A stretch of DNA of 64,000 bases from Bacteroidia bacterium (lineage in GTDB: Bacteria; Bacteroidota; Bacteroidia; SXHM01), in NCBI GenBank assembly GCA_050186075.1, contig JBFWYU010000012.1, positions 41,420 through 105,419 on the forward strand. The letters are read 5' to 3'. The notes below the pieces were generated by a model. The model saw only the letters and a list, made by a program, of their open reading frames with translations, had not been told where the DNA came from and did no database searches. The position numbers and the translations under genes were made by a program. Positions 1 to 64,000 of the stretch are shown in pieces (position 1 is the first letter of the stretch; every line of letters starts with the position of its first letter).

Positions 1-231
1 CATATTCATCATGAAGATGGTTGGGAGTCATTTTACGATAATCCAGTAGGGCTTATTAAATTTATGGAACGCAGACCAGGATTGGATTGGTACTCGGTTT
101 CAGAAACGGGAAAATGGCTGATAAAACATGGGAAAGGTTGGGGGCTTAATAAGCCTGATTGGGGGTATGCTAATGAACGGTTTAAAGAATATATCTTTGA
201 GCCTAGCAAACTAATGCAGGAAATCAATTGA
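1..231 (+). CDS. 3' end of an unidentified CDS entering from upstream of the window (76 codons: HIHHEDGWESFYDNPVGLIKFMERRPGLDWYSVSETGKWLIKHGKGWGLNKPDWGYANERFKEYIFEPSKLMQEIN*)
   Basis: Frame 1 is open from base 1 to TGA at 229-231. It is absent from the ORF track because its start lies outside the window. Its stop overlaps the TTG start of the next gene (TTGA), suggesting the same operon. No family recognised. Confidence 0.4.
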   Translation, partial: HIHHEDGWESFYDNPVGLIKFMERRPGLDWYSVSETGKWLIKHGKGWGLNKPDWGYANERFKEYIFEPSKLMQEIN

Positions 232-1325
232 AAAAAATAGGAATAATAGGAGTAGGGAAGTTAGGGTTATGTTTTGCATTAAATCTTGAAAAGGCGGGAT
301 ATGAAGTGCATGGTATTGATGTTTCGGAAGAATACATCAATTTACTTAACGCAAAAAACTTGAATTCCTCTGAACCAGAAGTAACGCAATTGCTTTCACA
401 GTCAAAAAATTTTTTTGCTAGTTCCAATATTAGTTCATTATTTAAAAAAGAGGTAGAAGATGTTTTTATTATGGTGGCAACACCTTCTTTGGCTGACGGT
501 ACGTATAATCATTCACAGATAGAAAAAGTTACAGACGAATTGATTACCTTAGGGAAAAGTGAGCGTGTGGTTCATCTTTACATTGGATGCACTACTATGC
601 CGTCTTATTGTGATGAATTGGCAGAAAAAATGAAGCCTTACAATTACACTATTTCGTATAATCCTGAGTTTATTGCACAGGGAAACATTATTCATAATCA
701 ACTATATCCTGATCAGGTATTGATTGGCGAAGCAGACGTTAAAGTTGGAGACAGATTGGAGGAGATTTATAAAAAAATGGTGAAGAACACCCCTGTTTTT
801 TGTCGCATGGATAGATTGAGTGCAGAGATTGCAAAACTTGCTACTAATTGTTTCCTTACTACCAAAATTTCGTTTGCAAATTCAATTGGCGATTTAGCAA
901 TTAAATCAGGTGCAGATTATGAAAAGATTTTATCAGCCATTGGAGCCGATTCAAGAATTGGAAGAAAATATTTGAATTATGGTTTTGGTTTTGGCGGTCC
1001 CTGTTTCCCCAGGGATAACAGAGCTTTAGGGGTTTTTGCTCAAAATAAAAATTATAATCTTACCATAAGTGAAGCAACTGATATGGTCAACAAAAGTCAC
1101 CTTGAATTTCAGTTGCAATACTACCTTGAAAAATATCAGCCAGATGAGCCAATATATTTTGATCATGTATCCTATAAGCAAGGTTCGGTTATTATTGAAG
1201 AATCCCAACAACTGGCATTAGCAGTAAAACTTGCCAGAGCTGGGCGAAAGGTTATCGTAAGCGACAGAAATGAGGTGAAAGCTGAAGTGGAAAAAATTTA
1301 TCCAGGCCTATTGCAGTTTCAGTAA
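228..1325 (+). CDS. UDP-glucose/GDP-mannose dehydrogenase family nucleotide-sugar dehydrogenase
   Basis: N-terminal Rossmann motif KIGIIGVGKLGLCFALNL, with the TTG start needed to include it. Catalytic-Cys block GFGFGGPCFPRDNRAL resembles the GGxCxxKD motif of UDP-sugar 6-dehydrogenases. 365 aa. Confidence 0.8.
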   Translation: MKKIGIIGVGKLGLCFALNLEKAGYEVHGIDVSEEYINLLNAKNLNSSEPEVTQLLSQSKNFFASSNISSLFKKEVEDVFIMVATPSLADGTYNHSQIEKVTDELITLGKSERVVHLYIGCTTMPSYCDELAEKMKPYNYTISYNPEFIAQGNIIHNQLYPDQVLIGEADVKVGDRLEEIYKKMVKNTPVFCRMDRLSAEIAKLATNCFLTTKISFANSIGDLAIKSGADYEKILSAIGADSRIGRKYLNYGFGFGGPCFPRDNRALGVFAQNKNYNLTISEATDMVNKSHLEFQLQYYLEKYQPDEPIYFDHVSYKQGSVIIEESQQLALAVKLARAGRKVIVSDRNEVKAEVEKIYPGLLQFQ

Positions 1326-1338
1326 ACAAACATAAATT

Positions 1339-4173
1339 TTGGGGCAACCAATAACCACATTAAATCATCCCTTACTCAGGACTCGGAACATACTACTGTT
1401 CACCCTCCTGTTTTGTTTATTGTTATATGGTAATACGTTGAGAAACGGTTATAACATGGATGACGAGTTGGTTACCATCAGTCATCGCCTTACTTCAAAA
1501 GGTATAAGTGCAATACCCAAAATCTTTACATCTTACTATTATGAAGATGAGATGGGCTACAAATATGAATACCGTCCGGTAACACTTACAACATTTGCAA
1601 TAGAACACCAATTTTTTGGCGAAAAACCATTTGTAAGTCATTTAATAAACCTATTACTCTATTTTATTTGTTGCTGTCTATTTATTGTGGTTTTAAAACA
1701 ATTATTTGTAGGTTTTAATGAAATATTTATACTGCTTACTATATTGATTTTTATAGTTCATCCGTTGCATACAGAAGCAATTGCCAGTATAAAAAACAGA
1801 GATGAAATATTGGCATTAATTTTTGCATTACTTGCTTTGTATCAAAGTATATTATTCTCCATCAAAGGAGAAATTTGGAGAATTCTACTATCTGTATTTT
1901 TTTTGATTCTTGGGTTGCTTTCAAAATCATCTTCTGCATCCTTTCTTGTAATTATTCCTTCTACAAGTGTTTTGACACACAAAATTGATTTTAAGAGGAC
2001 AGGCATTCTGCTTTTTTCAGTTTCTATTGTTTTACTTGTCTATTTAGTCTTAAAAGAGTACCCATTAAAATGGTATATTTATTTTATCACCGCGACACTT
2101 ACTCTGCTTTCCTCAATTATTTTTATTCGAAAACCTGATTCTCTTTTCATAGTTATTCGGAAAATAAGTCCAATAGGATTTCCTTACAATACTCCATTTG
2201 TCAAATCCTCATTTTCCGAAATAAAATTATATGATATTTTGCTTTATGTATTTGTTATTTCACTATGTTTTTTTGCATTTACAAAGAACAATTACATGAT
2301 TTTGCTTTTACCATTAGTACTACTTCTTTATTCTACGTATTGGGCAAAAAACTATCGTTTTGATCTTACTTTACTTGTAAGTTTTCTTCTGATATTCTGC
2401 ATGTTTACTCACCATTCCATATATGCATTATTGTTCGTATTCGTTTATGTTGTCTTAATAAAAGATATACTTGGAAGCGCCTCATGGAAGTGGTATATTC
2501 CTATGGGTTTGATAACGGTAGCAGTTTATTTCAAATGCTACTTAAACGGCTCGATTAGTAGTGCACATATTATTTTATCGTATGGTTTATTTTATATTGC
2601 AGGAGAGTTTATTAGGTGGAGACATTTAAAAATAGCATTATGGATTGTGGCTATTATTATACATGTTTATATAGCTTTTAGGCTTAACGAATTTTTATAT
2701 CTCAGAGATATTTTTATTTTCATTATTCTGCTTGGATTTGCAATATCGGACTTGCAAATTTCAAAAAGATTGAAAAAAAAGGTATTGTTAATATTTTCTT
2801 TTTTTGTGCTATTGGCTTTTATTGCTGACATTACAGACAAAAAGGAATTTGATTTACATTTCGTAAAAGTCGTTAATATAAAACGAAAGTTGAATATCAT
2901 AGCTCAACCGATATTATTTTCAGAGCGAACAGTCAATAATAAAATATCTGTTCAACAAAAGGAGACAAACGTTTCAGTTGCAAATAAAGAAGACAGGCCG
3001 CTTGATTTTGTCGAATTCCCTCTTAGATTTAGCCCAACCTTAGAAGATAAAATTGGTACGACAGCATTCGTGTTAGGCTATTACTTGAAAATGATGTTTC
3101 TGCCTTACCCTATGTGTTTTTATTATGGGTACAATAAAATTAATGTAGTTCCAATATCGAATCTATGGGCAATTTTATCTGTTATTTTGCATCTCCTAAT
3201 TGGTATATCTGGTCTGTATTTTATTCGAATTCACCCTGTTTATAGTATTGGTGTTCTCGCTTACCTGTCGTCTATCTTTTTGTTCTCAAATCTTGCATCC
3301 CCTGTTGCCGGAATGATTGGCGACAGGTTGACTTTTACAGCCTCTTTTGGATTTTGTATTGCAGTTGGTTATGGATTAAGTCGTTTGTACGAGATGTTTA
3401 GTTTTGGGAAAAGAAAAGTTTTTATTGGAATATTTGCCATAGTTATAGTTGCTTATTCAATTTTCACGATTTCACGAAATGCTCAGTGGAAAGACCATTT
3501 AACACTTTACAGACACGACATTAAATATCTTGAAAAATCTGCACAAGCAAACAACTTATTAGCTACAAGACTGGTTTTCGAGTCAAATAAATCAAAAAAA
3601 ACAACTGATCAGGAAAAACTAAGGCGGGAAGCCATAATCTACTATCACCGTTCGTTGGAAATTTACCCTTCCTTTTTCAATGCTCAGTATAATTTAGCTC
3701 GTACGTATGAATTATTAAGAGAAGGCGAAAATGCTATTCGTGAATATGAAAAAACAATTGCACTTGATTCTCTTTTTATTTCTCCCTATATTCAAATTGC
3801 TCTTATTTATGAGGCTATGAATCAGCCTCATAAATCGATAGTATACTATCAAAAACTTTTAGAGGTATCCCCGAATGATTTTCAGGTTTACAATAATTTG
3901 AGTGCGTTGCAATTTAAGATTGGTAATTTCAGCGAAGCAATAAAAACCAACCTGAAAGCAGTTGATCGTTTTCCATTTGCTTACGAACCGGTTGTAAACA
4001 TAGGAAAAACCTATTTCACAATGGGAGATAAAAAAAATGCACTAATTTATTTTGAAAAGGCATATAAGATAAATAGTTCAGACCCCAATCTGAGTGCAAC
4101 TATTATTTCAATTTGTAAAGAGTTTGGTGATTTTGAAAAAGCAAATTATTACATTCGATTAACAAAGCAGTAA
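1339..4173 (+). CDS. TMTC-like polytopic GT-C-type putative protein O-glycosyltransferase with C-terminal TPR repeats (DUF1736-like), paralogue 1
   Basis: 944 aa with many hydrophobic helices. Motifs GYNMDDELVTISHRL, YRPVTLTTFAIEHQFFG, FVSHLINLLLY, VHPLHTEAIASIKNRDEILAL and FLPYPMCFYYGYNK. C-terminal TPR-like repeats from about aa 735 (IYYHRSLEIYPSFFNAQYNLARTY, ALIYFEKAYKIN). TTG start; exact start uncertain. Confidence 0.7.
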   Translation: MGQPITTLNHPLLRTRNILLFTLLFCLLLYGNTLRNGYNMDDELVTISHRLTSKGISAIPKIFTSYYYEDEMGYKYEYRPVTLTTFAIEHQFFGEKPFVSHLINLLLYFICCCLFIVVLKQLFVGFNEIFILLTILIFIVHPLHTEAIASIKNRDEILALIFALLALYQSILFSIKGEIWRILLSVFFLILGLLSKSSSASFLVIIPSTSVLTHKIDFKRTGILLFSVSIVLLVYLVLKEYPLKWYIYFITATLTLLSSIIFIRKPDSLFIVIRKISPIGFPYNTPFVKSSFSEIKLYDILLYVFVISLCFFAFTKNNYMILLLPLVLLLYSTYWAKNYRFDLTLLVSFLLIFCMFTHHSIYALLFVFVYVVLIKDILGSASWKWYIPMGLITVAVYFKCYLNGSISSAHIILSYGLFYIAGEFIRWRHLKIALWIVAIIIHVYIAFRLNEFLYLRDIFIFIILLGFAISDLQISKRLKKKVLLIFSFFVLLAFIADITDKKEFDLHFVKVVNIKRKLNIIAQPILFSERTVNNKISVQQKETNVSVANKEDRPLDFVEFPLRFSPTLEDKIGTTAFVLGYYLKMMFLPYPMCFYYGYNKINVVPISNLWAILSVILHLLIGISGLYFIRIHPVYSIGVLAYLSSIFLFSNLASPVAGMIGDRLTFTASFGFCIAVGYGLSRLYEMFSFGKRKVFIGIFAIVIVAYSIFTISRNAQWKDHLTLYRHDIKYLEKSAQANNLLATRLVFESNKSKKTTDQEKLRREAIIYYHRSLEIYPSFFNAQYNLARTYELLREGENAIREYEKTIALDSLFISPYIQIALIYEAMNQPHKSIVYYQKLLEVSPNDFQVYNNLSALQFKIGNFSEAIKTNLKAVDRFPFAYEPVVNIGKTYFTMGDKKNALIYFEKAYKINSSDPNLSATIISICKEFGDFEKANYYIRLTKQ

Positions 4174-4189
4174 TTACAATTAAAAAAAT

Positions 4190-7018
4190 TTGTCAAGTAT
4201 TTTATTTTTCCACAATAAGCCTTTCTTTTCCGGTCGAAAATTTATAGGACTTTCAGTTGCTATCACAGTCTTATTATACTTTAACACGTTATTTAATGGT
4301 TATAATGTTGATGATGATCTTGTAACTATTAATCATCGGCTAACATCAAAAGGTATATCAGCAATACTGGAAATATTTACAAGTCCCTATTTCCAAGATG
4401 AAATGAAATATTCGTTTGAATACCGGCCAATTACACTTACAAGTTTTGCTATTGAATATCATTTTTTTGGAGATAATCCTTTTGTAAGCCATTTAATAAA
4501 TTTATTTTTATATGTTTTTTGCGTTATAGTTTTTATAAAAATAATGAGGCAACTTACTTTTGAACAAAACAACTTGTTATTAATAATATCTACTTTAATA
4601 TTTATTGTTCATCCCATGCACACCGAAGTAGTGGCAAGTATTAAAAATAGGGATGAACTATTAAGTTTATTGTTCGCGATGCTTGCGTTCTATAATGCAA
4701 TATTATTTGTTAAGAATAACGGGTTTCTAAATCTTCTATTAATAGTTATCTTCTTCTTGTTTGGAGTATTGTCTAAAAATTCATGCTTGCCATTCTATTT
4801 TGTTATTCCTGTCGGAATTTTTATGTTATGTCCGGAGTACATTAAAAAAGTTTTTGTAATAGTAGGGTGTTTATCGTTGGTAATTTTATTTTTTATAATT
4901 ATAAAAGGATACCCGTTGTTGTGGGCAGGATATGTAATTATAATTCAAATTGCATTAGTTTTTTCTGTTTTTCTATTTCGCAATAAAGAGATACCCATAA
5001 AAATCTGGAGAGTTGTAAAACCATCGCTAAAATTTTCAAATGAAATATCGATTAATATAACTTCGATTGAAATTAATTGGATAAATTTATTCGTTTATTT
5101 TTTTACAGTTATGTCTGTTTTTACCGCTTATGTAGTTGGTAATTTCATTATTGTAATACCTGCATTGCTTTTATTGCAATTTTCAATTTATTGGACAAAA
5201 AAAATAAGAATAGATTACCTTATCCTTTTGTTGTTGATATATGCATTTTCAATTTTTTATGGAAGTTTAAACTTTACAGTGCTTTTATTTCTATCTTACC
5301 TACAACTAGTATTGCCAACCGCTCAAAAAAATGTCAGATATATTTTTCTATTTTTTGCATCGCTAATATATACTGTGCTTTTAATGAGAGATCAAAATTA
5401 TCCTCACCTGATTATTCTTGGCATATTTTTTCTTTCAGAATATTTAGCAAATGAATTGACGAACAAACGAATCATATCTTATTTCTGGATAGTTATTTTA
5501 ATTACAGTTTGTGTTTTATTTGGATTTAGCTATTCTTCTAAATTTTCGATTGAAGATATTTACATACTAATGATGTTAGTTTTGTGGGCTTTGCCTACCT
5601 TTTTTAAACAATTTTTATGGTTCAAAATTGTTCCTGTGATTATTAGTTTACTTGCATTATTAACCATAGATACTGCAATAAAGCATGACGACTTTTTAGT
5701 TGATTTGAGAAGCAAAAAAGATTATAAAATCTTTAAAAACGATATGGTCGATAATAAATTGGATTATCTCCTAATTCAAACTAATAAACCTGTAAATAAT
5801 TCAGTTTTTGCTAAAATACAAACCGAAGATCGTCCTCTTGATTTTATAGAATTTCCATTAGGTTTTAGTCCTACAATTTCAGAAAAAATAGGCACTATAT
5901 CTTATGTATTGGGTTATTATTTTAAAATGATGTTTGTTCCCTATCCTATGTGTTACTACTATGGATTTAATAAGGTAAATAGTAAAAATATATCGAATCC
6001 ATGGGCAATATTATCTATTGCAGTTTATTTAATATTGGTTCTTAGCGCTGTTTATTTTTTTAATAAGCACCCGATATATTCTTTTGCAGTTTTTTCATAT
6101 TTGGCATCTATTTTTTTGTTTTCCAACATGGTTTCCCCTGTAGCCGGAATGATTGGCGACAGACTAACATTTGTGGCTTCATTTGGGTTTTGTATTGCGA
6201 TAGGATATGTAATAAGTTCAGTCTACCTTTCAACTTCAAACTACCGCAAGAAGGTGATTTTAATTTTATTTTTCATTGTGATGTTGACGTATTCGGGAAC
6301 TACAATTGCGAGAAATGCCCAATGGAAAAATCATATGATACTGTTTAAGCATGATATAAAACATCTGGAAAATTCAGCTCAGGCACATAACCTTTTAGCC
6401 AAAAGGCTTTTGTTGGAATCCTTTAAGGAAAAATCGCCTAAAAAACAGCAAGAAATGAGGGAGGAAGGAGTAAAACATTTTGAACGTGCATTGGAAATTT
6501 ATCCAGAATTTTTTAACCCAATGGTTGATCTTGGCAAAGCATATTTACTATTAGATCGTTTTGATGATGCATCAACATCATACCTCAAGGCTTATCAATT
6601 AGATTCAACCTATTTAGACGCATTACTTCAAGCCGGGGGTATTTTTATGAAAACAAATAAGCTGCAACAAGCGGCTAACTGTATAGAAACAGTTATCCGA
6701 AAAGACAATAAACATCTTCAGGCAAGAACCACATTAAGTGAAGTTTATTTCAGACAAAATGAAATTGAAAAATCAATTGAGCTCAATAAAAAGACAATTG
6801 AACTATTTCCGGCAATTTATGGGCCAGTTGTAAACCTTGCAAAAATATATTTCGCTACTGGAGATAAAAATAATGCTTTAATCTATTTTGAGAAGGCATA
6901 CAAAATAAACCCGTCTGAAAGAAACCTGATATTAACAATGGCCAATATTTATAAAGAATTTGGTGAAAATCAAAAGGCCGATTATTATTTTTCTTTGGTT
7001 AATCAACAACCCCGTTGA
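4190..7018 (+). CDS. TMTC-like polytopic GT-C-type putative protein O-glycosyltransferase with C-terminal TPR repeats, paralogue 2
   Basis: 942 aa, colinear with the preceding ORF. Motifs GYNVDDDLVTINHRL, YRPITLTSFAIEYHFFG, FVSHLINLFLY, VHPMHTEVVASIKNRDELLSL, FVPYPMCYYYGFNK, AGMIGDRLTFVASFGFCIA and ALIYFEKAYKIN. TTG start; 16-nt gap from paralogue 1. Confidence 0.7.
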   Translation: MSSILFFHNKPFFSGRKFIGLSVAITVLLYFNTLFNGYNVDDDLVTINHRLTSKGISAILEIFTSPYFQDEMKYSFEYRPITLTSFAIEYHFFGDNPFVSHLINLFLYVFCVIVFIKIMRQLTFEQNNLLLIISTLIFIVHPMHTEVVASIKNRDELLSLLFAMLAFYNAILFVKNNGFLNLLLIVIFFLFGVLSKNSCLPFYFVIPVGIFMLCPEYIKKVFVIVGCLSLVILFFIIIKGYPLLWAGYVIIIQIALVFSVFLFRNKEIPIKIWRVVKPSLKFSNEISINITSIEINWINLFVYFFTVMSVFTAYVVGNFIIVIPALLLLQFSIYWTKKIRIDYLILLLLIYAFSIFYGSLNFTVLLFLSYLQLVLPTAQKNVRYIFLFFASLIYTVLLMRDQNYPHLIILGIFFLSEYLANELTNKRIISYFWIVILITVCVLFGFSYSSKFSIEDIYILMMLVLWALPTFFKQFLWFKIVPVIISLLALLTIDTAIKHDDFLVDLRSKKDYKIFKNDMVDNKLDYLLIQTNKPVNNSVFAKIQTEDRPLDFIEFPLGFSPTISEKIGTISYVLGYYFKMMFVPYPMCYYYGFNKVNSKNISNPWAILSIAVYLILVLSAVYFFNKHPIYSFAVFSYLASIFLFSNMVSPVAGMIGDRLTFVASFGFCIAIGYVISSVYLSTSNYRKKVILILFFIVMLTYSGTTIARNAQWKNHMILFKHDIKHLENSAQAHNLLAKRLLLESFKEKSPKKQQEMREEGVKHFERALEIYPEFFNPMVDLGKAYLLLDRFDDASTSYLKAYQLDSTYLDALLQAGGIFMKTNKLQQAANCIETVIRKDNKHLQARTTLSEVYFRQNEIEKSIELNKKTIELFPAIYGPVVNLAKIYFATGDKNNALIYFEKAYKINPSERNLILTMANIYKEFGENQKADYYFSLVNQQPR

Positions 7019-7107
7019 TATTTAAATCAAAGATAATTTGGTAATATGCCGAATAACCTATAAAATTGCTGTTTCAAGAACTACCTTTAATTATACCCAT
7101 ACCTACC

Positions 7108-10100
7108 ATGAATAGATTTATACGCGTTTTATCCTCGTTTTTATTGTCAGGTTTATTCCTGATTACTTTTAGTCAAACAGCCTCTTCTCAACCTTGCTCA
7201 TGGAGTGGTTTTTCTGGAACTAACTATCCATTAATTCCTTGTGGTAGTTTTTCTGGAAATATATTGGTAGGAAGCGGAACGTATACTTATTTTACAGCCT
7301 ATGCAGGAGCTAGCTACACTGTAAGTACATGCGGTAGCCCATTTGATACTCAACTATCAATATATGATGCAAACCCAGCCTGGAGTTACCGAACAGGGAA
7401 TAATGATAATGGCCCAGATTGTGGGGGGGCACAGGCATCTGTTACATGGACAGCAACTTACACTGGTGATCACATTGCAATTGTAAACAGAGCTAATTGT
7501 CAACAACATGATTTTACTGGCCAATCGGCTATATTAAAATTCAGACAAAATCCACCAACGCTTTCCGATCCGGCTTCTCCTGTTTGCCCTGGAAATCAAC
7601 AAACAATAACGTCTAATCAGTCAGGTGGAACATGGTCTGCAAACGGTGGTTCAATCACATCTGGAGGTGTTTATACCGCTCCATCAACACCAGGAACATA
7701 TACCATTACTTACACTATCGGTAATTGTGCAGTTACTAAAAATGTTACGGTCAACACACTTTCAGTTGCTCCAACAAGTATAGGAACAACACTAAATCCA
7801 ATTTGTCCTGGTCAGTCTACAACACTCTCTGTTAGTGGTGGAAGTTTAGGCTCAGGAGCTGTATGGAACTGGTATTCTGGAAGTTGTGGAGGAACATTTT
7901 TAGGAACCGGAACTTCAATTTCAGTTTCTCCAAGCACTACTACTACTTACTTCGTAAGAGCTGCAGGCACTTGTAATACGACAGCTTGTGCTTCAACAAC
8001 AGTAAATGTTCAAAGTAACTCTTCTGTTACAAATGCAACTGCAACACCAACAACAATTTGTGTCGGTCAATCCAGTACTCTCTCTGTAACCGGTTCACTT
8101 GGAACAGGTGCAACCTGGAACTGGTATACCGGAAGTTGCGGTGGTACTTTGGTAGGTCAAGGTGCTTCAATAAATGTAAGCCCTACATCATCTACCACTT
8201 ATTTTGTACGTGCAATCGGCACTTGTAATACAACTCCTTGTGCTTCAACTTCTGTATCGGTTAATCCATTGCCGGGAGTTTCATTTGCTCCTCCTGGCGG
8301 ACCATTTTGCGCAAGTCAGACAACCCCTGTTACTCTTGCAGCAGCTCCGGCCGGAGGAACTTTCAGCGGTAATGGTGTTATTGGAAATACATTTACTCCT
8401 GCAAATGCTGCAGTGGGTAACAATACATTAACATACACTTACACCGATGGAAATGGTTGCACCAACACTGCCCAACAGGTTGTTCTCATTACAGGTCTTC
8501 CGTCAGTTTCATTTACTGGCCTTGCCGGACCGTATTGCGTAAGTCAGACTACTCCTGTTGCTTTAGATGGTAATCAAAACGGAGGAACTTATACAGGCCC
8601 GGGAATTACAAACTTAGGAAGCGGCAATGCAAATTTTAATCCTTCAACGGCAGGCGCAGGGGTCCATAGCATCACCTATTCTTATACGGATGGAAACGGT
8701 TGTGTAAGTTCACAAACGCAATCAGTTCAGGTTATTGCATTGCCAACAGTTCAGATAAGCGGATTGGCTGCTTCTTATTGCGTAAGCAATGCTCCTGTAC
8801 AACTTACGGGCTTCCCGGCAGGCGGAACTTTTTCAGGAACAGGAGTTACATCAGGTGGTTTATTTTCACCTTCTACAGGAACGGGAAATTATACAATTAC
8901 TTATACTTATACAAACGGAAACGGATGTACTAACAGCACACAAGCATCTACAGTTGTTAATGCACTTCCTACTGTTTCTTTTTCAGGATTTAGTGGTAGC
9001 TCATACTGTTTAAATGCAGCTGTAGTTAACTTAACAGGAAATCCAGCAGGTGGAACATTCAGCGGACCGGGAGTAACCGGGTCAGGAGCATTTACACCCG
9101 CTACGGCAGGCCTTGGAACGCATACAATAGTTTACACTTATACAAACGGAAACGGATGTACGAATACATCTTCACAAACGGTAACTGTTGTATCAGTGCC
9201 TACAGTTACTTTTTCAGGATTGGCAGGAGATTATTGCGTAAATGATTTTCCGGTTCTTTTAACAGGAAATCAATCGGGTGGAACATTTTCAGGTCCCGGA
9301 ATAACTAACCAAGGCCCCGGAATTGCACAGTTCAGCCCAACACAAGCGGGAATAGGTGGCTCATACGACATTACCTATTCTTATTCTGATGGCAATGGTT
9401 GCTCTGGAAGTCAAACACAACAAACAGTTGTTCACCCTCAGCCCGTTGTTGATTTCAGCGGATTAGATGCAGCATACTGTGTTGATGCTTCTTTGGTAAC
9501 ACTAAGCGGAAGTCATGCCCCCGGTGGTTCATTTACAGGAACAGGAGTTACAGATAACGGAAACGGAACAGCAACTTTTGATGCAGCAGCAGCAGGTGTT
9601 GGCGGACCTTACACCATTTCATATTCTTATACAGATGGTTTCGGTTGCTCAAGTTCAATCAGCGAAACAACTTTGGTGAATGATACACCAAGTGTAACTT
9701 TTACAGGATACATGGATCTTTGTATTGATCAGCCGCCACTTGTTCTTACGGGAACACCTTCAGGAGGTATCTTTACAGGAAATGGAATAAGCGGAAATGC
9801 TTTCTATCCGGCTGTTGCAGGTTTAGGCGATCACCTTGTAACCTATACCTATAATGATGGAAACGGATGTGAGGGTTTATTCTCAGCCATAATAAGGGTT
9901 TATGATATTCCACAGGTTACTCAACAACCACAAGATATTCAAGTTTGTCCGGGAGATAACGCAACATTTACAGTGGCTGCCATTGGTTTAGGTTTAACTT
10001 ATCAGTGGCAGTTGAACGATGGAAATGGTTTTGTAAACGTAAACAATGGCGGAATATACAGTGGTGCTACTTCACCATCATTAACTCTTAACGGAGTACC

Positions 10101-13100
10101 TCCTTCATTAGACGGATACCAATTTAATTGCGTGATAACAGGAGCAACGTGTTTTACTACCACAACTTCTTCAACAGTAACTATTACCGAAAATCCTTCA
10201 CCAACCATAAATACACAACCGGTTGATTATGCTGCCTGTGTTGGTGATAACGCTGTTTTCAGTGTTAGCGCCTCGGGAACAAGCTTAACTTACCAATGGC
10301 AAGTAAACACGGGTGGCGGCTTTGTTGGTATTTTTAATGGCGGTGTATATAGCGGAGCAACTACCAATACACTAAATATTACCGGTTTTACATCGGGAAT
10401 GGATGGTTATCAATACCAGTGTATTGTTACAGGAACTGTTAACTGTACATCGAATACAATTTCAAACATTGCAACACTTACAGAAACAACATCTCCGAAT
10501 GTAATTACGCAACCTGTTTCGCAAAATATTTGCGAAGGTGATAATGCTGTGTTTACAACGGCAGCTACTGGTTCAGGTCTTACTTATCAATGGCAGGAAG
10601 ACAGCGGCAGTGGTTTCGCTGACATTACAAACGGAGGGGCATACAGCGGAGCAACATCAGCAACTTTAACAATTTCGGGTGTAACTTCCGGAATGGATGG
10701 AAACCAATACCAGTGTATTATTTCAGGCTCTATTTGCGTTAACAGTTCAACAACAAATGCGGTAGCACTCAATATTACAACATCACCTTTCATTGCTCAA
10801 CAGCCTGCTGATGTATATGTTTGTCCAAGCGACCCTGCATCATTCAGCGTTTCTGTTCAGGGAACAGGAATTACTTATCAGTGGCAGGTCAACAACGGAA
10901 GTGGTTTCACCAACATTATCAATGGTGGTGTTTACAGCGGAGCAACTACGGCAACACTGAATATCTCAGGTGTTTTCACCAATATGGATGGTTTCCAGTA
11001 TCAGTGTATTGTAAACGGAACTTTCTGCTCGGGAACATCTGCTTCACAAGTGGCAACTATTTATCTAAACGGAGCTCCGGTAATTACACTTGATCCGAGC
11101 GATACACAATATTGCGAAGGCGACAATGCAACGTTTTTTGTAAATGCAAGCGGTACAGGTTTAAATTACCAGTGGCAGGTTAATGACGGAAGCGGATGGG
11201 TTGATTTGGTGAATGGAATTAACTACAGCGGGGTTTATACTTCAACATTGAATGTAAACGGAATACCGCTTTCATTTGACGGGAATCAATATCAGGTTAT
11301 TGTTTCGGGAACTATTAACTGCTCAGGAACATCAACTTCAGCGGTTGCAACGCTTACCGAAAATCCGGCACCATTTATCAGCAGCCAGCCGGCTGATGCA
11401 TTTATATGTGATGGAGGAAATGCAGTATTCAACGTGTCAGCATCCGGAACCGGATTAACTTATCAGTGGCAGGAAAATACAGGCGGTGGCTTTGTTGATG
11501 TGGTTGACGGTGGTCAATACAGCGGAGCAACTTCAGCTGCACTTACTATTTCAGGTGTAAATTCAGGAATGGATGGCTACCAGTATCAGGTGTTGATTAA
11601 CGGAACTATTTGTACAGCAACAGCAACATCTGTAACGGTTACACTTAACTCATCAACATCTCCTGTTGTAACTACTCAGCCTGCAGATGTTCAGGTTTGC
11701 CCGGGTGATGCAGCATCATTCAGCGTTGCAGCTTCAGGCTCTAACCTGTCATATCAGTGGGAGGAAAACAGCGGCAGTGGTTTCAATGCGCTTTCTGACG
11801 GAGGTATTTATAGCGGAACAAACTCAGCAACGTTAAATCTTGCCTCAACTACCTTAGGCATGAACGGAAATCAGTACCGTTGTATTGTTTCTTCAACCGA
11901 TTGTCCTAACACAACGTTCAGCAACATAGTTGTTCTTAACATCAATACCTCACCGGTAATTGTGTCTGATCCGGTTGATGTGTATGTATGTCAGCTCGAC
12001 CCTGTGTCGTTTAGTGTAACTGCAAGCGGAACAGGCCTTACTTATCAGTGGCAGGAAAATACCGGAAGCGGTTTTGTTGATGTAGTTGATAACATTATTT
12101 ATTCGGGTTCTAATACACCAACGTTGAATATAGTTGGTGCAGGTCCCTGGATGTTAGGGTACCAGTACCGTGTAGTAGTTTCAGGAACTATTAACTGTTC
12201 TTCTGACGCTGTTTCAAACTATGCAGTACTTTATATCAATACATCACCTTTAGTTGCCACACAACCAACAGATCAAAACTATTGTGAAGGCGATGTGGCT
12301 TCGTTCAGCGTAACTGCTAACGGAAGTTTCTTAACCTATCAATGGCAGGTAAACGATGGAAGTGGTTTTGTAGATGTTACGGATGGTGGTGTTTACAGCG
12401 GAGCAACAACAGCAACGCTTTCGCTAACCGGTATTCCATTAGGCTATGATGGGTACCAATATCAGGTTATTATTTCAGGATCAAATAACTGCTCTTCTTC
12501 GGTTACGTCTGTAACAGTAACGCTGAATGAAGACCCAAATCCGTTCATCAGCTCACAACCTGTTGACCAATATGTTTGTCTGGGTGATGTTGCTGTATTT
12601 GGTGTTACTGCATCAGGAACAGGGCTTACTTATCAGTGGCAGGAAGATTCGGGCGGAGGTTTCGTTATTCTTTCAGATGGAGGTATTTACAGCGGAACTT
12701 CAACTTCAACATTATCACTTAACGGAACTCTTCCGGGAATGGATGGATACACTTACCGTTGCGTAATCAATGGTGTTATTTGCTCGGGAACTTCAGTTAC
12801 CAACGTAGTAACATTGAACGAAACAACGTCTCCGTACATCTCAGTTCAACCTCAAGACCAAAGTGTTTGCGATGGAGACAACGTAACACTTGATGTAACT
12901 GCAAATGGAACAGGCCTTACTTACCAATGGCAGGTAAATACCGGAAGTGGTTTTGTAAACGTTACCAACGGAAGTTTATACAGCGGAGCTACAACTTCTT
13001 CGTTGAATATTTCAACAACTACATTGGCAATGGACGGGTACCAATATCTGTGTATCATCAACGGAACCATTTGCACAAGTTCATCAACTTCAAACACAAT

Positions 13101-15900
13101 TACACTTAACGTTGGCACAGGCCCGAGCATCACACTTGGCCCTGCTAACCAGGTTATTTGTGATGGCGATAACGCATCATTTACTGCAGCGGTTCAGGGT
13201 AATAACTTAACTTATGGATGGCAGGTAAATGATGGAAGCGGTTGGAACTTCATCAGCAATGGTGGTGTTTATTCAAATGCGAATACTCCAACACTTGTAA
13301 TCACGGGAGCAGATATTTCTATGAATGGCTACCAGTATCAGGTTGTTGTTGCAGGTTCTATCAATTGCTCTGTTTATTCAACTTCAACCTCAGCAGTGTT
13401 GTTAGTGAATCCGCTGCCGGTTGTAAATTTCAGCGGACTGAACAGCGAGTATTGTGTTGATGCACCGTTGGCTACTCTTGCAGGTGTTCCGGCCGGAGGC
13501 ACCTTCAGCGGTCCGGGAATTATTGGCAACGATTTCTCTGCCTCAACCGCAGGTGTTGGCGGACCTTATACCATATTATATGAGTACACCGATGGGAACG
13601 GTTGCTTCAACAGTACTACACAAACAGTGAGCGTTAATGCGCTTCCGGTTGTTAGCTTTACAGGGCTTGGCGGACCTTATTGTATTAATGATAATACACC
13701 TGTTCAACTTACAGGAACTCCGGCAGGAGGCACCTTCAGCGGTCCAGGTATAAATGGCGATGAGTTTACACCTTCAACTGCATCATTGGGAACTGTTTCC
13801 ATTACTTACACTTACACCGATGGAAACGGTTGCACCAGTTTTGAAACACAATCTGCAGTTGTGAATGATATTCCTGCATTGACGCTGAGCGGAACCAATC
13901 CTTCATATTGTGTGGATGATAATACTGCTGTTACATTGGTTGGAACACCTGCGGGTGGTACTTTCAGTGGCGCAGGTGTTACAGGCAGCACATGGACTGC
14001 AAGTGATGCGGGTGTGGGAACTCATACAATCACGTATACCTATACCGATGGAAACAACTGTACCAACAGTACTACTATTTCGGTAGTAGTTAATGACCTG
14101 CCTGTAGTTACTTTTACAGGTCTGGCAGCAGCATATTGTGTGGATGCAGCGGCTGATGCGCTTACAGGAATTCCGGCAAGCGGATTATTCAGCGGAACAG
14201 GAATAAATGTGAATGATTTTGAGCCTGCAACTGCAGGTATAGGAACACATGATATTACATACACCTACACCGATGTAAACGGCTGTGTGAATTCTGAGAC
14301 ACAAAGCACTACGGTGAATGCATTGCCAACTCCTGTAATTACTCCATCAACCGTTGCATTCTGTGAGGGTGATTACGCTATTCTGGATGGCGGTGCAGGT
14401 TACACTGATTATGATTGGTCAACCGGATTTAACGGACAGCAATCATTGGTTGATGCAAGCGGACAGGTAACGGTAACAGTAACTGATATCAACGGTTGTG
14501 TTGGAACTTCATCTCCTGCAACGGTTGTGGTAAATGCACTTCCTGTAGTTGACCTTGGACCTGATACTACTATTTGCACACAAACAACTTATACGTTGAA
14601 TGCAGGTTATCCCGGTTCAACTTATGATTGGTCAACGGGTGAGTTTACACAGCAAATTACTGTCGGAAACTCAGGCGTATATGCTGTAACAGTGGTTGAC
14701 CAGAACGGTTGCGAAGGTTTTGACTATGCAATTGTAACGGTTAGTCAGTTGCTTACACCAACAATTACTTCAAGCGGAATACCTACTTTCTGCGAAGGCG
14801 ATAGCATTGTGCTGACTGCAACTTCGGGCTACACTACTTACCTGTGGAGTACAGGACAAACTACGGAAGCAATTACGGTAACAACAGCCGGTTTCTATCA
14901 GGTGTTTGTAACCAATGATTTGGGTTGCGATGGTTTCTCAGCTCCGCTGATAGTTACTACGCTTGCAAACCCTTCGCCTGCTATTTCGGCTGACGGACCT
15001 TTGAGTTTCTGTCCGGGCGAAGATGTGGTGCTTAACGCAGGTTTCGGTTACAGCGCTTTTGAATGGCAGCCCGGTTTAGAGAATACGCAAACGCTTACGG
15101 TAACAACGGCTGGTGATTATTCAGTTACTGTTACAGGTTCAAACGGATGTTCGGGAACTTCACCGGCTGTTACGGTGGAGGTGTTCCCTGTTCCAAACCC
15201 GCAAATACAGGCTGACGGTCCACTGCAATTCTGCGATGGTGATGATGTAGTGCTTTCTGTATTGGGTAATTATGCTTCGTATTTGTGGACAAGCGGTTCA
15301 ACAACACCTACTATTCTGGTTACAGAAACCGGTCAGTATGGCGTTATTGTAATGGATATGAATGGTTGTGTTGACTCATCGCAGGTGGTAAACCCTGTTA
15401 ACGTTACGGTGTGGGATCCGCAACCTTTTATTGTTGAATCAGGCGATACACTTACCTGCACTCCGGCTTTTGCAACCTACCAATGGTATGAAAACGATAC
15501 GATGGTTACTGTTCCCGGCTTTAACAGTCAGGTATTGATTACCCAATCGAGCGGAAACTATACGGTAGTGGTAACGGATGCTAATGGTTGTGTCGGAGAG
15601 TCAAATATTATTGAGCATAGCCAGACTTCAATTCATGACTTAACACTCAATGCAGTAATTGATATTTACCCTAACCCGACTAATAGTGTATTCACGTTCA
15701 ATGCTCAGTTCGAAGGTTATGAGAACCTGAGATTAGAGCTAACCAATACCCTTGGTCAGTTGATTATTCCGGTGGAAGATGTAAAAGATGTAATGACGGT
15801 GAAACGTGATTACAACCTGAACCATCTGCCAGACGGTATGTATATGCTCACAATAAGAACGGAGAAAGGAAGCGTTACAAAGAGTATAGTGAAGAACTAA
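7108..15900 (+). CDS. Giant (2930 aa) modular Ig-like-repeat cell-surface protein with T9SS type-A C-terminal sorting domain
   Basis: Single open frame. ATG at 7108 gives signal peptide MNRFIRVLSSFLLSGLFLITFSQTASSQ; the track start at 7066 is an upstream TTG extension. Five repeat classes follow. The C-terminus IDIYPNPTNSVFTF...LPDGMYMLTIRTEKGSVTKSIVKN matches the Por secretion tail pattern. A strong terminator follows. Confidence 0.9.
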   Translation: MNRFIRVLSSFLLSGLFLITFSQTASSQPCSWSGFSGTNYPLIPCGSFSGNILVGSGTYTYFTAYAGASYTVSTCGSPFDTQLSIYDANPAWSYRTGNNDNGPDCGGAQASVTWTATYTGDHIAIVNRANCQQHDFTGQSAILKFRQNPPTLSDPASPVCPGNQQTITSNQSGGTWSANGGSITSGGVYTAPSTPGTYTITYTIGNCAVTKNVTVNTLSVAPTSIGTTLNPICPGQSTTLSVSGGSLGSGAVWNWYSGSCGGTFLGTGTSISVSPSTTTTYFVRAAGTCNTTACASTTVNVQSNSSVTNATATPTTICVGQSSTLSVTGSLGTGATWNWYTGSCGGTLVGQGASINVSPTSSTTYFVRAIGTCNTTPCASTSVSVNPLPGVSFAPPGGPFCASQTTPVTLAAAPAGGTFSGNGVIGNTFTPANAAVGNNTLTYTYTDGNGCTNTAQQVVLITGLPSVSFTGLAGPYCVSQTTPVALDGNQNGGTYTGPGITNLGSGNANFNPSTAGAGVHSITYSYTDGNGCVSSQTQSVQVIALPTVQISGLAASYCVSNAPVQLTGFPAGGTFSGTGVTSGGLFSPSTGTGNYTITYTYTNGNGCTNSTQASTVVNALPTVSFSGFSGSSYCLNAAVVNLTGNPAGGTFSGPGVTGSGAFTPATAGLGTHTIVYTYTNGNGCTNTSSQTVTVVSVPTVTFSGLAGDYCVNDFPVLLTGNQSGGTFSGPGITNQGPGIAQFSPTQAGIGGSYDITYSYSDGNGCSGSQTQQTVVHPQPVVDFSGLDAAYCVDASLVTLSGSHAPGGSFTGTGVTDNGNGTATFDAAAAGVGGPYTISYSYTDGFGCSSSISETTLVNDTPSVTFTGYMDLCIDQPPLVLTGTPSGGIFTGNGISGNAFYPAVAGLGDHLVTYTYNDGNGCEGLFSAIIRVYDIPQVTQQPQDIQVCPGDNATFTVAAIGLGLTYQWQLNDGNGFVNVNNGGIYSGATSPSLTLNGVPPSLDGYQFNCVITGATCFTTTTSSTVTITENPSPTINTQPVDYAACVGDNAVFSVSASGTSLTYQWQVNTGGGFVGIFNGGVYSGATTNTLNITGFTSGMDGYQYQCIVTGTVNCTSNTISNIATLTETTSPNVITQPVSQNICEGDNAVFTTAATGSGLTYQWQEDSGSGFADITNGGAYSGATSATLTISGVTSGMDGNQYQCIISGSICVNSSTTNAVALNITTSPFIAQQPADVYVCPSDPASFSVSVQGTGITYQWQVNNGSGFTNIINGGVYSGATTATLNISGVFTNMDGFQYQCIVNGTFCSGTSASQVATIYLNGAPVITLDPSDTQYCEGDNATFFVNASGTGLNYQWQVNDGSGWVDLVNGINYSGVYTSTLNVNGIPLSFDGNQYQVIVSGTINCSGTSTSAVATLTENPAPFISSQPADAFICDGGNAVFNVSASGTGLTYQWQENTGGGFVDVVDGGQYSGATSAALTISGVNSGMDGYQYQVLINGTICTATATSVTVTLNSSTSPVVTTQPADVQVCPGDAASFSVAASGSNLSYQWEENSGSGFNALSDGGIYSGTNSATLNLASTTLGMNGNQYRCIVSSTDCPNTTFSNIVVLNINTSPVIVSDPVDVYVCQLDPVSFSVTASGTGLTYQWQENTGSGFVDVVDNIIYSGSNTPTLNIVGAGPWMLGYQYRVVVSGTINCSSDAVSNYAVLYINTSPLVATQPTDQNYCEGDVASFSVTANGSFLTYQWQVNDGSGFVDVTDGGVYSGATTATLSLTGIPLGYDGYQYQVIISGSNNCSSSVTSVTVTLNEDPNPFISSQPVDQYVCLGDVAVFGVTASGTGLTYQWQEDSGGGFVILSDGGIYSGTSTSTLSLNGTLPGMDGYTYRCVINGVICSGTSVTNVVTLNETTSPYISVQPQDQSVCDGDNVTLDVTANGTGLTYQWQVNTGSGFVNVTNGSLYSGATTSSLNISTTTLAMDGYQYLCIINGTICTSSSTSNTITLNVGTGPSITLGPANQVICDGDNASFTAAVQGNNLTYGWQVNDGSGWNFISNGGVYSNANTPTLVITGADISMNGYQYQVVVAGSINCSVYSTSTSAVLLVNPLPVVNFSGLNSEYCVDAPLATLAGVPAGGTFSGPGIIGNDFSASTAGVGGPYTILYEYTDGNGCFNSTTQTVSVNALPVVSFTGLGGPYCINDNTPVQLTGTPAGGTFSGPGINGDEFTPSTASLGTVSITYTYTDGNGCTSFETQSAVVNDIPALTLSGTNPSYCVDDNTAVTLVGTPAGGTFSGAGVTGSTWTASDAGVGTHTITYTYTDGNNCTNSTTISVVVNDLPVVTFTGLAAAYCVDAAADALTGIPASGLFSGTGINVNDFEPATAGIGTHDITYTYTDVNGCVNSETQSTTVNALPTPVITPSTVAFCEGDYAILDGGAGYTDYDWSTGFNGQQSLVDASGQVTVTVTDINGCVGTSSPATVVVNALPVVDLGPDTTICTQTTYTLNAGYPGSTYDWSTGEFTQQITVGNSGVYAVTVVDQNGCEGFDYAIVTVSQLLTPTITSSGIPTFCEGDSIVLTATSGYTTYLWSTGQTTEAITVTTAGFYQVFVTNDLGCDGFSAPLIVTTLANPSPAISADGPLSFCPGEDVVLNAGFGYSAFEWQPGLENTQTLTVTTAGDYSVTVTGSNGCSGTSPAVTVEVFPVPNPQIQADGPLQFCDGDDVVLSVLGNYASYLWTSGSTTPTILVTETGQYGVIVMDMNGCVDSSQVVNPVNVTVWDPQPFIVESGDTLTCTPAFATYQWYENDTMVTVPGFNSQVLITQSSGNYTVVVTDANGCVGESNIIEHSQTSIHDLTLNAVIDIYPNPTNSVFTFNAQFEGYENLRLELTNTLGQLIIPVEDVKDVMTVKRDYNLNHLPDGMYMLTIRTEKGSVTKSIVKN
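7753..8262 (+). repeat. 2 x ~85-aa WxWY(S/T)GSCGG...TTTYFVRA.GTCNTT.C module (class 1) within adhesin 1
   Basis: Two consecutive units were read from the translation: NTLSVAPTSIG...TTVNV and QSNSSVT...STSVSV. Confidence 0.75.
8263..9906 (+). repeat. 7 x ~78-aa LP.VSF.GL...YC....V.L.G.P.GGTFSG.G....F.P..AG.G.H.ITYTYTDGNGC module (class 2) within adhesin 1
   Basis: Seven GG(T/S/I)(F/Y)(S/T)G cores were counted in the translation. Boundaries are approximate. Confidence 0.7.
9907..13407 (+). repeat. 12 x ~97-aa Ig-like module QP.D..VC.GD.A.F.V.A.G.GLTYQWQ.N.GSGF......YSGA...TL.I......MDGYQY.C (class 3) within adhesin 1
   Basis: Twelve (L/I)(T/N/S)Y(Q/G)W(Q/E) cores were counted. 3501 nt / 12 = 292 nt per unit. 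Confidence 0.8.
13408..14316 (+). repeat. 4 further class-2 (~76 aa) modules within adhesin 1
   Basis: NPLPVVNFSGLNSEYCV...GGTFSGPG...YEYTDGNGC and three following units. Confidence 0.7.
14317..15651 (+). repeat. 6 x ~75-aa class-4 module (P....FCEGD...L.A..GY..Y.WS.G.T...I.V...G.Y.V.V.D.NGC) within adhesin 1
   Basis: Units were read from the translation and become progressively degenerate toward the CTD. Confidence 0.65.
15652..15897 (+). other. T9SS type-A C-terminal sorting domain of adhesin 1
   Basis: IDIYPNPTNSVFTFNAQFEGYENLRLELTNTLGQLIIP...LPDGMYMLTIRTEKGSVTKSIVKN. The YPNP motif, the G.Y.L motif and the terminal K-x-I/V-K pattern are typical of TIGR04183-type tails. Confidence 0.8.
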
Positions 15901-15921
15901 CACAATGTAGATTTTAATACT

Positions 15922-15951
15922 AAAAAGGGGCTGTATTTTCAGCCCCTTTTT
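15922..15951 (+). terminator. Rho-independent terminator after adhesin 1 (bidirectional-looking)
   Basis: AAAAA GGGGCTG tatttt CAGCCCC TTTTT: a 7-bp GC-rich stem flanked by an A-run and a T-run, 22 nt after the stop. Confidence 0.8.
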
Positions 15952-15968
15952 AGTTAATATCATAGAAT

Positions 15969-17426
15969 ATGATAAATAAAATATACGGCTTAGACACTCG
16001 TTCAATTTCAGCTTTCAGGCTTTTATTGTCAGTCTTTATTGCAGCAGAATTTATACTGATGGTGTTGGGCAATTTCCATGACATCTATAGTCCGGAAACT
16101 GGCGTCTTGGGGAATTGTTTTGCTGAAGGCTATCAATCTAATTATAAAAAAATTTCAGCGATATTTTCAATTCAGACAGATGGTACAATGAAATTTTTTA
16201 TGGGTAGCATAATATTTACAATGCTGTTGGTTGCCGCAGGTTTTTATTCACAATTTTTAGCATTGGTCGGTTGTATTTTCTTGTGGCTTTTTTTTAGCCG
16301 TTATCAATTACTTTATTTCGGATGGGAAATGTATGCTTCCGTGATGTTATTCTGGCTTATTCTTGTTCCTTCTAAATGGTCGGAAGGCAAGGAATATCGC
16401 TCTCCGTTAGCATTTGCTTTACTTTTTCAGATTGCAATTATCTATTTCTACAATGGAATTTCAAAGAATGGTGAACTTTGGATGAGTGGAAAGGCAGTTG
16501 AAAGTTTCCTCTCAGAAGTTGATAAAGCACGCCCGGCTGCTGACTGGCTGATAGAAAAACCTGTGCTTACATCTGTTTTAACATATTTAACACTCGTAAT
16601 TGAACTTGGAATTGTCATCTTGTTTTTTATTCCTGTTCACTCAAAAAAATTACGCTATCTGTGCTCTTTTTTAATTTTTTCTTTGCATTGGGGTGTAGAT
16701 ATTTTTGTTGATGTGGGAAATTTCAAGTACGTAGCAACGGCAGTTTCAATTTTGCTGTTACCCGGAGATGCATGGGATTGGCTTGCAATAAAATTTTCTT
16801 TTCTGAAAAAAATTAAAAGAATAAAAATACCTGATTACACATTAGCGGTTCACGCCAAAGTAGAAAAAATACTTGCAATTTCACTTTGCGTTTTCATTGT
16901 GTTTGTCAATCTCTCACAAACCAATTTTTCAGGTACAAACGATAGAATGAAACAAGTTGTTGCGATTTTAAATCTGGATAGGTTCTTCAAAAAGATTAAT
17001 CATCATGCGTTGCCGCAGTGCTCTTTTTTTTCGCAATACTGGCACTTATATTCCCCCGATCCGCCAGGTGAAACAGGATGGATGCAGGTTGAATTTATAA
17101 CCTTAAACAACGATACAGTAGCGGTTTTCAATGGAAAGCCGTTGAGGGAAAACCGATTTCATTCTGTTGTGCAGCGTAACCTGTTTAATTATTTGCTTTT
17201 AAAAAAAGGACGAAATAAAAAAGATCAGATAGCTGAAAGGTGCGTGCTCATGCGTGAAATAAAGTTGTGGAATAAAGGTTCAAATCCTGAAATCAGTTCT
17301 GCACAACTAGTTATTTATAACAGAGTTTATGAACCAGAGAAATGGAAAAATAATTTACAGCCGGGGTTCACAAGAATACCTTATAAAGTGATTGATATTA
17401 ATTATAAGTCACATGGTGTGAAATAG
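15969..17426 (+). CDS. HTTM-domain (vitamin-K-dependent gamma-carboxylase / SdpB-like) polytopic membrane protein
   Basis: 485 aa. N-terminus GLDTRSISAFRLLLSVFIAAEF, then LFFSRYQLLYFGWEMYASVMLFWLILVPS, LFQIAIIYFYNGISKNGELWMSGKAV, LTLVIELGIVILFFIP and FSLHWGVDIFVDVGNF. Order and spacing match my memory of HTTM family blocks. The extra ~190-aa C-terminal region was not recognised. Confidence 0.65.
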   Translation: MINKIYGLDTRSISAFRLLLSVFIAAEFILMVLGNFHDIYSPETGVLGNCFAEGYQSNYKKISAIFSIQTDGTMKFFMGSIIFTMLLVAAGFYSQFLALVGCIFLWLFFSRYQLLYFGWEMYASVMLFWLILVPSKWSEGKEYRSPLAFALLFQIAIIYFYNGISKNGELWMSGKAVESFLSEVDKARPAADWLIEKPVLTSVLTYLTLVIELGIVILFFIPVHSKKLRYLCSFLIFSLHWGVDIFVDVGNFKYVATAVSILLLPGDAWDWLAIKFSFLKKIKRIKIPDYTLAVHAKVEKILAISLCVFIVFVNLSQTNFSGTNDRMKQVVAILNLDRFFKKINHHALPQCSFFSQYWHLYSPDPPGETGWMQVEFITLNNDTVAVFNGKPLRENRFHSVVQRNLFNYLLLKKGRNKKDQIAERCVLMREIKLWNKGSNPEISSAQLVIYNRVYEPEKWKNNLQPGFTRIPYKVIDINYKSHGVK

Positions 17427-17496
17427 TCAATTTTATTGGGCAAATACACACCATTTCTTAATTGAATCTTAATCATCGTTATAGTTATGCTTTTGA

Positions 17497-17504
17497 TATA
17501 TTTG
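17497..17504 (+). promoter_or_regulatory. Candidate Bacteroidota -7 box (TATATTTG) upstream of the LRR gene
   Basis: Matches TAnnTTTG and lies 39 nt upstream of the ATG at 17543. No convincing -33 TTTG was seen. Confidence 0.3.
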
Positions 17505-17542
17505 CTGAATTCCTTTTCAAATATTAATATTTTCCAATTACA

Positions 17543-18490
17543 ATGAAAAAAAATATTCCATCAGTAGTAAAACTTCAGTTCTTATTTCTGTTGTTTTTCG
17601 GCTGCTTTTCTGCAATTGCGCAGGAAGATCGCTCTTATATTAAATTATCTAATCCTGCTTACAAGGAGATACCCAATCATCATACTCCTGTCTCGAAGTA
17701 CGGCAATACAGTAACGTTTGCTAATCTTGAAATAGCATTAAAAAACCCTGATGCTTATTTTGCGGCAAATTTCTATAATTCAGCTTTGACAGAAGTTCCG
17801 GAAGAAATATTCCTGTTCCCGAATTTAAGAGAAATTGACCTTTCGCATAATTCAATTTCAGTTTTGCCTGATAAATTTAAAGAGTTGCAGAAACTCAAAG
17901 AACTACATCTCGCAGATAATAAAATAACATACGTTGGTTCTGAAATTACTTCGTGCCGCAGTCTTGAAGTATTGCAGTTGCGCAATAACCCGCTGAAAAC
18001 GGTGAGTAAAGAAATAGGTCAGATGAGTAGTTTGAAAGAATTATGGATTGAGAACACAGACCCAAGCTGTGTTCTTCCGCAGGAAATTTGGAACTTAAAT
18101 AACATTCAGAAATTAAGATTAATGAGCGCCAACCTTACTTTTATTCCTTCTGCAATTTCTGAGTTCAGTATGTTGGATGAAATTTGCTTATCAGGCAATG
18201 TTATAACTGCTATACCTGATGAAATTTACTCGCTTAAAAGTTTAACCTATTTAAACCTTGGTAACAATAAAATAACCACAATTTCATCGTTGGTAAAAAA
18301 CCTTGAACACTTGGATTATCTGGGAGTTTACGGAAATCCGGTCTCTCAATTACCTGATGAAATTGCCAGTCTAAAAGAACTTTCTTTTTTAAGTTGTTGG
18401 TTTACTAATTTACCAAACAGTGAAATTGAAAAAGCAAAAGCAGCTTTACCCCAAGCAGAAGTACACGCTATAAATACTGACCTTCATTAA
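17543..18490 (+). CDS. Secreted leucine-rich-repeat (LRR) protein
   Basis: Signal peptide MKKNIPSVVKLQFLFLLFFGCFSAIAQ, followed by about 10 LxxLxLxxNxIxxIPxEI repeats (LREIDLSHNSISVLPDKF, LKELHLADNKITYV, LTYLNLGNNKITTI and others). The stop is only 9 nt before adhesin 2's ATG. Confidence 0.8.
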   Translation: MKKNIPSVVKLQFLFLLFFGCFSAIAQEDRSYIKLSNPAYKEIPNHHTPVSKYGNTVTFANLEIALKNPDAYFAANFYNSALTEVPEEIFLFPNLREIDLSHNSISVLPDKFKELQKLKELHLADNKITYVGSEITSCRSLEVLQLRNNPLKTVSKEIGQMSSLKELWIENTDPSCVLPQEIWNLNNIQKLRLMSANLTFIPSAISEFSMLDEICLSGNVITAIPDEIYSLKSLTYLNLGNNKITTISSLVKNLEHLDYLGVYGNPVSQLPDEIASLKELSFLSCWFTNLPNSEIEKAKAALPQAEVHAINTDLH

Positions 18491-18499
18491 TCTTCCAAA

Positions 18500-21400
18500 A
18501 TGTTAAAGAAATTTTTACTTTTTTTCGCTTCCGCTATTCTTTTTTTTACGAATAGTTTTTCGCAGAATGTTACTGTTGAGATAGACGGAGATAATTTATA
18601 TTATTTTGAATCGAGTTGCGCAGACTGCAATGGAAACCCTGACCCGCGCTGGCGTGCACGTGTGTATTCACCAAGCGGACCGTATGACTGGAACGTTGAC
18701 CGTGACGGTGTTTGTGGTTGGTCAGGAAATACCAATTATGGCTGGGTTGCTCCTCAAACACAAGCATCTAATGCTACAATGACAATGCAGTTAAATGGAT
18801 GGGAATCAGATGGAGTATTTTGCGGTGGAGATGACTATAACTGCGGTGGCTATTCAACTGTAGGAACAGTACAGATTGATGCAAATCCGCCATGCCAATG
18901 GAATTATCAAAATCATGGTAGATGGTGCGGGGGCGGAGGTTATTATGAAATACAGTGGAGTTATTACTGGTATTATCAAACCATTAATTCAGGTTCAATT
19001 AACGGAACACAAACCATTTGTTCCGGTGGAGACCCAACAACGTTGGGTAATGCTTCCAGTGGCTCAACTTGGGTAAACTATTATTGGCAATACAGCGATG
19101 ACAGCGGTGGCTCATGGACAACAATTGGAGGTGCAACAGGCGCAACGTATGATCCACCTGCAGGCTTAACAAATACGCGTTGGTACAGGCGTGTGGCTTC
19201 TACCTGTGGGGGAGCTGCTGATGCTCCTACATCACCTGTAGTTGTTACGGTCAACACATTATCTGTTGCGCCTACAGGAATTACAGGTACTACCACTATC
19301 TGTAATGGCAACAGCACAACATTAACCCTAACCGGTGGATTTGCAGGTACAGGGGCAACTGCACAATGGTTTACAGGTTCATGCGGAGGAACTTCTGCGG
19401 GCACAGGTAATAGCATAACCGTTTCACCAACAACTACAACTACTTATTTTGTCCGTTATTCCGGAACTTGCAATACCACTACGTGTGCAAGCACAACGGT
19501 AACAGTTAACACCCTTTCCACAGCACCAACAGGTATTACCGGTACCACCACTATTTGTAACGGAAGCAGCACCACACTTACGCTTTCAGGTGGAAGTGCA
19601 GGAACGGGAGCAACAGCACAGTGGTTCACCGGTTCATGCGGAGGAACTTCTGCGGGAACAGGCAATAGTATTACGGTTTCACCGACAACTACCACAACTT
19701 ATTTTGTCCGCTATTCAGGAACTTGCAACACCACTACCTGTGCAAGTGTAACTGTAACTGTAAATACATTATCGGTAGCTCCAACCGGAGCCACCGGTGT
19801 TACCACCATTTGCAACGGAAGCAGCACAACATTAACAGTGTCAGGAGGAAGTGCAGGAACTGGCGCAACAGCTCAATGGTTCACCGGTTCATGCGGAGGA
19901 GCTTCTGCGGGTACCGGAAATAGCATTAACGTTTCACCGACAACTACAACAACTTATTATGTCCGTTATTCGGGAACATGCAATACCACAACGTGTGCAA
20001 CCGTAACCGTAACTGTAAATACGTTATCAGTTGCTCCAACGGGAGCAACCGGAACAACCACCATTTGTAACGGAGGCAGCACTACATTAACAGTAGCAGG
20101 AGGCAGCGCAGGTACAGGAGCAGTGGCAGAATGGTTTACTGGTTCATGTGGTGGTACTTTAGCCGGAACAGGAAATAGTATTACCGTTTCGCCAGGCACA
20201 ACCACAACTTATTTTGTTCGTTATGCAGGAACGTGTAATACAACAGGATGTGGAAGTGTTGTAGTAACAGTAAATACACTTTCTGTTGCACCAACGGGAG
20301 CAACGGGCACTACTACAATTTGTAACGGAAGCAGCACAACGCTTACTGTTGCCGGAGGAAGCCCAGGCACGGGAGCTGTAGCAGAATGGTTTACCGGTTC
20401 ATGCGGAGGAACTTCAGCAGGAACAGGAAACAGTATCACCGTTTCACCGACAACAACAACAACTTATTATGTTCGTTATGCAGGAACATGTAATACCACT
20501 TCATGCGGAACAGTAACAGTAACAGTAAATACATTATCTGTTGCGCCTGCAGGCATCACAGGAACTACTACCATCTGCAACGGTAACAGTACCACATTAA
20601 CCGTTTCAGGAGGCAGTGCAGGTACAGGGGCGGTGGTAGAATGGTTTAGCGGCTCATGCGGAGGAACTTCAGTCGGAACAGGTAACAGCGTTACGGTTTC
20701 ACCAACAACCACTACAAATTATTATGTACGCTACGCAGGAACTTGTAACACCACAACTTGTGCCAGCACAACCGTAACAGTTAATACACTCTCGGTAGCA
20801 GCAACAGGTATCAGCGGAGATGTAACAATCTGTACCGGAAGTCCTACAACACTTTCAGTTGTTGGCGGCTCACTAGGTACGGGTGCTACATGGCAGTGGT
20901 ACACCGGTTCATGTAACGGAACAAGTGCAGGAACAGGAACTTCAATTACTGTAAGTCCTGTATCTACCACCACGTATTATGTAAATGCAGTAGGAACTTG
21001 CAATACTACAGTTTGTCAAAGCGTTGCAGTAAACGTAAGTGTGTTGCCTAATGGAAACATCACAGGAACAACTGCAATTTGCATCGGACAATCAACTACG
21101 CTCACGTTTAATTTAACTGCAGGGTCAGGACCTTACGATGTTGTTTACACGGATGGTTCAACTAATTTTCCGCTTAACGGAATCAATTCAGGTCATACTA
21201 TTTCAGTAACTCCGGGTTCAACAACAGCCTATTCCTTTGTATCAATTACAGATGCAAATACCTGCTTGAGGAATTCCGGTTTCGGAGCTTCTGCAACAGT
21301 TACGGTTAATCCTTTGCCCGTAGTAACGTTTGCTTCATTCGGACCTTATTGCGTTAATAGTGCGGCTATATCTCTTTCCGCTTTTGGCTCACCTGCGGGA

Positions 21401-24400
21401 GGTTTGTTTTCAGGCCTCGGAGTAACAGGACCACAAGGTTCACAAACGTTTGTACCTTCAAGTGCCGGAGTGGGAACACATACACTCACATACACTTATA
21501 CAAACGGAAACAATTGCACAAGTTCTGCAACAAGAAACGTTACAGTTAATGCACTTCCGGTTGTAACATTTACAAATCCGGGAGGTCCATACTGTGCCAA
21601 CCAATCAACTCCTGTTGCGCTATCAGGTTCTCCTTCAGGAGGCACATTCAGTGGAAATGGCGTAAGTGGAAACTCATTCATTCCGGCTAATGCAGCGGTA
21701 GGAAATAACGTTCTTACTTACACTTATACCGATGGAAACGGTTGCACCAATACAGCACAACAAACGGTTGTTGTAACAGGACTTCCTCTTGTGACCTTCA
21801 GCGGACTTGCAGGACCTTATTGCGTAAGTCAGACTACACCTGTGTTACTTACAGGAAATCAAACAGGCGGCACGTTTTCGGGACCAGGTATTAGCAACCT
21901 CGGCAGCGGAACAGCAAACTTTACACCTTCTCTTGCTACCACCGGAGTTCATAACATAACCTTCACCTATACGGATGGAAACGGTTGTACTAATTCACAA
22001 ACACAATCGGTACAGGTTGTTGCTCTTCCTCTGGTAAGCATCAGCGGATTGGCCGCTTCTTATTGTGTAAGCAATGCTGCGGTTCAACTCACTGGTTTTC
22101 CTTCAGGCGGAACATTTAGCGGAACTCCTGCCGTAACGTCAGGCGGTTTATTCTCACCATCAACAGGTGAAGGAAATTATACGATTACTTACACGTACAC
22201 CAACGGAAACGGCTGTACTAACAGCACTTCAGTATCTACAGTAGTGAATGCACTCCCTGTCGTTTCGTTTTCCGGTTTTGCAAACCCTGCTCAATATTGC
22301 CAGAATGCTGCGGTAGTAAATTTAACAGGAAGTCCTGTTGGCGGAACGTTCAGCGGACAAGGTGTTACAAGCGGAGGTGTGTTCACTCCTTCAACAGCAG
22401 GATTAGGAACGCATACTATTACTTACAGTTATTCAGATGGAAACGGCTGTGCTAATACATCAACTCAATCGGTAACAGTAGTTGCAGTTCCAACAGTAAG
22501 CTTTACCGGCTTGGTTGGTGATTATTGCGTGAACGATGCTTCTGTAACATTAACAGGAAATCAATCCGGAGGAACATTCTCCGGTCCCGGAATAACCGAC
22601 AACGGAAACGGAACGGCTTCATTTAGCCCAACGGCAGCCGGCATTGGAGGCTCTTACGGAATTACCTACACCTACACAGATGGTAACGGTTGCTCAGGAA
22701 CTCAAACACAACAAACGGTTGTTCATCCGATGCCGGTTGTTGCTTTCAGCGGACTGAATGTAGCATATTGTGTGGATGCAAGTATTTCGCTGCTTACCGG
22801 TAGTCATGCCCCGGGCGGTTCATTTATCGGAACAGGTATTACCGACAACGGAAACGGAACAGCAACCTTTGATCCTGCTGCTGCCGGGGTGGGAGGGCTT
22901 TATGCAATCACCTATTCATACACTGATGTGTTCGGTTGTTCTTCTTCTATCAGCGAGAATACCTTGGTGAATGATACACCAAACGTTTCTTTCACAGGAT
23001 TGCACGACATCTGCATTGACCAGCCTGCTTTGATATTGACAGGAATTCCTCCTGGAGGTATCTTCAGCGGAAACGGTGTAAGCGGCAATGCTTTTTATCC
23101 AAGCCTTGCAGGTTTGGGAGTACAAACTGTAACCTATTATTATAACGATGGTAATGGTTGCGATGCATCCTATTCTGACTCAGCCCGCGTGTATGACATT
23201 CCGCAAATTACTGCGCAGCCAAATGATGTGCAGGTGTGCCCGGGTGATGCTGCTTCATTTAGTGTATCTGCTTTTGGTTTGGGTATAACCTACCAATGGT
23301 ATGTGAATGACGGAAACGGATTTGTAGTATTGAACAACGGAGGTATTTACAGCGGTGCAACATCAAGCACACTCTCTATCTCTGCGGTTCCGCCAACCTT
23401 AGATGGTTATCAGTTTAATTGTGTGGTAACGGGAGCAACCTGTCTTACTTCCACCACTTCTAACACAGTAACCATTATTGAAAATCCTTCACCAACCATC
23501 AATACTCAGCCTGTTGATTTTGCAGCCTGTGCCGGTGATAATGCTGTGTTCAGTGTTAGTGCATCTGGTACAAGTTTAACCTATCAGTGGCAGGTGAATA
23601 CCGGAGGCGGTTGGGTAAACGTAACCAATGGTGGTGTTTACAGCGGAGCATTAACCAATACATTAACCATTACCGGTTTCCCGGTAGGCATGGATGGATA
23701 CTTATACCAATGTGTTGTTACAGGAACTATCAATTGCACATCTAACAGCACTTCAAATCCTGCTGAACTGAATGTAACAACCTCGCCTAATATTGTTACC
23801 CAACCCGTAACACAAAATATTTGCGAAGGCGATAATGCAGTGTTTACGGTTACTGCACAAGGTTCAGGTTTATCCTACCAATGGCAGGAAAACACCGGAA
23901 GCGGTTTTGTAAACGTAATTAACGGTGGTGCCTACAGCGGAGCAACAACTGCAACTTTAACCGTTGCAGGAGTTATCAGCGGAATGGATGGTTACCAATA
24001 CCAAGCTATTGTTTCAGGTTCTTTCTGCGCGAATACTTCTACTACTAATACCGTCTTAATCAACATCACCACTTCACCATACATTGCTCAGCAGCCTGTT
24101 GATGCGTATGTATGTCCTACCGATCCTGCATCATTCAGTGTATCTGTTCAGGGAACCGGAATTACCTATCAGTGGCAGGTGAACAACGGAAGCGGCTGGG
24201 TGAACGTAACCAACACCGGAGTTTATTCAGGTGCAACATCTGCTACCCTGAATATTTCAAGTGTATTATCTAACATGGATAGCTACGAATACCGTTGCAT
24301 GGTGAACGGAACGTTCTGTTCAGGAACATCCACTTCATTGGTAGGAATTATCCACATCAACGGAGCACCTGTAATTACACAGCAACCAACCGATATGAAC

Positions 24401-27400
24401 TATTGCGTTGGTGATAATGCTGCTTTCACAGTAAATGCCAGCGGAACAGGATTAACTTACCAGTGGCAGGTTAACAATGGCAGCGGCTGGGTTGACTTAG
24501 TGAACGGAATTAATTACAGCGGAGTAAACAATTCTACCTTGAATATTCTTGCTGCACCGCTTTCATTTGATGGTAATCTTTACCGTGTTGTTGTTTCAGG
24601 AAGTATCAACTGTTCGGGAACTGTGACATCTGATGAGGTAATCTTCAACGAAGATCCTAATCCTTTCATCAGTTCACAACCTGTTGACCAATATGTCTGC
24701 ACAGGCGATAATGCTGTATTCAGCGTTACTGCAAGCGGCAGCGGATTGACTTACCAGTGGCAGGTGAACACAGGCGGAGGTTTTGTAAACGTAACCAACG
24801 GTGGTGTATACAGCGGTGCAACAACTTCAACGCTTAACATTACAGGTGTTATTGCAGGCATGGATGGTTACACCTATCAGTGTATAATCAACGGTACTAT
24901 CTGCACAGGAACTTCCATTACCAACATTGTTACTTTACACGAAACAACATCGCCTTATATTTCTGTTCAGCCGCAAGACCAATCGGTTTGCATCGGTGAT
25001 AACCTGGCGATGACAGTAACCGCAAACGGAAGTGGATTGACTTATCAGTGGCAGGTGAACACCGGAAGCGGTTTTGTAAACGTAACCGATGGTGGTGTTT
25101 ACAGCGGTTCTACTACTTCTGCGCTCATTATTGCAGGTGCAACGGTAGGAATGAATAACTACCAGTATCAGGTTATCATCAACGGAACTTCTTGTCCTGA
25201 TGCCTCTACTTCAAATGCAGTAACATTATATGTAGGACAAAGTCCTATGATTATTACCGACCCGGTAACAATGGCGGTGTGCGATGACTTTGATGCATCG
25301 TTCAGCGTAACAACCTTGGGCAACAACCTTACTTATCAGTGGCAGGTAAATACCGGAAGCGGTTTTGTTGATGTTGTTAATGGCGGAGTTTATTCCAACG
25401 CAACTACCACAACACTTAACATAACCGGAGCCGATGTTTCTATGAATGGCTACCAGTATCAGGTTATAGTAACAGGTTCTATCAACTGTGCGCTTACTTC
25501 TACTTCTGCAAGTGCGGTGTTAACGGTAAATCCGTTGCCGGTGGTAAGCATTTCAGGCTTGCTCACACAATATTGTGTGAATGCACCTGTCGTAACATTA
25601 ACAGGTGTTCCCTCTGGAGGAACGTTCAGCGGAACAGGAGTAACCGGAACCACTTTCTCACCTGCAACCGCAGGTGTTGGCGGGCCGTATCCTGTATTGT
25701 ATGAATACACCGATGGAAACGGATGCTACAACAACGCTACTATAAACGTAACCGTTGTTGCACAACCTGTAGTAAGTTTCACCGGATTGGCAGGTCCATA
25801 TTGTATCAACGACAATACACCTGTTGCACTCACCGGCTCACCTTCGGGCGGAACATTCAGCGGAACAGGAGTTACAGGAAATACATTTATTCCTTCCATT
25901 GCGCAATTGGGCAATAACTCGGTTACCTATACTTACACCAACCTGAACGGTTGTGTAAATTCAGTAACGCAGGTTGCAGTGGTTAACAATATTCCCGTTG
26001 TTTCTTTCAGCGGTTTAAATCCTGAATATTGTGAAGATGATAACACCGTAATAGTTCTTACCGGAAACAATGCAGGTGGAACATTTACTTCCAATGGTGC
26101 AGGGTTAACCGACAACGGAAACGGAACAGCTTCTTATGTTGCATCTGTTGCAGGTGCCGGCACACATACCATCACCTACACCTACACCGATGGCAATGGT
26201 TGTACTAATTCAGAGACACAATCGGTATTGATAAATACACTTCCTGCTCTTACATTCAGCGGACTTGCAAATCAGTATTGTGTTGTTGATCCGTTGACAA
26301 CGCTTACGGGTTTCCCTGGAGGCGGAACCTTCAGCGGACCGGGAGTAAGCGGTAACTCGTTTGACCCTGCAGTTGCAGGATTAGGCTTGCATACCATCCT
26401 CTATCAATACACAGATGGTGTAACAGGTTGTTCAAATTCTGTTGCTCAGAATACCATTGTATATGACCAGCCGGTGGCTGTTGCAGGAAATGGTGGTGAT
26501 GTATGCGGACTGGCTTTCAGTTTAGCAGCTACACCAAGCGTTGGAACAGGAACATGGACTGCAACAGGTCCGGGCACAGCAACCTATGCACCAAATGCTA
26601 ATGATGCCAATGCAACGGCAACGGTAAGTACTCACGGAACCTACACATTCACCTGGACCGAGAACAACAACGGTTGCTCAGATGCGGCTTCGGTTACGGT
26701 TAACTTTTACGACCAGCCTGTAGTAAGCGCAGGGCAGGGTGGAAGCGAGTGCGATCTTGACTTCACCTTCACCGGAACAACCAACCTGGGAACAGGAACT
26801 TGGTCTGCTGCAGGCCCGGGTACTGCGTTCTATACTAATAGCAGCAGCCCTACTTCATCGGTTATGGTTTCCACTTCGGGTGTTTATACCTTCACATTCA
26901 CGGTAACCAACGGAACCTGCCAGACATCTGATCAGGTAACGGTTAACTTCAATACACTGCCGGTTGCAGATGCAGGTGATGACGGAAGCGAGTGCGATCT
27001 TGATTTTGTTTTCAATGCTGCACCAACCATTGGAACCGGAACATGGACTCAGCTTTCAGGTCCCGGAACTTCAATCTTTAGTCCCGATGCAAACGACCCT
27101 GCGGCAACGGTTACCGTTACTGCGGTGGGAACGTATGTATTTGACTGGACCGAAGACCATAACGGTTGTACCAGTTCAGACGATGTATCGGTGGTGTTCC
27201 ATGCATTGCCTGTGGTAAGCATTTCTAATCTGAATGCTGCTTATTGCATCAACGAAACTGCTGTAATCAACATGACCGGCACACCTGCGGGTGGAACATT
27301 CTCCGGGCCGGGAGTAGTAGGAACAGTGTTCACGCCTTCTGTTGCCGGTGCGGGAATACACACGGTTGATTATACCTATACCGATAATTTCGGATGTACC

Positions 27401-29467
27401 AATTCTACTTCTGAACAGGTAGAGGTGTATGCAGTAGCATCTGCTTCTGTAAGCGGACTTACTTCACCGTATTGTTCCAACAATACCACACCGGTAATTC
27501 TGAGCGGAACACCTTCGGGCGGTACCTTCAGCGGCCCCGGAATTTCAGGAAACAGTTTCACGCCTTCACTGGCAGGAATTGGAACATTTGATATTGATTA
27601 CATCGCAACGGATGGAAACGGTTGCTTCAGTTCAACTACAGAAACAGTTACCGTAAATGATATTCCGGTAGTAACGTTCACAGGACTTGCTGCCGAATAT
27701 TGTGCCGATGCTGCGGATGTAACATTGACATCAACTCCGAGCGGTGCACAGTTTTCAGGTCCGGGAATTTCGGGTAACACCTTTAGTCCTTCAACTGCAG
27801 GAGTGGGAACACATACCATTGTTTGCACCTACACGGATGGCAACAGCTGCACCAACAGCACTTCACAAACAGTTACGGTTCGTCCGCTGCCGGTTGTGAA
27901 TGTTACGCCTGCGGGTACTGCAGCCTTCTGCGTTGGCGGAAGTGTGCTGGTATCAGCAAGCAATGGCTTTGCATCGTACACCTGGTCCAACGGAAACACC
28001 AATCAAAGTTTCCTTGCCAACCAAACAGGACAATACACCGTTGATGTAGTGGATGTTTACGGTTGCACAGCAACATCTGCTCCTGTAAACGTTATTGTAA
28101 ATCAGTTGCCAGTTGTTGATTTGGGTAACGATACTACCATTTGCACAGGCAACAGCGTAACGCTGGATGCCGGAAACTTTGTATCGTATGTATGGAGCCC
28201 AACGGGCGCAACCTCACAAACCATTGTTGCGGCCAACAATGGCGCATACATGGTTACTGTAACCGATGCCAACGGATGCGTGGGCAGCGATCAGATTGGT
28301 GTAACGGTTGCTTCATTGTTACAGCCAACGGTTACTTCGTCCAGCAATACCAATACCTTTTGTCAGGGAGGCAGTTTAATATTGGATGCAGGTCCGGGCT
28401 ATGCTTCGTATGCATGGTCTGACGGAATTACATTCTCTCAAACGATGACCGTAACACAAGCCGGTTTCTTCAGCGTATTTGTAACTGATAACAGTGGTTG
28501 CACAGGGGCATCCACTCCTGTTTCGGTTACCATGTTCACGGTGCCGGCACCTATTGTTTTTGCTGATGGGCCGCTTGCATTCTGTCCGGGCGAAAGTGTA
28601 ACACTTAGCGCAGGTATTGGCTATAGTTCGTATGCATGGTCTCCTGGTGGCGAAAGCACTTCATCGATTACTGTTGACCAGGAAGGCAGTTATGTGCTCT
28701 CGGTTCAGGATCAGAACAGCTGTCCGGGAACTTCTGATACAATTGAGGTAACAGTATTTGACGTAACTACACCTGTTATTCAGGCTGACGGACCATTGCA
28801 GTTCTGCGCAGGCGACCAGGTTATACTCAGTGTTCAGGGAAGCTATGCTTCTTATCTGTGGACAAGCGGTTCTACTACTCCCGAAATTCTGGTTACCGAA
28901 AACGGGCAGTATGGTGTAACCGTTATGGATTTGAATGGCTGTATCGACTCATCGCAGACGGTAAACCCGGTAACGGTTACTGTTTGGGATCCTTTGGCTT
29001 TCATTCTTGAATCGGGCGACTCGCTTACCTGCACTCCTGCCTTTGCAGGTTATCAGTGGTATCTGAATGATACCTTGATACCGGGTGCAAACAGTCAGGT
29101 GCATGTTGCTCAGGAAAGCGGAAACTACAGCGTAGAGGTTACCGATGACCATGGTTGCACAGGCGGTTCAAACATTATTGAACACAGCATGGTGGGTATT
29201 CAGGATGTTGCTATTGATGCCAGCATCAGTATTTATCCTAACCCTACGCGTGGCGTGTTTACGTTCAATGCCCTGTTCAGCGGTTACGAAAACCTGAGAA
29301 TAGAATTGACCAATGCTCTTGGCCAGCTGATTATTCCGGTGGAAGATGTAAAAGATGTAATGACGGTGAAACGTGATTACAACCTGAACCATCTGCCAGA
29401 CGGTATGTATATGCTCACAATAAGAACGGAGAAAGGAAGCGTTACCAAACGCATTATTAAGAACTAA
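18500..29467 (+). CDS. Giant (3655 aa) modular Ig-like-repeat cell-surface protein with T9SS type-A C-terminal sorting domain, colinear paralogue of 7108-15900
   Basis: Single open frame with signal peptide MLKKFLLFFASAILFFTNSFSQ. It has a unique Cys/Trp-rich N-domain, then the same repeat classes in the same order as adhesin 1, plus a gene-specific 3 x 82-aa block. CTD ISIYPNPTRGVFTF...TEKGSVTKRIIKN. A strong terminator follows. Confidence 0.9.
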   Translation: MLKKFLLFFASAILFFTNSFSQNVTVEIDGDNLYYFESSCADCNGNPDPRWRARVYSPSGPYDWNVDRDGVCGWSGNTNYGWVAPQTQASNATMTMQLNGWESDGVFCGGDDYNCGGYSTVGTVQIDANPPCQWNYQNHGRWCGGGGYYEIQWSYYWYYQTINSGSINGTQTICSGGDPTTLGNASSGSTWVNYYWQYSDDSGGSWTTIGGATGATYDPPAGLTNTRWYRRVASTCGGAADAPTSPVVVTVNTLSVAPTGITGTTTICNGNSTTLTLTGGFAGTGATAQWFTGSCGGTSAGTGNSITVSPTTTTTYFVRYSGTCNTTTCASTTVTVNTLSTAPTGITGTTTICNGSSTTLTLSGGSAGTGATAQWFTGSCGGTSAGTGNSITVSPTTTTTYFVRYSGTCNTTTCASVTVTVNTLSVAPTGATGVTTICNGSSTTLTVSGGSAGTGATAQWFTGSCGGASAGTGNSINVSPTTTTTYYVRYSGTCNTTTCATVTVTVNTLSVAPTGATGTTTICNGGSTTLTVAGGSAGTGAVAEWFTGSCGGTLAGTGNSITVSPGTTTTYFVRYAGTCNTTGCGSVVVTVNTLSVAPTGATGTTTICNGSSTTLTVAGGSPGTGAVAEWFTGSCGGTSAGTGNSITVSPTTTTTYYVRYAGTCNTTSCGTVTVTVNTLSVAPAGITGTTTICNGNSTTLTVSGGSAGTGAVVEWFSGSCGGTSVGTGNSVTVSPTTTTNYYVRYAGTCNTTTCASTTVTVNTLSVAATGISGDVTICTGSPTTLSVVGGSLGTGATWQWYTGSCNGTSAGTGTSITVSPVSTTTYYVNAVGTCNTTVCQSVAVNVSVLPNGNITGTTAICIGQSTTLTFNLTAGSGPYDVVYTDGSTNFPLNGINSGHTISVTPGSTTAYSFVSITDANTCLRNSGFGASATVTVNPLPVVTFASFGPYCVNSAAISLSAFGSPAGGLFSGLGVTGPQGSQTFVPSSAGVGTHTLTYTYTNGNNCTSSATRNVTVNALPVVTFTNPGGPYCANQSTPVALSGSPSGGTFSGNGVSGNSFIPANAAVGNNVLTYTYTDGNGCTNTAQQTVVVTGLPLVTFSGLAGPYCVSQTTPVLLTGNQTGGTFSGPGISNLGSGTANFTPSLATTGVHNITFTYTDGNGCTNSQTQSVQVVALPLVSISGLAASYCVSNAAVQLTGFPSGGTFSGTPAVTSGGLFSPSTGEGNYTITYTYTNGNGCTNSTSVSTVVNALPVVSFSGFANPAQYCQNAAVVNLTGSPVGGTFSGQGVTSGGVFTPSTAGLGTHTITYSYSDGNGCANTSTQSVTVVAVPTVSFTGLVGDYCVNDASVTLTGNQSGGTFSGPGITDNGNGTASFSPTAAGIGGSYGITYTYTDGNGCSGTQTQQTVVHPMPVVAFSGLNVAYCVDASISLLTGSHAPGGSFIGTGITDNGNGTATFDPAAAGVGGLYAITYSYTDVFGCSSSISENTLVNDTPNVSFTGLHDICIDQPALILTGIPPGGIFSGNGVSGNAFYPSLAGLGVQTVTYYYNDGNGCDASYSDSARVYDIPQITAQPNDVQVCPGDAASFSVSAFGLGITYQWYVNDGNGFVVLNNGGIYSGATSSTLSISAVPPTLDGYQFNCVVTGATCLTSTTSNTVTIIENPSPTINTQPVDFAACAGDNAVFSVSASGTSLTYQWQVNTGGGWVNVTNGGVYSGALTNTLTITGFPVGMDGYLYQCVVTGTINCTSNSTSNPAELNVTTSPNIVTQPVTQNICEGDNAVFTVTAQGSGLSYQWQENTGSGFVNVINGGAYSGATTATLTVAGVISGMDGYQYQAIVSGSFCANTSTTNTVLINITTSPYIAQQPVDAYVCPTDPASFSVSVQGTGITYQWQVNNGSGWVNVTNTGVYSGATSATLNISSVLSNMDSYEYRCMVNGTFCSGTSTSLVGIIHINGAPVITQQPTDMNYCVGDNAAFTVNASGTGLTYQWQVNNGSGWVDLVNGINYSGVNNSTLNILAAPLSFDGNLYRVVVSGSINCSGTVTSDEVIFNEDPNPFISSQPVDQYVCTGDNAVFSVTASGSGLTYQWQVNTGGGFVNVTNGGVYSGATTSTLNITGVIAGMDGYTYQCIINGTICTGTSITNIVTLHETTSPYISVQPQDQSVCIGDNLAMTVTANGSGLTYQWQVNTGSGFVNVTDGGVYSGSTTSALIIAGATVGMNNYQYQVIINGTSCPDASTSNAVTLYVGQSPMIITDPVTMAVCDDFDASFSVTTLGNNLTYQWQVNTGSGFVDVVNGGVYSNATTTTLNITGADVSMNGYQYQVIVTGSINCALTSTSASAVLTVNPLPVVSISGLLTQYCVNAPVVTLTGVPSGGTFSGTGVTGTTFSPATAGVGGPYPVLYEYTDGNGCYNNATINVTVVAQPVVSFTGLAGPYCINDNTPVALTGSPSGGTFSGTGVTGNTFIPSIAQLGNNSVTYTYTNLNGCVNSVTQVAVVNNIPVVSFSGLNPEYCEDDNTVIVLTGNNAGGTFTSNGAGLTDNGNGTASYVASVAGAGTHTITYTYTDGNGCTNSETQSVLINTLPALTFSGLANQYCVVDPLTTLTGFPGGGTFSGPGVSGNSFDPAVAGLGLHTILYQYTDGVTGCSNSVAQNTIVYDQPVAVAGNGGDVCGLAFSLAATPSVGTGTWTATGPGTATYAPNANDANATATVSTHGTYTFTWTENNNGCSDAASVTVNFYDQPVVSAGQGGSECDLDFTFTGTTNLGTGTWSAAGPGTAFYTNSSSPTSSVMVSTSGVYTFTFTVTNGTCQTSDQVTVNFNTLPVADAGDDGSECDLDFVFNAAPTIGTGTWTQLSGPGTSIFSPDANDPAATVTVTAVGTYVFDWTEDHNGCTSSDDVSVVFHALPVVSISNLNAAYCINETAVINMTGTPAGGTFSGPGVVGTVFTPSVAGAGIHTVDYTYTDNFGCTNSTSEQVEVYAVASASVSGLTSPYCSNNTTPVILSGTPSGGTFSGPGISGNSFTPSLAGIGTFDIDYIATDGNGCFSSTTETVTVNDIPVVTFTGLAAEYCADAADVTLTSTPSGAQFSGPGISGNTFSPSTAGVGTHTIVCTYTDGNSCTNSTSQTVTVRPLPVVNVTPAGTAAFCVGGSVLVSASNGFASYTWSNGNTNQSFLANQTGQYTVDVVDVYGCTATSAPVNVIVNQLPVVDLGNDTTICTGNSVTLDAGNFVSYVWSPTGATSQTIVAANNGAYMVTVTDANGCVGSDQIGVTVASLLQPTVTSSSNTNTFCQGGSLILDAGPGYASYAWSDGITFSQTMTVTQAGFFSVFVTDNSGCTGASTPVSVTMFTVPAPIVFADGPLAFCPGESVTLSAGIGYSSYAWSPGGESTSSITVDQEGSYVLSVQDQNSCPGTSDTIEVTVFDVTTPVIQADGPLQFCAGDQVILSVQGSYASYLWTSGSTTPEILVTENGQYGVTVMDLNGCIDSSQTVNPVTVTVWDPLAFILESGDSLTCTPAFAGYQWYLNDTLIPGANSQVHVAQESGNYSVEVTDDHGCTGGSNIIEHSMVGIQDVAIDASISIYPNPTRGVFTFNALFSGYENLRIELTNALGQLIIPVEDVKDVMTVKRDYNLNHLPDGMYMLTIRTEKGSVTKRIIKN
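19253..21037 (+). repeat. 7 x 255-bp (85-aa) in-frame tandem class-1 repeats within adhesin 2
   Basis: Units start exactly at 19253, 19508, 19763, 20018, 20273, 20528 and 20783, each beginning with NTLS(V/T)A. The unit is NTLSVAPTG.TGTTTICNG.STTLT..GGSAGTGA.A.WFTGSCGGTSAGTGNSITVSPTTTTTY.VRY.GTCNTT.C...TVTV. Confidence 0.9.
21308..23197 (+). repeat. 8 x ~78-aa class-2 modules within adhesin 2
   Basis: Eight GG(L/T/S/I)F(S/I)G cores were counted. Long stretches are near-colinear with 8263-9906 of adhesin 1. Confidence 0.7.
23198..25528 (+). repeat. 8 x ~97-aa class-3 Ig-like (YQWQ) modules within adhesin 2
   Basis: Eight (I/L)(T/S)YQW(Y/Q) cores were counted. 2331 nt / 8 = 291 nt per unit. 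Confidence 0.8.
25529..26464 (+). repeat. 4 class-2 (~78-aa) modules within adhesin 2
   Basis: NPLPVVSISGLLTQYCV...GGTFSGTG...YEYTDGNGC and three following units. Confidence 0.7.
26465..27202 (+). repeat. 3 x 82-aa adhesin-2-specific module (DQPV..AG.GG.(V/E)C.L.F...........GTGTW...GPGT........)
   Basis: DQPVAVAGNGGDVCGLAFSLAATPSVGTGTWTATGPGTATY..., DQPVVSAGQGGSECDLDFTFTGTTNLGTGTWSAAGPGTAFY... and TLPVADAGDDGSECDLDFVFNAAPTIGTGTWTQLSGPGTSIF... No counterpart in adhesin 1. Confidence 0.75.
27203..27880 (+). repeat. 3 class-2 (~75-aa) modules within adhesin 2
   Basis: ALPVVSISNLNAAYC...GGTFSGPG and two following units. Confidence 0.65.
27881..29214 (+). repeat. 6 class-4 (~75-aa) modules within adhesin 2
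   Basis: RPLPVVNVTPAGTAAFCVGGSVLVSASNGFASYTWSNGNT... and following units, colinear with 14317-15651. Confidence 0.65.
29215..29464 (+). other. T9SS type-A C-terminal sorting domain of adhesin 2
   Basis: ISIYPNPTRGVFTFNALFSGYENLRIELTNALGQLIIPVEDVKDVMTVKRDYNLNHLPDGMYMLTIRTEKGSVTKRIIKN. Confidence 0.8.
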
Positions 29468-29491
29468 GCCAATATAGTTTGTAAAAGAGAA

Positions 29492-29522
29492 AGAGCCCCG
29501 CCAATGGCGGGGCTCTTTTTTT
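29492..29522 (+). terminator. Rho-independent terminator after adhesin 2
   Basis: AGAGCCCCGCC aat GGCGGGGCTCT followed by a T7 run: an 11-bp perfect stem, 25 nt after the stop. Confidence 0.85.
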
Positions 29523-29536
29523 GCTCAATTTATAGA

Positions 29537-29848
29537 AACACGGAACTCCGTGTTGGTATAAATTGAACGCTTTGGTACAACACGGAACTGCGTGTTGGTA
29601 TGAATTGAATGCTTCAGTATAACACGGAACTCCGTGTTGGTATATATCAATCGCTTTGGTATAACACGGAACTCCGTGTTGGTATAAATCAAACGTTTTG
29701 GTGTAACACGGAACTCCGTGTTGGTATGAATTGAATGTTTTGGTGTAACACGGAATCCCGTGTTAATATAAATCAAACGTTTTAATGTAACACGAAGCTC
29801 CGTGTTGGTCTGAATGGAGTGATTTGGTATAACACAGAACTCCGTGTT
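29537..29848. repeat. Non-coding tandem array of 8 units with exact 42-bp period, each with the 18-bp palindrome AACACGGAACTCCGTGTT plus a 24-bp semi-conserved linker
   Basis: Palindrome copies start at 29537, 29579, 29621, 29663, 29705, 29747, 29789 and 29831. Copies 1, 3, 4 and 5 are perfect; copy 2 has one mismatch; copies 6-8 are progressively degenerate. Linkers resemble each other (GGTATAAATCAAACGTTTTGGTGT-like). Confidence 0.9.
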
Positions 29849-29935
29849 TATATAATTAAGACAATACGCTCAATGTTTGGTTTTGCAAATACGAATATGC
29901 GATAGTTGCAAATATTATCTTTATGTAAAGAAAAA

Positions 29936-29961
29936 GGGTTGCACACTTGCAGCCCTTTTTT
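29936..29961 (+). terminator. Terminator-like hairpin with T-run, 41 nt upstream of the LTD gene
   Basis: GGGTTGCA cact TGCAGCCC TTTTTT: an 8-bp stem including one G-U pair. No ORF lies between this and the previous terminator. Confidence 0.45.
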
Positions 29962-30001
29962 GTTTCCCCCTAATCTTTAACTTGCAGCCCCAAAGACCCC
30001 T

Positions 30002-32641
30002 ATGAAAAGAATAATTCTTATCGTTCTTATTTTTTTTACCCCGCTCTTATGGAAACGTTGGGGGGCTGAGGCTGCTGCACAATTCGTTGACAACTTCTCC
30101 GATGCCGACTTCACCACCAACCCAGTGTGGACAGGCGAAACCACCAAGTTTGAAGTAGACGGTACTTTCCAGCTCCACCTCAATGCGCCCGCCCTCAGCG
30201 ATACTGCTTACCTTGCCACTGCCAACAGCGTTGTCTTTTCCGATACCATCCAGTGGGAGTTTTATTTCCGCATGAACTTTGACCCCAGCAACAGCAACAA
30301 CCTTAAAATATATTTAGTCAGCGATCAGGAAAACCTGCGCGGAAGTTTAAACGGCTACTATCTGCGCTTTGGCGAAAACGGCTCCACCGACCGCCTCAAA
30401 TTCTTCAAACAAAGCGGCACCACCGGCACCGAACTCTTTGCAGGAACTGTAAACTCTTTTGGCATCAATCCTGCCGAAGGCCGAATAAAAGTAGAACGCT
30501 TTCCCGATGGAACATGGAACTTTTATTCCGACAGCACAACAGGAAACAACTTCGTCCTCGAAGGAAGTGTGAACGATGTTACATTCCTCACCACTTCACA
30601 CTTTGGTGTCTCCTGCAAATACACCAGCAGCAACAACGCCAACTTTTTCTTCGATGATTTCAATGTTACCGGCCCCACCTTTGTAGATGATATTTTGCCA
30701 GAAGTAACAACCGTTTCCATCACTTCAACCAACTCGCTGGATGTTATTTTCTCCGAAACTGTTAGTCAGTTAACAGCCGAAACCATCACCAACTATTCTG
30801 CAGATAACAGCCTTGGAAATCCGCAAACCGCCACGCGTGATATCAGCAATGCCAACATCGTTCACCTCAACTTTGCAACAAATTTTACACCCGGAACACT
30901 CTACACCCTCAGCATATCCAATGTGCAGGATGCTGCCGGAAACACCATGCTTTCCTCACAACATCCCTTCGTGTATTATTTTCCGCAGCGCTACGATGTG
31001 GTGTTCAACGAAGTAATGGCCGACCCAACCCCCACAATTGGCTTGCCCGAATTTGAATACACCGAATTGTATAACCGCACCCAGGTTCCCATTAATGTAA
31101 AAGACTGGAAGTTTACTTACGGAAGCACCACCAAGCTCTTGCCCGATGCCGTAATTCTGCCCGATAGTTTTTTAATCCTGGTAAGCGAATCGGCTTTTCC
31201 AAGTTTTAGTTTCTACCCTAATGCAATTGCGGTGGAAGGACTTTCTACCACTGCACTTACCAATGACGGACAAATACTTATTTTGCAAGACAGCAGCGGA
31301 AATATTATTCACACACTCGTTTATTCCATCGACTGGTATGGCAATCCTGACAAAGAAGAAGGCGGTTGGTCGCTCGAACAGATTGACCCCGAAAATGTGT
31401 GTGGAACAAACAACAACTGGAAAGCAAGCACAGCACAATTAGGCGGAACTCCCGGAAAAACAAACTCCGTTAACGCAGCTAATCCTGATCCCGAAGCTCC
31501 GACACCCGAACGGGTGAACGTTGTTGACAACACAACCATCACTGTTTTCTTCAACGAAAAGTTAGACAGTCTTTTTGCAATCAATACCGCAAACTATTTT
31601 ATTGACAACGGTATCGGAACACCGCTTTCGGCAACTCCTGAATGGCCTGCAATGAACACCGTAACACTTGCACTCGCTCAGCCACTGCAGGTGCAAACCA
31701 TTTACAACCTCTATGTAAGCAACATGCAGGATTGCGCTGCCAATGCAATACAAGACAGCATCGGGGTGCGCTTTGCCATTCCCGAATTTCCTGACACAAA
31801 CGACATCATCGTCAACGAAATTCTCTTTTATCCTTATGATGACGGAGTGGATTTTGTAGAGGTGTATAACCGCTCTTCAAAAGTAATTGATCTTAAGAGC
31901 CTGCGCATCGCCAACTTCGATACCATTGGTGTGCCGCCCATCAACCAGAAAATTATTGCGCCACTCGGCTACCTGCTCTTCCCCGGTGAATACATGGTGT
32001 TAACCACTTCACCCGATGCAGTAAAATCAGATTACTCAACTACTAACCCAACCGGTTTCCTCAAAGTTGCTTCCATGCCTTCTTTCAATATTGATGCAGG
32101 CTCTGTAGTTCTCAATGACACGCTTGGCAACATCATCGACCTGTTCATTTACGATGAAGCCATGCACATTCCTTTGCTCAACAGCTTTAAAGGTGTTTCG
32201 CTCGAACGCATTGCATTTGAACGTTCCTCTGCCGATCGCAGCAACTGGCACTCAGCCGCAGAAACCGCAGGATTTGCAACTCCTGCATACCAGAACTCAC
32301 AGTTTGATGTTCCGCAGATTGAAGACTCTCCAATCACCCTTGAGCCCGAAATCTTCTCTCCTGACAACGATGGCTACAACGATGTCATCAACTTCAATTA
32401 CGTTTTTGATACACCCGGATTTATCGCCACCATCACCATCTACGATGCACGCGGAAGAACAATAAAAAATCTGCTCACGAATGAATTGCTCGGCACCACC
32501 GGCACCATCTCATGGGACGGAATAAACGAAAGCAGCGAGAAAGCACGTATCGGAATTTATATTGCTTACATTGAACTGTTCAACATCGCAGGCGAGCAGA
32601 AGAACTACAAGAAGTCGTTTGTATTAGGTGGTAGGTTGTAG
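30002..32641 (+). CDS. Lamin-tail-domain (LTD) containing secreted protein with T9SS type-B (gliding-motility-associated, CHU_C-like) C-terminal sorting domain
   Basis: Signal peptide MKRIILIVLIFFTPLLW. Two LTD-like segments (VVFNEVMADPTP...PEFEYTELYN and IIVNEILFYPYDDGVDFVEVYN). C-terminus EIFSPDNDGYNDVINFNY...ITIYDARGRTIKNL...ISWDGINE...GIYIAYIEL...SFVLGGRL matches the F(T/S)P(N/D).DG.ND / W.G / G.Y.Y pattern of type-B CTDs. Confidence 0.7.
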   Translation: MKRIILIVLIFFTPLLWKRWGAEAAAQFVDNFSDADFTTNPVWTGETTKFEVDGTFQLHLNAPALSDTAYLATANSVVFSDTIQWEFYFRMNFDPSNSNNLKIYLVSDQENLRGSLNGYYLRFGENGSTDRLKFFKQSGTTGTELFAGTVNSFGINPAEGRIKVERFPDGTWNFYSDSTTGNNFVLEGSVNDVTFLTTSHFGVSCKYTSSNNANFFFDDFNVTGPTFVDDILPEVTTVSITSTNSLDVIFSETVSQLTAETITNYSADNSLGNPQTATRDISNANIVHLNFATNFTPGTLYTLSISNVQDAAGNTMLSSQHPFVYYFPQRYDVVFNEVMADPTPTIGLPEFEYTELYNRTQVPINVKDWKFTYGSTTKLLPDAVILPDSFLILVSESAFPSFSFYPNAIAVEGLSTTALTNDGQILILQDSSGNIIHTLVYSIDWYGNPDKEEGGWSLEQIDPENVCGTNNNWKASTAQLGGTPGKTNSVNAANPDPEAPTPERVNVVDNTTITVFFNEKLDSLFAINTANYFIDNGIGTPLSATPEWPAMNTVTLALAQPLQVQTIYNLYVSNMQDCAANAIQDSIGVRFAIPEFPDTNDIIVNEILFYPYDDGVDFVEVYNRSSKVIDLKSLRIANFDTIGVPPINQKIIAPLGYLLFPGEYMVLTTSPDAVKSDYSTTNPTGFLKVASMPSFNIDAGSVVLNDTLGNIIDLFIYDEAMHIPLLNSFKGVSLERIAFERSSADRSNWHSAAETAGFATPAYQNSQFDVPQIEDSPITLEPEIFSPDNDGYNDVINFNYVFDTPGFIATITIYDARGRTIKNLLTNELLGTTGTISWDGINESSEKARIGIYIAYIELFNIAGEQKNYKKSFVLGGRL

Positions 32642-32650
32642 AAGCAGTTT

Positions 32651-32675
32651 GTCACCCTGAGCGTAGTCGAAGGGC
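32651..32675. repeat. Short intergenic motif GTCACCCTGAGCGTAGTCGAAGGGC
   Basis: Sits in the 40-nt gap between the convergent LTD and porP/sprF genes. I recognise this as a motif type recurrent in Bacteroidota intergenic DNA. Only one copy is present in this window. Confidence 0.35.
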
Positions 32676-32681
32676 TAACAA

Positions 32682-33608
32682 TTAAAAATTTACCTGTTCA
32701 ACCCCTTTCCTTTTCTCTGCTTTATTCTTGCAGTTAAATCGTGCAATAAAGTTCAGTTCATGGCTTCCACCGGTTTTACTATTTCCAAGATTTGAAACGG
32801 TTATGTCATAACTATATCCCGCAGAAAACCATTTGCCTTTATAACCAAGCAGAAAGATAAGTGCATCTGTATTATTAGTATTGAAACGTGTTCCAAAACC
32901 TACCTTAACTCCGTAAGCATAAAAGACAAGTGTTGGAAGAAACTGTTGAAATTCTTGCTGCTGCTGATAAAATATAGAAGGTGAAATTTTTACTTTTTCT
33001 GCTATATCTGCTACATAAGAAAGATGAGCAGTATATTTTATTGGAAGTTTTGATGTATATGAATCTATGAAACTTTCGTTGGGTTGTGTAAGATGATGAA
33101 ATGCGACACCATAAACAAAATTTCCATGTGTAATCAGTAATGCCGCATTGATATCAAAGTTGTTTACCTTACCTCTCATTTCAGCAGGTTGTATTGGCCA
33201 ACCAAAATTATAGTTGCTCCAATCTGTTAATTTTGATCGCCATCCTGCTTCTATTGCAGGACTTATAAGAAGCTTTTTCTTAAACAATCTGAACGCAGGA
33301 GAGTAGGTGAACATTGCCAAATGAGTTTGTAATGTTCCGTCACCTGCTCTGTCATACTGGTAATTAACAGCGATGCTTCCCATGATTTGTCTTACAAACT
33401 GGTCGTAAGAAAAGTTTATAGTTTGGTAGTTGCCATCAATTTTTGGCCATTGTAAACGATAAGCAGTAGAAATTCTTGAGCAGCCTTCATATCCTGCAAA
33501 CGCAGGATTAAGATAAATTGGTGAACTGAAGTACTGTGTAAATTGAGGGTCTTGCGCTTTAGTGCTAAGGGAAAGTAGTACAGAAAATATAATCAGGCTT
33601 AACCTCAT
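32682..33608 (-). CDS. PorP/SprF family type IX secretion system outer-membrane protein
   Basis: Signal peptide followed by AQDPQFTQYFSSPIYLNPAFAGYEG...YRLQWPKIDGNYQT, the signature N-terminus of TIGR03519 PorP/SprF. 308 aa, beta-barrel-like alternating pattern, C-terminal F. Confidence 0.8.
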   Translation of the reverse strand: MRLSLIIFSVLLSLSTKAQDPQFTQYFSSPIYLNPAFAGYEGCSRISTAYRLQWPKIDGNYQTINFSYDQFVRQIMGSIAVNYQYDRAGDGTLQTHLAMFTYSPAFRLFKKKLLISPAIEAGWRSKLTDWSNYNFGWPIQPAEMRGKVNNFDINAALLITHGNFVYGVAFHHLTQPNESFIDSYTSKLPIKYTAHLSYVADIAEKVKISPSIFYQQQQEFQQFLPTLVFYAYGVKVGFGTRFNTNNTDALIFLLGYKGKWFSAGYSYDITVSNLGNSKTGGSHELNFIARFNCKNKAEKRKGVEQVNF

Positions 33609-33629
33609 TTGTTTTCAAAGGTAGAAAAA

Positions 33630-34769
33630 TCAATTCTCAACAATCATCTTCTTCACCACGTTTTTTTGTGACGAAATAATATTCACGAAATAAGTTCCGT
33701 CATCAAAACTCTCAACCGGAAAAACAATCTTATTATCTCCTGCTGACACCTCTGTTTCATAAGAAGCAAAAACCTGCGCGAACATATTGGTGATAGTAAT
33801 TTTAACAGTCTCAGGTTTGTTTGCTGCAATTTCAATAGTCAGTTTTTCCATAGCAGGATTTGGATAAACCAGAGCGTTCTCAAATTTGTTTTCAGTAAAC
33901 GGAACGTCTGTAACAACCTGAGCCCAGCAATCGGTAATGGAAGTTGCTGTTGCGCTGTTGCCGCAGTAATTCAAGCCATACATCTCTTCCAGCGTGCGCA
34001 GAACATCGTAGTGATCAATATTCTGGTCGTAGCTGCCGCCAATAAGATTATCACCAATGAACACCGTAAGAATATGATTGAATGAAAAGTAGTTGTCTTC
34101 GTCAAACGTTAAAATAAACAGACTGTTATTTGTTTTTGCCCATTGTATGTAGGCATCCATATTATTTTCAACCCAAGCATCACCGTTTGAAATAGCAGAA
34201 GGCAATAGCACAGGGTCGTGCATATCGTTTTCTAAATGCGGAATAACAAAAGATAAAGTTGGCAGCTGCGAAAAATCACTTGGAAAATCGGCATAAGAAA
34301 GATGCAGTGAAGAAGGAATGCCGTTTGTAGGAGCATCCATCCAATTTACCCAGGGCGAATGCTTGCGTGCATAAAGGCCAGAGGTTTCTCCGTTAAATCC
34401 TGTAGATGGCAGATCTTCGGAGTAGCCGGCAAACGTAAAATTATTAGCCAGCAATTCAGCTCCTAAATTACAGGTAGTGAAAGGTTGTCCATCGGGAATT
34501 CCGTCACCTGTTGAGCCCTGATTATCACCCGAAAACAGCATGATGTAATTAGGCTGGCTGGGATGTGTTAAGCCATAAGATTCGGTAAACGTTGCTGCAT
34601 TCTGATCTGCAACTAAGGTGTTGATGTAAGGAGCGTTGGATGAGCCGTGAATCTGCGAGTAGCTGTGGTTTTCCAGAATGCAGATAACAACGTGATCGTA
34701 TTGCGGAATGGTTTGACAAAAAGCTGCAAGAGGCAGCAGTGAAAGCGATAATGCGAAATTAATTTTCAT
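33630..34769 (-). CDS. Secreted phosphoesterase-family (AcpA/PLC-like, PF04185-type) enzyme with T9SS type-A C-terminal sorting domain
   Basis: HVVICILENHSYSQIHG and THPSQPNYIMLFSGDNQG blocks. C-terminus LVYPNPAMEKLTIEI...DDGTYFVNIISSQKNVVKKMIVEN. Confidence 0.65.
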   Translation of the reverse strand: MKINFALSLSLLPLAAFCQTIPQYDHVVICILENHSYSQIHGSSNAPYINTLVADQNAATFTESYGLTHPSQPNYIMLFSGDNQGSTGDGIPDGQPFTTCNLGAELLANNFTFAGYSEDLPSTGFNGETSGLYARKHSPWVNWMDAPTNGIPSSLHLSYADFPSDFSQLPTLSFVIPHLENDMHDPVLLPSAISNGDAWVENNMDAYIQWAKTNNSLFILTFDEDNYFSFNHILTVFIGDNLIGGSYDQNIDHYDVLRTLEEMYGLNYCGNSATATSITDCWAQVVTDVPFTENKFENALVYPNPAMEKLTIEIAANKPETVKITITNMFAQVFASYETEVSAGDNKIVFPVESFDDGTYFVNIISSQKNVVKKMIVEN

Positions 34770-34778
34770 CTGCAGGTA

Positions 34779-35654
34779 TTAAATTATAGTTGACAAAAGT
34801 ACAAGAGTCCACTGAATAATCATTGTGCTTTCAATACCCAGCGAGTAAAACAGCTCTTTGCGTTGGCTGTTAACCATCAACACCAATGCCGCTGATACTA
34901 ATGCCGAAATTGTTAGTGCAATGAACTCGTTCATGTTGCAAAACCCGGAATTGCAGCGAACAAATGAGCTTGCAACAAATACAAGCAGCAGAACTAATGA
35001 AAAGTATTTCGACTTTTCTGCGCCAAACCGCGAAGGAATAGTTGCAACATGTTTATCACTGTCATAAGCTAAGTCGCGAATATCAAACGGTATGGTAATG
35101 GCAAAAATGAAAACAGCACGTGAAAAGAACAGCAGAAAGTTTTTCGGCTGCAGCAGTTCTGCAAGCCCGCTTTGCTGCACAAGTGGCAGACCAACTGTGA
35201 ATGTTGCCCACACCCATGCCACCAGAAATATTTTCACAAACGGCAATTCGCGCAGGCGTATTGTTTTCATTCCCGGCAGCCTGATAGGAACAGCATAGCC
35301 CAATGCAAATAAGCCCGGAACAAGTAAAAAAATCAAGGTGTCTTTACTCAAAGCAGTAAGCTCGGCAACAGAAACAATCAGCGACAAAACAGAAAATGCC
35401 CAGATAAACTTTTCGTGTTTTACAATCCAGTTGTGACGAACAGAGCGAAAGGCTGAAGATTTTAAACCCTTCATGCCTTCAATCAGGTTCAGGTTGTAAA
35501 CAAGCAGTGTGGAGAAAAACACAAACACCAGCAGATGTAAATCACCGGTAGTTAATTCCTTTCCAAGTTGCGATAAATGGGTTAAGCCAACCGAAGAAAA
35601 AGCAATTAAAAAGTTTCCGAAAACAAAGTAGTATATGGGTTTCCTGAAAAACAT
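34779..35654 (-). CDS. Polytopic membrane protein, possibly a UbiA-like prenyltransferase
   Basis: About 8 hydrophobic helices. IPFDIRDLAYDSDKHVATIPSRFG resembles the second Asp-rich UbiA motif; the first motif is not convincing. Confidence 0.35.
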   Translation of the reverse strand: MFFRKPIYYFVFGNFLIAFSSVGLTHLSQLGKELTTGDLHLLVFVFFSTLLVYNLNLIEGMKGLKSSAFRSVRHNWIVKHEKFIWAFSVLSLIVSVAELTALSKDTLIFLLVPGLFALGYAVPIRLPGMKTIRLRELPFVKIFLVAWVWATFTVGLPLVQQSGLAELLQPKNFLLFFSRAVFIFAITIPFDIRDLAYDSDKHVATIPSRFGAEKSKYFSLVLLLVFVASSFVRCNSGFCNMNEFIALTISALVSAALVLMVNSQRKELFYSLGIESTMIIQWTLVLLSTII

Positions 35655-36439
35655 CAGAAGCCGCGGAAAGTTGCCCAGTAGGCAACAATACCAACACTAA
35701 GCCCGATAAGACCACCTTCGGCAGCTGCAATAATTTTGCGTTTACGTGCGGCTTTGCTGTAGCCTGCAAGATAGGCTTCGTCCAGAATATATTCGGGGTG
35801 CGCCACCTTTGTTTCATCAGGTTTTTGCCGGGTAGTGCCTAATACTATGATGTAGGTAGCCGGAGCAACTGGCCCGAAAAAAGCTCCTAATCCTGATCCA
35901 ACTGTACTGATGCCGGCAGAGGTCCATAATGCTGCTGCTTTTTTTACTTTCATTCCGTCCTGCGCGCCATAAATGTATCTGCGCATTTCTTCCACAGTAT
36001 AATCTACTTCAGGCTCTACTACATCTGTTACTAAAAATCCAAGCGTGTCGGGATTGTATATTATTTCTTCTTTGCCGTCAGCGTGAGTAATGCTGAAGAC
36101 ATTGTCTTTTACTACTCTTTTAAGTGCTCTGAATTTCACATTTGCTTTTGCGGTAACTTCTTTCTTTTTTAATAATTGCAGAGTAATTGATTTTTGCAGA
36201 GCATCTTTTTGGTCGTTATTATTAATTTTTTCCTGCAATTGCTTAAAACGATTTTCAATTAAAGTCAACTTCTCTTCATTAATTTTTTTCTTTGGTTTTG
36301 TACCGTAGTAAATGCTGTTATTGTCCTGATATAATACAAAACCTGCTTTTTCTTTTCCATTCGTAAAAAGCACTTTGTCCTGCCCGAAGCCCAAGGCGGG
36401 TAATAACAGAAAGAAAAAGATGCAGAAATGCTTTATCAT
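35654..36439 (-). CDS. Hypothetical protein with N-terminal signal peptide and C-terminal glycine-rich TM segments
   Basis: MIKHFCIFFFLLLPALGFGQ signal, a Lys-rich middle and a C-terminus with AALWTSAGISTVGSGLGAFFGPVAPA and GGLIGLSVGIVAYWA helices. It has 1- and 4-nt overlaps with flanking genes on the same strand. Confidence 0.5.
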   Translation of the reverse strand: MIKHFCIFFFLLLPALGFGQDKVLFTNGKEKAGFVLYQDNNSIYYGTKPKKKINEEKLTLIENRFKQLQEKINNNDQKDALQKSITLQLLKKKEVTAKANVKFRALKRVVKDNVFSITHADGKEEIIYNPDTLGFLVTDVVEPEVDYTVEEMRRYIYGAQDGMKVKKAAALWTSAGISTVGSGLGAFFGPVAPATYIIVLGTTRQKPDETKVAHPEYILDEAYLAGYSKAARKRKIIAAAEGGLIGLSVGIVAYWATFRGF

Positions 36440-37431
36440 TTTATCTCAATAGTTTTTACATCACCTGTTGGTGTAATCACTTTGTAATGATTTTGCACTT
36501 TTGTTTCCACTGGTTTTTTCAGACTGAACCGCATTTTTATTTTGCAGGTATATTGTACCAATGGCTCCACCACAACAGGATTTATAACAACATCAAAGTT
36601 ATGGTAAGATAACTTGTTATAAAACATAACTGTGGGTTTGCGGATTTCGGTTAATCCCGATTTTTTTCCAACAGATTCAATGGATGAACTGCTTGCAGGT
36701 TGATATTTTGAATAGCGGTCGATAGGAAACGTAACTGAAGTTTGTTCGGTGAGCACACGGTAAACCGTGTCCAGATTAACGTTTAGTTGCTTGTAGTCAT
36801 TCGTTTTTCTTTTTGCATAAGCAATAACCGAATCGCGTAAGGTTTCATAAGCAGCACTTGTGTTCTCTACGAAGTAATCAACCTTAATAAGGTCGTAGAT
36901 TTCATGCTTTGCTGCAGCAGTAAGTATCTTGTCAAGCACTTCACCTTTGTTGAATTTTACATGAATGTTCTTTTGCAGCTCAAATCCTTTAGGAACTTCG
37001 TTATAGGTTTTGCTGAAAAATTTCTTGGTTACTTCCAGTTCATAAATCGGAACCTGTGAAACCATATCTAAGAAAATATCTTCAGGTTTTACTCCGGCAG
37101 AAGCTACTTCATTTACAAAATTCTGATAGCGTGTATTTAATAAATCATTAGCCACAGATGCATTTTCACCAACCTGTGTCATATTAAAAATAGCAAGGTA
37201 GGCATCGGCCTTGCGGTTAAAAAGTCCGTTTACCTCGAAAGTCATGCTGTTCTCGTCAATCATAACTTCACGTGTTACATTGAAACTGTTTTGCCAGTTA
37301 AGTTCTTCTGCATTCTGGTAATTGTAGCGGTTGTCATTGCCATACATAGAGTTGCCGACTGCCTGTGCAAATGAATGGATAGGTAAAAAGAAGCCGTTAA
37401 CAATTAAAAGAAGTAGGAGAAGTTTTTTCAT
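36436..37431 (-). CDS. Hypothetical secreted protein (first gene of the minus-strand operon)
   Basis: Signal peptide MKKLLLLLLIVNGFFLPIHSFAQA. 331 aa. No family recognised with confidence. Confidence 0.5.
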   Translation of the reverse strand: MKKLLLLLLIVNGFFLPIHSFAQAVGNSMYGNDNRYNYQNAEELNWQNSFNVTREVMIDENSMTFEVNGLFNRKADAYLAIFNMTQVGENASVANDLLNTRYQNFVNEVASAGVKPEDIFLDMVSQVPIYELEVTKKFFSKTYNEVPKGFELQKNIHVKFNKGEVLDKILTAAAKHEIYDLIKVDYFVENTSAAYETLRDSVIAYAKRKTNDYKQLNVNLDTVYRVLTEQTSVTFPIDRYSKYQPASSSSIESVGKKSGLTEIRKPTVMFYNKLSYHNFDVVINPVVVEPLVQYTCKIKMRFSLKKPVETKVQNHYKVITPTGDVKTIEIK

Positions 37432-37517
37432 CGGATGTGATTTTCAGGGTTTAAAGGTGTAGAAAATATTTAAATGAAGTTTACTCGCTGTCAGATTTTC
37501 TCCTCACATAAAAAATC

Positions 37518-37525
37518 TACTTTTG
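37518..37525 (+). promoter_or_regulatory. Candidate -7 box TACTTTTG for the DUF5686 gene
   Basis: Perfect TAnnTTTG, 15 nt upstream of the ATG at 37540. A short leader is typical of Bacteroidota. Confidence 0.4.
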
Positions 37526-37539
37526 CATGAATTTTTAAA

Positions 37540-40062
37540 ATGAGCCTGCTAAGACCATTTCATGTAATTTTTTTGCTGCTGCTATTGGCAGCAGAATTTG
37601 CATTTGCTCAAACAATTACTCTGAGCGGAAGAGTAACAGATGCAAAAACAGGCGAGGCAATTCCTTTTGCTAATGTTACCATTGTTGGGAAGTTTGTAGG
37701 TGCGCCAACCGATACTGCCGGTTTTTACTCATTTCAGGCACCTAAAAAAACGGATAGCCTTCAGGTTTCGTCTGTGGGTTATACTACGGTAAAGAAACCG
37801 GTACAGGAAGGCATTTCTCAGACAATTGATTTTGAACTGGCATTTAATGAGGTTGCTCTGGGTGAAGTTGTAATCAATCCGGGTGAAAACCCTGCCGATG
37901 TACTTTTCAGACAAATGATTTCTGTAAAAGATAAGCACAATATTAAAAATTACAACAGCCTGAAATATGAAGCGTATACCAAATACGAAGTTGATCTGGA
38001 TAATGTAAGCGACAAAAGTCTGGACAAGAATTTATTGCTCTCGCAGTTCCCCATGCTGAAAGGTTATCTGGACACAGTAACCGAAAAAGGCTCTTCCATT
38101 TTGCCTATGTTTTTTATTGAAAATATCTCTGATAATTATTCAACCACTAATCCCGATAAACAGATTGAGAAAATGAAAGGCGTGAAAATGTCCGGGCTCG
38201 ACAAGCAGGATTTTGTAACGGAGTTGTTGAGTAACGTAAATCAAAACGTGAATATTTACGAGAATATGATTACTGTTTTGGGAAAGAGTTTTGTAAGCCC
38301 TGTTGCTGATTACGGACTTAGCGTTTACAAATATTATTTGAATTTTTACGACACGCTTTACGTTAACGGAGAGCCTCATCTTCAAATGGAATTTAAACCC
38401 AAACGCAGAGGCGAAAACACGTTTAAAGGAAAAATGCTGGTCAATATCAAGTCATACGCTGTGCGCAGCATTGAGGCTTCTCTTTCCGATAATGTAAACA
38501 TTGGTTTTGTGCAGGATATCAGTTTTCAGCACGATTATAATTTTGTTGAATACAACGATACTTCAGGAAACCTTCAGCAGGCATGGGTTCCGCAGCGCGA
38601 GAAGTTGAAAATAAAATTCACCAGCAGTTTTGTAAAAGACGCTAAACTGATAGGAAAGAAAACAAAGAGTTTTAAAAATTTTGTGGTGAATACAGCTTTC
38701 AGTGACACCGTTTTTTCAGCATTCAAAAGCACTGAAATCAATGAGGAAGTATATCATAAAGACGATATATTCTGGGAAGAAATGCGTCACGATACGCTTC
38801 AGAAAACTGAAGCAGGAATTTATGAGATGGTAGACAGTCTTAAGCATACTAAACGTTTCAGGTTGTTGCGATACATTGCTATGTCACTCACTACGGGTTA
38901 TGCTAGGATAGGACCGAAAATTGGCATCGGTCACGTTGCAGGAATTGTGAGCGGCAATCAGGTTGAGAAAGTGCGTTTTAAATTAGGCTTTCAAACAACT
39001 GATAAGTTCAGTCAGCGTGTTCAACTGGAAGGACATATTGCCTACGGCCTGAAAGACGACCGTTTTAAATACGGAATGAAAGTGCAATTCATCATTGCTA
39101 AGAAGCCCTGGAATAAAATTAGCGTCAGCGGTAAAAGCGATATTGACTTTGCTAGCCGCTATGCTGAAGACCTTTTGGATCGTGATAATGTTACCACTTT
39201 TCTTCCTCGTGGAGTTGGACAGCGTTTGTATAATGTGGCCGAGGGGAAAATTGTTTATGACCGGGAATTCCACAAAGATCTGATGACTTATTTTGGCATC
39301 AACTACAAGAATTTAAAACCCTTTTTTGACTTTGGGTATGTTCAAAATGATGTTGTGAAAAAACACATCACCGTTGCTGAATTTTCGGTTGGTATTCGTT
39401 ATCAGCGGGGTTCTAAAAATCTGCCGGGAACATTTAACCGTGATGCAGAAGCCAACAAATTCTTTGCGCAATTCCGTAAGAAAAATGAATTCCCTGTAAT
39501 GTTTGTGCGCTATACCTACGGAGCAAAAAATATTTTAAAAAGCAATTTTGAATACCACGATATTTCTGCTGGATTGCAGGGTTATTTTCAGGTATCGCCT
39601 AAAATGTCGTTTTATTATAATTTATGGGCAGGAAAAATTTTCGGCAAACTTCCTTTCTTATTGTTGAAAAACCCTGAAGGAAATTTTTCCTACACACACA
39701 GTACATACTTCTTCAATAACATGAATTTGCTGGAGTTTTCTGCAGACCAGTATCTGAGTTTGAATTTTCAGTATTTCTTTGGCGGTTTGTTGCTTGATAA
39801 AATTCCGTTGATTAAAAAACTCAAGTGGCGTGAGTTAATTACCACTAATATTTTTTACGGAAATATGAATGTGGCTAATAGAAACTACAATTACCTCAAT
39901 ACTATTGATTATGCTTATCCAATTCCATATGTAGAAGCAGGGTTTGGAGTGGAAAACATTTTCAAATTCATTCGCCTTGATTGCATCTGGCGATTAACAC
40001 ACACCGATAAGGCAGATATTATTGAGTTCAGTCCTTATCTGAGTTTTAATATTAAAATCTGA
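37540..40062 (+). CDS. Carboxypeptidase-regulatory-like domain + DUF5686 family outer-membrane-associated protein
   Basis: Signal peptide, then ITLSGRVTDAKTGEAIPFANVTIVG (CarboxypepD_reg-like). 840 aa with beta-rich aromatic-terminated segments and a C-terminal ...YLSFNIKI. Confidence 0.65.
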   Translation: MSLLRPFHVIFLLLLLAAEFAFAQTITLSGRVTDAKTGEAIPFANVTIVGKFVGAPTDTAGFYSFQAPKKTDSLQVSSVGYTTVKKPVQEGISQTIDFELAFNEVALGEVVINPGENPADVLFRQMISVKDKHNIKNYNSLKYEAYTKYEVDLDNVSDKSLDKNLLLSQFPMLKGYLDTVTEKGSSILPMFFIENISDNYSTTNPDKQIEKMKGVKMSGLDKQDFVTELLSNVNQNVNIYENMITVLGKSFVSPVADYGLSVYKYYLNFYDTLYVNGEPHLQMEFKPKRRGENTFKGKMLVNIKSYAVRSIEASLSDNVNIGFVQDISFQHDYNFVEYNDTSGNLQQAWVPQREKLKIKFTSSFVKDAKLIGKKTKSFKNFVVNTAFSDTVFSAFKSTEINEEVYHKDDIFWEEMRHDTLQKTEAGIYEMVDSLKHTKRFRLLRYIAMSLTTGYARIGPKIGIGHVAGIVSGNQVEKVRFKLGFQTTDKFSQRVQLEGHIAYGLKDDRFKYGMKVQFIIAKKPWNKISVSGKSDIDFASRYAEDLLDRDNVTTFLPRGVGQRLYNVAEGKIVYDREFHKDLMTYFGINYKNLKPFFDFGYVQNDVVKKHITVAEFSVGIRYQRGSKNLPGTFNRDAEANKFFAQFRKKNEFPVMFVRYTYGAKNILKSNFEYHDISAGLQGYFQVSPKMSFYYNLWAGKIFGKLPFLLLKNPEGNFSYTHSTYFFNNMNLLEFSADQYLSLNFQYFFGGLLLDKIPLIKKLKWRELITTNIFYGNMNVANRNYNYLNTIDYAYPIPYVEAGFGVENIFKFIRLDCIWRLTHTDKADIIEFSPYLSFNIKI

Positions 40063-40557
40063 TTATTGCCATCCGCAAATAATTGCGCCCATAATCACAA
40101 AACAAAGTATCCAGTATCCTGAATTGATAAAAATAAATTTCCACGATTTGCGCTCAAACAAAGCATTGATGGCAAAAATCGGGAAAATCAAAAAAATGCC
40201 TGCAAGTAAGCCGTGTAATGCACCATGTCCATAGGTGCGGAATTTGCCACCAAATTCAGCCATCAGTTCATTCATTCGGTTGTTGGCAGCGCTTCCTGCC
40301 TTATATAAATCAGGATCATCGGCAAGCAGAGAACCGATTGCCATTTGATGAATAGTCAGAAATTGCATAGAGAAAGCAATAAAAAAACTGAACACAAAAG
40401 ATAGCCCGAAGATAAGTGCCATGTTAGCACCTTTCATGGTGTCTTCGGTAAGTCCGGCTTCTTTCATCCAGGCATTGCCTAATGTTTTTGGGTTATACCA
40501 TACAAATCCGATAATAAGCGGAACAAATGTTGCCGCAAGAATAGCCAGCCAGTTCAT
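40063..40557 (-). CDS. DUF1761 family small membrane protein
   Basis: MNWLAILAATFVPLIIGFVWYNPKTLGNAWMKEAG is the typical DUF1761 N-terminus. I place the start at ATG 40557, not at the track's 40722 extension, which runs into the pdhA promoter region. Confidence 0.6.
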   Translation of the reverse strand: MNWLAILAATFVPLIIGFVWYNPKTLGNAWMKEAGLTEDTMKGANMALIFGLSFVFSFFIAFSMQFLTIHQMAIGSLLADDPDLYKAGSAANNRMNELMAEFGGKFRTYGHGALHGLLAGIFLIFPIFAINALFERKSWKFIFINSGYWILCFVIMGAIICGWQ

Positions 40558-40641
40558 AGTTTTGGGTTTTAAGGGTTTGCCCAAAGATAGAGTCTTTTTT
40601 TTCAAACAAACAACTATTGTTTCCAAATCGCGGAAAGGGCA

Positions 40642-40672
40642 TTTGGTAAGGCTTTTTCTTTTGCTACTTTTG
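40642..40672 (+). promoter_or_regulatory. Candidate Bacteroidota sigma-A promoter for pdhA: -33 TTTG (40642-40645), 19-nt spacer, -7 TACTTTTG (40665-40672)
   Basis: Both elements match the TTTG / TAnnTTTG consensus with canonical spacing. The ATG lies 22 nt downstream. Confidence 0.5.
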
Positions 40673-40693
40673 CGCGGAACAAAATCAAAGGCA

Positions 40694-41689
40694 ATGGCAA
40701 AGACAAAGTTCAGCAAGGACACCTATTTATACTGGTATGAAACCATGCTGCTTTACCGTAAATTTGAGGAACGGGCAGGACAGCTTTACATTCAGCAAAA
40801 GATTAAAGGTTTTTGTCATTTATACATCGGTCAGGAAGCATTGGTGGCAGGCGCAACAAGTGCAACACAACCATCAGATAATGTAATAACAGCTTATCGC
40901 GATCACGTTCATCCCATTGCAAAAGGCGTTTCGCCCAATGCAATTATGGCTGAGCTTTACGGAAAAATAACAGGCTGTTCAAAAGGCAAAGGAGGTAGTA
41001 TGCACATGTTCTCTAAGGAGCATCGTTTTTTTGGAGGCCATGGAATTGTGGGCGGACAAATTCCGCTCGGTGCCGGAATTGCGTTTGCAGAAAAATACAA
41101 CGGAACAAAAAACATAACACTCTGCTACATGGGCGATGGTGCCGTGCATCAGGGCGCTTTTCACGAAACACTGAACATGGCAATGTTGTGGAGGTTGCCT
41201 GTGATTTTTATTATTGAGAACAATCAATACGCAATGGGAACTGCAGTGCATCGCTCCAGCAGTGTTACGGATTTGTACAAGCTTGGCCTCGCATATGGTA
41301 TTCCTTCTTTTGAAGTTGACGGAATGGTATGCGAAGATGTGCACAATGCAGTTGAAGCAGCAGCAGAAACCGCGCGTAATGGTGATGGTCCTACTTTGCT
41401 GGAAATGAAAACCTATCGCTACAAAGGTCACAGCATGAGCGACCCGGCAAAATACCGCACTAAAGAAGAAGTGGAAGCCTACAAAGCACAAGACCCTATT
41501 CAGCGTGTATTGGCAACGATTACCAAAAATAAATTTGCAACCGATTCGGAGTTGGAAGAAATAAATGCACGTGTTAATGCGCAGGTAGAAGAGTCTGTGA
41601 AATTTGCCGAGGAATCGCCTTTCCCTGATGCTTCTGAATTATTTAAAGATGTTTACGAGCAGGAAGACTATCCTTTCCTGAGAGATTAA
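40694..41689 (+). CDS. pdhA: Pyruvate dehydrogenase (acetyl-transferring) E1 component, alpha subunit
   Basis: MAKTKFSKDTYLYWYETMLLYRKFEERAGQLY..., YRDHVHPIAKG, GKGGSMHMF and the TPP motif YMGDGAVHQGAFHETLNMAMLWRLPVIFIIENNQYAMGT. The track's 40421 start is an artefactual upstream extension. Confidence 0.9.
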   Translation: MAKTKFSKDTYLYWYETMLLYRKFEERAGQLYIQQKIKGFCHLYIGQEALVAGATSATQPSDNVITAYRDHVHPIAKGVSPNAIMAELYGKITGCSKGKGGSMHMFSKEHRFFGGHGIVGGQIPLGAGIAFAEKYNGTKNITLCYMGDGAVHQGAFHETLNMAMLWRLPVIFIIENNQYAMGTAVHRSSSVTDLYKLGLAYGIPSFEVDGMVCEDVHNAVEAAAETARNGDGPTLLEMKTYRYKGHSMSDPAKYRTKEEVEAYKAQDPIQRVLATITKNKFATDSELEEINARVNAQVEESVKFAEESPFPDASELFKDVYEQEDYPFLRD

Positions 41690-41706
41690 AAACAGAGAGA
41701 ACCTAT

Positions 41707-43236
41707 ATGAACCGCGAAGAACTTTTTAAAAACATTATCGGCCATGCAAAAGAGTATGGTTTCATTTTTCAATCGAGCGAAATTTATGACGGACTAAGTG
41801 CTGTATATGATTACGGTCAGAACGGTGCCGAGTTGAAACGGAATATCCGCGAGTATTGGTGGAAGTCGATGGTGCAGATGAACGAAAATATTGTGGGCAT
41901 TGATGCTGCTATTTTCATGCATCCTACAACCTGGAAAGCTTCTGGACACGTTGATGCCTTTAACGATCCGCTGATTGATAATAAAGACAGCAAAAAACGT
42001 TACCGTGCTGATGTGTTGATTGAAGATTTTGTAGCAAAGATCGAAGACAAGATAAATAAGGAAGTTGAGAAAGCTGCTAAACGCTTTGAAAATTTTAATG
42101 CGGAGATGTTCATCAGCACCAACCCACGCGTGGTAGAATACAAAACAAAAATTGATGACATCAAAAAACGTTTTGTTACCGCTATGGAAACAGATAATCT
42201 GGCTGATGTAAAACAACTGATTATTGATTTAGAAATCGCCTGCCCTATTTCGGGAACCCGCAACTGGACGGATGTTCGTCAGTTCAACCTGATGTTCTCA
42301 ACCGAGATGGGTTCAACTGCTGACGGAGCAAGTACCATTTATCTGCGACCTGAAACTGCACAAGGAATTTTTGTAAATTTTCTCAACGTGCAGAAAACCG
42401 GAAGAATGAAAATCCCTTTCGGTATTGCACAGACAGGTAAGGCATTCCGAAACGAAATAGTGGCTCGTCAATTTATTTTCCGTATGCGCGAATTTGAACA
42501 GATGGAAATGCAATTTTTTGTTCGTCCGGGTACACAGAAAGAATGGTTTTCACACTGGAAAGAGCGCAGAATGAAATGGCATAATTCACTGGGGTTTCCT
42601 GATACGATGTATCGTTTTCATGAACATGCTAAGCTGGCACACTATGCAGATGCGGCATTTGATATTGAGTTTGATTTCCCTTTCGGATTTAAAGAATTGG
42701 AAGGAATTCACTCGCGCACCGATTTTGATTTGAAATCGCATGAGAAATTCAGCGGAAAAAAATTGCAATACTTTGACCCGGAATTGAACGAGAATTATGT
42801 TCCGTATGTTGTTGAAACTTCTATCGGACTTGACCGCACATTCCTTGCAGTGCTCTCTGCTTCTTACAAAGAAGAGAAACTGGAAGATGGTTCAGAGCGT
42901 GTTGTGTTAAATATTCCTGATTTTTTAGCGCCTGTAAAAGTTGCTGTATTCCCGTTATTGAACAAAGATGGATTACCTGAAAAAGCGCGTGAGATTTTTG
43001 ACAAACTGAAAATTGATCATGTAGTTCGGTATGAAGAAAAAGATACCATCGGAAAACGCTACCGCAGGCAGGATGCAATCGGAACACCTTTTTGCATTAC
43101 AGTTGACCACGACACGTTAAATGATAATCAGGTAACACTTCGTTACCGCGACACCATGAAGCAGGAGCGCGTGTCAATAGATAATCTTTCTAAGATTGTA
43201 GAAGATAAGGTAAGTCTGAGAAAAGTGCTTGCTTAA
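41707..43236 (+). CDS. glyQS: Glycine--tRNA ligase (dimeric class II type)
   Basis: FIFQSSEIYDGLSAVYDYGQNGAELKRNI, RPETAQGIFVNF, GKAFRNEIVARQFIFRMREFEQMEMQFF and GLDRTFLAVL. Confidence 0.9.
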   Translation: MNREELFKNIIGHAKEYGFIFQSSEIYDGLSAVYDYGQNGAELKRNIREYWWKSMVQMNENIVGIDAAIFMHPTTWKASGHVDAFNDPLIDNKDSKKRYRADVLIEDFVAKIEDKINKEVEKAAKRFENFNAEMFISTNPRVVEYKTKIDDIKKRFVTAMETDNLADVKQLIIDLEIACPISGTRNWTDVRQFNLMFSTEMGSTADGASTIYLRPETAQGIFVNFLNVQKTGRMKIPFGIAQTGKAFRNEIVARQFIFRMREFEQMEMQFFVRPGTQKEWFSHWKERRMKWHNSLGFPDTMYRFHEHAKLAHYADAAFDIEFDFPFGFKELEGIHSRTDFDLKSHEKFSGKKLQYFDPELNENYVPYVVETSIGLDRTFLAVLSASYKEEKLEDGSERVVLNIPDFLAPVKVAVFPLLNKDGLPEKAREIFDKLKIDHVVRYEEKDTIGKRYRRQDAIGTPFCITVDHDTLNDNQVTLRYRDTMKQERVSIDNLSKIVEDKVSLRKVLA

Positions 43237-43245
43237 GGAGCGTAG

Positions 43246-44229
43246 TTATTTTTGGATATACATTACCTCTTTCACAGCCTTAATTACCTTTTCAGCAGTA
43301 GGTAAAAATTCGGCTACAAGTGTTGGTGCATAGGCCAAAGGAACATCCTGTGTCATTATTCTTATTACGGGAGCATCCAGATAATCAAATGCATCTTTCT
43401 GAACTTTGAATGCAACTTCAGTTGCAATAGAACCCAACGGCCAGGCTTCTTCAACAATCACCAGACGATTCGTTTTCTTTACTGAACTTATTACCGTTGC
43501 ATAGTCAATCGGGCGCACAGTGCGCAGGTCTATTACCTCCATTTCAATACCGTCTTTTGCTAATTCTTCTGCAGCTTTAAAAACTGTTTTTATAATTTTT
43601 CCGAACGACACAACGGTTACATGTTTCCCTTCGCGCTTAACATCTGCAACCCCGATTGGAATAAGATATTCACTTTCGGGAACTCCTCCCTTGTCGCCAT
43701 ACATTTGTTCCGATTCCATGAAAATTACAGGGTCGTTATCGCGAATGGCAGACTTGAGCAATCCCTTTGCATCATAAGGATTAGAAGGCACAATCACTTT
43801 TAATCCAGGGCAGTTTGCATACCAGCTTTCATAAGCCTGTGAGTGTTGTGCGCCTAGTTGTCCTGCAGAGGCGGTTGGTCCGCGAAAAACAATAGGAACA
43901 CCAAATTGTCCGCCTGACATAGATTTCATTTTTGCAGCAGAATTAATCACTTGGTCGATTGCGACAAGTGAAAAATTAAAGGTCATAAACTCAATGATGG
44001 GACGTAAGCCATTCATGGCAGCGCCCACACCAATACCTGCAAAACCAAGTTCAGAAATAGGAGTATCTATCACACGCTCGGGACCAAATTCAGCTAACAT
44101 TCCTTGACTTGCTTTGTAAGCGCCATCGTATTCCGCCACTTCTTCACCCATCAGGAATACATTTTTATCCCTGCGCATCTCCTCGCTCATGGCTTCTTTT
44201 ACTGCTTCACGAAATTGTATCTCTCTCAT
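43246..44229 (-). CDS. pdhB: Pyruvate dehydrogenase E1 component, beta subunit
   Basis: MREIQFREAVKEAMSEEMRRDKNVFLMGEEVAEYDGAYK...VIDTPISELGFAGIGVGAAMNGLRPIIEFMTFNFS. Confidence 0.9.
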   Translation of the reverse strand: MREIQFREAVKEAMSEEMRRDKNVFLMGEEVAEYDGAYKASQGMLAEFGPERVIDTPISELGFAGIGVGAAMNGLRPIIEFMTFNFSLVAIDQVINSAAKMKSMSGGQFGVPIVFRGPTASAGQLGAQHSQAYESWYANCPGLKVIVPSNPYDAKGLLKSAIRDNDPVIFMESEQMYGDKGGVPESEYLIPIGVADVKREGKHVTVVSFGKIIKTVFKAAEELAKDGIEMEVIDLRTVRPIDYATVISSVKKTNRLVIVEEAWPLGSIATEVAFKVQKDAFDYLDAPVIRIMTQDVPLAYAPTLVAEFLPTAEKVIKAVKEVMYIQK

Positions 44230-44264
44230 CTTTTGATTTTTTGAACGCTCAAAAATAACAAATA

Positions 44265-44861
44265 CTAAAACAATGTCGGCTGCAACGGCACAACCTTAAA
44301 ACTCTTGCGGTGAATAATTGATTCTCCGTATTGTTCAATGGCCATGCGATGTTTCAGTGTTCCGTAACCTTTATTTTTCTTCCATTGGTACTGCGGAAAT
44401 TCTTCATCCATCTTCAGCATGTATTCATCACGATGCGTTTTTGCAAGAATGGAAGCGGCAGCTATTGACATGTATTTTCCGTCACCTTTAACAATGCACT
44501 TGAACGGAATGTCTTTGTATTTCTTAAAACGGTTGCCATCAATCAGTAATAGTTGCGGAGCTTTTTTCAGTTGCTCTATCGCACGGTGCATGGCAAGATA
44601 AGAAGCGTTTAGAATATTTATTTTGTCAATTTCTTCATGTGTTGCAATGCCTACAGCCCATGCCAGTGCTTCCTTTTCTATAATCGGACGCAACTCTTCT
44701 CTTTTCTTTTCACTCAGTTGTTTGGAGTCATTCAGCAATTCTGATTTGAATTTTTTCGGAAGTATAACTGCAGCTGCAAATACAGGCCCTGCAAGGCAAC
44801 CCCGTCCGGCTTCATCCACTCCGGCTTCAATCAGTTTGTTCTGAAATCGCAGTTCAAGCAT
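44265..44861 (-). CDS. rnhB: Ribonuclease HII
   Basis: [33 protein letters not shown] and [14 protein letters not shown]. Confidence 0.9.
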
Positions 44862-46125
44862 TTAGTATCCTTTGCAGTTCATTCCCGAATTTCCACAAAT
44901 CTTCAAACGAATTATAGAGTGGGGCAGGAGCTAAGCGAATCACATCAGGGTTACGCCAGTCAGTTATAATTCCTGCTTTTAAAAGTTGTTCGTGAATTTG
45001 TTTTCCGTTCTCTGAAAACACGAGTGATAATTGGCAGCCGCGTTGATTTTTGTCACGTGGGGTAAGTATTTTTATGGTTCCTTTCTGCTTGTTTATTTCA
45101 TCAACAATAAACTCCAGATAAGCAGTCAATTTCTCGCTTTTCTCTCGCAGGTTTTCAATACCGGCTTCATCAAAAATATCTAAAGATGTTTTGTGAACAG
45201 CCATGGAAAATACAGGTGCATTGCTCAGTTGCCAGCCATCAGCACCAACAGCAGGAACAAATCCTTTTTCCATTTTAAAACGTGTATCGGGATTGTTGCC
45301 CCACCAACCTGCAAAACGAGGTAGTTCCGGGTTGTTGCCATGTTTTTCATGTACAAAAATTCCTGCCACACTTCCCGGTCCTGAGTTCAGGTATTTATAG
45401 CTGCACCAACAGGCAAAATCAACCTTCCAGTCGTGCAGGTTCATCACCAGATTTCCCATTGCATGTGCTAAGTCAAACCCTGCAAGTGCCCCAACTTTAT
45501 GCGCAGCCTCAGTAATGTTTTTCATATCAAATGCCTGCCCGGTATAATAATTCACCCCACCAATCATTACCAAGGCAAGTTCCTCATTCAGATCTTCAAT
45601 CTTTGCAAGAATATCTTCTGTGCGCAGAATAAATTCTCCTGCTCTCGGCTTCAGTTCTACGATAGCTTCATCCGGATTATATCCATGAAATCTCACTTGT
45701 GATTCTAAAGCATACTGGTCAGAAGCAAACGGTTTTTCTTCACACAGAATTTTAAAACGTTTTGCTGTGGGACGATAAAACGAAACCATCAGCAAATGAA
45801 GATTATTGGTCAGTGAACCCAATGCGCAAACTTCCGAAGGCTTTGCCCCTACAAGTTTAGCAAGTGGTTTGTCAAACATCTTTTCATAAGAAAACCAAGG
45901 GTTTTTTGCGTGAAAATGTCCTTCTACTGCAAATTGTGCCCAGTCGCTTAACTCCTGTTGCAAGGCTGCTGAAGCAGTTTTGGGTTGCAATCCCAAAGAA
46001 TTTCCGCAGAAATAAACTGCTTCTTTTCCATTCAGTTGGGGAAAGAAAAATTTATTTCTGAAAGTTGAAAGTTTATCTGCTTTGTCCTGCGACTGTGCAA
46101 ATTCAAGGGTATTGTTAAAGTTCAT
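44854..46125 (-). CDS. kynU: Kynureninase
   Basis: [21 protein letters not shown] and the [15 protein letters not shown]-lysine block. 423 aa. 8-nt overlap with rnhB. Confidence 0.85.
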
Positions 46126-46213
46126 ATTCTTTGCGCTTTTGCGCCTTTGCGTGAAATTTTACTCGTGCCCAAAGGTATAAATTACCCTATATTCGCAAAG
46201 CAATTTTGAAGGT

Positions 46214-47506
46214 ATGAAAAGAGAAAAATCAGAACAATTATTTGTAAAGGCAAAGCAATATTTTCCGGGCGGTGTAAACTCACCTGTGCGCGCATTCCGC
46301 TCTGTTGGAGGAACTCCGTTATTTATTCAGAAAGGAGATGGCAGCCGTATTTGGGATGCTGACGGAAATGAGTTTATTGATTTCTGTTGCTCATGGGGAC
46401 CATTGATTTTAGGGCATAATAATTCGCAGGTAAGAAATGCAGTAATTGCTGCTGTTCAAAACGGAACTTCATTTGGTGCACCAACAGAGAAAGAAAATGA
46501 ACTAGCAGAATTGATTTTAGCTAACAACAAATTTGTTGAGAAAATCAGGTTTGTAAGCTCCGGTACTGAAGCCGTGATGAGCGCCATTCGTCTTGCCCGT
46601 GGGTTTACAGGCAGAAACAAGATTTTAAAGTTTGAAGGTTGTTATCACGGGCATGTTGACTCAATGCTGGTGAAAGCAGGCTCAGGTTTGGTTACCTTCG
46701 GAACAAGCTCTTCTGCCGGTGTTCCTGAATCATTTGTGAACGATACCATTGTTGTTCCACTCAATAATATTGAAGCGGTAAAAAAAGCATTTGAAGAATT
46801 TAAAGACCAGATTGCTGCCGTAATCATTGAACCGGTCCCAGCCAATAACGGCTTGTTGTTACAAACAAAAGAATATCTGCAACAATTAAGAACCATTTGC
46901 ACCGAAAATAAAACACTTTTGCATTTTGATGAAGTGATCTCAGGCTTCCGGCTTGGCTTTGAAGGTGCTGCCGGCTATTACGGAATACAACCCGACATTA
47001 TCACTTACGGAAAAATAATCGGTGGTGGTTTGCCCGTTGGAATGTATGGAGCAAGTAAAGAAATCATGGCAAAAATTTCTCCCGATGGTGATGTGTATCA
47101 GGCAGGAACTTTATCAGGAAATCCGGTCGCAATGGCTGCTGGTATAGCTCAACTGACAGAATGTTTGAAAACAGGATTCTATTCTTCGCTTGAAGCAAAA
47201 ACAAAAAAACTTTGCGCTGCTGTTGAATCTCATGCACATTCAAAAGGCTATGAATACAGGATGTTCAACATCGCTTCTATATTCTGGCCGGTATTTACAA
47301 CACAGGATAACATCCGCAGTGCCGATGAAATTGATGCGGCAAGCATGAATAGATTCCGTGTGTTTCATGCTGAATTATTGGAGAACGGTATTTACCTCGG
47401 ACCGTCTGGTTATGAGGTTGGGTTTATTTCCGAAGCACATACCGAAGCAGATATTGATAAAACGATTGTTGCAATGTGTGATGCTTTAGACAAAGTTTTC
47501 GCATAA
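46214..47506 (+). CDS. hemL: Glutamate-1-semialdehyde 2,1-aminomutase
   Basis: FPGGVNSPVRAFRSVGG, FDEVISGFR and YGKIIGGGLPVG. Confidence 0.9.
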   Translation: MKREKSEQLFVKAKQYFPGGVNSPVRAFRSVGGTPLFIQKGDGSRIWDADGNEFIDFCCSWGPLILGHNNSQVRNAVIAAVQNGTSFGAPTEKENELAELILANNKFVEKIRFVSSGTEAVMSAIRLARGFTGRNKILKFEGCYHGHVDSMLVKAGSGLVTFGTSSSAGVPESFVNDTIVVPLNNIEAVKKAFEEFKDQIAAVIIEPVPANNGLLLQTKEYLQQLRTICTENKTLLHFDEVISGFRLGFEGAAGYYGIQPDIITYGKIIGGGLPVGMYGASKEIMAKISPDGDVYQAGTLSGNPVAMAAGIAQLTECLKTGFYSSLEAKTKKLCAAVESHAHSKGYEYRMFNIASIFWPVFTTQDNIRSADEIDAASMNRFRVFHAELLENGIYLGPSGYEVGFISEAHTEADIDKTIVAMCDALDKVFA

Positions 47507-47516
47507 TAAAATTACT

Positions 47517-49046
47517 ATGCAGGAATACGATGTGGTCATAATCGGAAGCGGGCTGGGAGGCTTGCTCTGCGCCAATATTCTTGCTGAAGAAGGTTACAAA
47601 GTGTGTGTGCTGGAAAAGAATCAGCAGATTGGCGGCAATCTGCAAACCTTTGTTCGCGACCGGGTTATTTTTGATACAGGTGTACATTACCTCGGTGGTC
47701 TGGCTGAAGGTGAAAACCTGAATCGTTTTTTCAACTATTTCGGCATTATGGATAAGTTGAAATTGGAGAAGATGGACGAAAACGGTTTTGACATTGTTAC
47801 ATTTGATGGAGATAACAATGAATATCCGTATGCACAGGGCTATGAGAATTTCATTCGTATTCTGTCACAAAAATTTCCGGATGAAGAAAAAAGCATTAGA
47901 AAATACTGCGATGAAATAAGAAGGGTTTGCAGCCGTTTTCCCTTATATAACTTGCAAAACGGAGAGAGCTATCATTCTGATACCGAGCTGTTGCAGACCA
48001 ATGCAAAAGATTTTATCGCCTCACTCACAAAAAATGAAAAGCTTAGAAGCGTATTGGCAGGAACAAATTTGCTGTATGCAGGAATAGGGGAGAAGACACC
48101 ATTTTATCTTCATGCCCTGGTGCTGAACAGTTACATCGAAAGTGCATGGCGTTGCGTTGGAGGTGGTTCACAGATTGCCAAACTGATTGCAAAAAACATC
48201 CGGAAGTTTGGCGGAGACATTTTTAAACGCAGTAAAGTACAACAACTGAAATTTGAAGGAGAAGATTTGCGTTATGCCGAACTCTCGAACGGGAAAACAA
48301 TAAAAGCAAAACAATTTATTTCCAATGCACATCCTTCGGTAACACTTGATTTGCTTGAACCCGGAAAAATCCGCAAGTCATATCACACACGATTCAAATC
48401 GTTGGAGAATTCAGCTTCTGCATTCACACTCTATCTTGTTTTTAAAGAAAATACGGTCAACTATATTAACCACAATTACTACCATTTTAAGAAAAATGAT
48501 GTGTGGGCTCCGGTTGATTACAAGCAGGGTGAGTGGCCTTTGAGTTATGGAACGTTCATGGTTGCTGGATTGAAGCCCGGTAAATATGCAGAAGGAATGG
48601 CTGTCCTTACCTACATGAAATACGATGAAGTGAAGCAATGGGAAAACACGGCAAGCACCGTTGCAAATCCTGATTTCAGAGGTGAAGAGTATGAAGAATT
48701 TAAACGTCAGAAATCAGAAGTTCTTATTGATGAACTGGAGAAAAAATTCCCGGGAATTCGTGAGAATATAAAAGCGTATTACAGTTCAACTCCTCTTACG
48801 TACCGTGATTACATTGCATCTCCCGGTGGCTCTATGTATGGAATAGTGAAAGATTGTTTTGATCCCTTGAAAACACTTGTTCCTGCCAGAACTAAAGTGA
48901 AAAATCTTTTTTTTACCGGACAGAATTTGCATTTTCACGGTGTGTTAGGTGTCACAGTAAGTGCCTTTGTTACCTGTTCCGAAATACTCGGTTTAGATTA
49001 TTTATTAGATAAAATTGCACAGAAAGAAGCCACATCAAATAAATAG
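47517..49046 (+). CDS. NAD(P)/FAD-dependent oxidoreductase, phytoene-desaturase (CrtI)-like family
   Basis: YDVVIIGSGLGGLLCANILAEEGYKVCVLEKNQQIGGN dinucleotide-binding N-terminus. 509 aa. Confidence 0.7.
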   Translation: MQEYDVVIIGSGLGGLLCANILAEEGYKVCVLEKNQQIGGNLQTFVRDRVIFDTGVHYLGGLAEGENLNRFFNYFGIMDKLKLEKMDENGFDIVTFDGDNNEYPYAQGYENFIRILSQKFPDEEKSIRKYCDEIRRVCSRFPLYNLQNGESYHSDTELLQTNAKDFIASLTKNEKLRSVLAGTNLLYAGIGEKTPFYLHALVLNSYIESAWRCVGGGSQIAKLIAKNIRKFGGDIFKRSKVQQLKFEGEDLRYAELSNGKTIKAKQFISNAHPSVTLDLLEPGKIRKSYHTRFKSLENSASAFTLYLVFKENTVNYINHNYYHFKKNDVWAPVDYKQGEWPLSYGTFMVAGLKPGKYAEGMAVLTYMKYDEVKQWENTASTVANPDFRGEEYEEFKRQKSEVLIDELEKKFPGIRENIKAYYSSTPLTYRDYIASPGGSMYGIVKDCFDPLKTLVPARTKVKNLFFTGQNLHFHGVLGVTVSAFVTCSEILGLDYLLDKIAQKEATSNK

Positions 49047-49049
49047 AAG

Positions 49050-49658
49050 ATGCCTGTTTTCTTAGATGGTTTTTTAGTCGGACTTGCCCTTGTAATCCTT
49101 ATTGGACCTGTGTTTTTTACCTTGCTGAAAACATCCTTGCAACATGGTGTTGTTGCAGGCAGCTTAGTTGCTTTAGGAATTTTTGTCAGCGACATACTTG
49201 CTGTGTTGCTTTGTGTTTATGGTGCTTCAGCGTTTTTAAAAAGTGATGAGAGCAGATTTTATCTTGCCCTTGTTGGCGGTGTAGTTCTTATAGCACTTGG
49301 TGTACGTTATTTCTTGAAAAAGAAAAAAGTCGATGAAGAAGCAATTCAGTTGAATGCAAAACACTACATCGGTTTTTTCAGCAAAGGTTTTCTTGTAAAT
49401 TTTATAAATCCATTTGTATTTGCGGTGTGGATTGGCATTATAAAAGTAGCAGGTGATAAACACGGCTTTGATAATGACCTTGCCCTCTATCTTGCAGGAA
49501 CCTTGCTTGCCATTTTTAGTACAGATATGACAAAAGTTTTTCTTGCTTCCAAAATCAAAAGCATCTTAAAGCCCGAAATCCTTTTTGTGCTTTACAAAAT
49601 AATTGGCGTTTGCCTTGTTTTGCTGGGACTGCGGTTATTCTACGTTGCCTTTAGTTGA
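49050..49658 (+). CDS. LysE family amino-acid translocator
   Basis: FLDGFLVGLALVILIGPVFFTLLKTSLQHG. About 6 TM segments, 202 aa. Confidence 0.7.
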   Translation: MPVFLDGFLVGLALVILIGPVFFTLLKTSLQHGVVAGSLVALGIFVSDILAVLLCVYGASAFLKSDESRFYLALVGGVVLIALGVRYFLKKKKVDEEAIQLNAKHYIGFFSKGFLVNFINPFVFAVWIGIIKVAGDKHGFDNDLALYLAGTLLAIFSTDMTKVFLASKIKSILKPEILFVLYKIIGVCLVLLGLRLFYVAFS

Positions 49659-49667
49659 ACAGACCAC

Positions 49668-50039
49668 TTAAGGAATATACAACAACACATCGTTGTTATC
49701 CTTAGAAGCCTTTTTGAATTCTGCATCTGCAGTAAGAAGTGGAATATTGTTTATTTGTGCAGCCGCAAGCACAATGCTGTCAGCAAGTTTCATCCTGAAA
49801 CGCCTTCCATTTAATATAGCTTGCTTTTTTACTGCACTGTTCATCTCAATAATAATGCATTCCTTCAACAGTGCTTCAATTGCTTTCAGTTCCTGAGCTT
49901 CTACATTAGGCTTCATCAGTAACTCCATTTCATTTACAAATGAAATATACCAAGTCTTCTCCTCCAACATGTCGCGGACAGTCTTATCTCCATGCAGTAA
50001 ATAAATAAGAATGTTTGTGTCGAGCAGAATATTATTCAT
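49668..50039 (-). CDS. vapC: PIN-domain toxin (VapC-like) of a type II toxin-antitoxin pair
   Basis: MNNILLDTNILIYLLHGD (first acidic PIN residue), ...ISFVNEMEL..., LADSIVLAAAQINNIPLLTADAEF. 123 aa. Confidence 0.75.
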   Translation of the reverse strand: MNNILLDTNILIYLLHGDKTVRDMLEEKTWYISFVNEMELLMKPNVEAQELKAIEALLKECIIIEMNSAVKKQAILNGRRFRMKLADSIVLAAAQINNIPLLTADAEFKKASKDNNDVLLYIP

Positions 50040-50202
50040 CTCTCAATCTGCGTTGGTATTCTACCGGGTTTTCGGTGAACTTAACCTTACCGAAAAAGCT
50101 GTTCCATGAGCGCTTTGTTTTCTTCGTTACTTTTTTACGCAACAGTTCATCTAACTCTTTACGTAAAGATTTGCCCGATTTGTTTTTAAGAACTAATACC
50201 AT
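50032..50202 (-). CDS. Putative antitoxin (56 aa; not in the ORF track because it is under 60 aa)
   Basis: Hand translation of the minus strand gives MVLVLKNKSGKSLRKELDELLRKKVTKKTKRSWNSFFGKVKFTENPVEYQRRLRDE*. Its stop overlaps the vapC start by 8 nt (AGAGATGAATAA). Family not recognised; the call rests on position and overlap. Confidence 0.45.
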   Translation of the reverse strand: MVLVLKNKSGKSLRKELDELLRKKVTKKTKRSWNSFFGKVKFTENPVEYQRRLRDE

Positions 50203-50265
50203 GATTCTTGATTTAGTAAGAACAAATATACTAAAGAAAGTTTGGTTTTTAAATCACATCTATAG

Positions 50266-51036
50266 TTAAATAATCCCTGCCCCCAATGCAATTGCAAACA
50301 CAATCAGCATCACTGCAACAAAGAGTTGCATAAATTTCAGCGTAACCTTTTTTACTAATTTATTTCCAAGATAAGCGCCTGCAAAAGCACTTACTGTACC
50401 TGCTGCAACAATGGGTAGTTCGTTTTGTGTAATACCGAAATGGTTGGTGCCGTATATCGCCAGGCGCGAGACATCCACCATGCACGCAATCACAATTCCG
50501 GTGGCTATAAAACTCTCTTTGCTCAGGCCCGAACGTATCAGAAACATAGAACGCAACGCCCCCTGATGTCCCGATAACCCGCCAAAGAATCCACTGAATA
50601 ATCCTCCTGTAATCATAAACTTTTCACCGAAGGTAATTTTTGAAAGCGCAGGAATTAAATCCAGCAGCGCAAACAAAATCATCAGTACAGCTATGATAAG
50701 TTTTACCAACACCACATCGTAAGTTTTACCGCCAAGTTCGTAACTGTAAAGCGGAGCAACATGTATCATATACGTCAGTAGCAACGCCCCGCCAATAGCC
50801 GCAATCATAGAAGGCAGCCCGAATTTCACCACCACACCTGCATTTGCATTCTTTGCCGTAAGCGTTAATTTAAACAGGTTGTTAAGAAAATGCACCACAG
50901 CTGTAATACTGATGGCCGTTTCAAGCGGAAAGAAAATTGCAAACGCAGGAAGCAGAATAGTTCCCAACCCAAATCCCGAAAAGAAAGTAAGTCCCGAGGC
51001 AAGAAAAGCAACGATACATATGATTAAGTAATCCAT
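50266..51036 (-). CDS. TauE/SafE family sulfite/anion exporter membrane protein
   Basis: 256 aa, two-fold repeated TM architecture with GFGLGTILLP and GGLSGHQGALRS motifs. Confidence 0.7.
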   Translation of the reverse strand: MDYLIICIVAFLASGLTFFSGFGLGTILLPAFAIFFPLETAISITAVVHFLNNLFKLTLTAKNANAGVVVKFGLPSMIAAIGGALLLTYMIHVAPLYSYELGGKTYDVVLVKLIIAVLMILFALLDLIPALSKITFGEKFMITGGLFSGFFGGLSGHQGALRSMFLIRSGLSKESFIATGIVIACMVDVSRLAIYGTNHFGITQNELPIVAAGTVSAFAGAYLGNKLVKKVTLKFMQLFVAVMLIVFAIALGAGII

Positions 51037-51046
51037 GTTTATTGAC

Positions 51047-51085
51047 CGTCATTGCGAGTCCGCCTCAGGCGGACGAAGCAATCTC
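51047..51085. repeat. Intergenic hairpin element CGTCATTGCGAG-TCCGCCTCAGGCGGA-CGAAGCAATCTC
   Basis: Inner stem TCCGCC/GGCGGA and outer ATTGC/GCAAT. It shares the GTCATTGCGAG...GAAGCAATCTC frame with the element at 54887-54955. Confidence 0.6.
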
Positions 51086-51129
51086 TTTTTATTGTATTCT
51101 CTGCGTCTTTGCGCCTCTGCGGTTAAACT

Positions 51130-52203
51130 TTACACCACATCATAATCCACCACCACCTTCTCCGTAAGCGGATGTGCCTGACAGGTGAGAATATATCCTT
51201 CTTCCACTTCTTTATCAGTAAGCGCAAAGTTTTTATCCATTTGCACCTTGCCTTCCAGCACTTTTGCCTTGCAGGTGCAGCACACAGCTCCCTTGCACGA
51301 GAACGGAACATCAACTCCTGCATCCATTGCAGCATCCAATATTGATTTCCCTTTTGATGAAAGCTCAAGAACGGTTTCTTCTCCGTCCATTATTACTGTT
51401 ACGCTGCTTTCCAGTTCCGCAATTTCAGGTACAGGCTGCGCTTTTGCGGCATCGGCATCTACTGTAAAATATTCAAGATGTATGCGCTCTTTTACAATTT
51501 TTAATTCAAGTAAAGTGCTCTCTACATTACGCATCATCGGGCCGGGACCGCAGATAAAAAACTCATTATCCAGATTAAGTCCCACATAATTTTCAATCAA
51601 TGCCTTCACTTTTTCGGGAAGCATAATTCCGCGGAATAAACTTCCTTCCGCTTCCAGAGAGTGTTCCAGCACATGCACCATTTTTACTCTGCTTTTATTG
51701 TCTGCAACTATCTTTTCCAGCTCCGCTTTAAAAATAATCGAAGCCTCATCCCTGTTTCCGTAAAGCAAAACAATTGTGCTCTGCGGCTCGGCAATCAACA
51801 CTGTTTTTATAATCGAAAGCATGGGCGTTATCCCGCTTCCGCCTGCAAACAATACATAATTCTTTTTGTTCCCCGCATTCATAGCACTATGAAAACTTCC
51901 CATAGGCGTCATCACTTCCAGCATATCGCCCGCTTTCAGTTGCGTGTTCAGGTAGCCCGACATTCTGCCATCTTTCACCTGCTTCACTGCCACACGCAGC
52001 GGCTCATTCACCAATGGGCTGCTGCAAACCGAATACGAGCGCCTTACTTCCTCACCGTTCAGCTTTATTTTAAGGGTAACGTATTGCCCCTGTATGTAAT
52101 TATACTCGGCCTTAACCGCCTCCGGAATATCAAATGCAATCGAAACGCAATCAGCCGTTTCGCGCCTTACCTCTGCTACTTTTAGTGTATGAAATTTTGC
52201 CAT
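51130..52203 (-). CDS. PaaE-like ferredoxin-NAD(P) reductase: FNR-like FAD/NAD domains plus a C-terminal plant-type 2Fe-2S ferredoxin domain
   Basis: MAKFHTLKVAEVRRET...RRSYSVCS (FAD-binding), LFAGGSGITPMLS (NAD-binding) and C-terminal FSCKGAVCCTCKAKVLEG...LTC Cys cluster. Start placed at ATG 52203. Confidence 0.75.
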   Translation of the reverse strand: MAKFHTLKVAEVRRETADCVSIAFDIPEAVKAEYNYIQGQYVTLKIKLNGEEVRRSYSVCSSPLVNEPLRVAVKQVKDGRMSGYLNTQLKAGDMLEVMTPMGSFHSAMNAGNKKNYVLFAGGSGITPMLSIIKTVLIAEPQSTIVLLYGNRDEASIIFKAELEKIVADNKSRVKMVHVLEHSLEAEGSLFRGIMLPEKVKALIENYVGLNLDNEFFICGPGPMMRNVESTLLELKIVKERIHLEYFTVDADAAKAQPVPEIAELESSVTVIMDGEETVLELSSKGKSILDAAMDAGVDVPFSCKGAVCCTCKAKVLEGKVQMDKNFALTDKEVEEGYILTCQAHPLTEKVVVDYDVV

Positions 52204-52264
52204 CTTCTGTTTTGTGCGCGGCAAAAATAGGATTTATGTGATAATATCATTTGAAAACAACTGT

Positions 52265-52305
52265 CGTCATGCTGTCCCGATAGCTATCGGAATTGTTTCA
52301 GCATC
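52265..52305. repeat. Intergenic hairpin element CGTCATGCTG-TCCCGATAGCTATCGGAA-TTGTTTCAGCATC
   Basis: Contains the perfect 14-bp palindrome CCGATAGCTATCGG (52277-52290), nested in ATGCTG/CAGCAT arms. Confidence 0.6.
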
Positions 52306-52387
52306 TTTTTTTGAAAACTACCGCCTCTACCTTCTTCAAAATCATTTCTACCGTCCCAATATGCACGTGAATTTCAATATAATAGCC

Positions 52388-52639
52388 CCTTAACATCCCA
52401 TTTTACCCCTCTTACACTTCATTTTACAATGCTTCCGGTTCATTTTTCACTGCTTACACTCCATTTTTCATCTGTTACAGCTTCCGCAACATAGCTTCCG
52501 GTTCATTTTTCGCCTCGTACAGTCCGTTTTTTGTGTCGCACAGTTCATTTTTTGTCTCGTACACATCATTTTTTGTGTCGTACATACCTCAATTAACCGC
52601 TTACAAGTAATTTTTCATTGCGTACACTCCGTTTTTCTT
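52388..52639. repeat. 21-bp-periodic array A: 12 degenerate units, consensus about nnC(G/T)TACAnnT(C)CATTTTTnnn
   Basis: C(A/G)TTTT anchors at 52399, 52420, 52441, 52462, 52504, 52525, 52546, 52567 and 52630, plus a variant AATTTT at 52609. All are on a 21-bp grid; the units at 52483 and 52588 are degenerate. Confidence 0.8.
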
Positions 52640-52671
52640 ATGTAGCGCAAGCCCAAATGTCTCTTCCACAA

Positions 52672-52965
52672 ACCCGTTTCGTTCTTCCTGAATTTGGTTT
52701 CTGCCAAGCCAAATTATGTTTCTGCCTTCCTGAACAAGGCTTCTGTCTTCCACTAAACAGCTTCTGCCAAGCTAAATTAACTTTCTGCTTTCCTAAAACC
52801 CGTTTCGGTCTTCCCTAATTTGGTTTCTGCCAACCTAAATTACCTTTCTGCCTTTCCAAAACCCGTTTCTGCCTTCCTAAATTTGGTTTCTGCCAAGCTA
52901 AACTTCGTTTCTGCCTTTCTCAAAACCGTTTCGGTCTTCACTAATTTGGTTTCTGCCTTTCCCAT
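52672..52965. repeat. 21-bp-periodic array B: 14 units organised as a 63-bp (3 x 21) higher-order repeat, core (G/C)TTTCTGCC
   Basis: CTGCC-like anchors at 52680, 52701, 52722, 52743, 52764, 52785, 52806, 52827, 52848, 52869, 52890, 52911, 52932 and 52953, all exactly 21 bp apart. The three subtypes ACCCGTTTCGGTCTTCCCTAA / TTTGGTTTCTGCCAAGCTAAA / TTACCTTTCTGCCTTTCCAAA recur in order. The plus strand is strongly pyrimidine-rich. Confidence 0.9.
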
Positions 52966-53013
52966 CCTCTCAAAATAATTTCCCCCCTTTCCCAAATCTC
53001 TCTTCTTTACCCC

Positions 53014-53021
53014 TAAGTTTG
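53014..53021 (+). promoter_or_regulatory. Candidate -7 box TAAGTTTG for rnd
   Basis: Perfect TAnnTTTG ending 5 nt before the ATG at 53027, implying a near-leaderless transcript. No clear -33 element. Confidence 0.35.
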
Positions 53022-53026
53022 TACCA

Positions 53027-54211
53027 ATGAATTTCAAAACCGAAAACAACGGCCACACCGTTGAGTTCATCTCCACCCCCCAACTCCTGAGCGATTGCGT
53101 TCAGTACCTCAGCACCACCACCCAGCTTGCCATAGACCTTGAGTTCGACCGCGACCGCCATGCCTATGGTTTCAACCTTTGCCTTATACAAGCCAGTGCC
53201 GGCAACCGCTGTTTTATCATAGACCCCCGTCAGCCCCTTGATTGCACTCCGCTTTATCGCCTGCTCGAAAATCCTGCCCAGCAGGTTTTACTTCATTCGC
53301 ATGGCGAAGACCTGCGCCTGCTGCATTCACTTGGTTGCCGCCCTACCAACCTGCTCGATACCGAAATAGCCGCCAAGCTCCTCGGCTACGAAAAAACATC
53401 ACTCGCCTCCATGCTCGAGCAGCATCTGAAAATAACCCTCGATAAGTCGCAGCAAAAAACCAACTGGCTCATTCGTCCCTTAACTCCCGCGCAAATCATT
53501 TATGCCTCCAACGATGTCATACATCTGGCGCAACTCAAAAACATACTTCTTGCCGAAGCCGCAGCAAAAAACCGCACACACTGGATTGAGGAAGAAAACA
53601 CCTTCCTCAGCCAGGTTCTATTTACCGAAACGGTGAAAGAAAACTTCCTTTCCTCAGCCGATAGAAAAGAACTCAGTCCTTACGACCAGTTTCTGATGAA
53701 CGAATGGCTCAAACTCCGGGATGCGCTGGCCGCGAAATTCAATAAACCTTCCTATCAGGTCATCAGCCCCGAAACAATCCGCGATATTATTTCCGGTAAA
53801 GCCGATTTAAACAATTGGCTTGCTCTGCCCGGAATTTATCGCAAGCTGAAAGAGCCGCATTACACCGATTTTTTTATCGGTAAGCACACTGAAATTATAA
53901 AAGCAGCAGAGGCCAACTCCATCTCAAAAGTGTTAGGCCACAAACCTTTTGTAAACCCCGAAGAATGGGAAAGACGCAAAACCTCTAATGCCGAAAAAGA
54001 AAAAGCAAAGGCTGAGATATTTCTTCCCCTCAAGCAGCGCCTCACCGATAATTACGGAGCAGGCATAGCAAGCTTTATCCTCAGCAATGCATCCATAGAT
54101 GAGTTTATCCGTGGCGACAAAAAAATAAGCGACTTGAAAGTAAACTACCGCAAACAATTGCTGCAAACCATCGCAGCCGAATTAAATCTGGATATTAATC
54201 CCTGGCTTTAA
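53027..54211 (+). CDS. rnd: Ribonuclease D-like 3'-5' exonuclease (DEDD) with HRDC-like C-terminal region
   Basis: LAIDLEFDRDRHAYGFNLCLIQ (ExoI), LLHSHGEDLRLL (ExoII) and IIYASNDVIHL (ExoIII). 394 aa. Confidence 0.7.
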   Translation: MNFKTENNGHTVEFISTPQLLSDCVQYLSTTTQLAIDLEFDRDRHAYGFNLCLIQASAGNRCFIIDPRQPLDCTPLYRLLENPAQQVLLHSHGEDLRLLHSLGCRPTNLLDTEIAAKLLGYEKTSLASMLEQHLKITLDKSQQKTNWLIRPLTPAQIIYASNDVIHLAQLKNILLAEAAAKNRTHWIEEENTFLSQVLFTETVKENFLSSADRKELSPYDQFLMNEWLKLRDALAAKFNKPSYQVISPETIRDIISGKADLNNWLALPGIYRKLKEPHYTDFFIGKHTEIIKAAEANSISKVLGHKPFVNPEEWERRKTSNAEKEKAKAEIFLPLKQRLTDNYGAGIASFILSNASIDEFIRGDKKISDLKVNYRKQLLQTIAAELNLDINPWL

Positions 54212-54870
54212 AGCCCCGCGCTTTTGTTCAGGAAATCATTGAGCGGCTTAAGGGCTTTGTAAGCCTCCAGCGCATTCTTCAAAAGGTTTTTATCCATCAC
54301 CTCTTTATCGCTCAGGTTCTTTACTACAATGTAGCTTTTGTATTTCACCAGATCAATATCCGGATGTTCTTTGTCAAAACCTTTGGGTGCGGTTTTTAGT
54401 TTGCCCTCGTCCCACAATTGACTGTAATGTTTTTTAAATTCTTTGCTGTTGATGATCTTTTTAAAATCATCGGGGTCGTAAATAATATCCTCGCGTACCG
54501 CTTTCAGTTTATCAGGCTCGGGCTGAAACATTCCGCCTGCAATAAACGAACCTCCCGGCTCAATATGAAAGTAATAGCCAGCCGCTGCCGACTTCTTTCC
54601 TCCCGGACTCATGTTCGCGCCCATGTTATTTTTATAAGGCGATTTATCATTAGAGAAACGCACATCACGGTTAATGCGGAACACACAGTTCTTCGCCTCC
54701 AGTCCGCTTACTTTTTTATCAAAGGTTGAAATGCCCGAAATCAGTTTCTGAACATAGTCCATGAAATCTTTTTTCGCTGCATCGTATTCTTTCTTATTGG
54801 CAAGAAACCAGTCGCGGTTATTGTTTTTCTTTAAAGCTGCAAGAAATTTAAGAGTGGATTGCTGAATCAT
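54208..54870 (-). CDS. DUF2461 (TIGR02453) family protein
   Basis: TLKFLAALKKNNNRDWFLANKKEYDAAKKDF, FRINRDVRFSNDKSPYK and YYFHIEPGGSFIAGGMFQPE. Confidence 0.7.
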   Translation of the reverse strand: MIQQSTLKFLAALKKNNNRDWFLANKKEYDAAKKDFMDYVQKLISGISTFDKKVSGLEAKNCVFRINRDVRFSNDKSPYKNNMGANMSPGGKKSAAAGYYFHIEPGGSFIAGGMFQPEPDKLKAVREDIIYDPDDFKKIINSKEFKKHYSQLWDEGKLKTAPKGFDKEHPDIDLVKYKSYIVVKNLSDKEVMDKNLLKNALEAYKALKPLNDFLNKSAGL

Positions 54871-54886
54871 TGTTTACGTCATTGCG

Positions 54887-54955
54887 AGGGTTTACCCGAA
54901 GCAATCTCACCATTAACAGATTGCTTTGCTGCGCTCGCAATGACGACAAAAGTAG
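54887..54955. repeat. Nested long hairpin element CGTCATTGCGAG...GAAGCAATCT...AGATTGCTT...CTCGCAATGACG
   Basis: Outer arms CGTCATTGCGAG / CTCGCAATGACG and inner arms AAGCAATCT / AGATTGCTT. Same family as 51047-51085. Confidence 0.65.
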
Positions 54956-54960
54956 GAATT

Positions 54961-54992
54961 CCCTAAAACAACAAACGCCCCTTTTGAGGGCG
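54961..54992 (-). terminator. Possible rho-independent terminator downstream of ftsZ
   Basis: On the minus strand: CGCCC tcaaaag GGGCG TTTGTTGTTTTA. The stem is short (5 bp). Confidence 0.35.
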
Positions 54993-55021
54993 CCTGCTGC
55001 GAAAAACATCTGCATTAACTA

Positions 55022-55055
55022 CCCTCTCCTTTGAGGAGAGGGGTTGGGGGTGAGG
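55022..55055 (-). repeat. Hairpin motif CCCTCTCC-TTTG-AGGAGAGGG followed by GTTGGGGGTGAGG, immediately 3' of the ftsZ stop
   Basis: Stem of 8-9 bp. I recognise this as a motif type recurrent in bacterial intergenic DNA. It may act as the ftsZ transcript 3' hairpin. Confidence 0.5.
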
Positions 55056-55058
55056 TTT

Positions 55059-56945
55059 CTAATCAACGTTGTCATGAAGAAATGAGTTGTTTGCTCTCAA
55101 CTCTGTTTTGTTCCCCATGTTGTTTTCATTTTTCTCATCGCTGAGTGTAAATCTTGAAATATTGCTTTCCGAAGAATGTAAGGTGTTATCCAGATTTACA
55201 TTTCTTCTTTTGTAAGCCGGCTCACTTTCCAGTTCGCTCAATCCGCTCATGGTTTTGTATTTCTGGTTCACCTGTTTCAAGCGGGCAATACGCTCCTGCT
55301 GGATTTTTTCCATTTCCGCATTGTCCATTTCCGGCTCTTTGTTTATCACGCGGCTGGTAATATCCAGCAAGTCGTTTTTAGAAGCTACAGGAGTAGTTTC
55401 AAAAACCGGCTGTTCTGCTTCAGCAACCGGAGCAGTTTCCGTCACTGTTGTTTTTTGGCTTAAGTCAAACTCAAATGTTGTTTGTTTGGTGTTATCATCT
55501 TTCACAAACATGAATGGCTCTTCATCATTCAAAGTGAATTCAGTAAGAACAGTTTGCTCATTTTTCAACTCCGTCTCTGCGAAAAACAATTCAGGCTCTT
55601 CTTCTGTATTTGCAACTACAGTTTCTTCCACTTCTGCTGCTATTTCTGTGTAGGTTTCAACTACAGGGGTTTCTTCAATTGTTTCAGCAACCGGCTCAAC
55701 TGTTTTCAGGTAAGGCTCAGTCATTACCGGCTCTTCTGTTTTTTCTGCAACAACGGGTTCTTCCATTTTTGCTGTTGGCTCAACAATTTTCAGAGTAGGT
55801 TCCAGGCTGTATTCCTGCACTGGAGGAGTAACTACTGCTACAGGTGTTTCATCTAATGCAACAGGCTCAGAAACTGCCGGAGCAACCGGTTCAACTTTTG
55901 CAACTGGTTTCTCTTCTTCCAGATTCTTAACTACTTTTTTAGGAGCAGCTACAGGAGTAAATCCTTCCACTGATTTTGTCTTAAAGCCGGTAGCAATCAC
56001 TGTAACGGTAATGCTGTCGCCCAGATCCTCATCGTAACCATTACCCCAGATAATCTCTGCAGTAAGTCCTGCTTCATTCTGGATGTAGTCAGTTATCTCC
56101 GATACCTCATCCATGGTAACTTCTTCGCTTCCTGAATTGATGTAAAGCAGGATATTGCTTGCACCTTCAATGTTGTTATCGTTCAGCAGGGGAGAAGAGA
56201 GCGCAGTTTGCACCGCTTTCACTGCTCTGTCCGGTCCTGAAGCAGATGCAGAGCCCATGATGGCAACACCGCTGTCTTTCATCACTGTTCTAACGTCTTC
56301 AAAATCCACGTTCACATATCCGCTAACGGTAATGATTTCAGCTATTCCTTTTGCAGCAATGGTCAGGATGTTATCGGCCTGTGCAAATGCTTCGCCCAAT
56401 TTTAAATTGCCATACATATCACGCAATTTTTCATTGCTGATAACAAGCAGTGTATCTACACTTTGTTTCAGTTCTTCCAGGCCGTAATCAGCTTGTGATT
56501 TTCTTTTTCTTCCTTCAAAATGAAAAGGAATGGTAACAATACCTACGGTAAGAATTCCCAGATCTTTCGCAGCTTTTGCGATGATGGGAGCAGCACCCGT
56601 TCCTGTTCCACCACCCATTCCCGCAGTGATGAAAACCATTTTGGTTTTTGAATTCAGAATATCTTTCAACTCTTCTAAATTTTCAAGAGCAGCATTTTTC
56701 CCAACTTCAGGAATAGAGCCGGCTCCGCGCCCTTCAGTAAGGTTAGCTCCAAGTACAATTTTCTTTGGCACAGGACTGCGGTCAAGCGCTTGCTGGTCGG
56801 TGTTGCAGACTACAAAGTCAACACCTTTTATTCCCTGTTTGAACATGTGGTTTACAGCATTGCTGCCGCCACCGCCAACTCCAATCACTTTAATGATGGA
56901 AGGCTGTTCCTTAGGTAAATCAAATTTTATCATGTCGTTGTTCAT
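55059..56945 (-). CDS. ftsZ: Cell division protein FtsZ with about 250-aa acidic Pro/Val/Thr/Glu-rich linker
   Basis: GVGGGGSNAVNHM, the tubulin signature GMGGGTGTGAAPIIA, NVDFEDVRTVM, then the linker, then LESEPAYKRRN (FtsA-binding-like peptide) and the terminal NNSFLHDNVD. Confidence 0.95.
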   Translation of the reverse strand: MNNDMIKFDLPKEQPSIIKVIGVGGGGSNAVNHMFKQGIKGVDFVVCNTDQQALDRSPVPKKIVLGANLTEGRGAGSIPEVGKNAALENLEELKDILNSKTKMVFITAGMGGGTGTGAAPIIAKAAKDLGILTVGIVTIPFHFEGRKRKSQADYGLEELKQSVDTLLVISNEKLRDMYGNLKLGEAFAQADNILTIAAKGIAEIITVSGYVNVDFEDVRTVMKDSGVAIMGSASASGPDRAVKAVQTALSSPLLNDNNIEGASNILLYINSGSEEVTMDEVSEITDYIQNEAGLTAEIIWGNGYDEDLGDSITVTVIATGFKTKSVEGFTPVAAPKKVVKNLEEEKPVAKVEPVAPAVSEPVALDETPVAVVTPPVQEYSLEPTLKIVEPTAKMEEPVVAEKTEEPVMTEPYLKTVEPVAETIEETPVVETYTEIAAEVEETVVANTEEEPELFFAETELKNEQTVLTEFTLNDEEPFMFVKDDNTKQTTFEFDLSQKTTVTETAPVAEAEQPVFETTPVASKNDLLDITSRVINKEPEMDNAEMEKIQQERIARLKQVNQKYKTMSGLSELESEPAYKRRNVNLDNTLHSSESNISRFTLSDEKNENNMGNKTELRANNSFLHDNVD

Positions 56946-57048
56946 GGTTTTTGGGTGTTTGAAATTCAGGTTAATATTAGGTCAATATGGTTGCGGTATT
57001 TTTTCGGATTTCGGGTTTTTCTTAACGCCTGATTGTTAATTACGTCAC

Positions 57049-58353
57049 TTATTTTATTGCATCATCTTCAAAAAACTCTGTCGTTTTATTGAGCAGGCTT
57101 GAAAACCATGAACCTTTTTTCTTAGCATCAGAATGCCCTGTTACCTCTTCTTTCTTTTTGGTAGTGTTTGCCGATGTTGCTGGCGATTTTGTTTTCTCTT
57201 CACTTTGAATTCCCATCATCAAAAGTCCCACACCGGTTGCATACATTGGACTGGTAATATCTTCAGGGCTTCCCGGTGCAAGGTGTTCATTCGGGTAACC
57301 GATACGCGTGTTCATCGCAGTGATAAATTCGGTCAGCTGCGTAATATGTTTCATTTGCGAACCACCACCTGTCAGTACAATTCCGCCAATCAGTTTTTTC
57401 TCGTAGCCTGAGTTTTTTATTTCGTGATACACGTATTCTATAATTTCTTCCAGTCGCGCCTGTATAATGTTAGCAAGGTTTTTCACCGAAATCTCTTTCG
57501 GGTCTCTTCCGCGCAAGCCGGGAATGGAAACAATCTCATTTTCCTGGCTTTCGCTTGCCAGCGCAGAACCGAATTTCACTTTCAATAGCTCAGCTTGTTT
57601 GCCAATGATGTTGCAGCCTTCTTTAATGTCTTCGGTAATAATATTGCCGCCTAACGGAATAACCGCAGTATGGCGAATAATTCCATTGTAAAAAATTGCA
57701 AGGTCAGTAGTTCCGCCACCGATATCCACCAATGCAACACCTGCTTCTTTTTCTTCCTGACTGAGCACAGCTTCTGATGAAGCAAGCGGTTCAAGAATAA
57801 TATCTTTCATGGTCAGCCCCGCTTTTTCGATAGACCTTTTTATATTGTTAGCTGCTGCTATCTGTCCGGTGATAATGTGGAAATTTGCTTCCAGTCTCAC
57901 GCCTGAAGCACCAATCGGTTGCCTGATACCTACCTCTCCGTCTAAAATATATTCCTGAGGAAGCACATGAATAATCTCTTCTCCCGGAAGCATAGCCAGT
58001 TTATACATGTCATCAATCAGCGCATCAATATCCATTTGAGTGATGGTGTCTTCACCTGAAATTTTTCGTGTATAAATTCCGTGGTGCTGCATACTTTTAA
58101 TATGCTGACCTGCAATACCTACGTTCACTTCGCCAATTTCAACACTGGCTTTGCTTTCAGCTTCATTAACAGCCTGACGGATTGCATCAACGGTTTGGTC
58201 AATGTTGAAGACCATTCCGCGTTTTACGCCTAATGAGTCGGCACGACCCATTCCGAGAATTTCAATTTTTCCGTGGTCGGCTTTTCGCCCCACGATGCAG
58301 CAGATTTTAGTTGTTCCGATGTCTAAGCCAACTACAATTTTTGAATTTTCCAT
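57049..58353 (-). CDS. ftsA: Cell division protein FtsA
   Basis: VVGLDIGTTKICCIVG, VDIGGGTTDLAIF and LTGGGSQMKHI actin-like motifs. Confidence 0.9.
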   Translation of the reverse strand: MENSKIVVGLDIGTTKICCIVGRKADHGKIEILGMGRADSLGVKRGMVFNIDQTVDAIRQAVNEAESKASVEIGEVNVGIAGQHIKSMQHHGIYTRKISGEDTITQMDIDALIDDMYKLAMLPGEEIIHVLPQEYILDGEVGIRQPIGASGVRLEANFHIITGQIAAANNIKRSIEKAGLTMKDIILEPLASSEAVLSQEEKEAGVALVDIGGGTTDLAIFYNGIIRHTAVIPLGGNIITEDIKEGCNIIGKQAELLKVKFGSALASESQENEIVSIPGLRGRDPKEISVKNLANIIQARLEEIIEYVYHEIKNSGYEKKLIGGIVLTGGGSQMKHITQLTEFITAMNTRIGYPNEHLAPGSPEDITSPMYATGVGLLMMGIQSEEKTKSPATSANTTKKKEEVTGHSDAKKKGSWFSSLLNKTTEFFEDDAIK

Positions 58354-58354
58354 G

Positions 58355-59152
58355 TTATTGTTTTTTAGTGCAGATTACCTGGTTTTTATATTTCAGATTG
58401 ATTACCGAGTATTGATTCCAGCCTGTTTTGCTCAGGCCTTTTTGGTATAAAATCATCAGTTTTTTGAACTTCGTTTCCAAATCTTTTTTATCGCCAAAAA
58501 TTATTTTGTGGTCACCAACCATCGGTACCAGTTCAATATCGTTTTTCTCATTCACGAAGAGTTGCTGTATTTGAGCTCTCCAGAATTCATCTTTTTCAAT
58601 GAAGTTCACCACAGCAAAAATGTCGTCCAGTATTGTTTTCGCTGCCAGCGAATCATCAGCCTCAATTTTATTTACGTTGAATAAAGTCAGTCCTCCGTAG
58701 CTCTCGCGGATATTGCCATTTGCAACCGGAACGCGTGAAGCAAACTTTGCTGAAAGCGGCATAACGTTTCCCGTTTCATCAATATAAAAACTCTCGCCAA
58801 TGATGTTGTAGATGCGCACCAAGGGCTTGCGTTGAATAATGTCTGCTTTTACTTCGCCATTGACTGTTGAATATACCTGCACATCTTTTATGGAAGGATT
58901 TTTTAAAATTAACTGTTCAAGAGAGTTGTAGTTTATTTGTGAAGCAGGGCTGCCAATCAATGAGTCGCCTTTGCTGTAAATAATTTCTTTGATGTCGGTT
59001 TCGTCAACAAAAAAATTCTCATCACTGTTGTCAATATTTACTGAAATGCCTGTGCACAGTACGTTATTTTGTTCCGCATTTGCAAAGCCAAGTATCACCG
59101 GCAAACCAAGTGCAGGCAACAACCACATCAATATTTGCAATACTTTTTTCAT
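58355..59152 (-). CDS. ftsQ: Cell division protein FtsQ (POTRA-containing)
   Basis: Single N-terminal TM segment. 265 aa. Position between murC and ftsA in a canonical dcw order. Confidence 0.7.
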   Translation of the reverse strand: MKKVLQILMWLLPALGLPVILGFANAEQNNVLCTGISVNIDNSDENFFVDETDIKEIIYSKGDSLIGSPASQINYNSLEQLILKNPSIKDVQVYSTVNGEVKADIIQRKPLVRIYNIIGESFYIDETGNVMPLSAKFASRVPVANGNIRESYGGLTLFNVNKIEADDSLAAKTILDDIFAVVNFIEKDEFWRAQIQQLFVNEKNDIELVPMVGDHKIIFGDKKDLETKFKKLMILYQKGLSKTGWNQYSVINLKYKNQVICTKKQ

Positions 59153-60519
59153 TAAGCAGATTGCAATTTCTTTTTTATCGGTTCAACCATTTTGTCAATA
59201 TCCCCTGCCCCAACTGTGAGCAACACTTCCAATTTCCGCTCACTAATTTCTTTCAGCGTGTCATCTTTTGAAAGCAGCATTTTATTTTTCATGCTGATTT
59301 TATCCAACAGCATTTTTGAGTCAATGCCTTCAATCGGTAATTCACGTGCAGGATAAATTTCCAGCAAAATCAACTCATCCAGTAATTCAAGGCTTTTGGC
59401 AAAACCATCGGCAAAATCACGTGTGCGGGAAAAAAGGTGTGGCTGAAAAATTCCTGTGATTTTTTTATCAGGATAAAGTGCTTTTACTGAAGAAATGCAG
59501 GCACTTAACTCGCGGGGATGGTGAGCGTAATCATCAATGAAAACAAGTTTTTCATTTTTGATGATGTATTCAAAACGTCTTTTTACGCCTTTATAAGTAG
59601 CAAGTGCTTTTTTAATCACTTCTTTGTCAATGCCCGAAACCTGCGCTGCAGCAGCTGCTGCCAATGCATTCTCCACATTGTGCATTCCCGGGAAACCAAA
59701 TTTTACATTTTCAATTTTTTCGATCGGACTGATAATATCAAAAGCATATTCACCGCTCTCAACAGTAAGATTTTCAATTCCGAAATCACTTTTTCCTTTC
59801 AGCGAATAAGTGAATGTTTTCTTTCCTGTTTCTGTAAAACTAAGTCCTGACTTGTAAATCAACGTTCCTGTTTCTTTAATTTTTGAAACAAACTCATGGT
59901 AGTTTTTCTCCATGTTCTCCTTTGTTCCATAAATATCAAGATGGTCAGGGTCGGTGGAAGTAACAATGGCTACATCAGGATTTAATGTCAGAAATGAGCG
60001 ATCGTATTCATCCGCTTCTACCACCATTTTATCATTGGACGAAGAAAGTAATAGATTACTATTATAGTTCACTGCTATACCTCCGAGAAATGCTGTGCAT
60101 CCGCCTTCTGCATTATTTAAAATGTGTGCAGCGATGGACGATGTAGTAGTTTTTCCGTGCGTTCCGGCAACTGCAATGGTAAAATGATTTTCAGTCAGCA
60201 TACCCAAAACTTCGGAACGCTTTTTTACTTTAAAGCTATTCTCACGGAAATAGTTTAATTCTTCATGTCCCGAGGGAATAGCAGGTGTGTAAATCACCAG
60301 CGTTTGCTCAGTATTGAAAAAGAAAGAAGGTATCAGTTTTGAATTATCTTCAAAATGAATGTCAATTCCTTCGGCAATTAATTCTTTTGTCAGTTCGGTT
60401 TCGGTGCGGTCATAACCGGCCACTGATTTGCCCTGCGAAACAAAATAACGAGCCAGCGCACTCATGCCGATGCCCCCAATTCCAACTAAATAAATATTTT
60501 GAATCGTTTTAAAATTCAT
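59152..60519 (-). CDS. murC: UDP-N-acetylmuramate--L-alanine ligase
   Basis: IYLVGIGGIGMSALARY, AVAGTHGKTTTSS and DDYAHHP. Confidence 0.9.
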   Translation of the reverse strand: MNFKTIQNIYLVGIGGIGMSALARYFVSQGKSVAGYDRTETELTKELIAEGIDIHFEDNSKLIPSFFFNTEQTLVIYTPAIPSGHEELNYFRENSFKVKKRSEVLGMLTENHFTIAVAGTHGKTTTSSIAAHILNNAEGGCTAFLGGIAVNYNSNLLLSSSNDKMVVEADEYDRSFLTLNPDVAIVTSTDPDHLDIYGTKENMEKNYHEFVSKIKETGTLIYKSGLSFTETGKKTFTYSLKGKSDFGIENLTVESGEYAFDIISPIEKIENVKFGFPGMHNVENALAAAAAAQVSGIDKEVIKKALATYKGVKRRFEYIIKNEKLVFIDDYAHHPRELSACISSVKALYPDKKITGIFQPHLFSRTRDFADGFAKSLELLDELILLEIYPARELPIEGIDSKMLLDKISMKNKMLLSKDDTLKEISERKLEVLLTVGAGDIDKMVEPIKKKLQSA

Positions 60520-60520
60520 T

Positions 60521-61627
60521 TCAGTTTTTTCGGTCAGTTGCTAATTTTATTACTTCGTTTGCTATCACTTGGTCAGCATTTGCCAATGCTAATTCTCCAA
60601 TGTTTTTTTTGAGTAACTCTTGTCTTGCTTCATCATTCATCAACAAGAGAATTTCGTTTAACAGTTTTTCTTTTGCTTCGCTGTCTTTAATCAGAATGGC
60701 AGCTTCTTTGGTGACTAATGCCATTGCGTTTTTTGTCTGGTGGTCTTCCGCAGCAAAAGGAAATGGAATAAGAATAGCTGGCTTCTTAACTATACACAAT
60801 TCCGAAATTGAACTTGCTCCGGCTCTTGATACTACTACATCTGCAACCGTATAAGCCAAATCCATTTTGGTAACGAAATCGTGCGCTTTAATTGTGTTGT
60901 TATTCTCTACTGCTTTCTTAGCAGTCGGGAAAAAGAGCTTTCCGGTTTGCCATAAAACCTGAAATTTTTCTCCTGACAGTTTTTCAATACTTGCTGCAAT
61001 GCTTTCATTAATTGTTTTAGCACCAAGACTTCCGCCAATTATCAGCAATGTTTTTTTGCTTGCATCCAATCCGAAAAATTCAATTGCCTGCTCACGCTTT
61101 CCTTGTAAATTCAATATATCCTGACGCACCGGATTTCCTGTTATTTTTATTTTATCGGCAGGAAAAAACTTGTCCATGTCATTGTAAGCAACACAAATTC
61201 TGTTTGCTTTTTTACCTAGCATTTTATTGGTTATCCCAGCATAAGAATTTTGTTCTTGAATAAGCGTTGGTACATTTTTCAACTGTGCTGCATACAGCAA
61301 TGGGCCGCTTGCAAAACCGCCAACACCTACTGCTACATCAGGCTTAAACTCATTAATAATTTGCATGGAACGCCAAACGCTTTTTAACAAACGCAATGGG
61401 AAGGCAAGATTTTTCAAAGAAAGGCTACGGTCAATTCCGCTGATGTCAAGTCCTTCAATTTTATAACCAGCTGCCGGAACTTTTTCCATTTCCATTTTTC
61501 CTTTTGCGCCAACAAATAATATTTCAGTCTGTGCATTCATTTTTTTTATCGCGTTGGCAATTGCAATTGCCGGAAAAATATGTCCGCCCGTTCCTCCGCC
61601 ACTGATGATTACCCTAAGCGATTGCAT
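60521..61627 (-). CDS. murG: Undecaprenyldiphospho-muramoylpentapeptide beta-N-acetylglucosaminyltransferase
   Basis: RVIISGGGTGGHIFPAIAIA and SRAGASSISEL. Start placed at ATG 61627 (MQSLRVII...), giving a 14-nt overlap with ftsW; the track start at 61666 is probably an extension. Confidence 0.9.
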   Translation of the reverse strand: MQSLRVIISGGGTGGHIFPAIAIANAIKKMNAQTEILFVGAKGKMEMEKVPAAGYKIEGLDISGIDRSLSLKNLAFPLRLLKSVWRSMQIINEFKPDVAVGVGGFASGPLLYAAQLKNVPTLIQEQNSYAGITNKMLGKKANRICVAYNDMDKFFPADKIKITGNPVRQDILNLQGKREQAIEFFGLDASKKTLLIIGGSLGAKTINESIAASIEKLSGEKFQVLWQTGKLFFPTAKKAVENNNTIKAHDFVTKMDLAYTVADVVVSRAGASSISELCIVKKPAILIPFPFAAEDHQTKNAMALVTKEAAILIKDSEAKEKLLNEILLLMNDEARQELLKKNIGELALANADQVIANEVIKLATDRKN

Positions 61628-62810
61628 ATTCTTCGTCTGTTTTAGTTTCGCCTTCTTCAATCGCACGACTCACGCTTAATATAATACCAACTGCAATGCT
61701 TGTAAACCATAATGATGTTCCACCCATGCTTATAAATGGCAATGGTTGTCCGGTTACCGGAAAAAGGTTTACCGCAACCGCCATATTTATCAATCCCTGA
61801 AAAATCAACATGAAACAACAACCCAAAGCCAGCAAGGCTGCAAACGTGTTCGGACTTTTCACAACAATTTTTACTCCGCGGAAAAGAAGAATCAGGTAAG
61901 CAAGCAAAACAAGAACGCCACCAATTAAGCCATATTCTTCAATCACAATTGCGTAAATAAAATCAGAATACGGATGTGGTAAAAAGTTGCGTTGATCACT
62001 ATTCCCAGGCCCTTTCCCGAACAATCCACCTGTTGCAATTGCAATTTTTGCCTGATCTGATTGAAAGCTTGCATCACTTATTGCAGCAGTATCTTCTTCG
62101 CCTTCTGCGGAAGTAAAATAAGTTTCAACGCGCGCTTTCCAAGTTTCCATACGCGGGAAAACCTTTTCAACCGGAACCACATAAGATATTCCAACAAGAA
62201 ACGCAAAACCCAATATCGCACAGCCCACAAGCGACAGCAGGTGTTTAACATTCACTCTTCCTATAAACATCAAAATCAAACACGTGATGAATAAAATTGC
62301 TGCAGTAGAAAAGTTTGCGGGGAGAATTAATCCGCAGATAACAACAATAGGAACAATCATTGGTAAAAAAGCTGATTTTAAATCCTTGATCTCATCCTGC
62401 TTCACGGCTAGCAACCGGGCGAGATAGGTAATGAGTGCAATTTTTGCAAAGTCGGAAGTCTGAAATGTAAGGTCAATAATTGGTATGCTTATCCAGCGAT
62501 TTGCAGAGTTAAGATTTACTCCCATTGCCAGTGTATAGATTAGCATAGGAATTGCTAATATCATCGCCAGTTGCGATAGTCGCGAGAACCATGTGTATTT
62601 GATGCGGTGCGTTCCATACATTATTACTAATCCCAGCACCAGAATAAAGAAATGTTTGAACAAAAAATATTCTGTGTTTCCTCCGCGCGTTCTGAATGCA
62701 AGCATCCCTGATGAACTGTAAACAGCCATTACTGAAATGACAGAAAGAAACAACACCGTGAGCCAAATCACTTTGTCGCCTTTCAGATATTTTAAAATAT
62801 TACTTGTCAT
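61614..62810 (-). CDS. ftsW: FtsW/RodA/SpoVE family peptidoglycan glycosyltransferase (FtsW by context)
   Basis: Ten-TM pattern, PHPYSDFIYAIVIEEYGLIGG and PLPFISMGGTS. Confidence 0.85.
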   Translation of the reverse strand: MTSNILKYLKGDKVIWLTVLFLSVISVMAVYSSSGMLAFRTRGGNTEYFLFKHFFILVLGLVIMYGTHRIKYTWFSRLSQLAMILAIPMLIYTLAMGVNLNSANRWISIPIIDLTFQTSDFAKIALITYLARLLAVKQDEIKDLKSAFLPMIVPIVVICGLILPANFSTAAILFITCLILMFIGRVNVKHLLSLVGCAILGFAFLVGISYVVPVEKVFPRMETWKARVETYFTSAEGEEDTAAISDASFQSDQAKIAIATGGLFGKGPGNSDQRNFLPHPYSDFIYAIVIEEYGLIGGVLVLLAYLILLFRGVKIVVKSPNTFAALLALGCCFMLIFQGLINMAVAVNLFPVTGQPLPFISMGGTSLWFTSIAVGIILSVSRAIEEGETKTDEEYAIA

Positions 62811-62825
62811 TTCTTAATTCAGCAC

Positions 62826-63392
62826 TTATGCTTTCAGAGAGTTTTTTAGGTTGCTAACAGCGACTCTGAATTTATTTCCACGGTCTTCATAACTCGTAAA
62901 TAAATCATAGCTGGCGCAGGCAGGAGAAAGTAACACAGTGTCACCTTTCAGCGCAAGGCTGTTGGATTGTTTTACAGCTTCTTCTGCAGTATCGGCAGCA
63001 ACAATCAAATCAACATCGCTCATAAAGGTTTTGAAAACTTTGCGGTTTTCTTTTCCCAGGCAGATAATTACTTTCACTTTGTCGCGCACTATTTCTTTCA
63101 ACATAGAATAGTCGCTTCTGTCATCAACTCCACCAACAATCCAGATCAATGGACGGTCAATGCTTTCCAGTGAATACCAAGCAAGGTCAACAGTGGTTGC
63201 TTTAGAGTCGTTTATGTAATCCACACCGTTTATTTCGGTAATGAATTCCAAACGGTGTTCCGTGCTTTCAATGTCGTTGAGACTTTCACGGATGATGTTA
63301 TTTCTTAATTCAAGAAAGTTATTGTATTCATCATTTTTCTTTGCTAACTCTTTCCTGATAAGGGCTTCGCGGTTTGATGGATTTTCTTGCAT
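62826..63392 (-). CDS. Stand-alone MurD C-terminal-domain paralogue (188 aa; Mur ligase C domain only)
   Basis: From aa 34 onward it aligns with the C-terminal domain of the adjacent murD, about 56 percent identity by hand alignment over 149 aa. It retains EHRLE, INDSKAT, WIVGGVD, GDTVLLSPACASYDLF and YEDRG. It lacks the N-terminal and central ATPase domains. Confidence 0.6.
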   Translation of the reverse strand: MQENPSNREALIRKELAKKNDEYNNFLELRNNIIRESLNDIESTEHRLEFITEINGVDYINDSKATTVDLAWYSLESIDRPLIWIVGGVDDRSDYSMLKEIVRDKVKVIICLGKENRKVFKTFMSDVDLIVAADTAEEAVKQSNSLALKGDTVLLSPACASYDLFTSYEDRGNKFRVAVSNLKNSLKA

Positions 63393-63436
63393 AGTTTCTA
63401 GTTTAGGTTGTTATTGATTTTGGTTTCAGGTAATCT

Positions 63437-64000
63437 CTATAGTTGTTGAACAGCTTTTTTGAACTGACGTCCACGGTCTTCGTAGTTTTCAAATAAATCA
63501 AAACTCGCGCAGGCAGGGGCAAGCAGGACAGTATCGCCTTTTTTGCCGAGACGATAAGATGCTTTTACAGCTTCTGATGCACTGGTTGTGTCAACAATCG
63601 TTTCCACTACATTTTTAAATGTGTCGTGAATTTTTTTGTTGTCAACGCCAAGACAAACAATCGCTTTTACTTTCAGGCGAACAAGATCCATCACCATCTC
63701 ATAATTGTTGCCTTTGTCAACACCGCCAACAATCCAGATGATAGGTGTGTTAATGCTTTCCAGTGCATACCACGCAGAGTTGATGTTGGTTGCTTTCGAG
63801 TCATTGATAAACTCAATGCCGTGAACTTTTGATACTTTTTCAAGCCGATGTTCTACGTTTTGAAAATCGCTCAGGCTTTCTCTGATGCTTTCTTTGCGCA
63901 GGTCAAGCAGTCGTCCTACAATGCCTGCTGCCATGGTGTTGTAGATGTTGTGTTTTCCCTGTAATGCTAGTTCATGTATTGACATAGTGAAGGTTTGGTT
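63437..64000 (-). CDS. murD: UDP-N-acetylmuramoylalanine--D-glutamate ligase, 3' part (gene continues beyond the window end)
   Basis: The frame stays open upstream of the track's Met (NQTFT-MSIHELALQGKHNIYNTMAAG). Motifs GKHN..N..AA, VEHRLE, INDSKATN, WIVGGVDKG, LLAPACASFDLFENYEDRG. Confidence 0.85.
   Translation of the reverse strand, partial: NQTFTMSIHELALQGKHNIYNTMAAGIVGRLLDLRKESIRESLSDFQNVEHRLEKVSKVHGIEFINDSKATNINSAWYALESINTPIIWIVGGVDKGNNYEMVMDLVRLKVKAIVCLGVDNKKIHDTFKNVVETIVDTTSASEAVKASYRLGKKGDTVLLAPACASFDLFENYEDRGRQFKKAVQQL

Follow-up and report, generated by a model that had tools for sequence, protein, structure and literature searches.

Gene content of the locus

Why should a gene for a membrane protein related to the human vitamin K carboxylase GGCX stand next to those for a leucine-rich-repeat (LRR) protein and a giant adhesin, and may the adhesin be its substrate? 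The question is raised by a 64,000-nucleotide stretch of DNA, referred to below as the window; its source is an uncultured landfill-metagenome bacterium. Clusters of bacterial HTTM/GGCX homologues number 9,860 at a threshold of E<=1e-3, or 2,459 if E<=1e-30 is required, and assigned roles are known for SdpB/YitO and MloH only. The HTTM-LRR-head association described here offers a concrete candidate substrate for this large, mostly uncharacterized enzyme family, and makes the role of bacterial vitamin K carboxylase homologues approachable as a three-component experiment. A literature search found no paper tying HTTM enzymes to cargo of the type IX secretion system (T9SS).

The original prediction read the locus as two modules, each with one or more membrane modifiers followed by a giant Cys/Thr-rich adhesin. 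Its open reading frames, signal peptides, both terminators and the 9-nt gap between the LRR stop codon and the adhesin 2 ATG all lie where it had placed them (Table 1). A new unit does begin after the adhesin 1 terminator, a strong hairpin with a 15-bp stem and a 6-nt loop, an A-tract on its 5' side and a T-tract on its 3' side; none of 200 shuffles folded equally well, and the HTTM ATG lies about 15-18 nt 3' of it. In four related loci (L001, L015, L019 and L021), equivalent hairpins (-23 to -31 kcal/mol) separate HTTM from the cargo on its upstream side. Nothing in an Rfam search over 15800-30100 passed threshold; the weaker matches fell on the adhesin 2 terminator.

Table 1. Features of the locus, in window positions unless residues are given
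Feature	Position	Strand	Basis
Pair of ~940-aa paralogues, polytopic, with TPR repeats at the C-terminus (PMT_2/TMTC-like)	1339..7018	+	TPR Pfam
Adhesin 1	7066..15900	+	2944-aa ORF; translation probably starts at a Met 14 codons into it
Adhesin 1 intrinsic terminator hairpin	15919..15954	+	Fold -25 kcal/mol, z=-7.8
HTTM/GGCX-fold polytopic membrane protein	15969..17426	+	ORF, 485 aa
HTTM protein, transmembrane core	residues ~1-320
HTTM protein, predicted periplasmic alpha/beta C-terminal domain	residues ~340-485
HTTM protein, putative catalytic residues	K166 (codon 16464-16466), W171, E212, F252	+
Candidate Bacteroidota -7 promoter box TATATTTG (TAnnTTTG)	17497..17504	+	Motif scan
Periplasmic LRR protein	17543..18490	+	ORF, 315 aa
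Adhesin 2	18500-29467	+	ORF, 3655 aa
Adhesin 2 signal peptide, residues 1-21, cleavage SFS|Q	18500..18562	+	Sequence
Adhesin 2 head domain, mature residues 1-141	18563..18985	+	Orthologue alignments
Adhesin 2 stalk: Ig_7, Ig_3, I-set, cadherin-like and PKD-like repeats	18986..29230	+	Pfam
Adhesin 2 type A T9SS C-terminal sorting domain (CTD)	29231..29458	+	PF18962 Por_Secre_tail
Adhesin 2 intrinsic terminator	29486..29522	+	Fold -29.8 kcal/mol, z=-6.6

The candidate -7 box, which is a motif match only, lies 46 nt 5' of the LRR ATG. Across relatives, TAnnTTTG occurs within 150 nt 5' of LRR in approximately 13 of 26 distinct loci, where about 0.05 would be expected; 5' of HTTM it is seen in just 2 of about 18. 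A sigma-70 promoter scan, which is uninformative for Bacteroidota, found 12 promoters where 9.4 were expected.

Fold assignment of the HTTM protein

The 485-aa polytopic protein, which does carry the HTTM-like blocks recognized earlier, matches Pfam model PF05090 with E=3.8e-6 and 27.1 bits, 0.6 bit under the cut-off of 27.7 bits and thus formally sub-threshold. The same model matches 26 of 36 HTTM family members (best 6e-11). As far as sequence models go, membership therefore holds at the family level and is borderline for the window sequence alone. A profile of the family, when searched against the PDB, has GGCX as its sole match (E=1.3e-4). A template-free AF2 model (pLDDT 86, pTM 0.87) returns GGCX at all of ranks 1-16 in Foldseek (E=7e-7 to 5e-2), with the first non-GGCX fold appearing only at E=0.6, and the alignment to GGCX reaches a TM of ~0.5 over ~500 columns, C-terminal domain included. 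Taken together, the family-level PF05090 matches, the PDB profile match and the Foldseek ranking make the assignment secure despite the narrow miss; judged by its predicted model, this is a genuine HTTM/GGCX-fold protein.

The last 198 aa of the protein have no Pfam match at E<=1, and a profile built from the C-terminal domain alone found no GGCX match in the PDB, so that its invariant motif, QYWHLYSPDPP, is at most a possible equivalent of the W390-H404 loop of GGCX. DUF5819 gives weak matches in this domain in 2 of the 36 family members, and the VKGC lumenal domain PF22777 is present in one paralogue (L047). Positive-inside loops, along with homology to GGCX, suggest a periplasmic location both for K166, the putative catalytic lysine, and for the C-terminal domain.

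The LRR protein and the adhesin head

As predicted, the LRR protein combines a signal peptide (residues 1-26, SPI type, cleavage AIA|QE) with leucine-rich repeats (LRR_14 1.3e-25, LRR_8 2e-25, LRR_4 1.6e-23). It has no T9SS CTD, a comparison of N-termini showed no lipobox conservation, and NCBIfam returned generic LRR effector matches only, far under cut-offs. Orthologues (E=1e-40 to 1e-165) lie directly 5' of a head-bearing adhesin in nearly all loci.

Adhesin 2 is, by its sequence features, T9SS cargo: it has a Sec signal peptide and a CTD (PF18962, E=7.3e-11, residues 3578-3653), and a T9SS component, a PorP/SprF gene at 32682-33608, occurs in the window along with other CTD proteins. PorP/SprF-like genes also accompany the cargo in several related loci. 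The stalk contains 13 Ig_7 stretches, with conserved Cys in every repeat, and is paralogous to that of adhesin 1 (49-56% identity over ~2800 aa). The two adhesins thus have stalk and CTD in common, and their heads are different and unrelated.

In orthologue alignments the conserved domain of adhesin 2 begins at Q22, the first mature residue. This head is a Cys/Asp-rich domain of ~140 aa, predicted to be all-beta, with seven conserved Cys, invariant E102, D104 and D112, and near-invariant E37, D42 and D48 (precursor numbering). Homologues were gathered by a metagenome scan with the head alignment; a search with the single sequence had returned one 165-aa fragment, giant proteins likely being poorly covered. 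Searched against Pfam and the PDB, the head profile finds chance-level matches only (ovotransferrin E=0.03, LRRNT_2 E=0.03), and a structure predicted from two sequences is unusable, with a pLDDT of 35. The head is an as yet undescribed domain, the third member of a conserved HTTM-LRR-head triad. The locus defines a new adhesin head domain, as well as an LRR->head operon that recurs among Bacteroidota T9SS surface proteins.

Conservation of the gene neighborhood

Relatives bear out the adjacency of HTTM, LRR and adhesin. In 18 of 18 informative loci with an intact HTTM of the window subfamily (33-86% identity), the HTTM gene lies beside an LRR orthologue and a head-bearing T9SS cargo, an arrangement far beyond chance. 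Three of the loci (L006, L008 and L050) have HTTM divergently transcribed and still adjacent to LRR->head, with unrelated genes (feoAB, SprT-like, proline dehydrogenase) on its other side. The CTD of the cargo is of type A in some loci and of type B (CHU_C) in others, and the head is retained. The partner had been described as a giant Cys/Thr-rich adhesin; this holds insofar as the cargo is always a T9SS protein of the adhesin 2 type, but the part that is conserved is the ~140-aa head, which is found in the cargo adjoining every HTTM+LRR pair and is absent from adhesin 1.

The proposed unit of HTTM, LRR and adhesin likewise needs redrawing. Adjacency stands; the tight unit, however, is LRR->head-adhesin, with a gap of 5-24 nt across loci. 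Of the four such LRR->head loci with enough upstream sequence, two (L028 and L035) possess no adjacent HTTM, and more distant heads are missing both partners. From such pairs and lone heads, we conclude that LRR->head-adhesin is the core operon and HTTM a frequent accessory.

An accessory gene could also be an unconnected neighbor. HTTM might act on a lipid, quinone or glycan carrier, or together with PMT_2-like glycosyltransferases, and stand beside LRR->adhesin simply through shared ancestry in one Bacteroidota lineage. Every locus does come from related uncultured Bacteroidota, LRR->head is found without HTTM, and distant HTTMs adjoin a UbiA prenyltransferase or PMT_2-like proteins (L046 and L051) or, in the case of L048, have a context without an obvious cargo link. 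We nevertheless hold this explanation to be improbable. Adjacency outlasts divergence to 33-35% protein identity, the inversion of HTTM in three loci, the replacement of all other flanking genes and the switch in CTD type. Even the L046/L051 branch, to which UbiA-HTTM adjacency is confined, retains an LRR homologue and T9SS cargo nearby. A further point comes from L018, which is syntenic with the window on both flanks at 78-86% nucleotide identity: it lacks LRR and adhesin 2, and it is precisely here that HTTM is cut short, at about residue 264, while adhesin 1 is intact.

The same distant branch bears on the broader theme of membrane modifiers paired with adhesins, which the original prediction had drawn from both modules. 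The two TPR-membrane proteins lie upstream of adhesin 1; the PMT_2 match of this family is weak and was obtained on the L001 orthologue. In L046 and L051, the gene directly downstream of HTTM overlaps it by 4 nt and encodes a PMT_2-like protein that matches the window pair (E=1e-21 to 1e-37). This arrangement lends support to the theme. A UbiA gene of the window, at 34779-35654, was considered as a counterpart of the HTTM-adjacent UbiA of L046 and rejected, the two being unrelated (E=0.43); neither could be identified as MenA. Within the window, no men gene was seen, nor a recycling enzyme of the VKOR type.

Putative active site and possible carboxylation

An HMM alignment to GGCX pairs K166 with K218, W171 with W223, E212 with D263 and F252 with F299. 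In GGCX, K218 is the catalytic base, W223 stacks on K218, D263 is the relay partner and F299 belongs to the CO2 pocket, while N159, H160 and Y395 hold the substrate Glu carboxylate (PMC12647623). Among 184 relatives, drawn from distinct 50%-identity clusters, K166 is conserved in 183, W171 in 182, E212 in 179 and F252 in 174; equivalents of GGCX R276 and H287 are conserved in the family as well. As aligned, then, the quinol-activating residues of the HTTM protein are intact. The Glu-carboxylate binders are not kept in the family, according to the profile alignment. Compared with the family profile, N159 and H160 lie within an insertion, beside W119-E120, and the position of E120 is acidic (D or E) in 180 of the 184 relatives; for Y395 there is a tentative equivalent only, F354.

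One alternative is that the protein is a true vitamin K-dependent carboxylase. Its targets would be specific conserved acidic side chains in the head, either E37, E102 or those of the Asp cluster D42/D48/D104/D111/D112, and the product a high-affinity Ca2+ site at the adhesin tip, with LRR docking the substrate in the role of the GGCX propeptide. The equivalents of K218, W223, D263 and F299 are all conserved, the invariant acidic cluster of the head recalls Ca2+-binding loops, and Bacteroidota produce menaquinones. In addition, it has been argued that the CO2-capture machinery is conserved in bacterial GGCX orthologues, and MloH carboxylates an Asp-derived carbon (both PMC12647623). Against this stand the missing Glu binders and the acidic residue in the N159/H160 region, which would disfavor an acidic substrate side chain. 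The head is also Glu-poor, with 4 Glu in 141 aa (1.2% for adhesin 2 overall), and a search of it revealed no Gla-like motif, propeptide or Glu-rich Gla domain. Finally, heads without HTTM conserve these acidic residues just as well. We regard the carboxylase explanation as improbable in this form. The absence of the Glu binders, in conjunction with a head that is not Glu-rich, makes classical gamma-carboxylation, with processive Gla formation by HTTM, unlikely.

Possible oxidative folding

The Cys content of the head invites another explanation, in which HTTM, rather than attaching a chemical group, would couple quinone redox to disulfide formation or isomerization in the periplasm, acting on the head and the Cys-paired Ig_7 repeats, much as proposed for the ER protein LMF1, or as in quinone-linked VKOR/DsbB systems. 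Three family members match Pfam LMF1 (lipase maturation factor, an HTTM relative), and the substrate side offers the seven conserved head Cys and the conserved Cys of each stalk repeat. Perez Morales et al. are said to have found, in 2013, that SdpC maturation by SdpAB includes a disulfide step. Fusions to DCC-type thiol-disulfide oxidoreductase domains occur in other HTTM proteins of bacteria (bioRxiv 10.64898/2026.08.19.745780). The window protein itself, however, shows no conserved Cys pair or CXXC motif in the family alignment, and its conserved K, W, E and F correspond to the quinol-deprotonation site and CO2 pocket of GGCX. Moreover, the equally Cys-rich adhesin 1 is intact in L018 despite the truncated HTTM, and heads without an adjacent HTTM retain all of their Cys. 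Oxidative folding is accordingly an unlikely explanation, if one with slightly more to commend it than true carboxylation or an unconnected neighbor.

The comparison of heads with and without HTTM may be generalized. A search for head residues conserved solely in HTTM-linked loci, which would be candidate modification sites, found none; the invariant residues are identical with or without an adjacent HTTM, so that no residue tracks the enzyme.

Proposed system

Our preferred, though still tentative, reading is that the HTTM protein is a menaquinol-dependent, periplasm-facing enzyme that modifies the head, or an LRR-head complex, before type IX export. The system would have three parts: the HTTM enzyme, a soluble periplasmic LRR protein and a giant T9SS adhesin with a Cys/Asp-rich head. 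HTTM most likely draws on the cell's menaquinol (vitamin K2 hydroquinone), which together with O2 would yield a strong base or oxidant. The head would be first out of the Sec translocon, beside the membrane, like the propeptide/Gla region of GGCX substrates, and would there be covalently modified, alone or in complex with LRR, after Sec export and prior to type IX secretion. LRR itself is most likely a periplasmic binding partner of the head, serving it as holdase or presenter or else joining it at the tip. The data establish the fold, the conservation of the active-site residues, the gene linkage, the topology signals and which domain of the partner is conserved; enzymatic activity, the menaquinol cofactor, the head as substrate and LRR-head binding are inferences from these. 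Candidate chemistries include carboxylation of a non-Glu residue, some other base-driven modification, or oxidative folding. There is precedent for a bacterial HTTM protein with an exported substrate, as SdpB is required for SdpC maturation (PMC6818787).

A bolder version of this proposal, and one that we think rather unlikely, is that the locus encodes the first bacterial protein-modifying menaquinol-dependent system, in which an LRR adaptor guides a GGCX-like enzyme to the tip of the T9SS adhesin in the periplasm and a binding site is created there by a new post-translational modification, be it carboxylation of a non-Glu residue or other chemistry driven by a strong base. If true, the ~2,500 related clusters of ~490-aa bacterial HTTM proteins would represent a large, hidden group of enzymes that modify proteins in the periplasm.

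Comparison with known systems

GGCX is the sole structural and sequence relative of the HTTM protein in the PDB. Both have a polytopic HTTM core followed by an extracytoplasmic C-terminal domain, and in both cases the presumed substrate domain occupies the extreme N-terminus of a Sec-exported protein. The relationship is nonetheless a distant one, at 12-13% identity and a TM of ~0.5, between proteins of 485 and 758 aa. The partner here is an LRR protein, with neither a propeptide nor a Gla-type Glu-rich substrate, and the host is a menaquinone-making bacterium with no VKOR seen nearby.

In genomic logic, namely enzyme, helper and exported substrate, the locus resembles sdpABC and yitPOM of Bacillus subtilis, where the HTTM gene (SdpB/YitO) adjoins that of a secreted protein with a signal peptide (PMC6818787). 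The components differ. SdpB has SdpA as its helper and a small toxin precursor, processed to a 42-aa peptide, as its substrate, whereas here the helper would be LRR and the candidate substrate the head of a 3655-aa T9SS adhesin. In addition, the window HTTM protein has a fused C-terminal domain, and no SdpA- or SdpC-like gene was found at the locus.

MloH, of the Streptomyces malonomycin pathway, is a GGCX orthologue in which the HTTM region is joined to an equivalent of DUF5819, and it illustrates that a bacterial HTTM enzyme can carboxylate a non-Glu target. It acts, however, on a carrier-bound polyketide-peptide intermediate, in the cytoplasmic/membrane context of a biosynthetic cluster. 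The window locus has no NRPS/PKS, and its neighbors are exported proteins.

The original prediction had also likened the LRR protein to SprC and SprD. In sprC-sprD-sprB-sprF of Flavobacterium johnsoniae, small accessory genes are co-transcribed directly 5' of a giant T9SS adhesin, and the position of LRR is similar; we take this analogy as a lead only. What sets LRR apart is the specific head domain to which it is coupled, and adhesin 2 has a type A CTD, as opposed to the type B of SprB.

Organization of the HTTM-LRR-adhesin module

The genes for the HTTM protein, the LRR protein and adhesin 2 lie in this order on the plus strand of the window, DNA that originates from a landfill metagenome. 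All three ORFs claimed from the sequence alone are present, as are the 9-nt distance from the LRR stop codon to the adhesin 2 ATG and the hairpin terminator behind adhesin 1. The LRR protein matches Pfam models LRR_14, LRR_8 and LRR_4 (E about 1e-25) and has a signal peptide, with both a CTD (T9SS sorting domain) and a lipobox lacking. Adhesin 2 carries 13 Ig_7 stretches, plus Ig_3/I-set and cadherin-like repeats, and ends in a type A T9SS sorting domain (Por_Secre_tail, E=7e-11).

Features of the second adhesin module and its flanks, in window positions
Feature	Position	Strand	Remarks
UDP-glucose/GDP-mannose dehydrogenase gene	228-1325		precedes the TPR-membrane proteins
Two paralogous TPR-membrane proteins	1339-4173, 4190-7018		~940 aa each; many transmembrane helices, C-terminal TPR repeats
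Adhesin 1 terminator hairpin	15919-15954		-25 kcal/mol, z=-7.8
HTTM ORF	15969-17426	+	485 aa
Candidate Bacteroidota -7 motif TAnnTTTG	17497		46 nt 5' of LRR ATG; motif scan
LRR ORF	17543-18490	+	315 aa
Adhesin 2 ORF	18500-29467	+	3655 aa
Adhesin 2 head domain	18563-18985		~140 aa from first mature residue (SFS/QNVTVEIDG...); orthologue alignment
Adhesin 2 terminator hairpin	29486-29522		-29.8 kcal/mol, z=-6.6
Tandem array	29537-29855		7.6 copies of 42-nt unit, 79% matches
879-aa protein	30002-32641		lamin-tail domains (LTD), Big_5, type B CTD (CHU_C); convergent with PorP/SprF gene
PorP/SprF gene	32682-33608	-	absent from L018
Phosphoesterase with Por_Secre_tail CTD	33630-34769	-	absent from L018

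The HTTM protein and its predicted active site

The HTTM protein is a member of the HTTM/GGCX superfamily, as family-level sequence model, fold and catalytic residues agree. Against Pfam PF05090, the check called for in the original prediction, it is borderline (E=3.8e-6, 27.1 bits), falling 0.6 bit short of the curated cut-off of 27.7, and an NCBIfam search returned no match. Three independent lines settle the assignment. PF05090 is matched by 26 of 36 aligned homologues (best 6e-11); the family profile, searched against 177,635 PDB sequences, finds GGCX as its only match (E=1.3e-4); and in a Foldseek search with a template-free AlphaFold2 model (pLDDT 86, pTM 0.87), ranks 1-16 are all GGCX, with E-values down to 7e-7 and the next-best fold at E=0.6. 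This structural match (TM about 0.5) covers the C-terminal domain, since it extends over about 500 alignment columns. The HTTM-related LMF1 family is matched by 3 of the 36 homologues, and DUF5819, weakly, by 2. The gene call in the database record is 468 aa (P0001); the N-terminus conserved among homologues places the start at the ATG at 15969.

When the family profile is aligned to GGCX by HMMER, six family-invariant residues, K166, W171, E212, R229, H240 and F252, correspond to GGCX K218, W223, D263, R276, H287 and F299, respectively. In GGCX, K218 acts as general base and deprotonates vitamin K hydroquinone, W223 stacks on K218, F299 stacks on CO2, and N159/H160 hydrogen-bond the substrate Glu carboxylate (PMC12647623). 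An alignment of 184 relatives to the family model, of which 44 are close and 140 represent other 50%-identity clusters, shows K166 in 183 sequences, W171 in 182, E212 in 179 and F252 in 174. In contrast, no equivalents of the Glu-binding N159, H160 and Y395 are kept: the N159/H160 positions correspond to an insertion beside the acidic E120 (D or E in 180/184), and the tentative counterpart of Y395 is Phe. The site thus keeps its residues for quinol activation and CO2, but not those that bind Glu. When the C-terminal domain was searched as a separate profile, its sequence gave no match to GGCX. K166 and the C-terminal domain probably face the periplasm, judging from the helices of the model, homology to GGCX and the positive-inside rule, with loops rich in Lys and Arg at residues 133-145, 221-229 and 277-290.

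Conserved gene neighborhood and the head domain

The tight HTTM subfamily is rare, with 47 matches among 5.8 billion proteins in a word-indexed search. When 185,579 species genomes were scanned by pattern, 12 loci came up, all in uncultured Bacteroidota MAGs. Every fetched locus was annotated by phmmer against the window proteins. In 18 of the 18 distinct loci with an intact HTTM gene and enough flank (window, L001, L003, L004, L006, L008, L010, L012, L013, L015, L016, L017, L019, L021, L023, L024, L027 and L050), an LRR orthologue is adjacent (E=1e-52 to 1e-165) and a large T9SS cargo gene directly follows it, so that the predicted co-occurrence of HTTM, LRR and giant CTD genes holds in relatives, across HTTM identities to the window protein of 33-86%. 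In L006, L008 and L050, the HTTM gene is divergent from the LRR-cargo operon, yet still adjacent, with unrelated genes on its other side (feoAB and SprT-like, or proline dehydrogenase). The cargo CTD is type B (CHU_C) in the locus type of L003, L004 and L050, which also has PorP/SprF and an OmpA-like gene close by, and type A in the window.

The cargo behind the LRR gene is much closer to adhesin 2 than to adhesin 1 (1e-110 versus 7e-13 in L003) and, in L016, L017 and L023, matches adhesin 2 only. This preference stems from a conserved N-terminal head. In stalk and CTD, about 2800 aa, the two adhesins are 49-56% identical, but their heads are unrelated. The original prediction, a membrane modifier followed by a giant adhesin, occurring twice, is partly supported: the linkage of HTTM, LRR and T9SS cargo holds, but the conserved partner is the head domain, which adhesin 1 lacks, and not giant adhesins in general. 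The adhesin 2 head has seven conserved Cys, invariant E102, D104 and D112, nearly invariant E37, D42 and D48, and a Trp/Tyr-rich C-terminal strand (WSYYWYY). It has no match in Pfam or the PDB, and structure prediction from two sequences gave a pLDDT of 35.

A metagenome scan with a head-only alignment yielded 21 loci. Where the head is at least 52% identical, the LRR gene lies directly upstream in all loci with usable upstream sequence, preceded by HTTM in L024 and L027. HTTM is absent upstream of the LRR gene in L028 (peptide chain release factor, NUDIX) and L035 (amine oxidase, SpoIIM), and both LRR and HTTM are missing from the loci with heads of 40-49% identity (L036-L041, L043). The association is one-way: the HTTM subfamily always occurs with LRR and head, but LRR and head do not always have an adjacent HTTM gene. 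No head residue is specific to HTTM-linked loci; the invariant residues are alike in all groups, so none tracks HTTM. Among the distant heads, those of L037-L040 have Tyr for the C132-equivalent Cys, with a different Cys nearby; neighbors are a response regulator and FAD monooxygenase in L036, and a di-haem cytochrome c peroxidase/MauG-like protein and FG-GAP/ASPIC protein in L037.

Locus L018 offers a natural deletion. It is collinear with the window at 78-86% nucleotide identity over 6860-16759 and from 29912-32641 onward, with 16760-29911 replaced by 1.8 kb of unrelated DNA. Missing are the C-terminal half of HTTM, the LRR gene, adhesin 2 and the repeat array; a 282-aa HTTM stump remains, and adhesin 1 is intact. 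This is consistent with HTTM being functionally tied to LRR and adhesin 2, not to adhesin 1, the evidence being modest because it is a single event in one MAG. In a second L018 indel, window 32642-34799 is absent and homology jumps from 32641 to 34800.

Predicted transcription units

The LRR and adhesin genes are 5-24 nt apart in almost all loci, and HTTM and LRR are separated by 40-400 nt. In motif scans, TAnnTTTG occurs within 150 nt upstream of LRR in ~13/26 distinct loci, versus ~0.05 expected, and upstream of HTTM in only 2 of ~18. In the window, L001, L015, L019 and L021, a strong terminator stands between HTTM and the cargo gene upstream of it. Behind HTTM there is usually none in the loci compared, and a folding scan of the window found no hairpin there comparable to the adhesin terminators. 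The most economical reading is that LRR and adhesin 2 form an operon with its own predicted promoter, and that HTTM would be expressed at a lower level, either by transcription continuing past the terminator of adhesin 1 or from a promoter that escaped recognition, on a transcript extending into LRR and adhesin 2.

The wider HTTM family

An exhaustive HMMER search gave 9,860 clusters at E<=1e-3, and 2,459 remained at the stricter E<=1e-30; many are about 490 aa long with full-length matches. HTTM in L046, L051 and L052 is accompanied by a divergent UbiA-family gene, an LRR homologue (E=1e-22 to 1e-29) and, nearby, T9SS cargo. A PMT_2-like protein that overlaps the HTTM stop by 4 nt is homologous to the two TPR-membrane proteins of the window (E=1e-21 to 1e-37). 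In L047, two HTTM paralogues come after a cargo of >2,900 aa with Por_Secre_tail. HTTM is thus found with LRR proteins, T9SS cargo and PMT_2-like membrane enzymes outside the tight subfamily as well. These contexts lend some support to the whole locus as adhesins with membrane-embedded modifiers; that of L048 has no clear cargo link.

The L047 paralogues are back to back (6678-9542); the 437-aa one matches VKGC_lumenal_dom (PF22777), unlike the window protein, and the cargo also has a faint GBD_T9SS_assoc match. The UbiA-family prenyltransferases of L046 (1282-2160) and L051 (6827-7822) are orthologous (E=5e-47), divergently adjoin HTTM genes of two distinct clusters, and are unrelated to the UbiA-family gene at 34779-35654 of the window. 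In this branch, a prenylated cofactor or carrier could come from these enzymes.

Proposed role and relation to known systems

Bacteroidota use menaquinones, which belong to the vitamin K2 family, so a cofactor would be at hand. Facing the periplasm, HTTM could act on T9SS cargo there, as such cargo presumably folds in the periplasm before export. The head would emerge first from the Sec translocon, near the membrane, a position comparable to that of the propeptide and Gla region at the N-terminus of GGCX substrates, and the LRR protein would most plausibly bind it as holdase, presenter or tip subunit. Loss of the Glu-binding residues and the few Glu in the head argue against classical Gla formation; MloH, a bacterial family member, is able to carboxylate other carbons. 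HTTM may instead serve in oxidative folding, which would fit the LMF1 matches in the family and the existence of DCC-fused HTTM proteins (bioRxiv 10.64898/2026.08.19.745780).

A GGCX orthologue was rejected on substrate-binding residues and substrate type, and an SdpB-type system because neither SdpA nor SdpC is present. Our literature search revealed no link of HTTM enzymes to T9SS cargo or LRR partners; the only Bacteroidota mention found, an iron-regulated "vitamin K-dependent gamma-carboxylase" beside imelysin in Riemerella, concerns a different context. New here are a GGCX-family enzyme with a well-defined partner set, whose function we propose from sequence, an undescribed adhesin head domain and a predicted LRR-head operon, all in uncultured organisms.

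Other features of the window

Thr-rich adhesin 1 follows the two TPR-membrane proteins, which look like TMTC/PMT-type glycosyltransferases given a weak PMT_2 match in their L001 orthologue. In window 7066-7107, the listed start of the adhesin 1 ORF is a TTG; the true start is likely the ATG 14 codons on (MNRFIRVLSS...), followed by a typical signal peptide. Adhesin 2 and the 879-aa protein are neighboring T9SS cargo of type A and type B, respectively. The array, which lies behind the adhesin 2 terminator and ahead of the next gene and can also be read as 126-nt super-units, contains the palindrome AACACGGAACTCCGTGTT in each unit and has no Rfam match. It forms the right edge of the 13-kb segment missing in L018, where homology resumes at 29912, and could be a protein-binding array or recombination boundary. 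Cleavage at the predicted signal-peptidase-I site would leave Gln at the N-terminus of adhesin 2 (18560-18565), the LRR protein (17618-17623) and nearly all their orthologues, which fits the N-terminal pyroglutamate formation common on exported Bacteroidota proteins.
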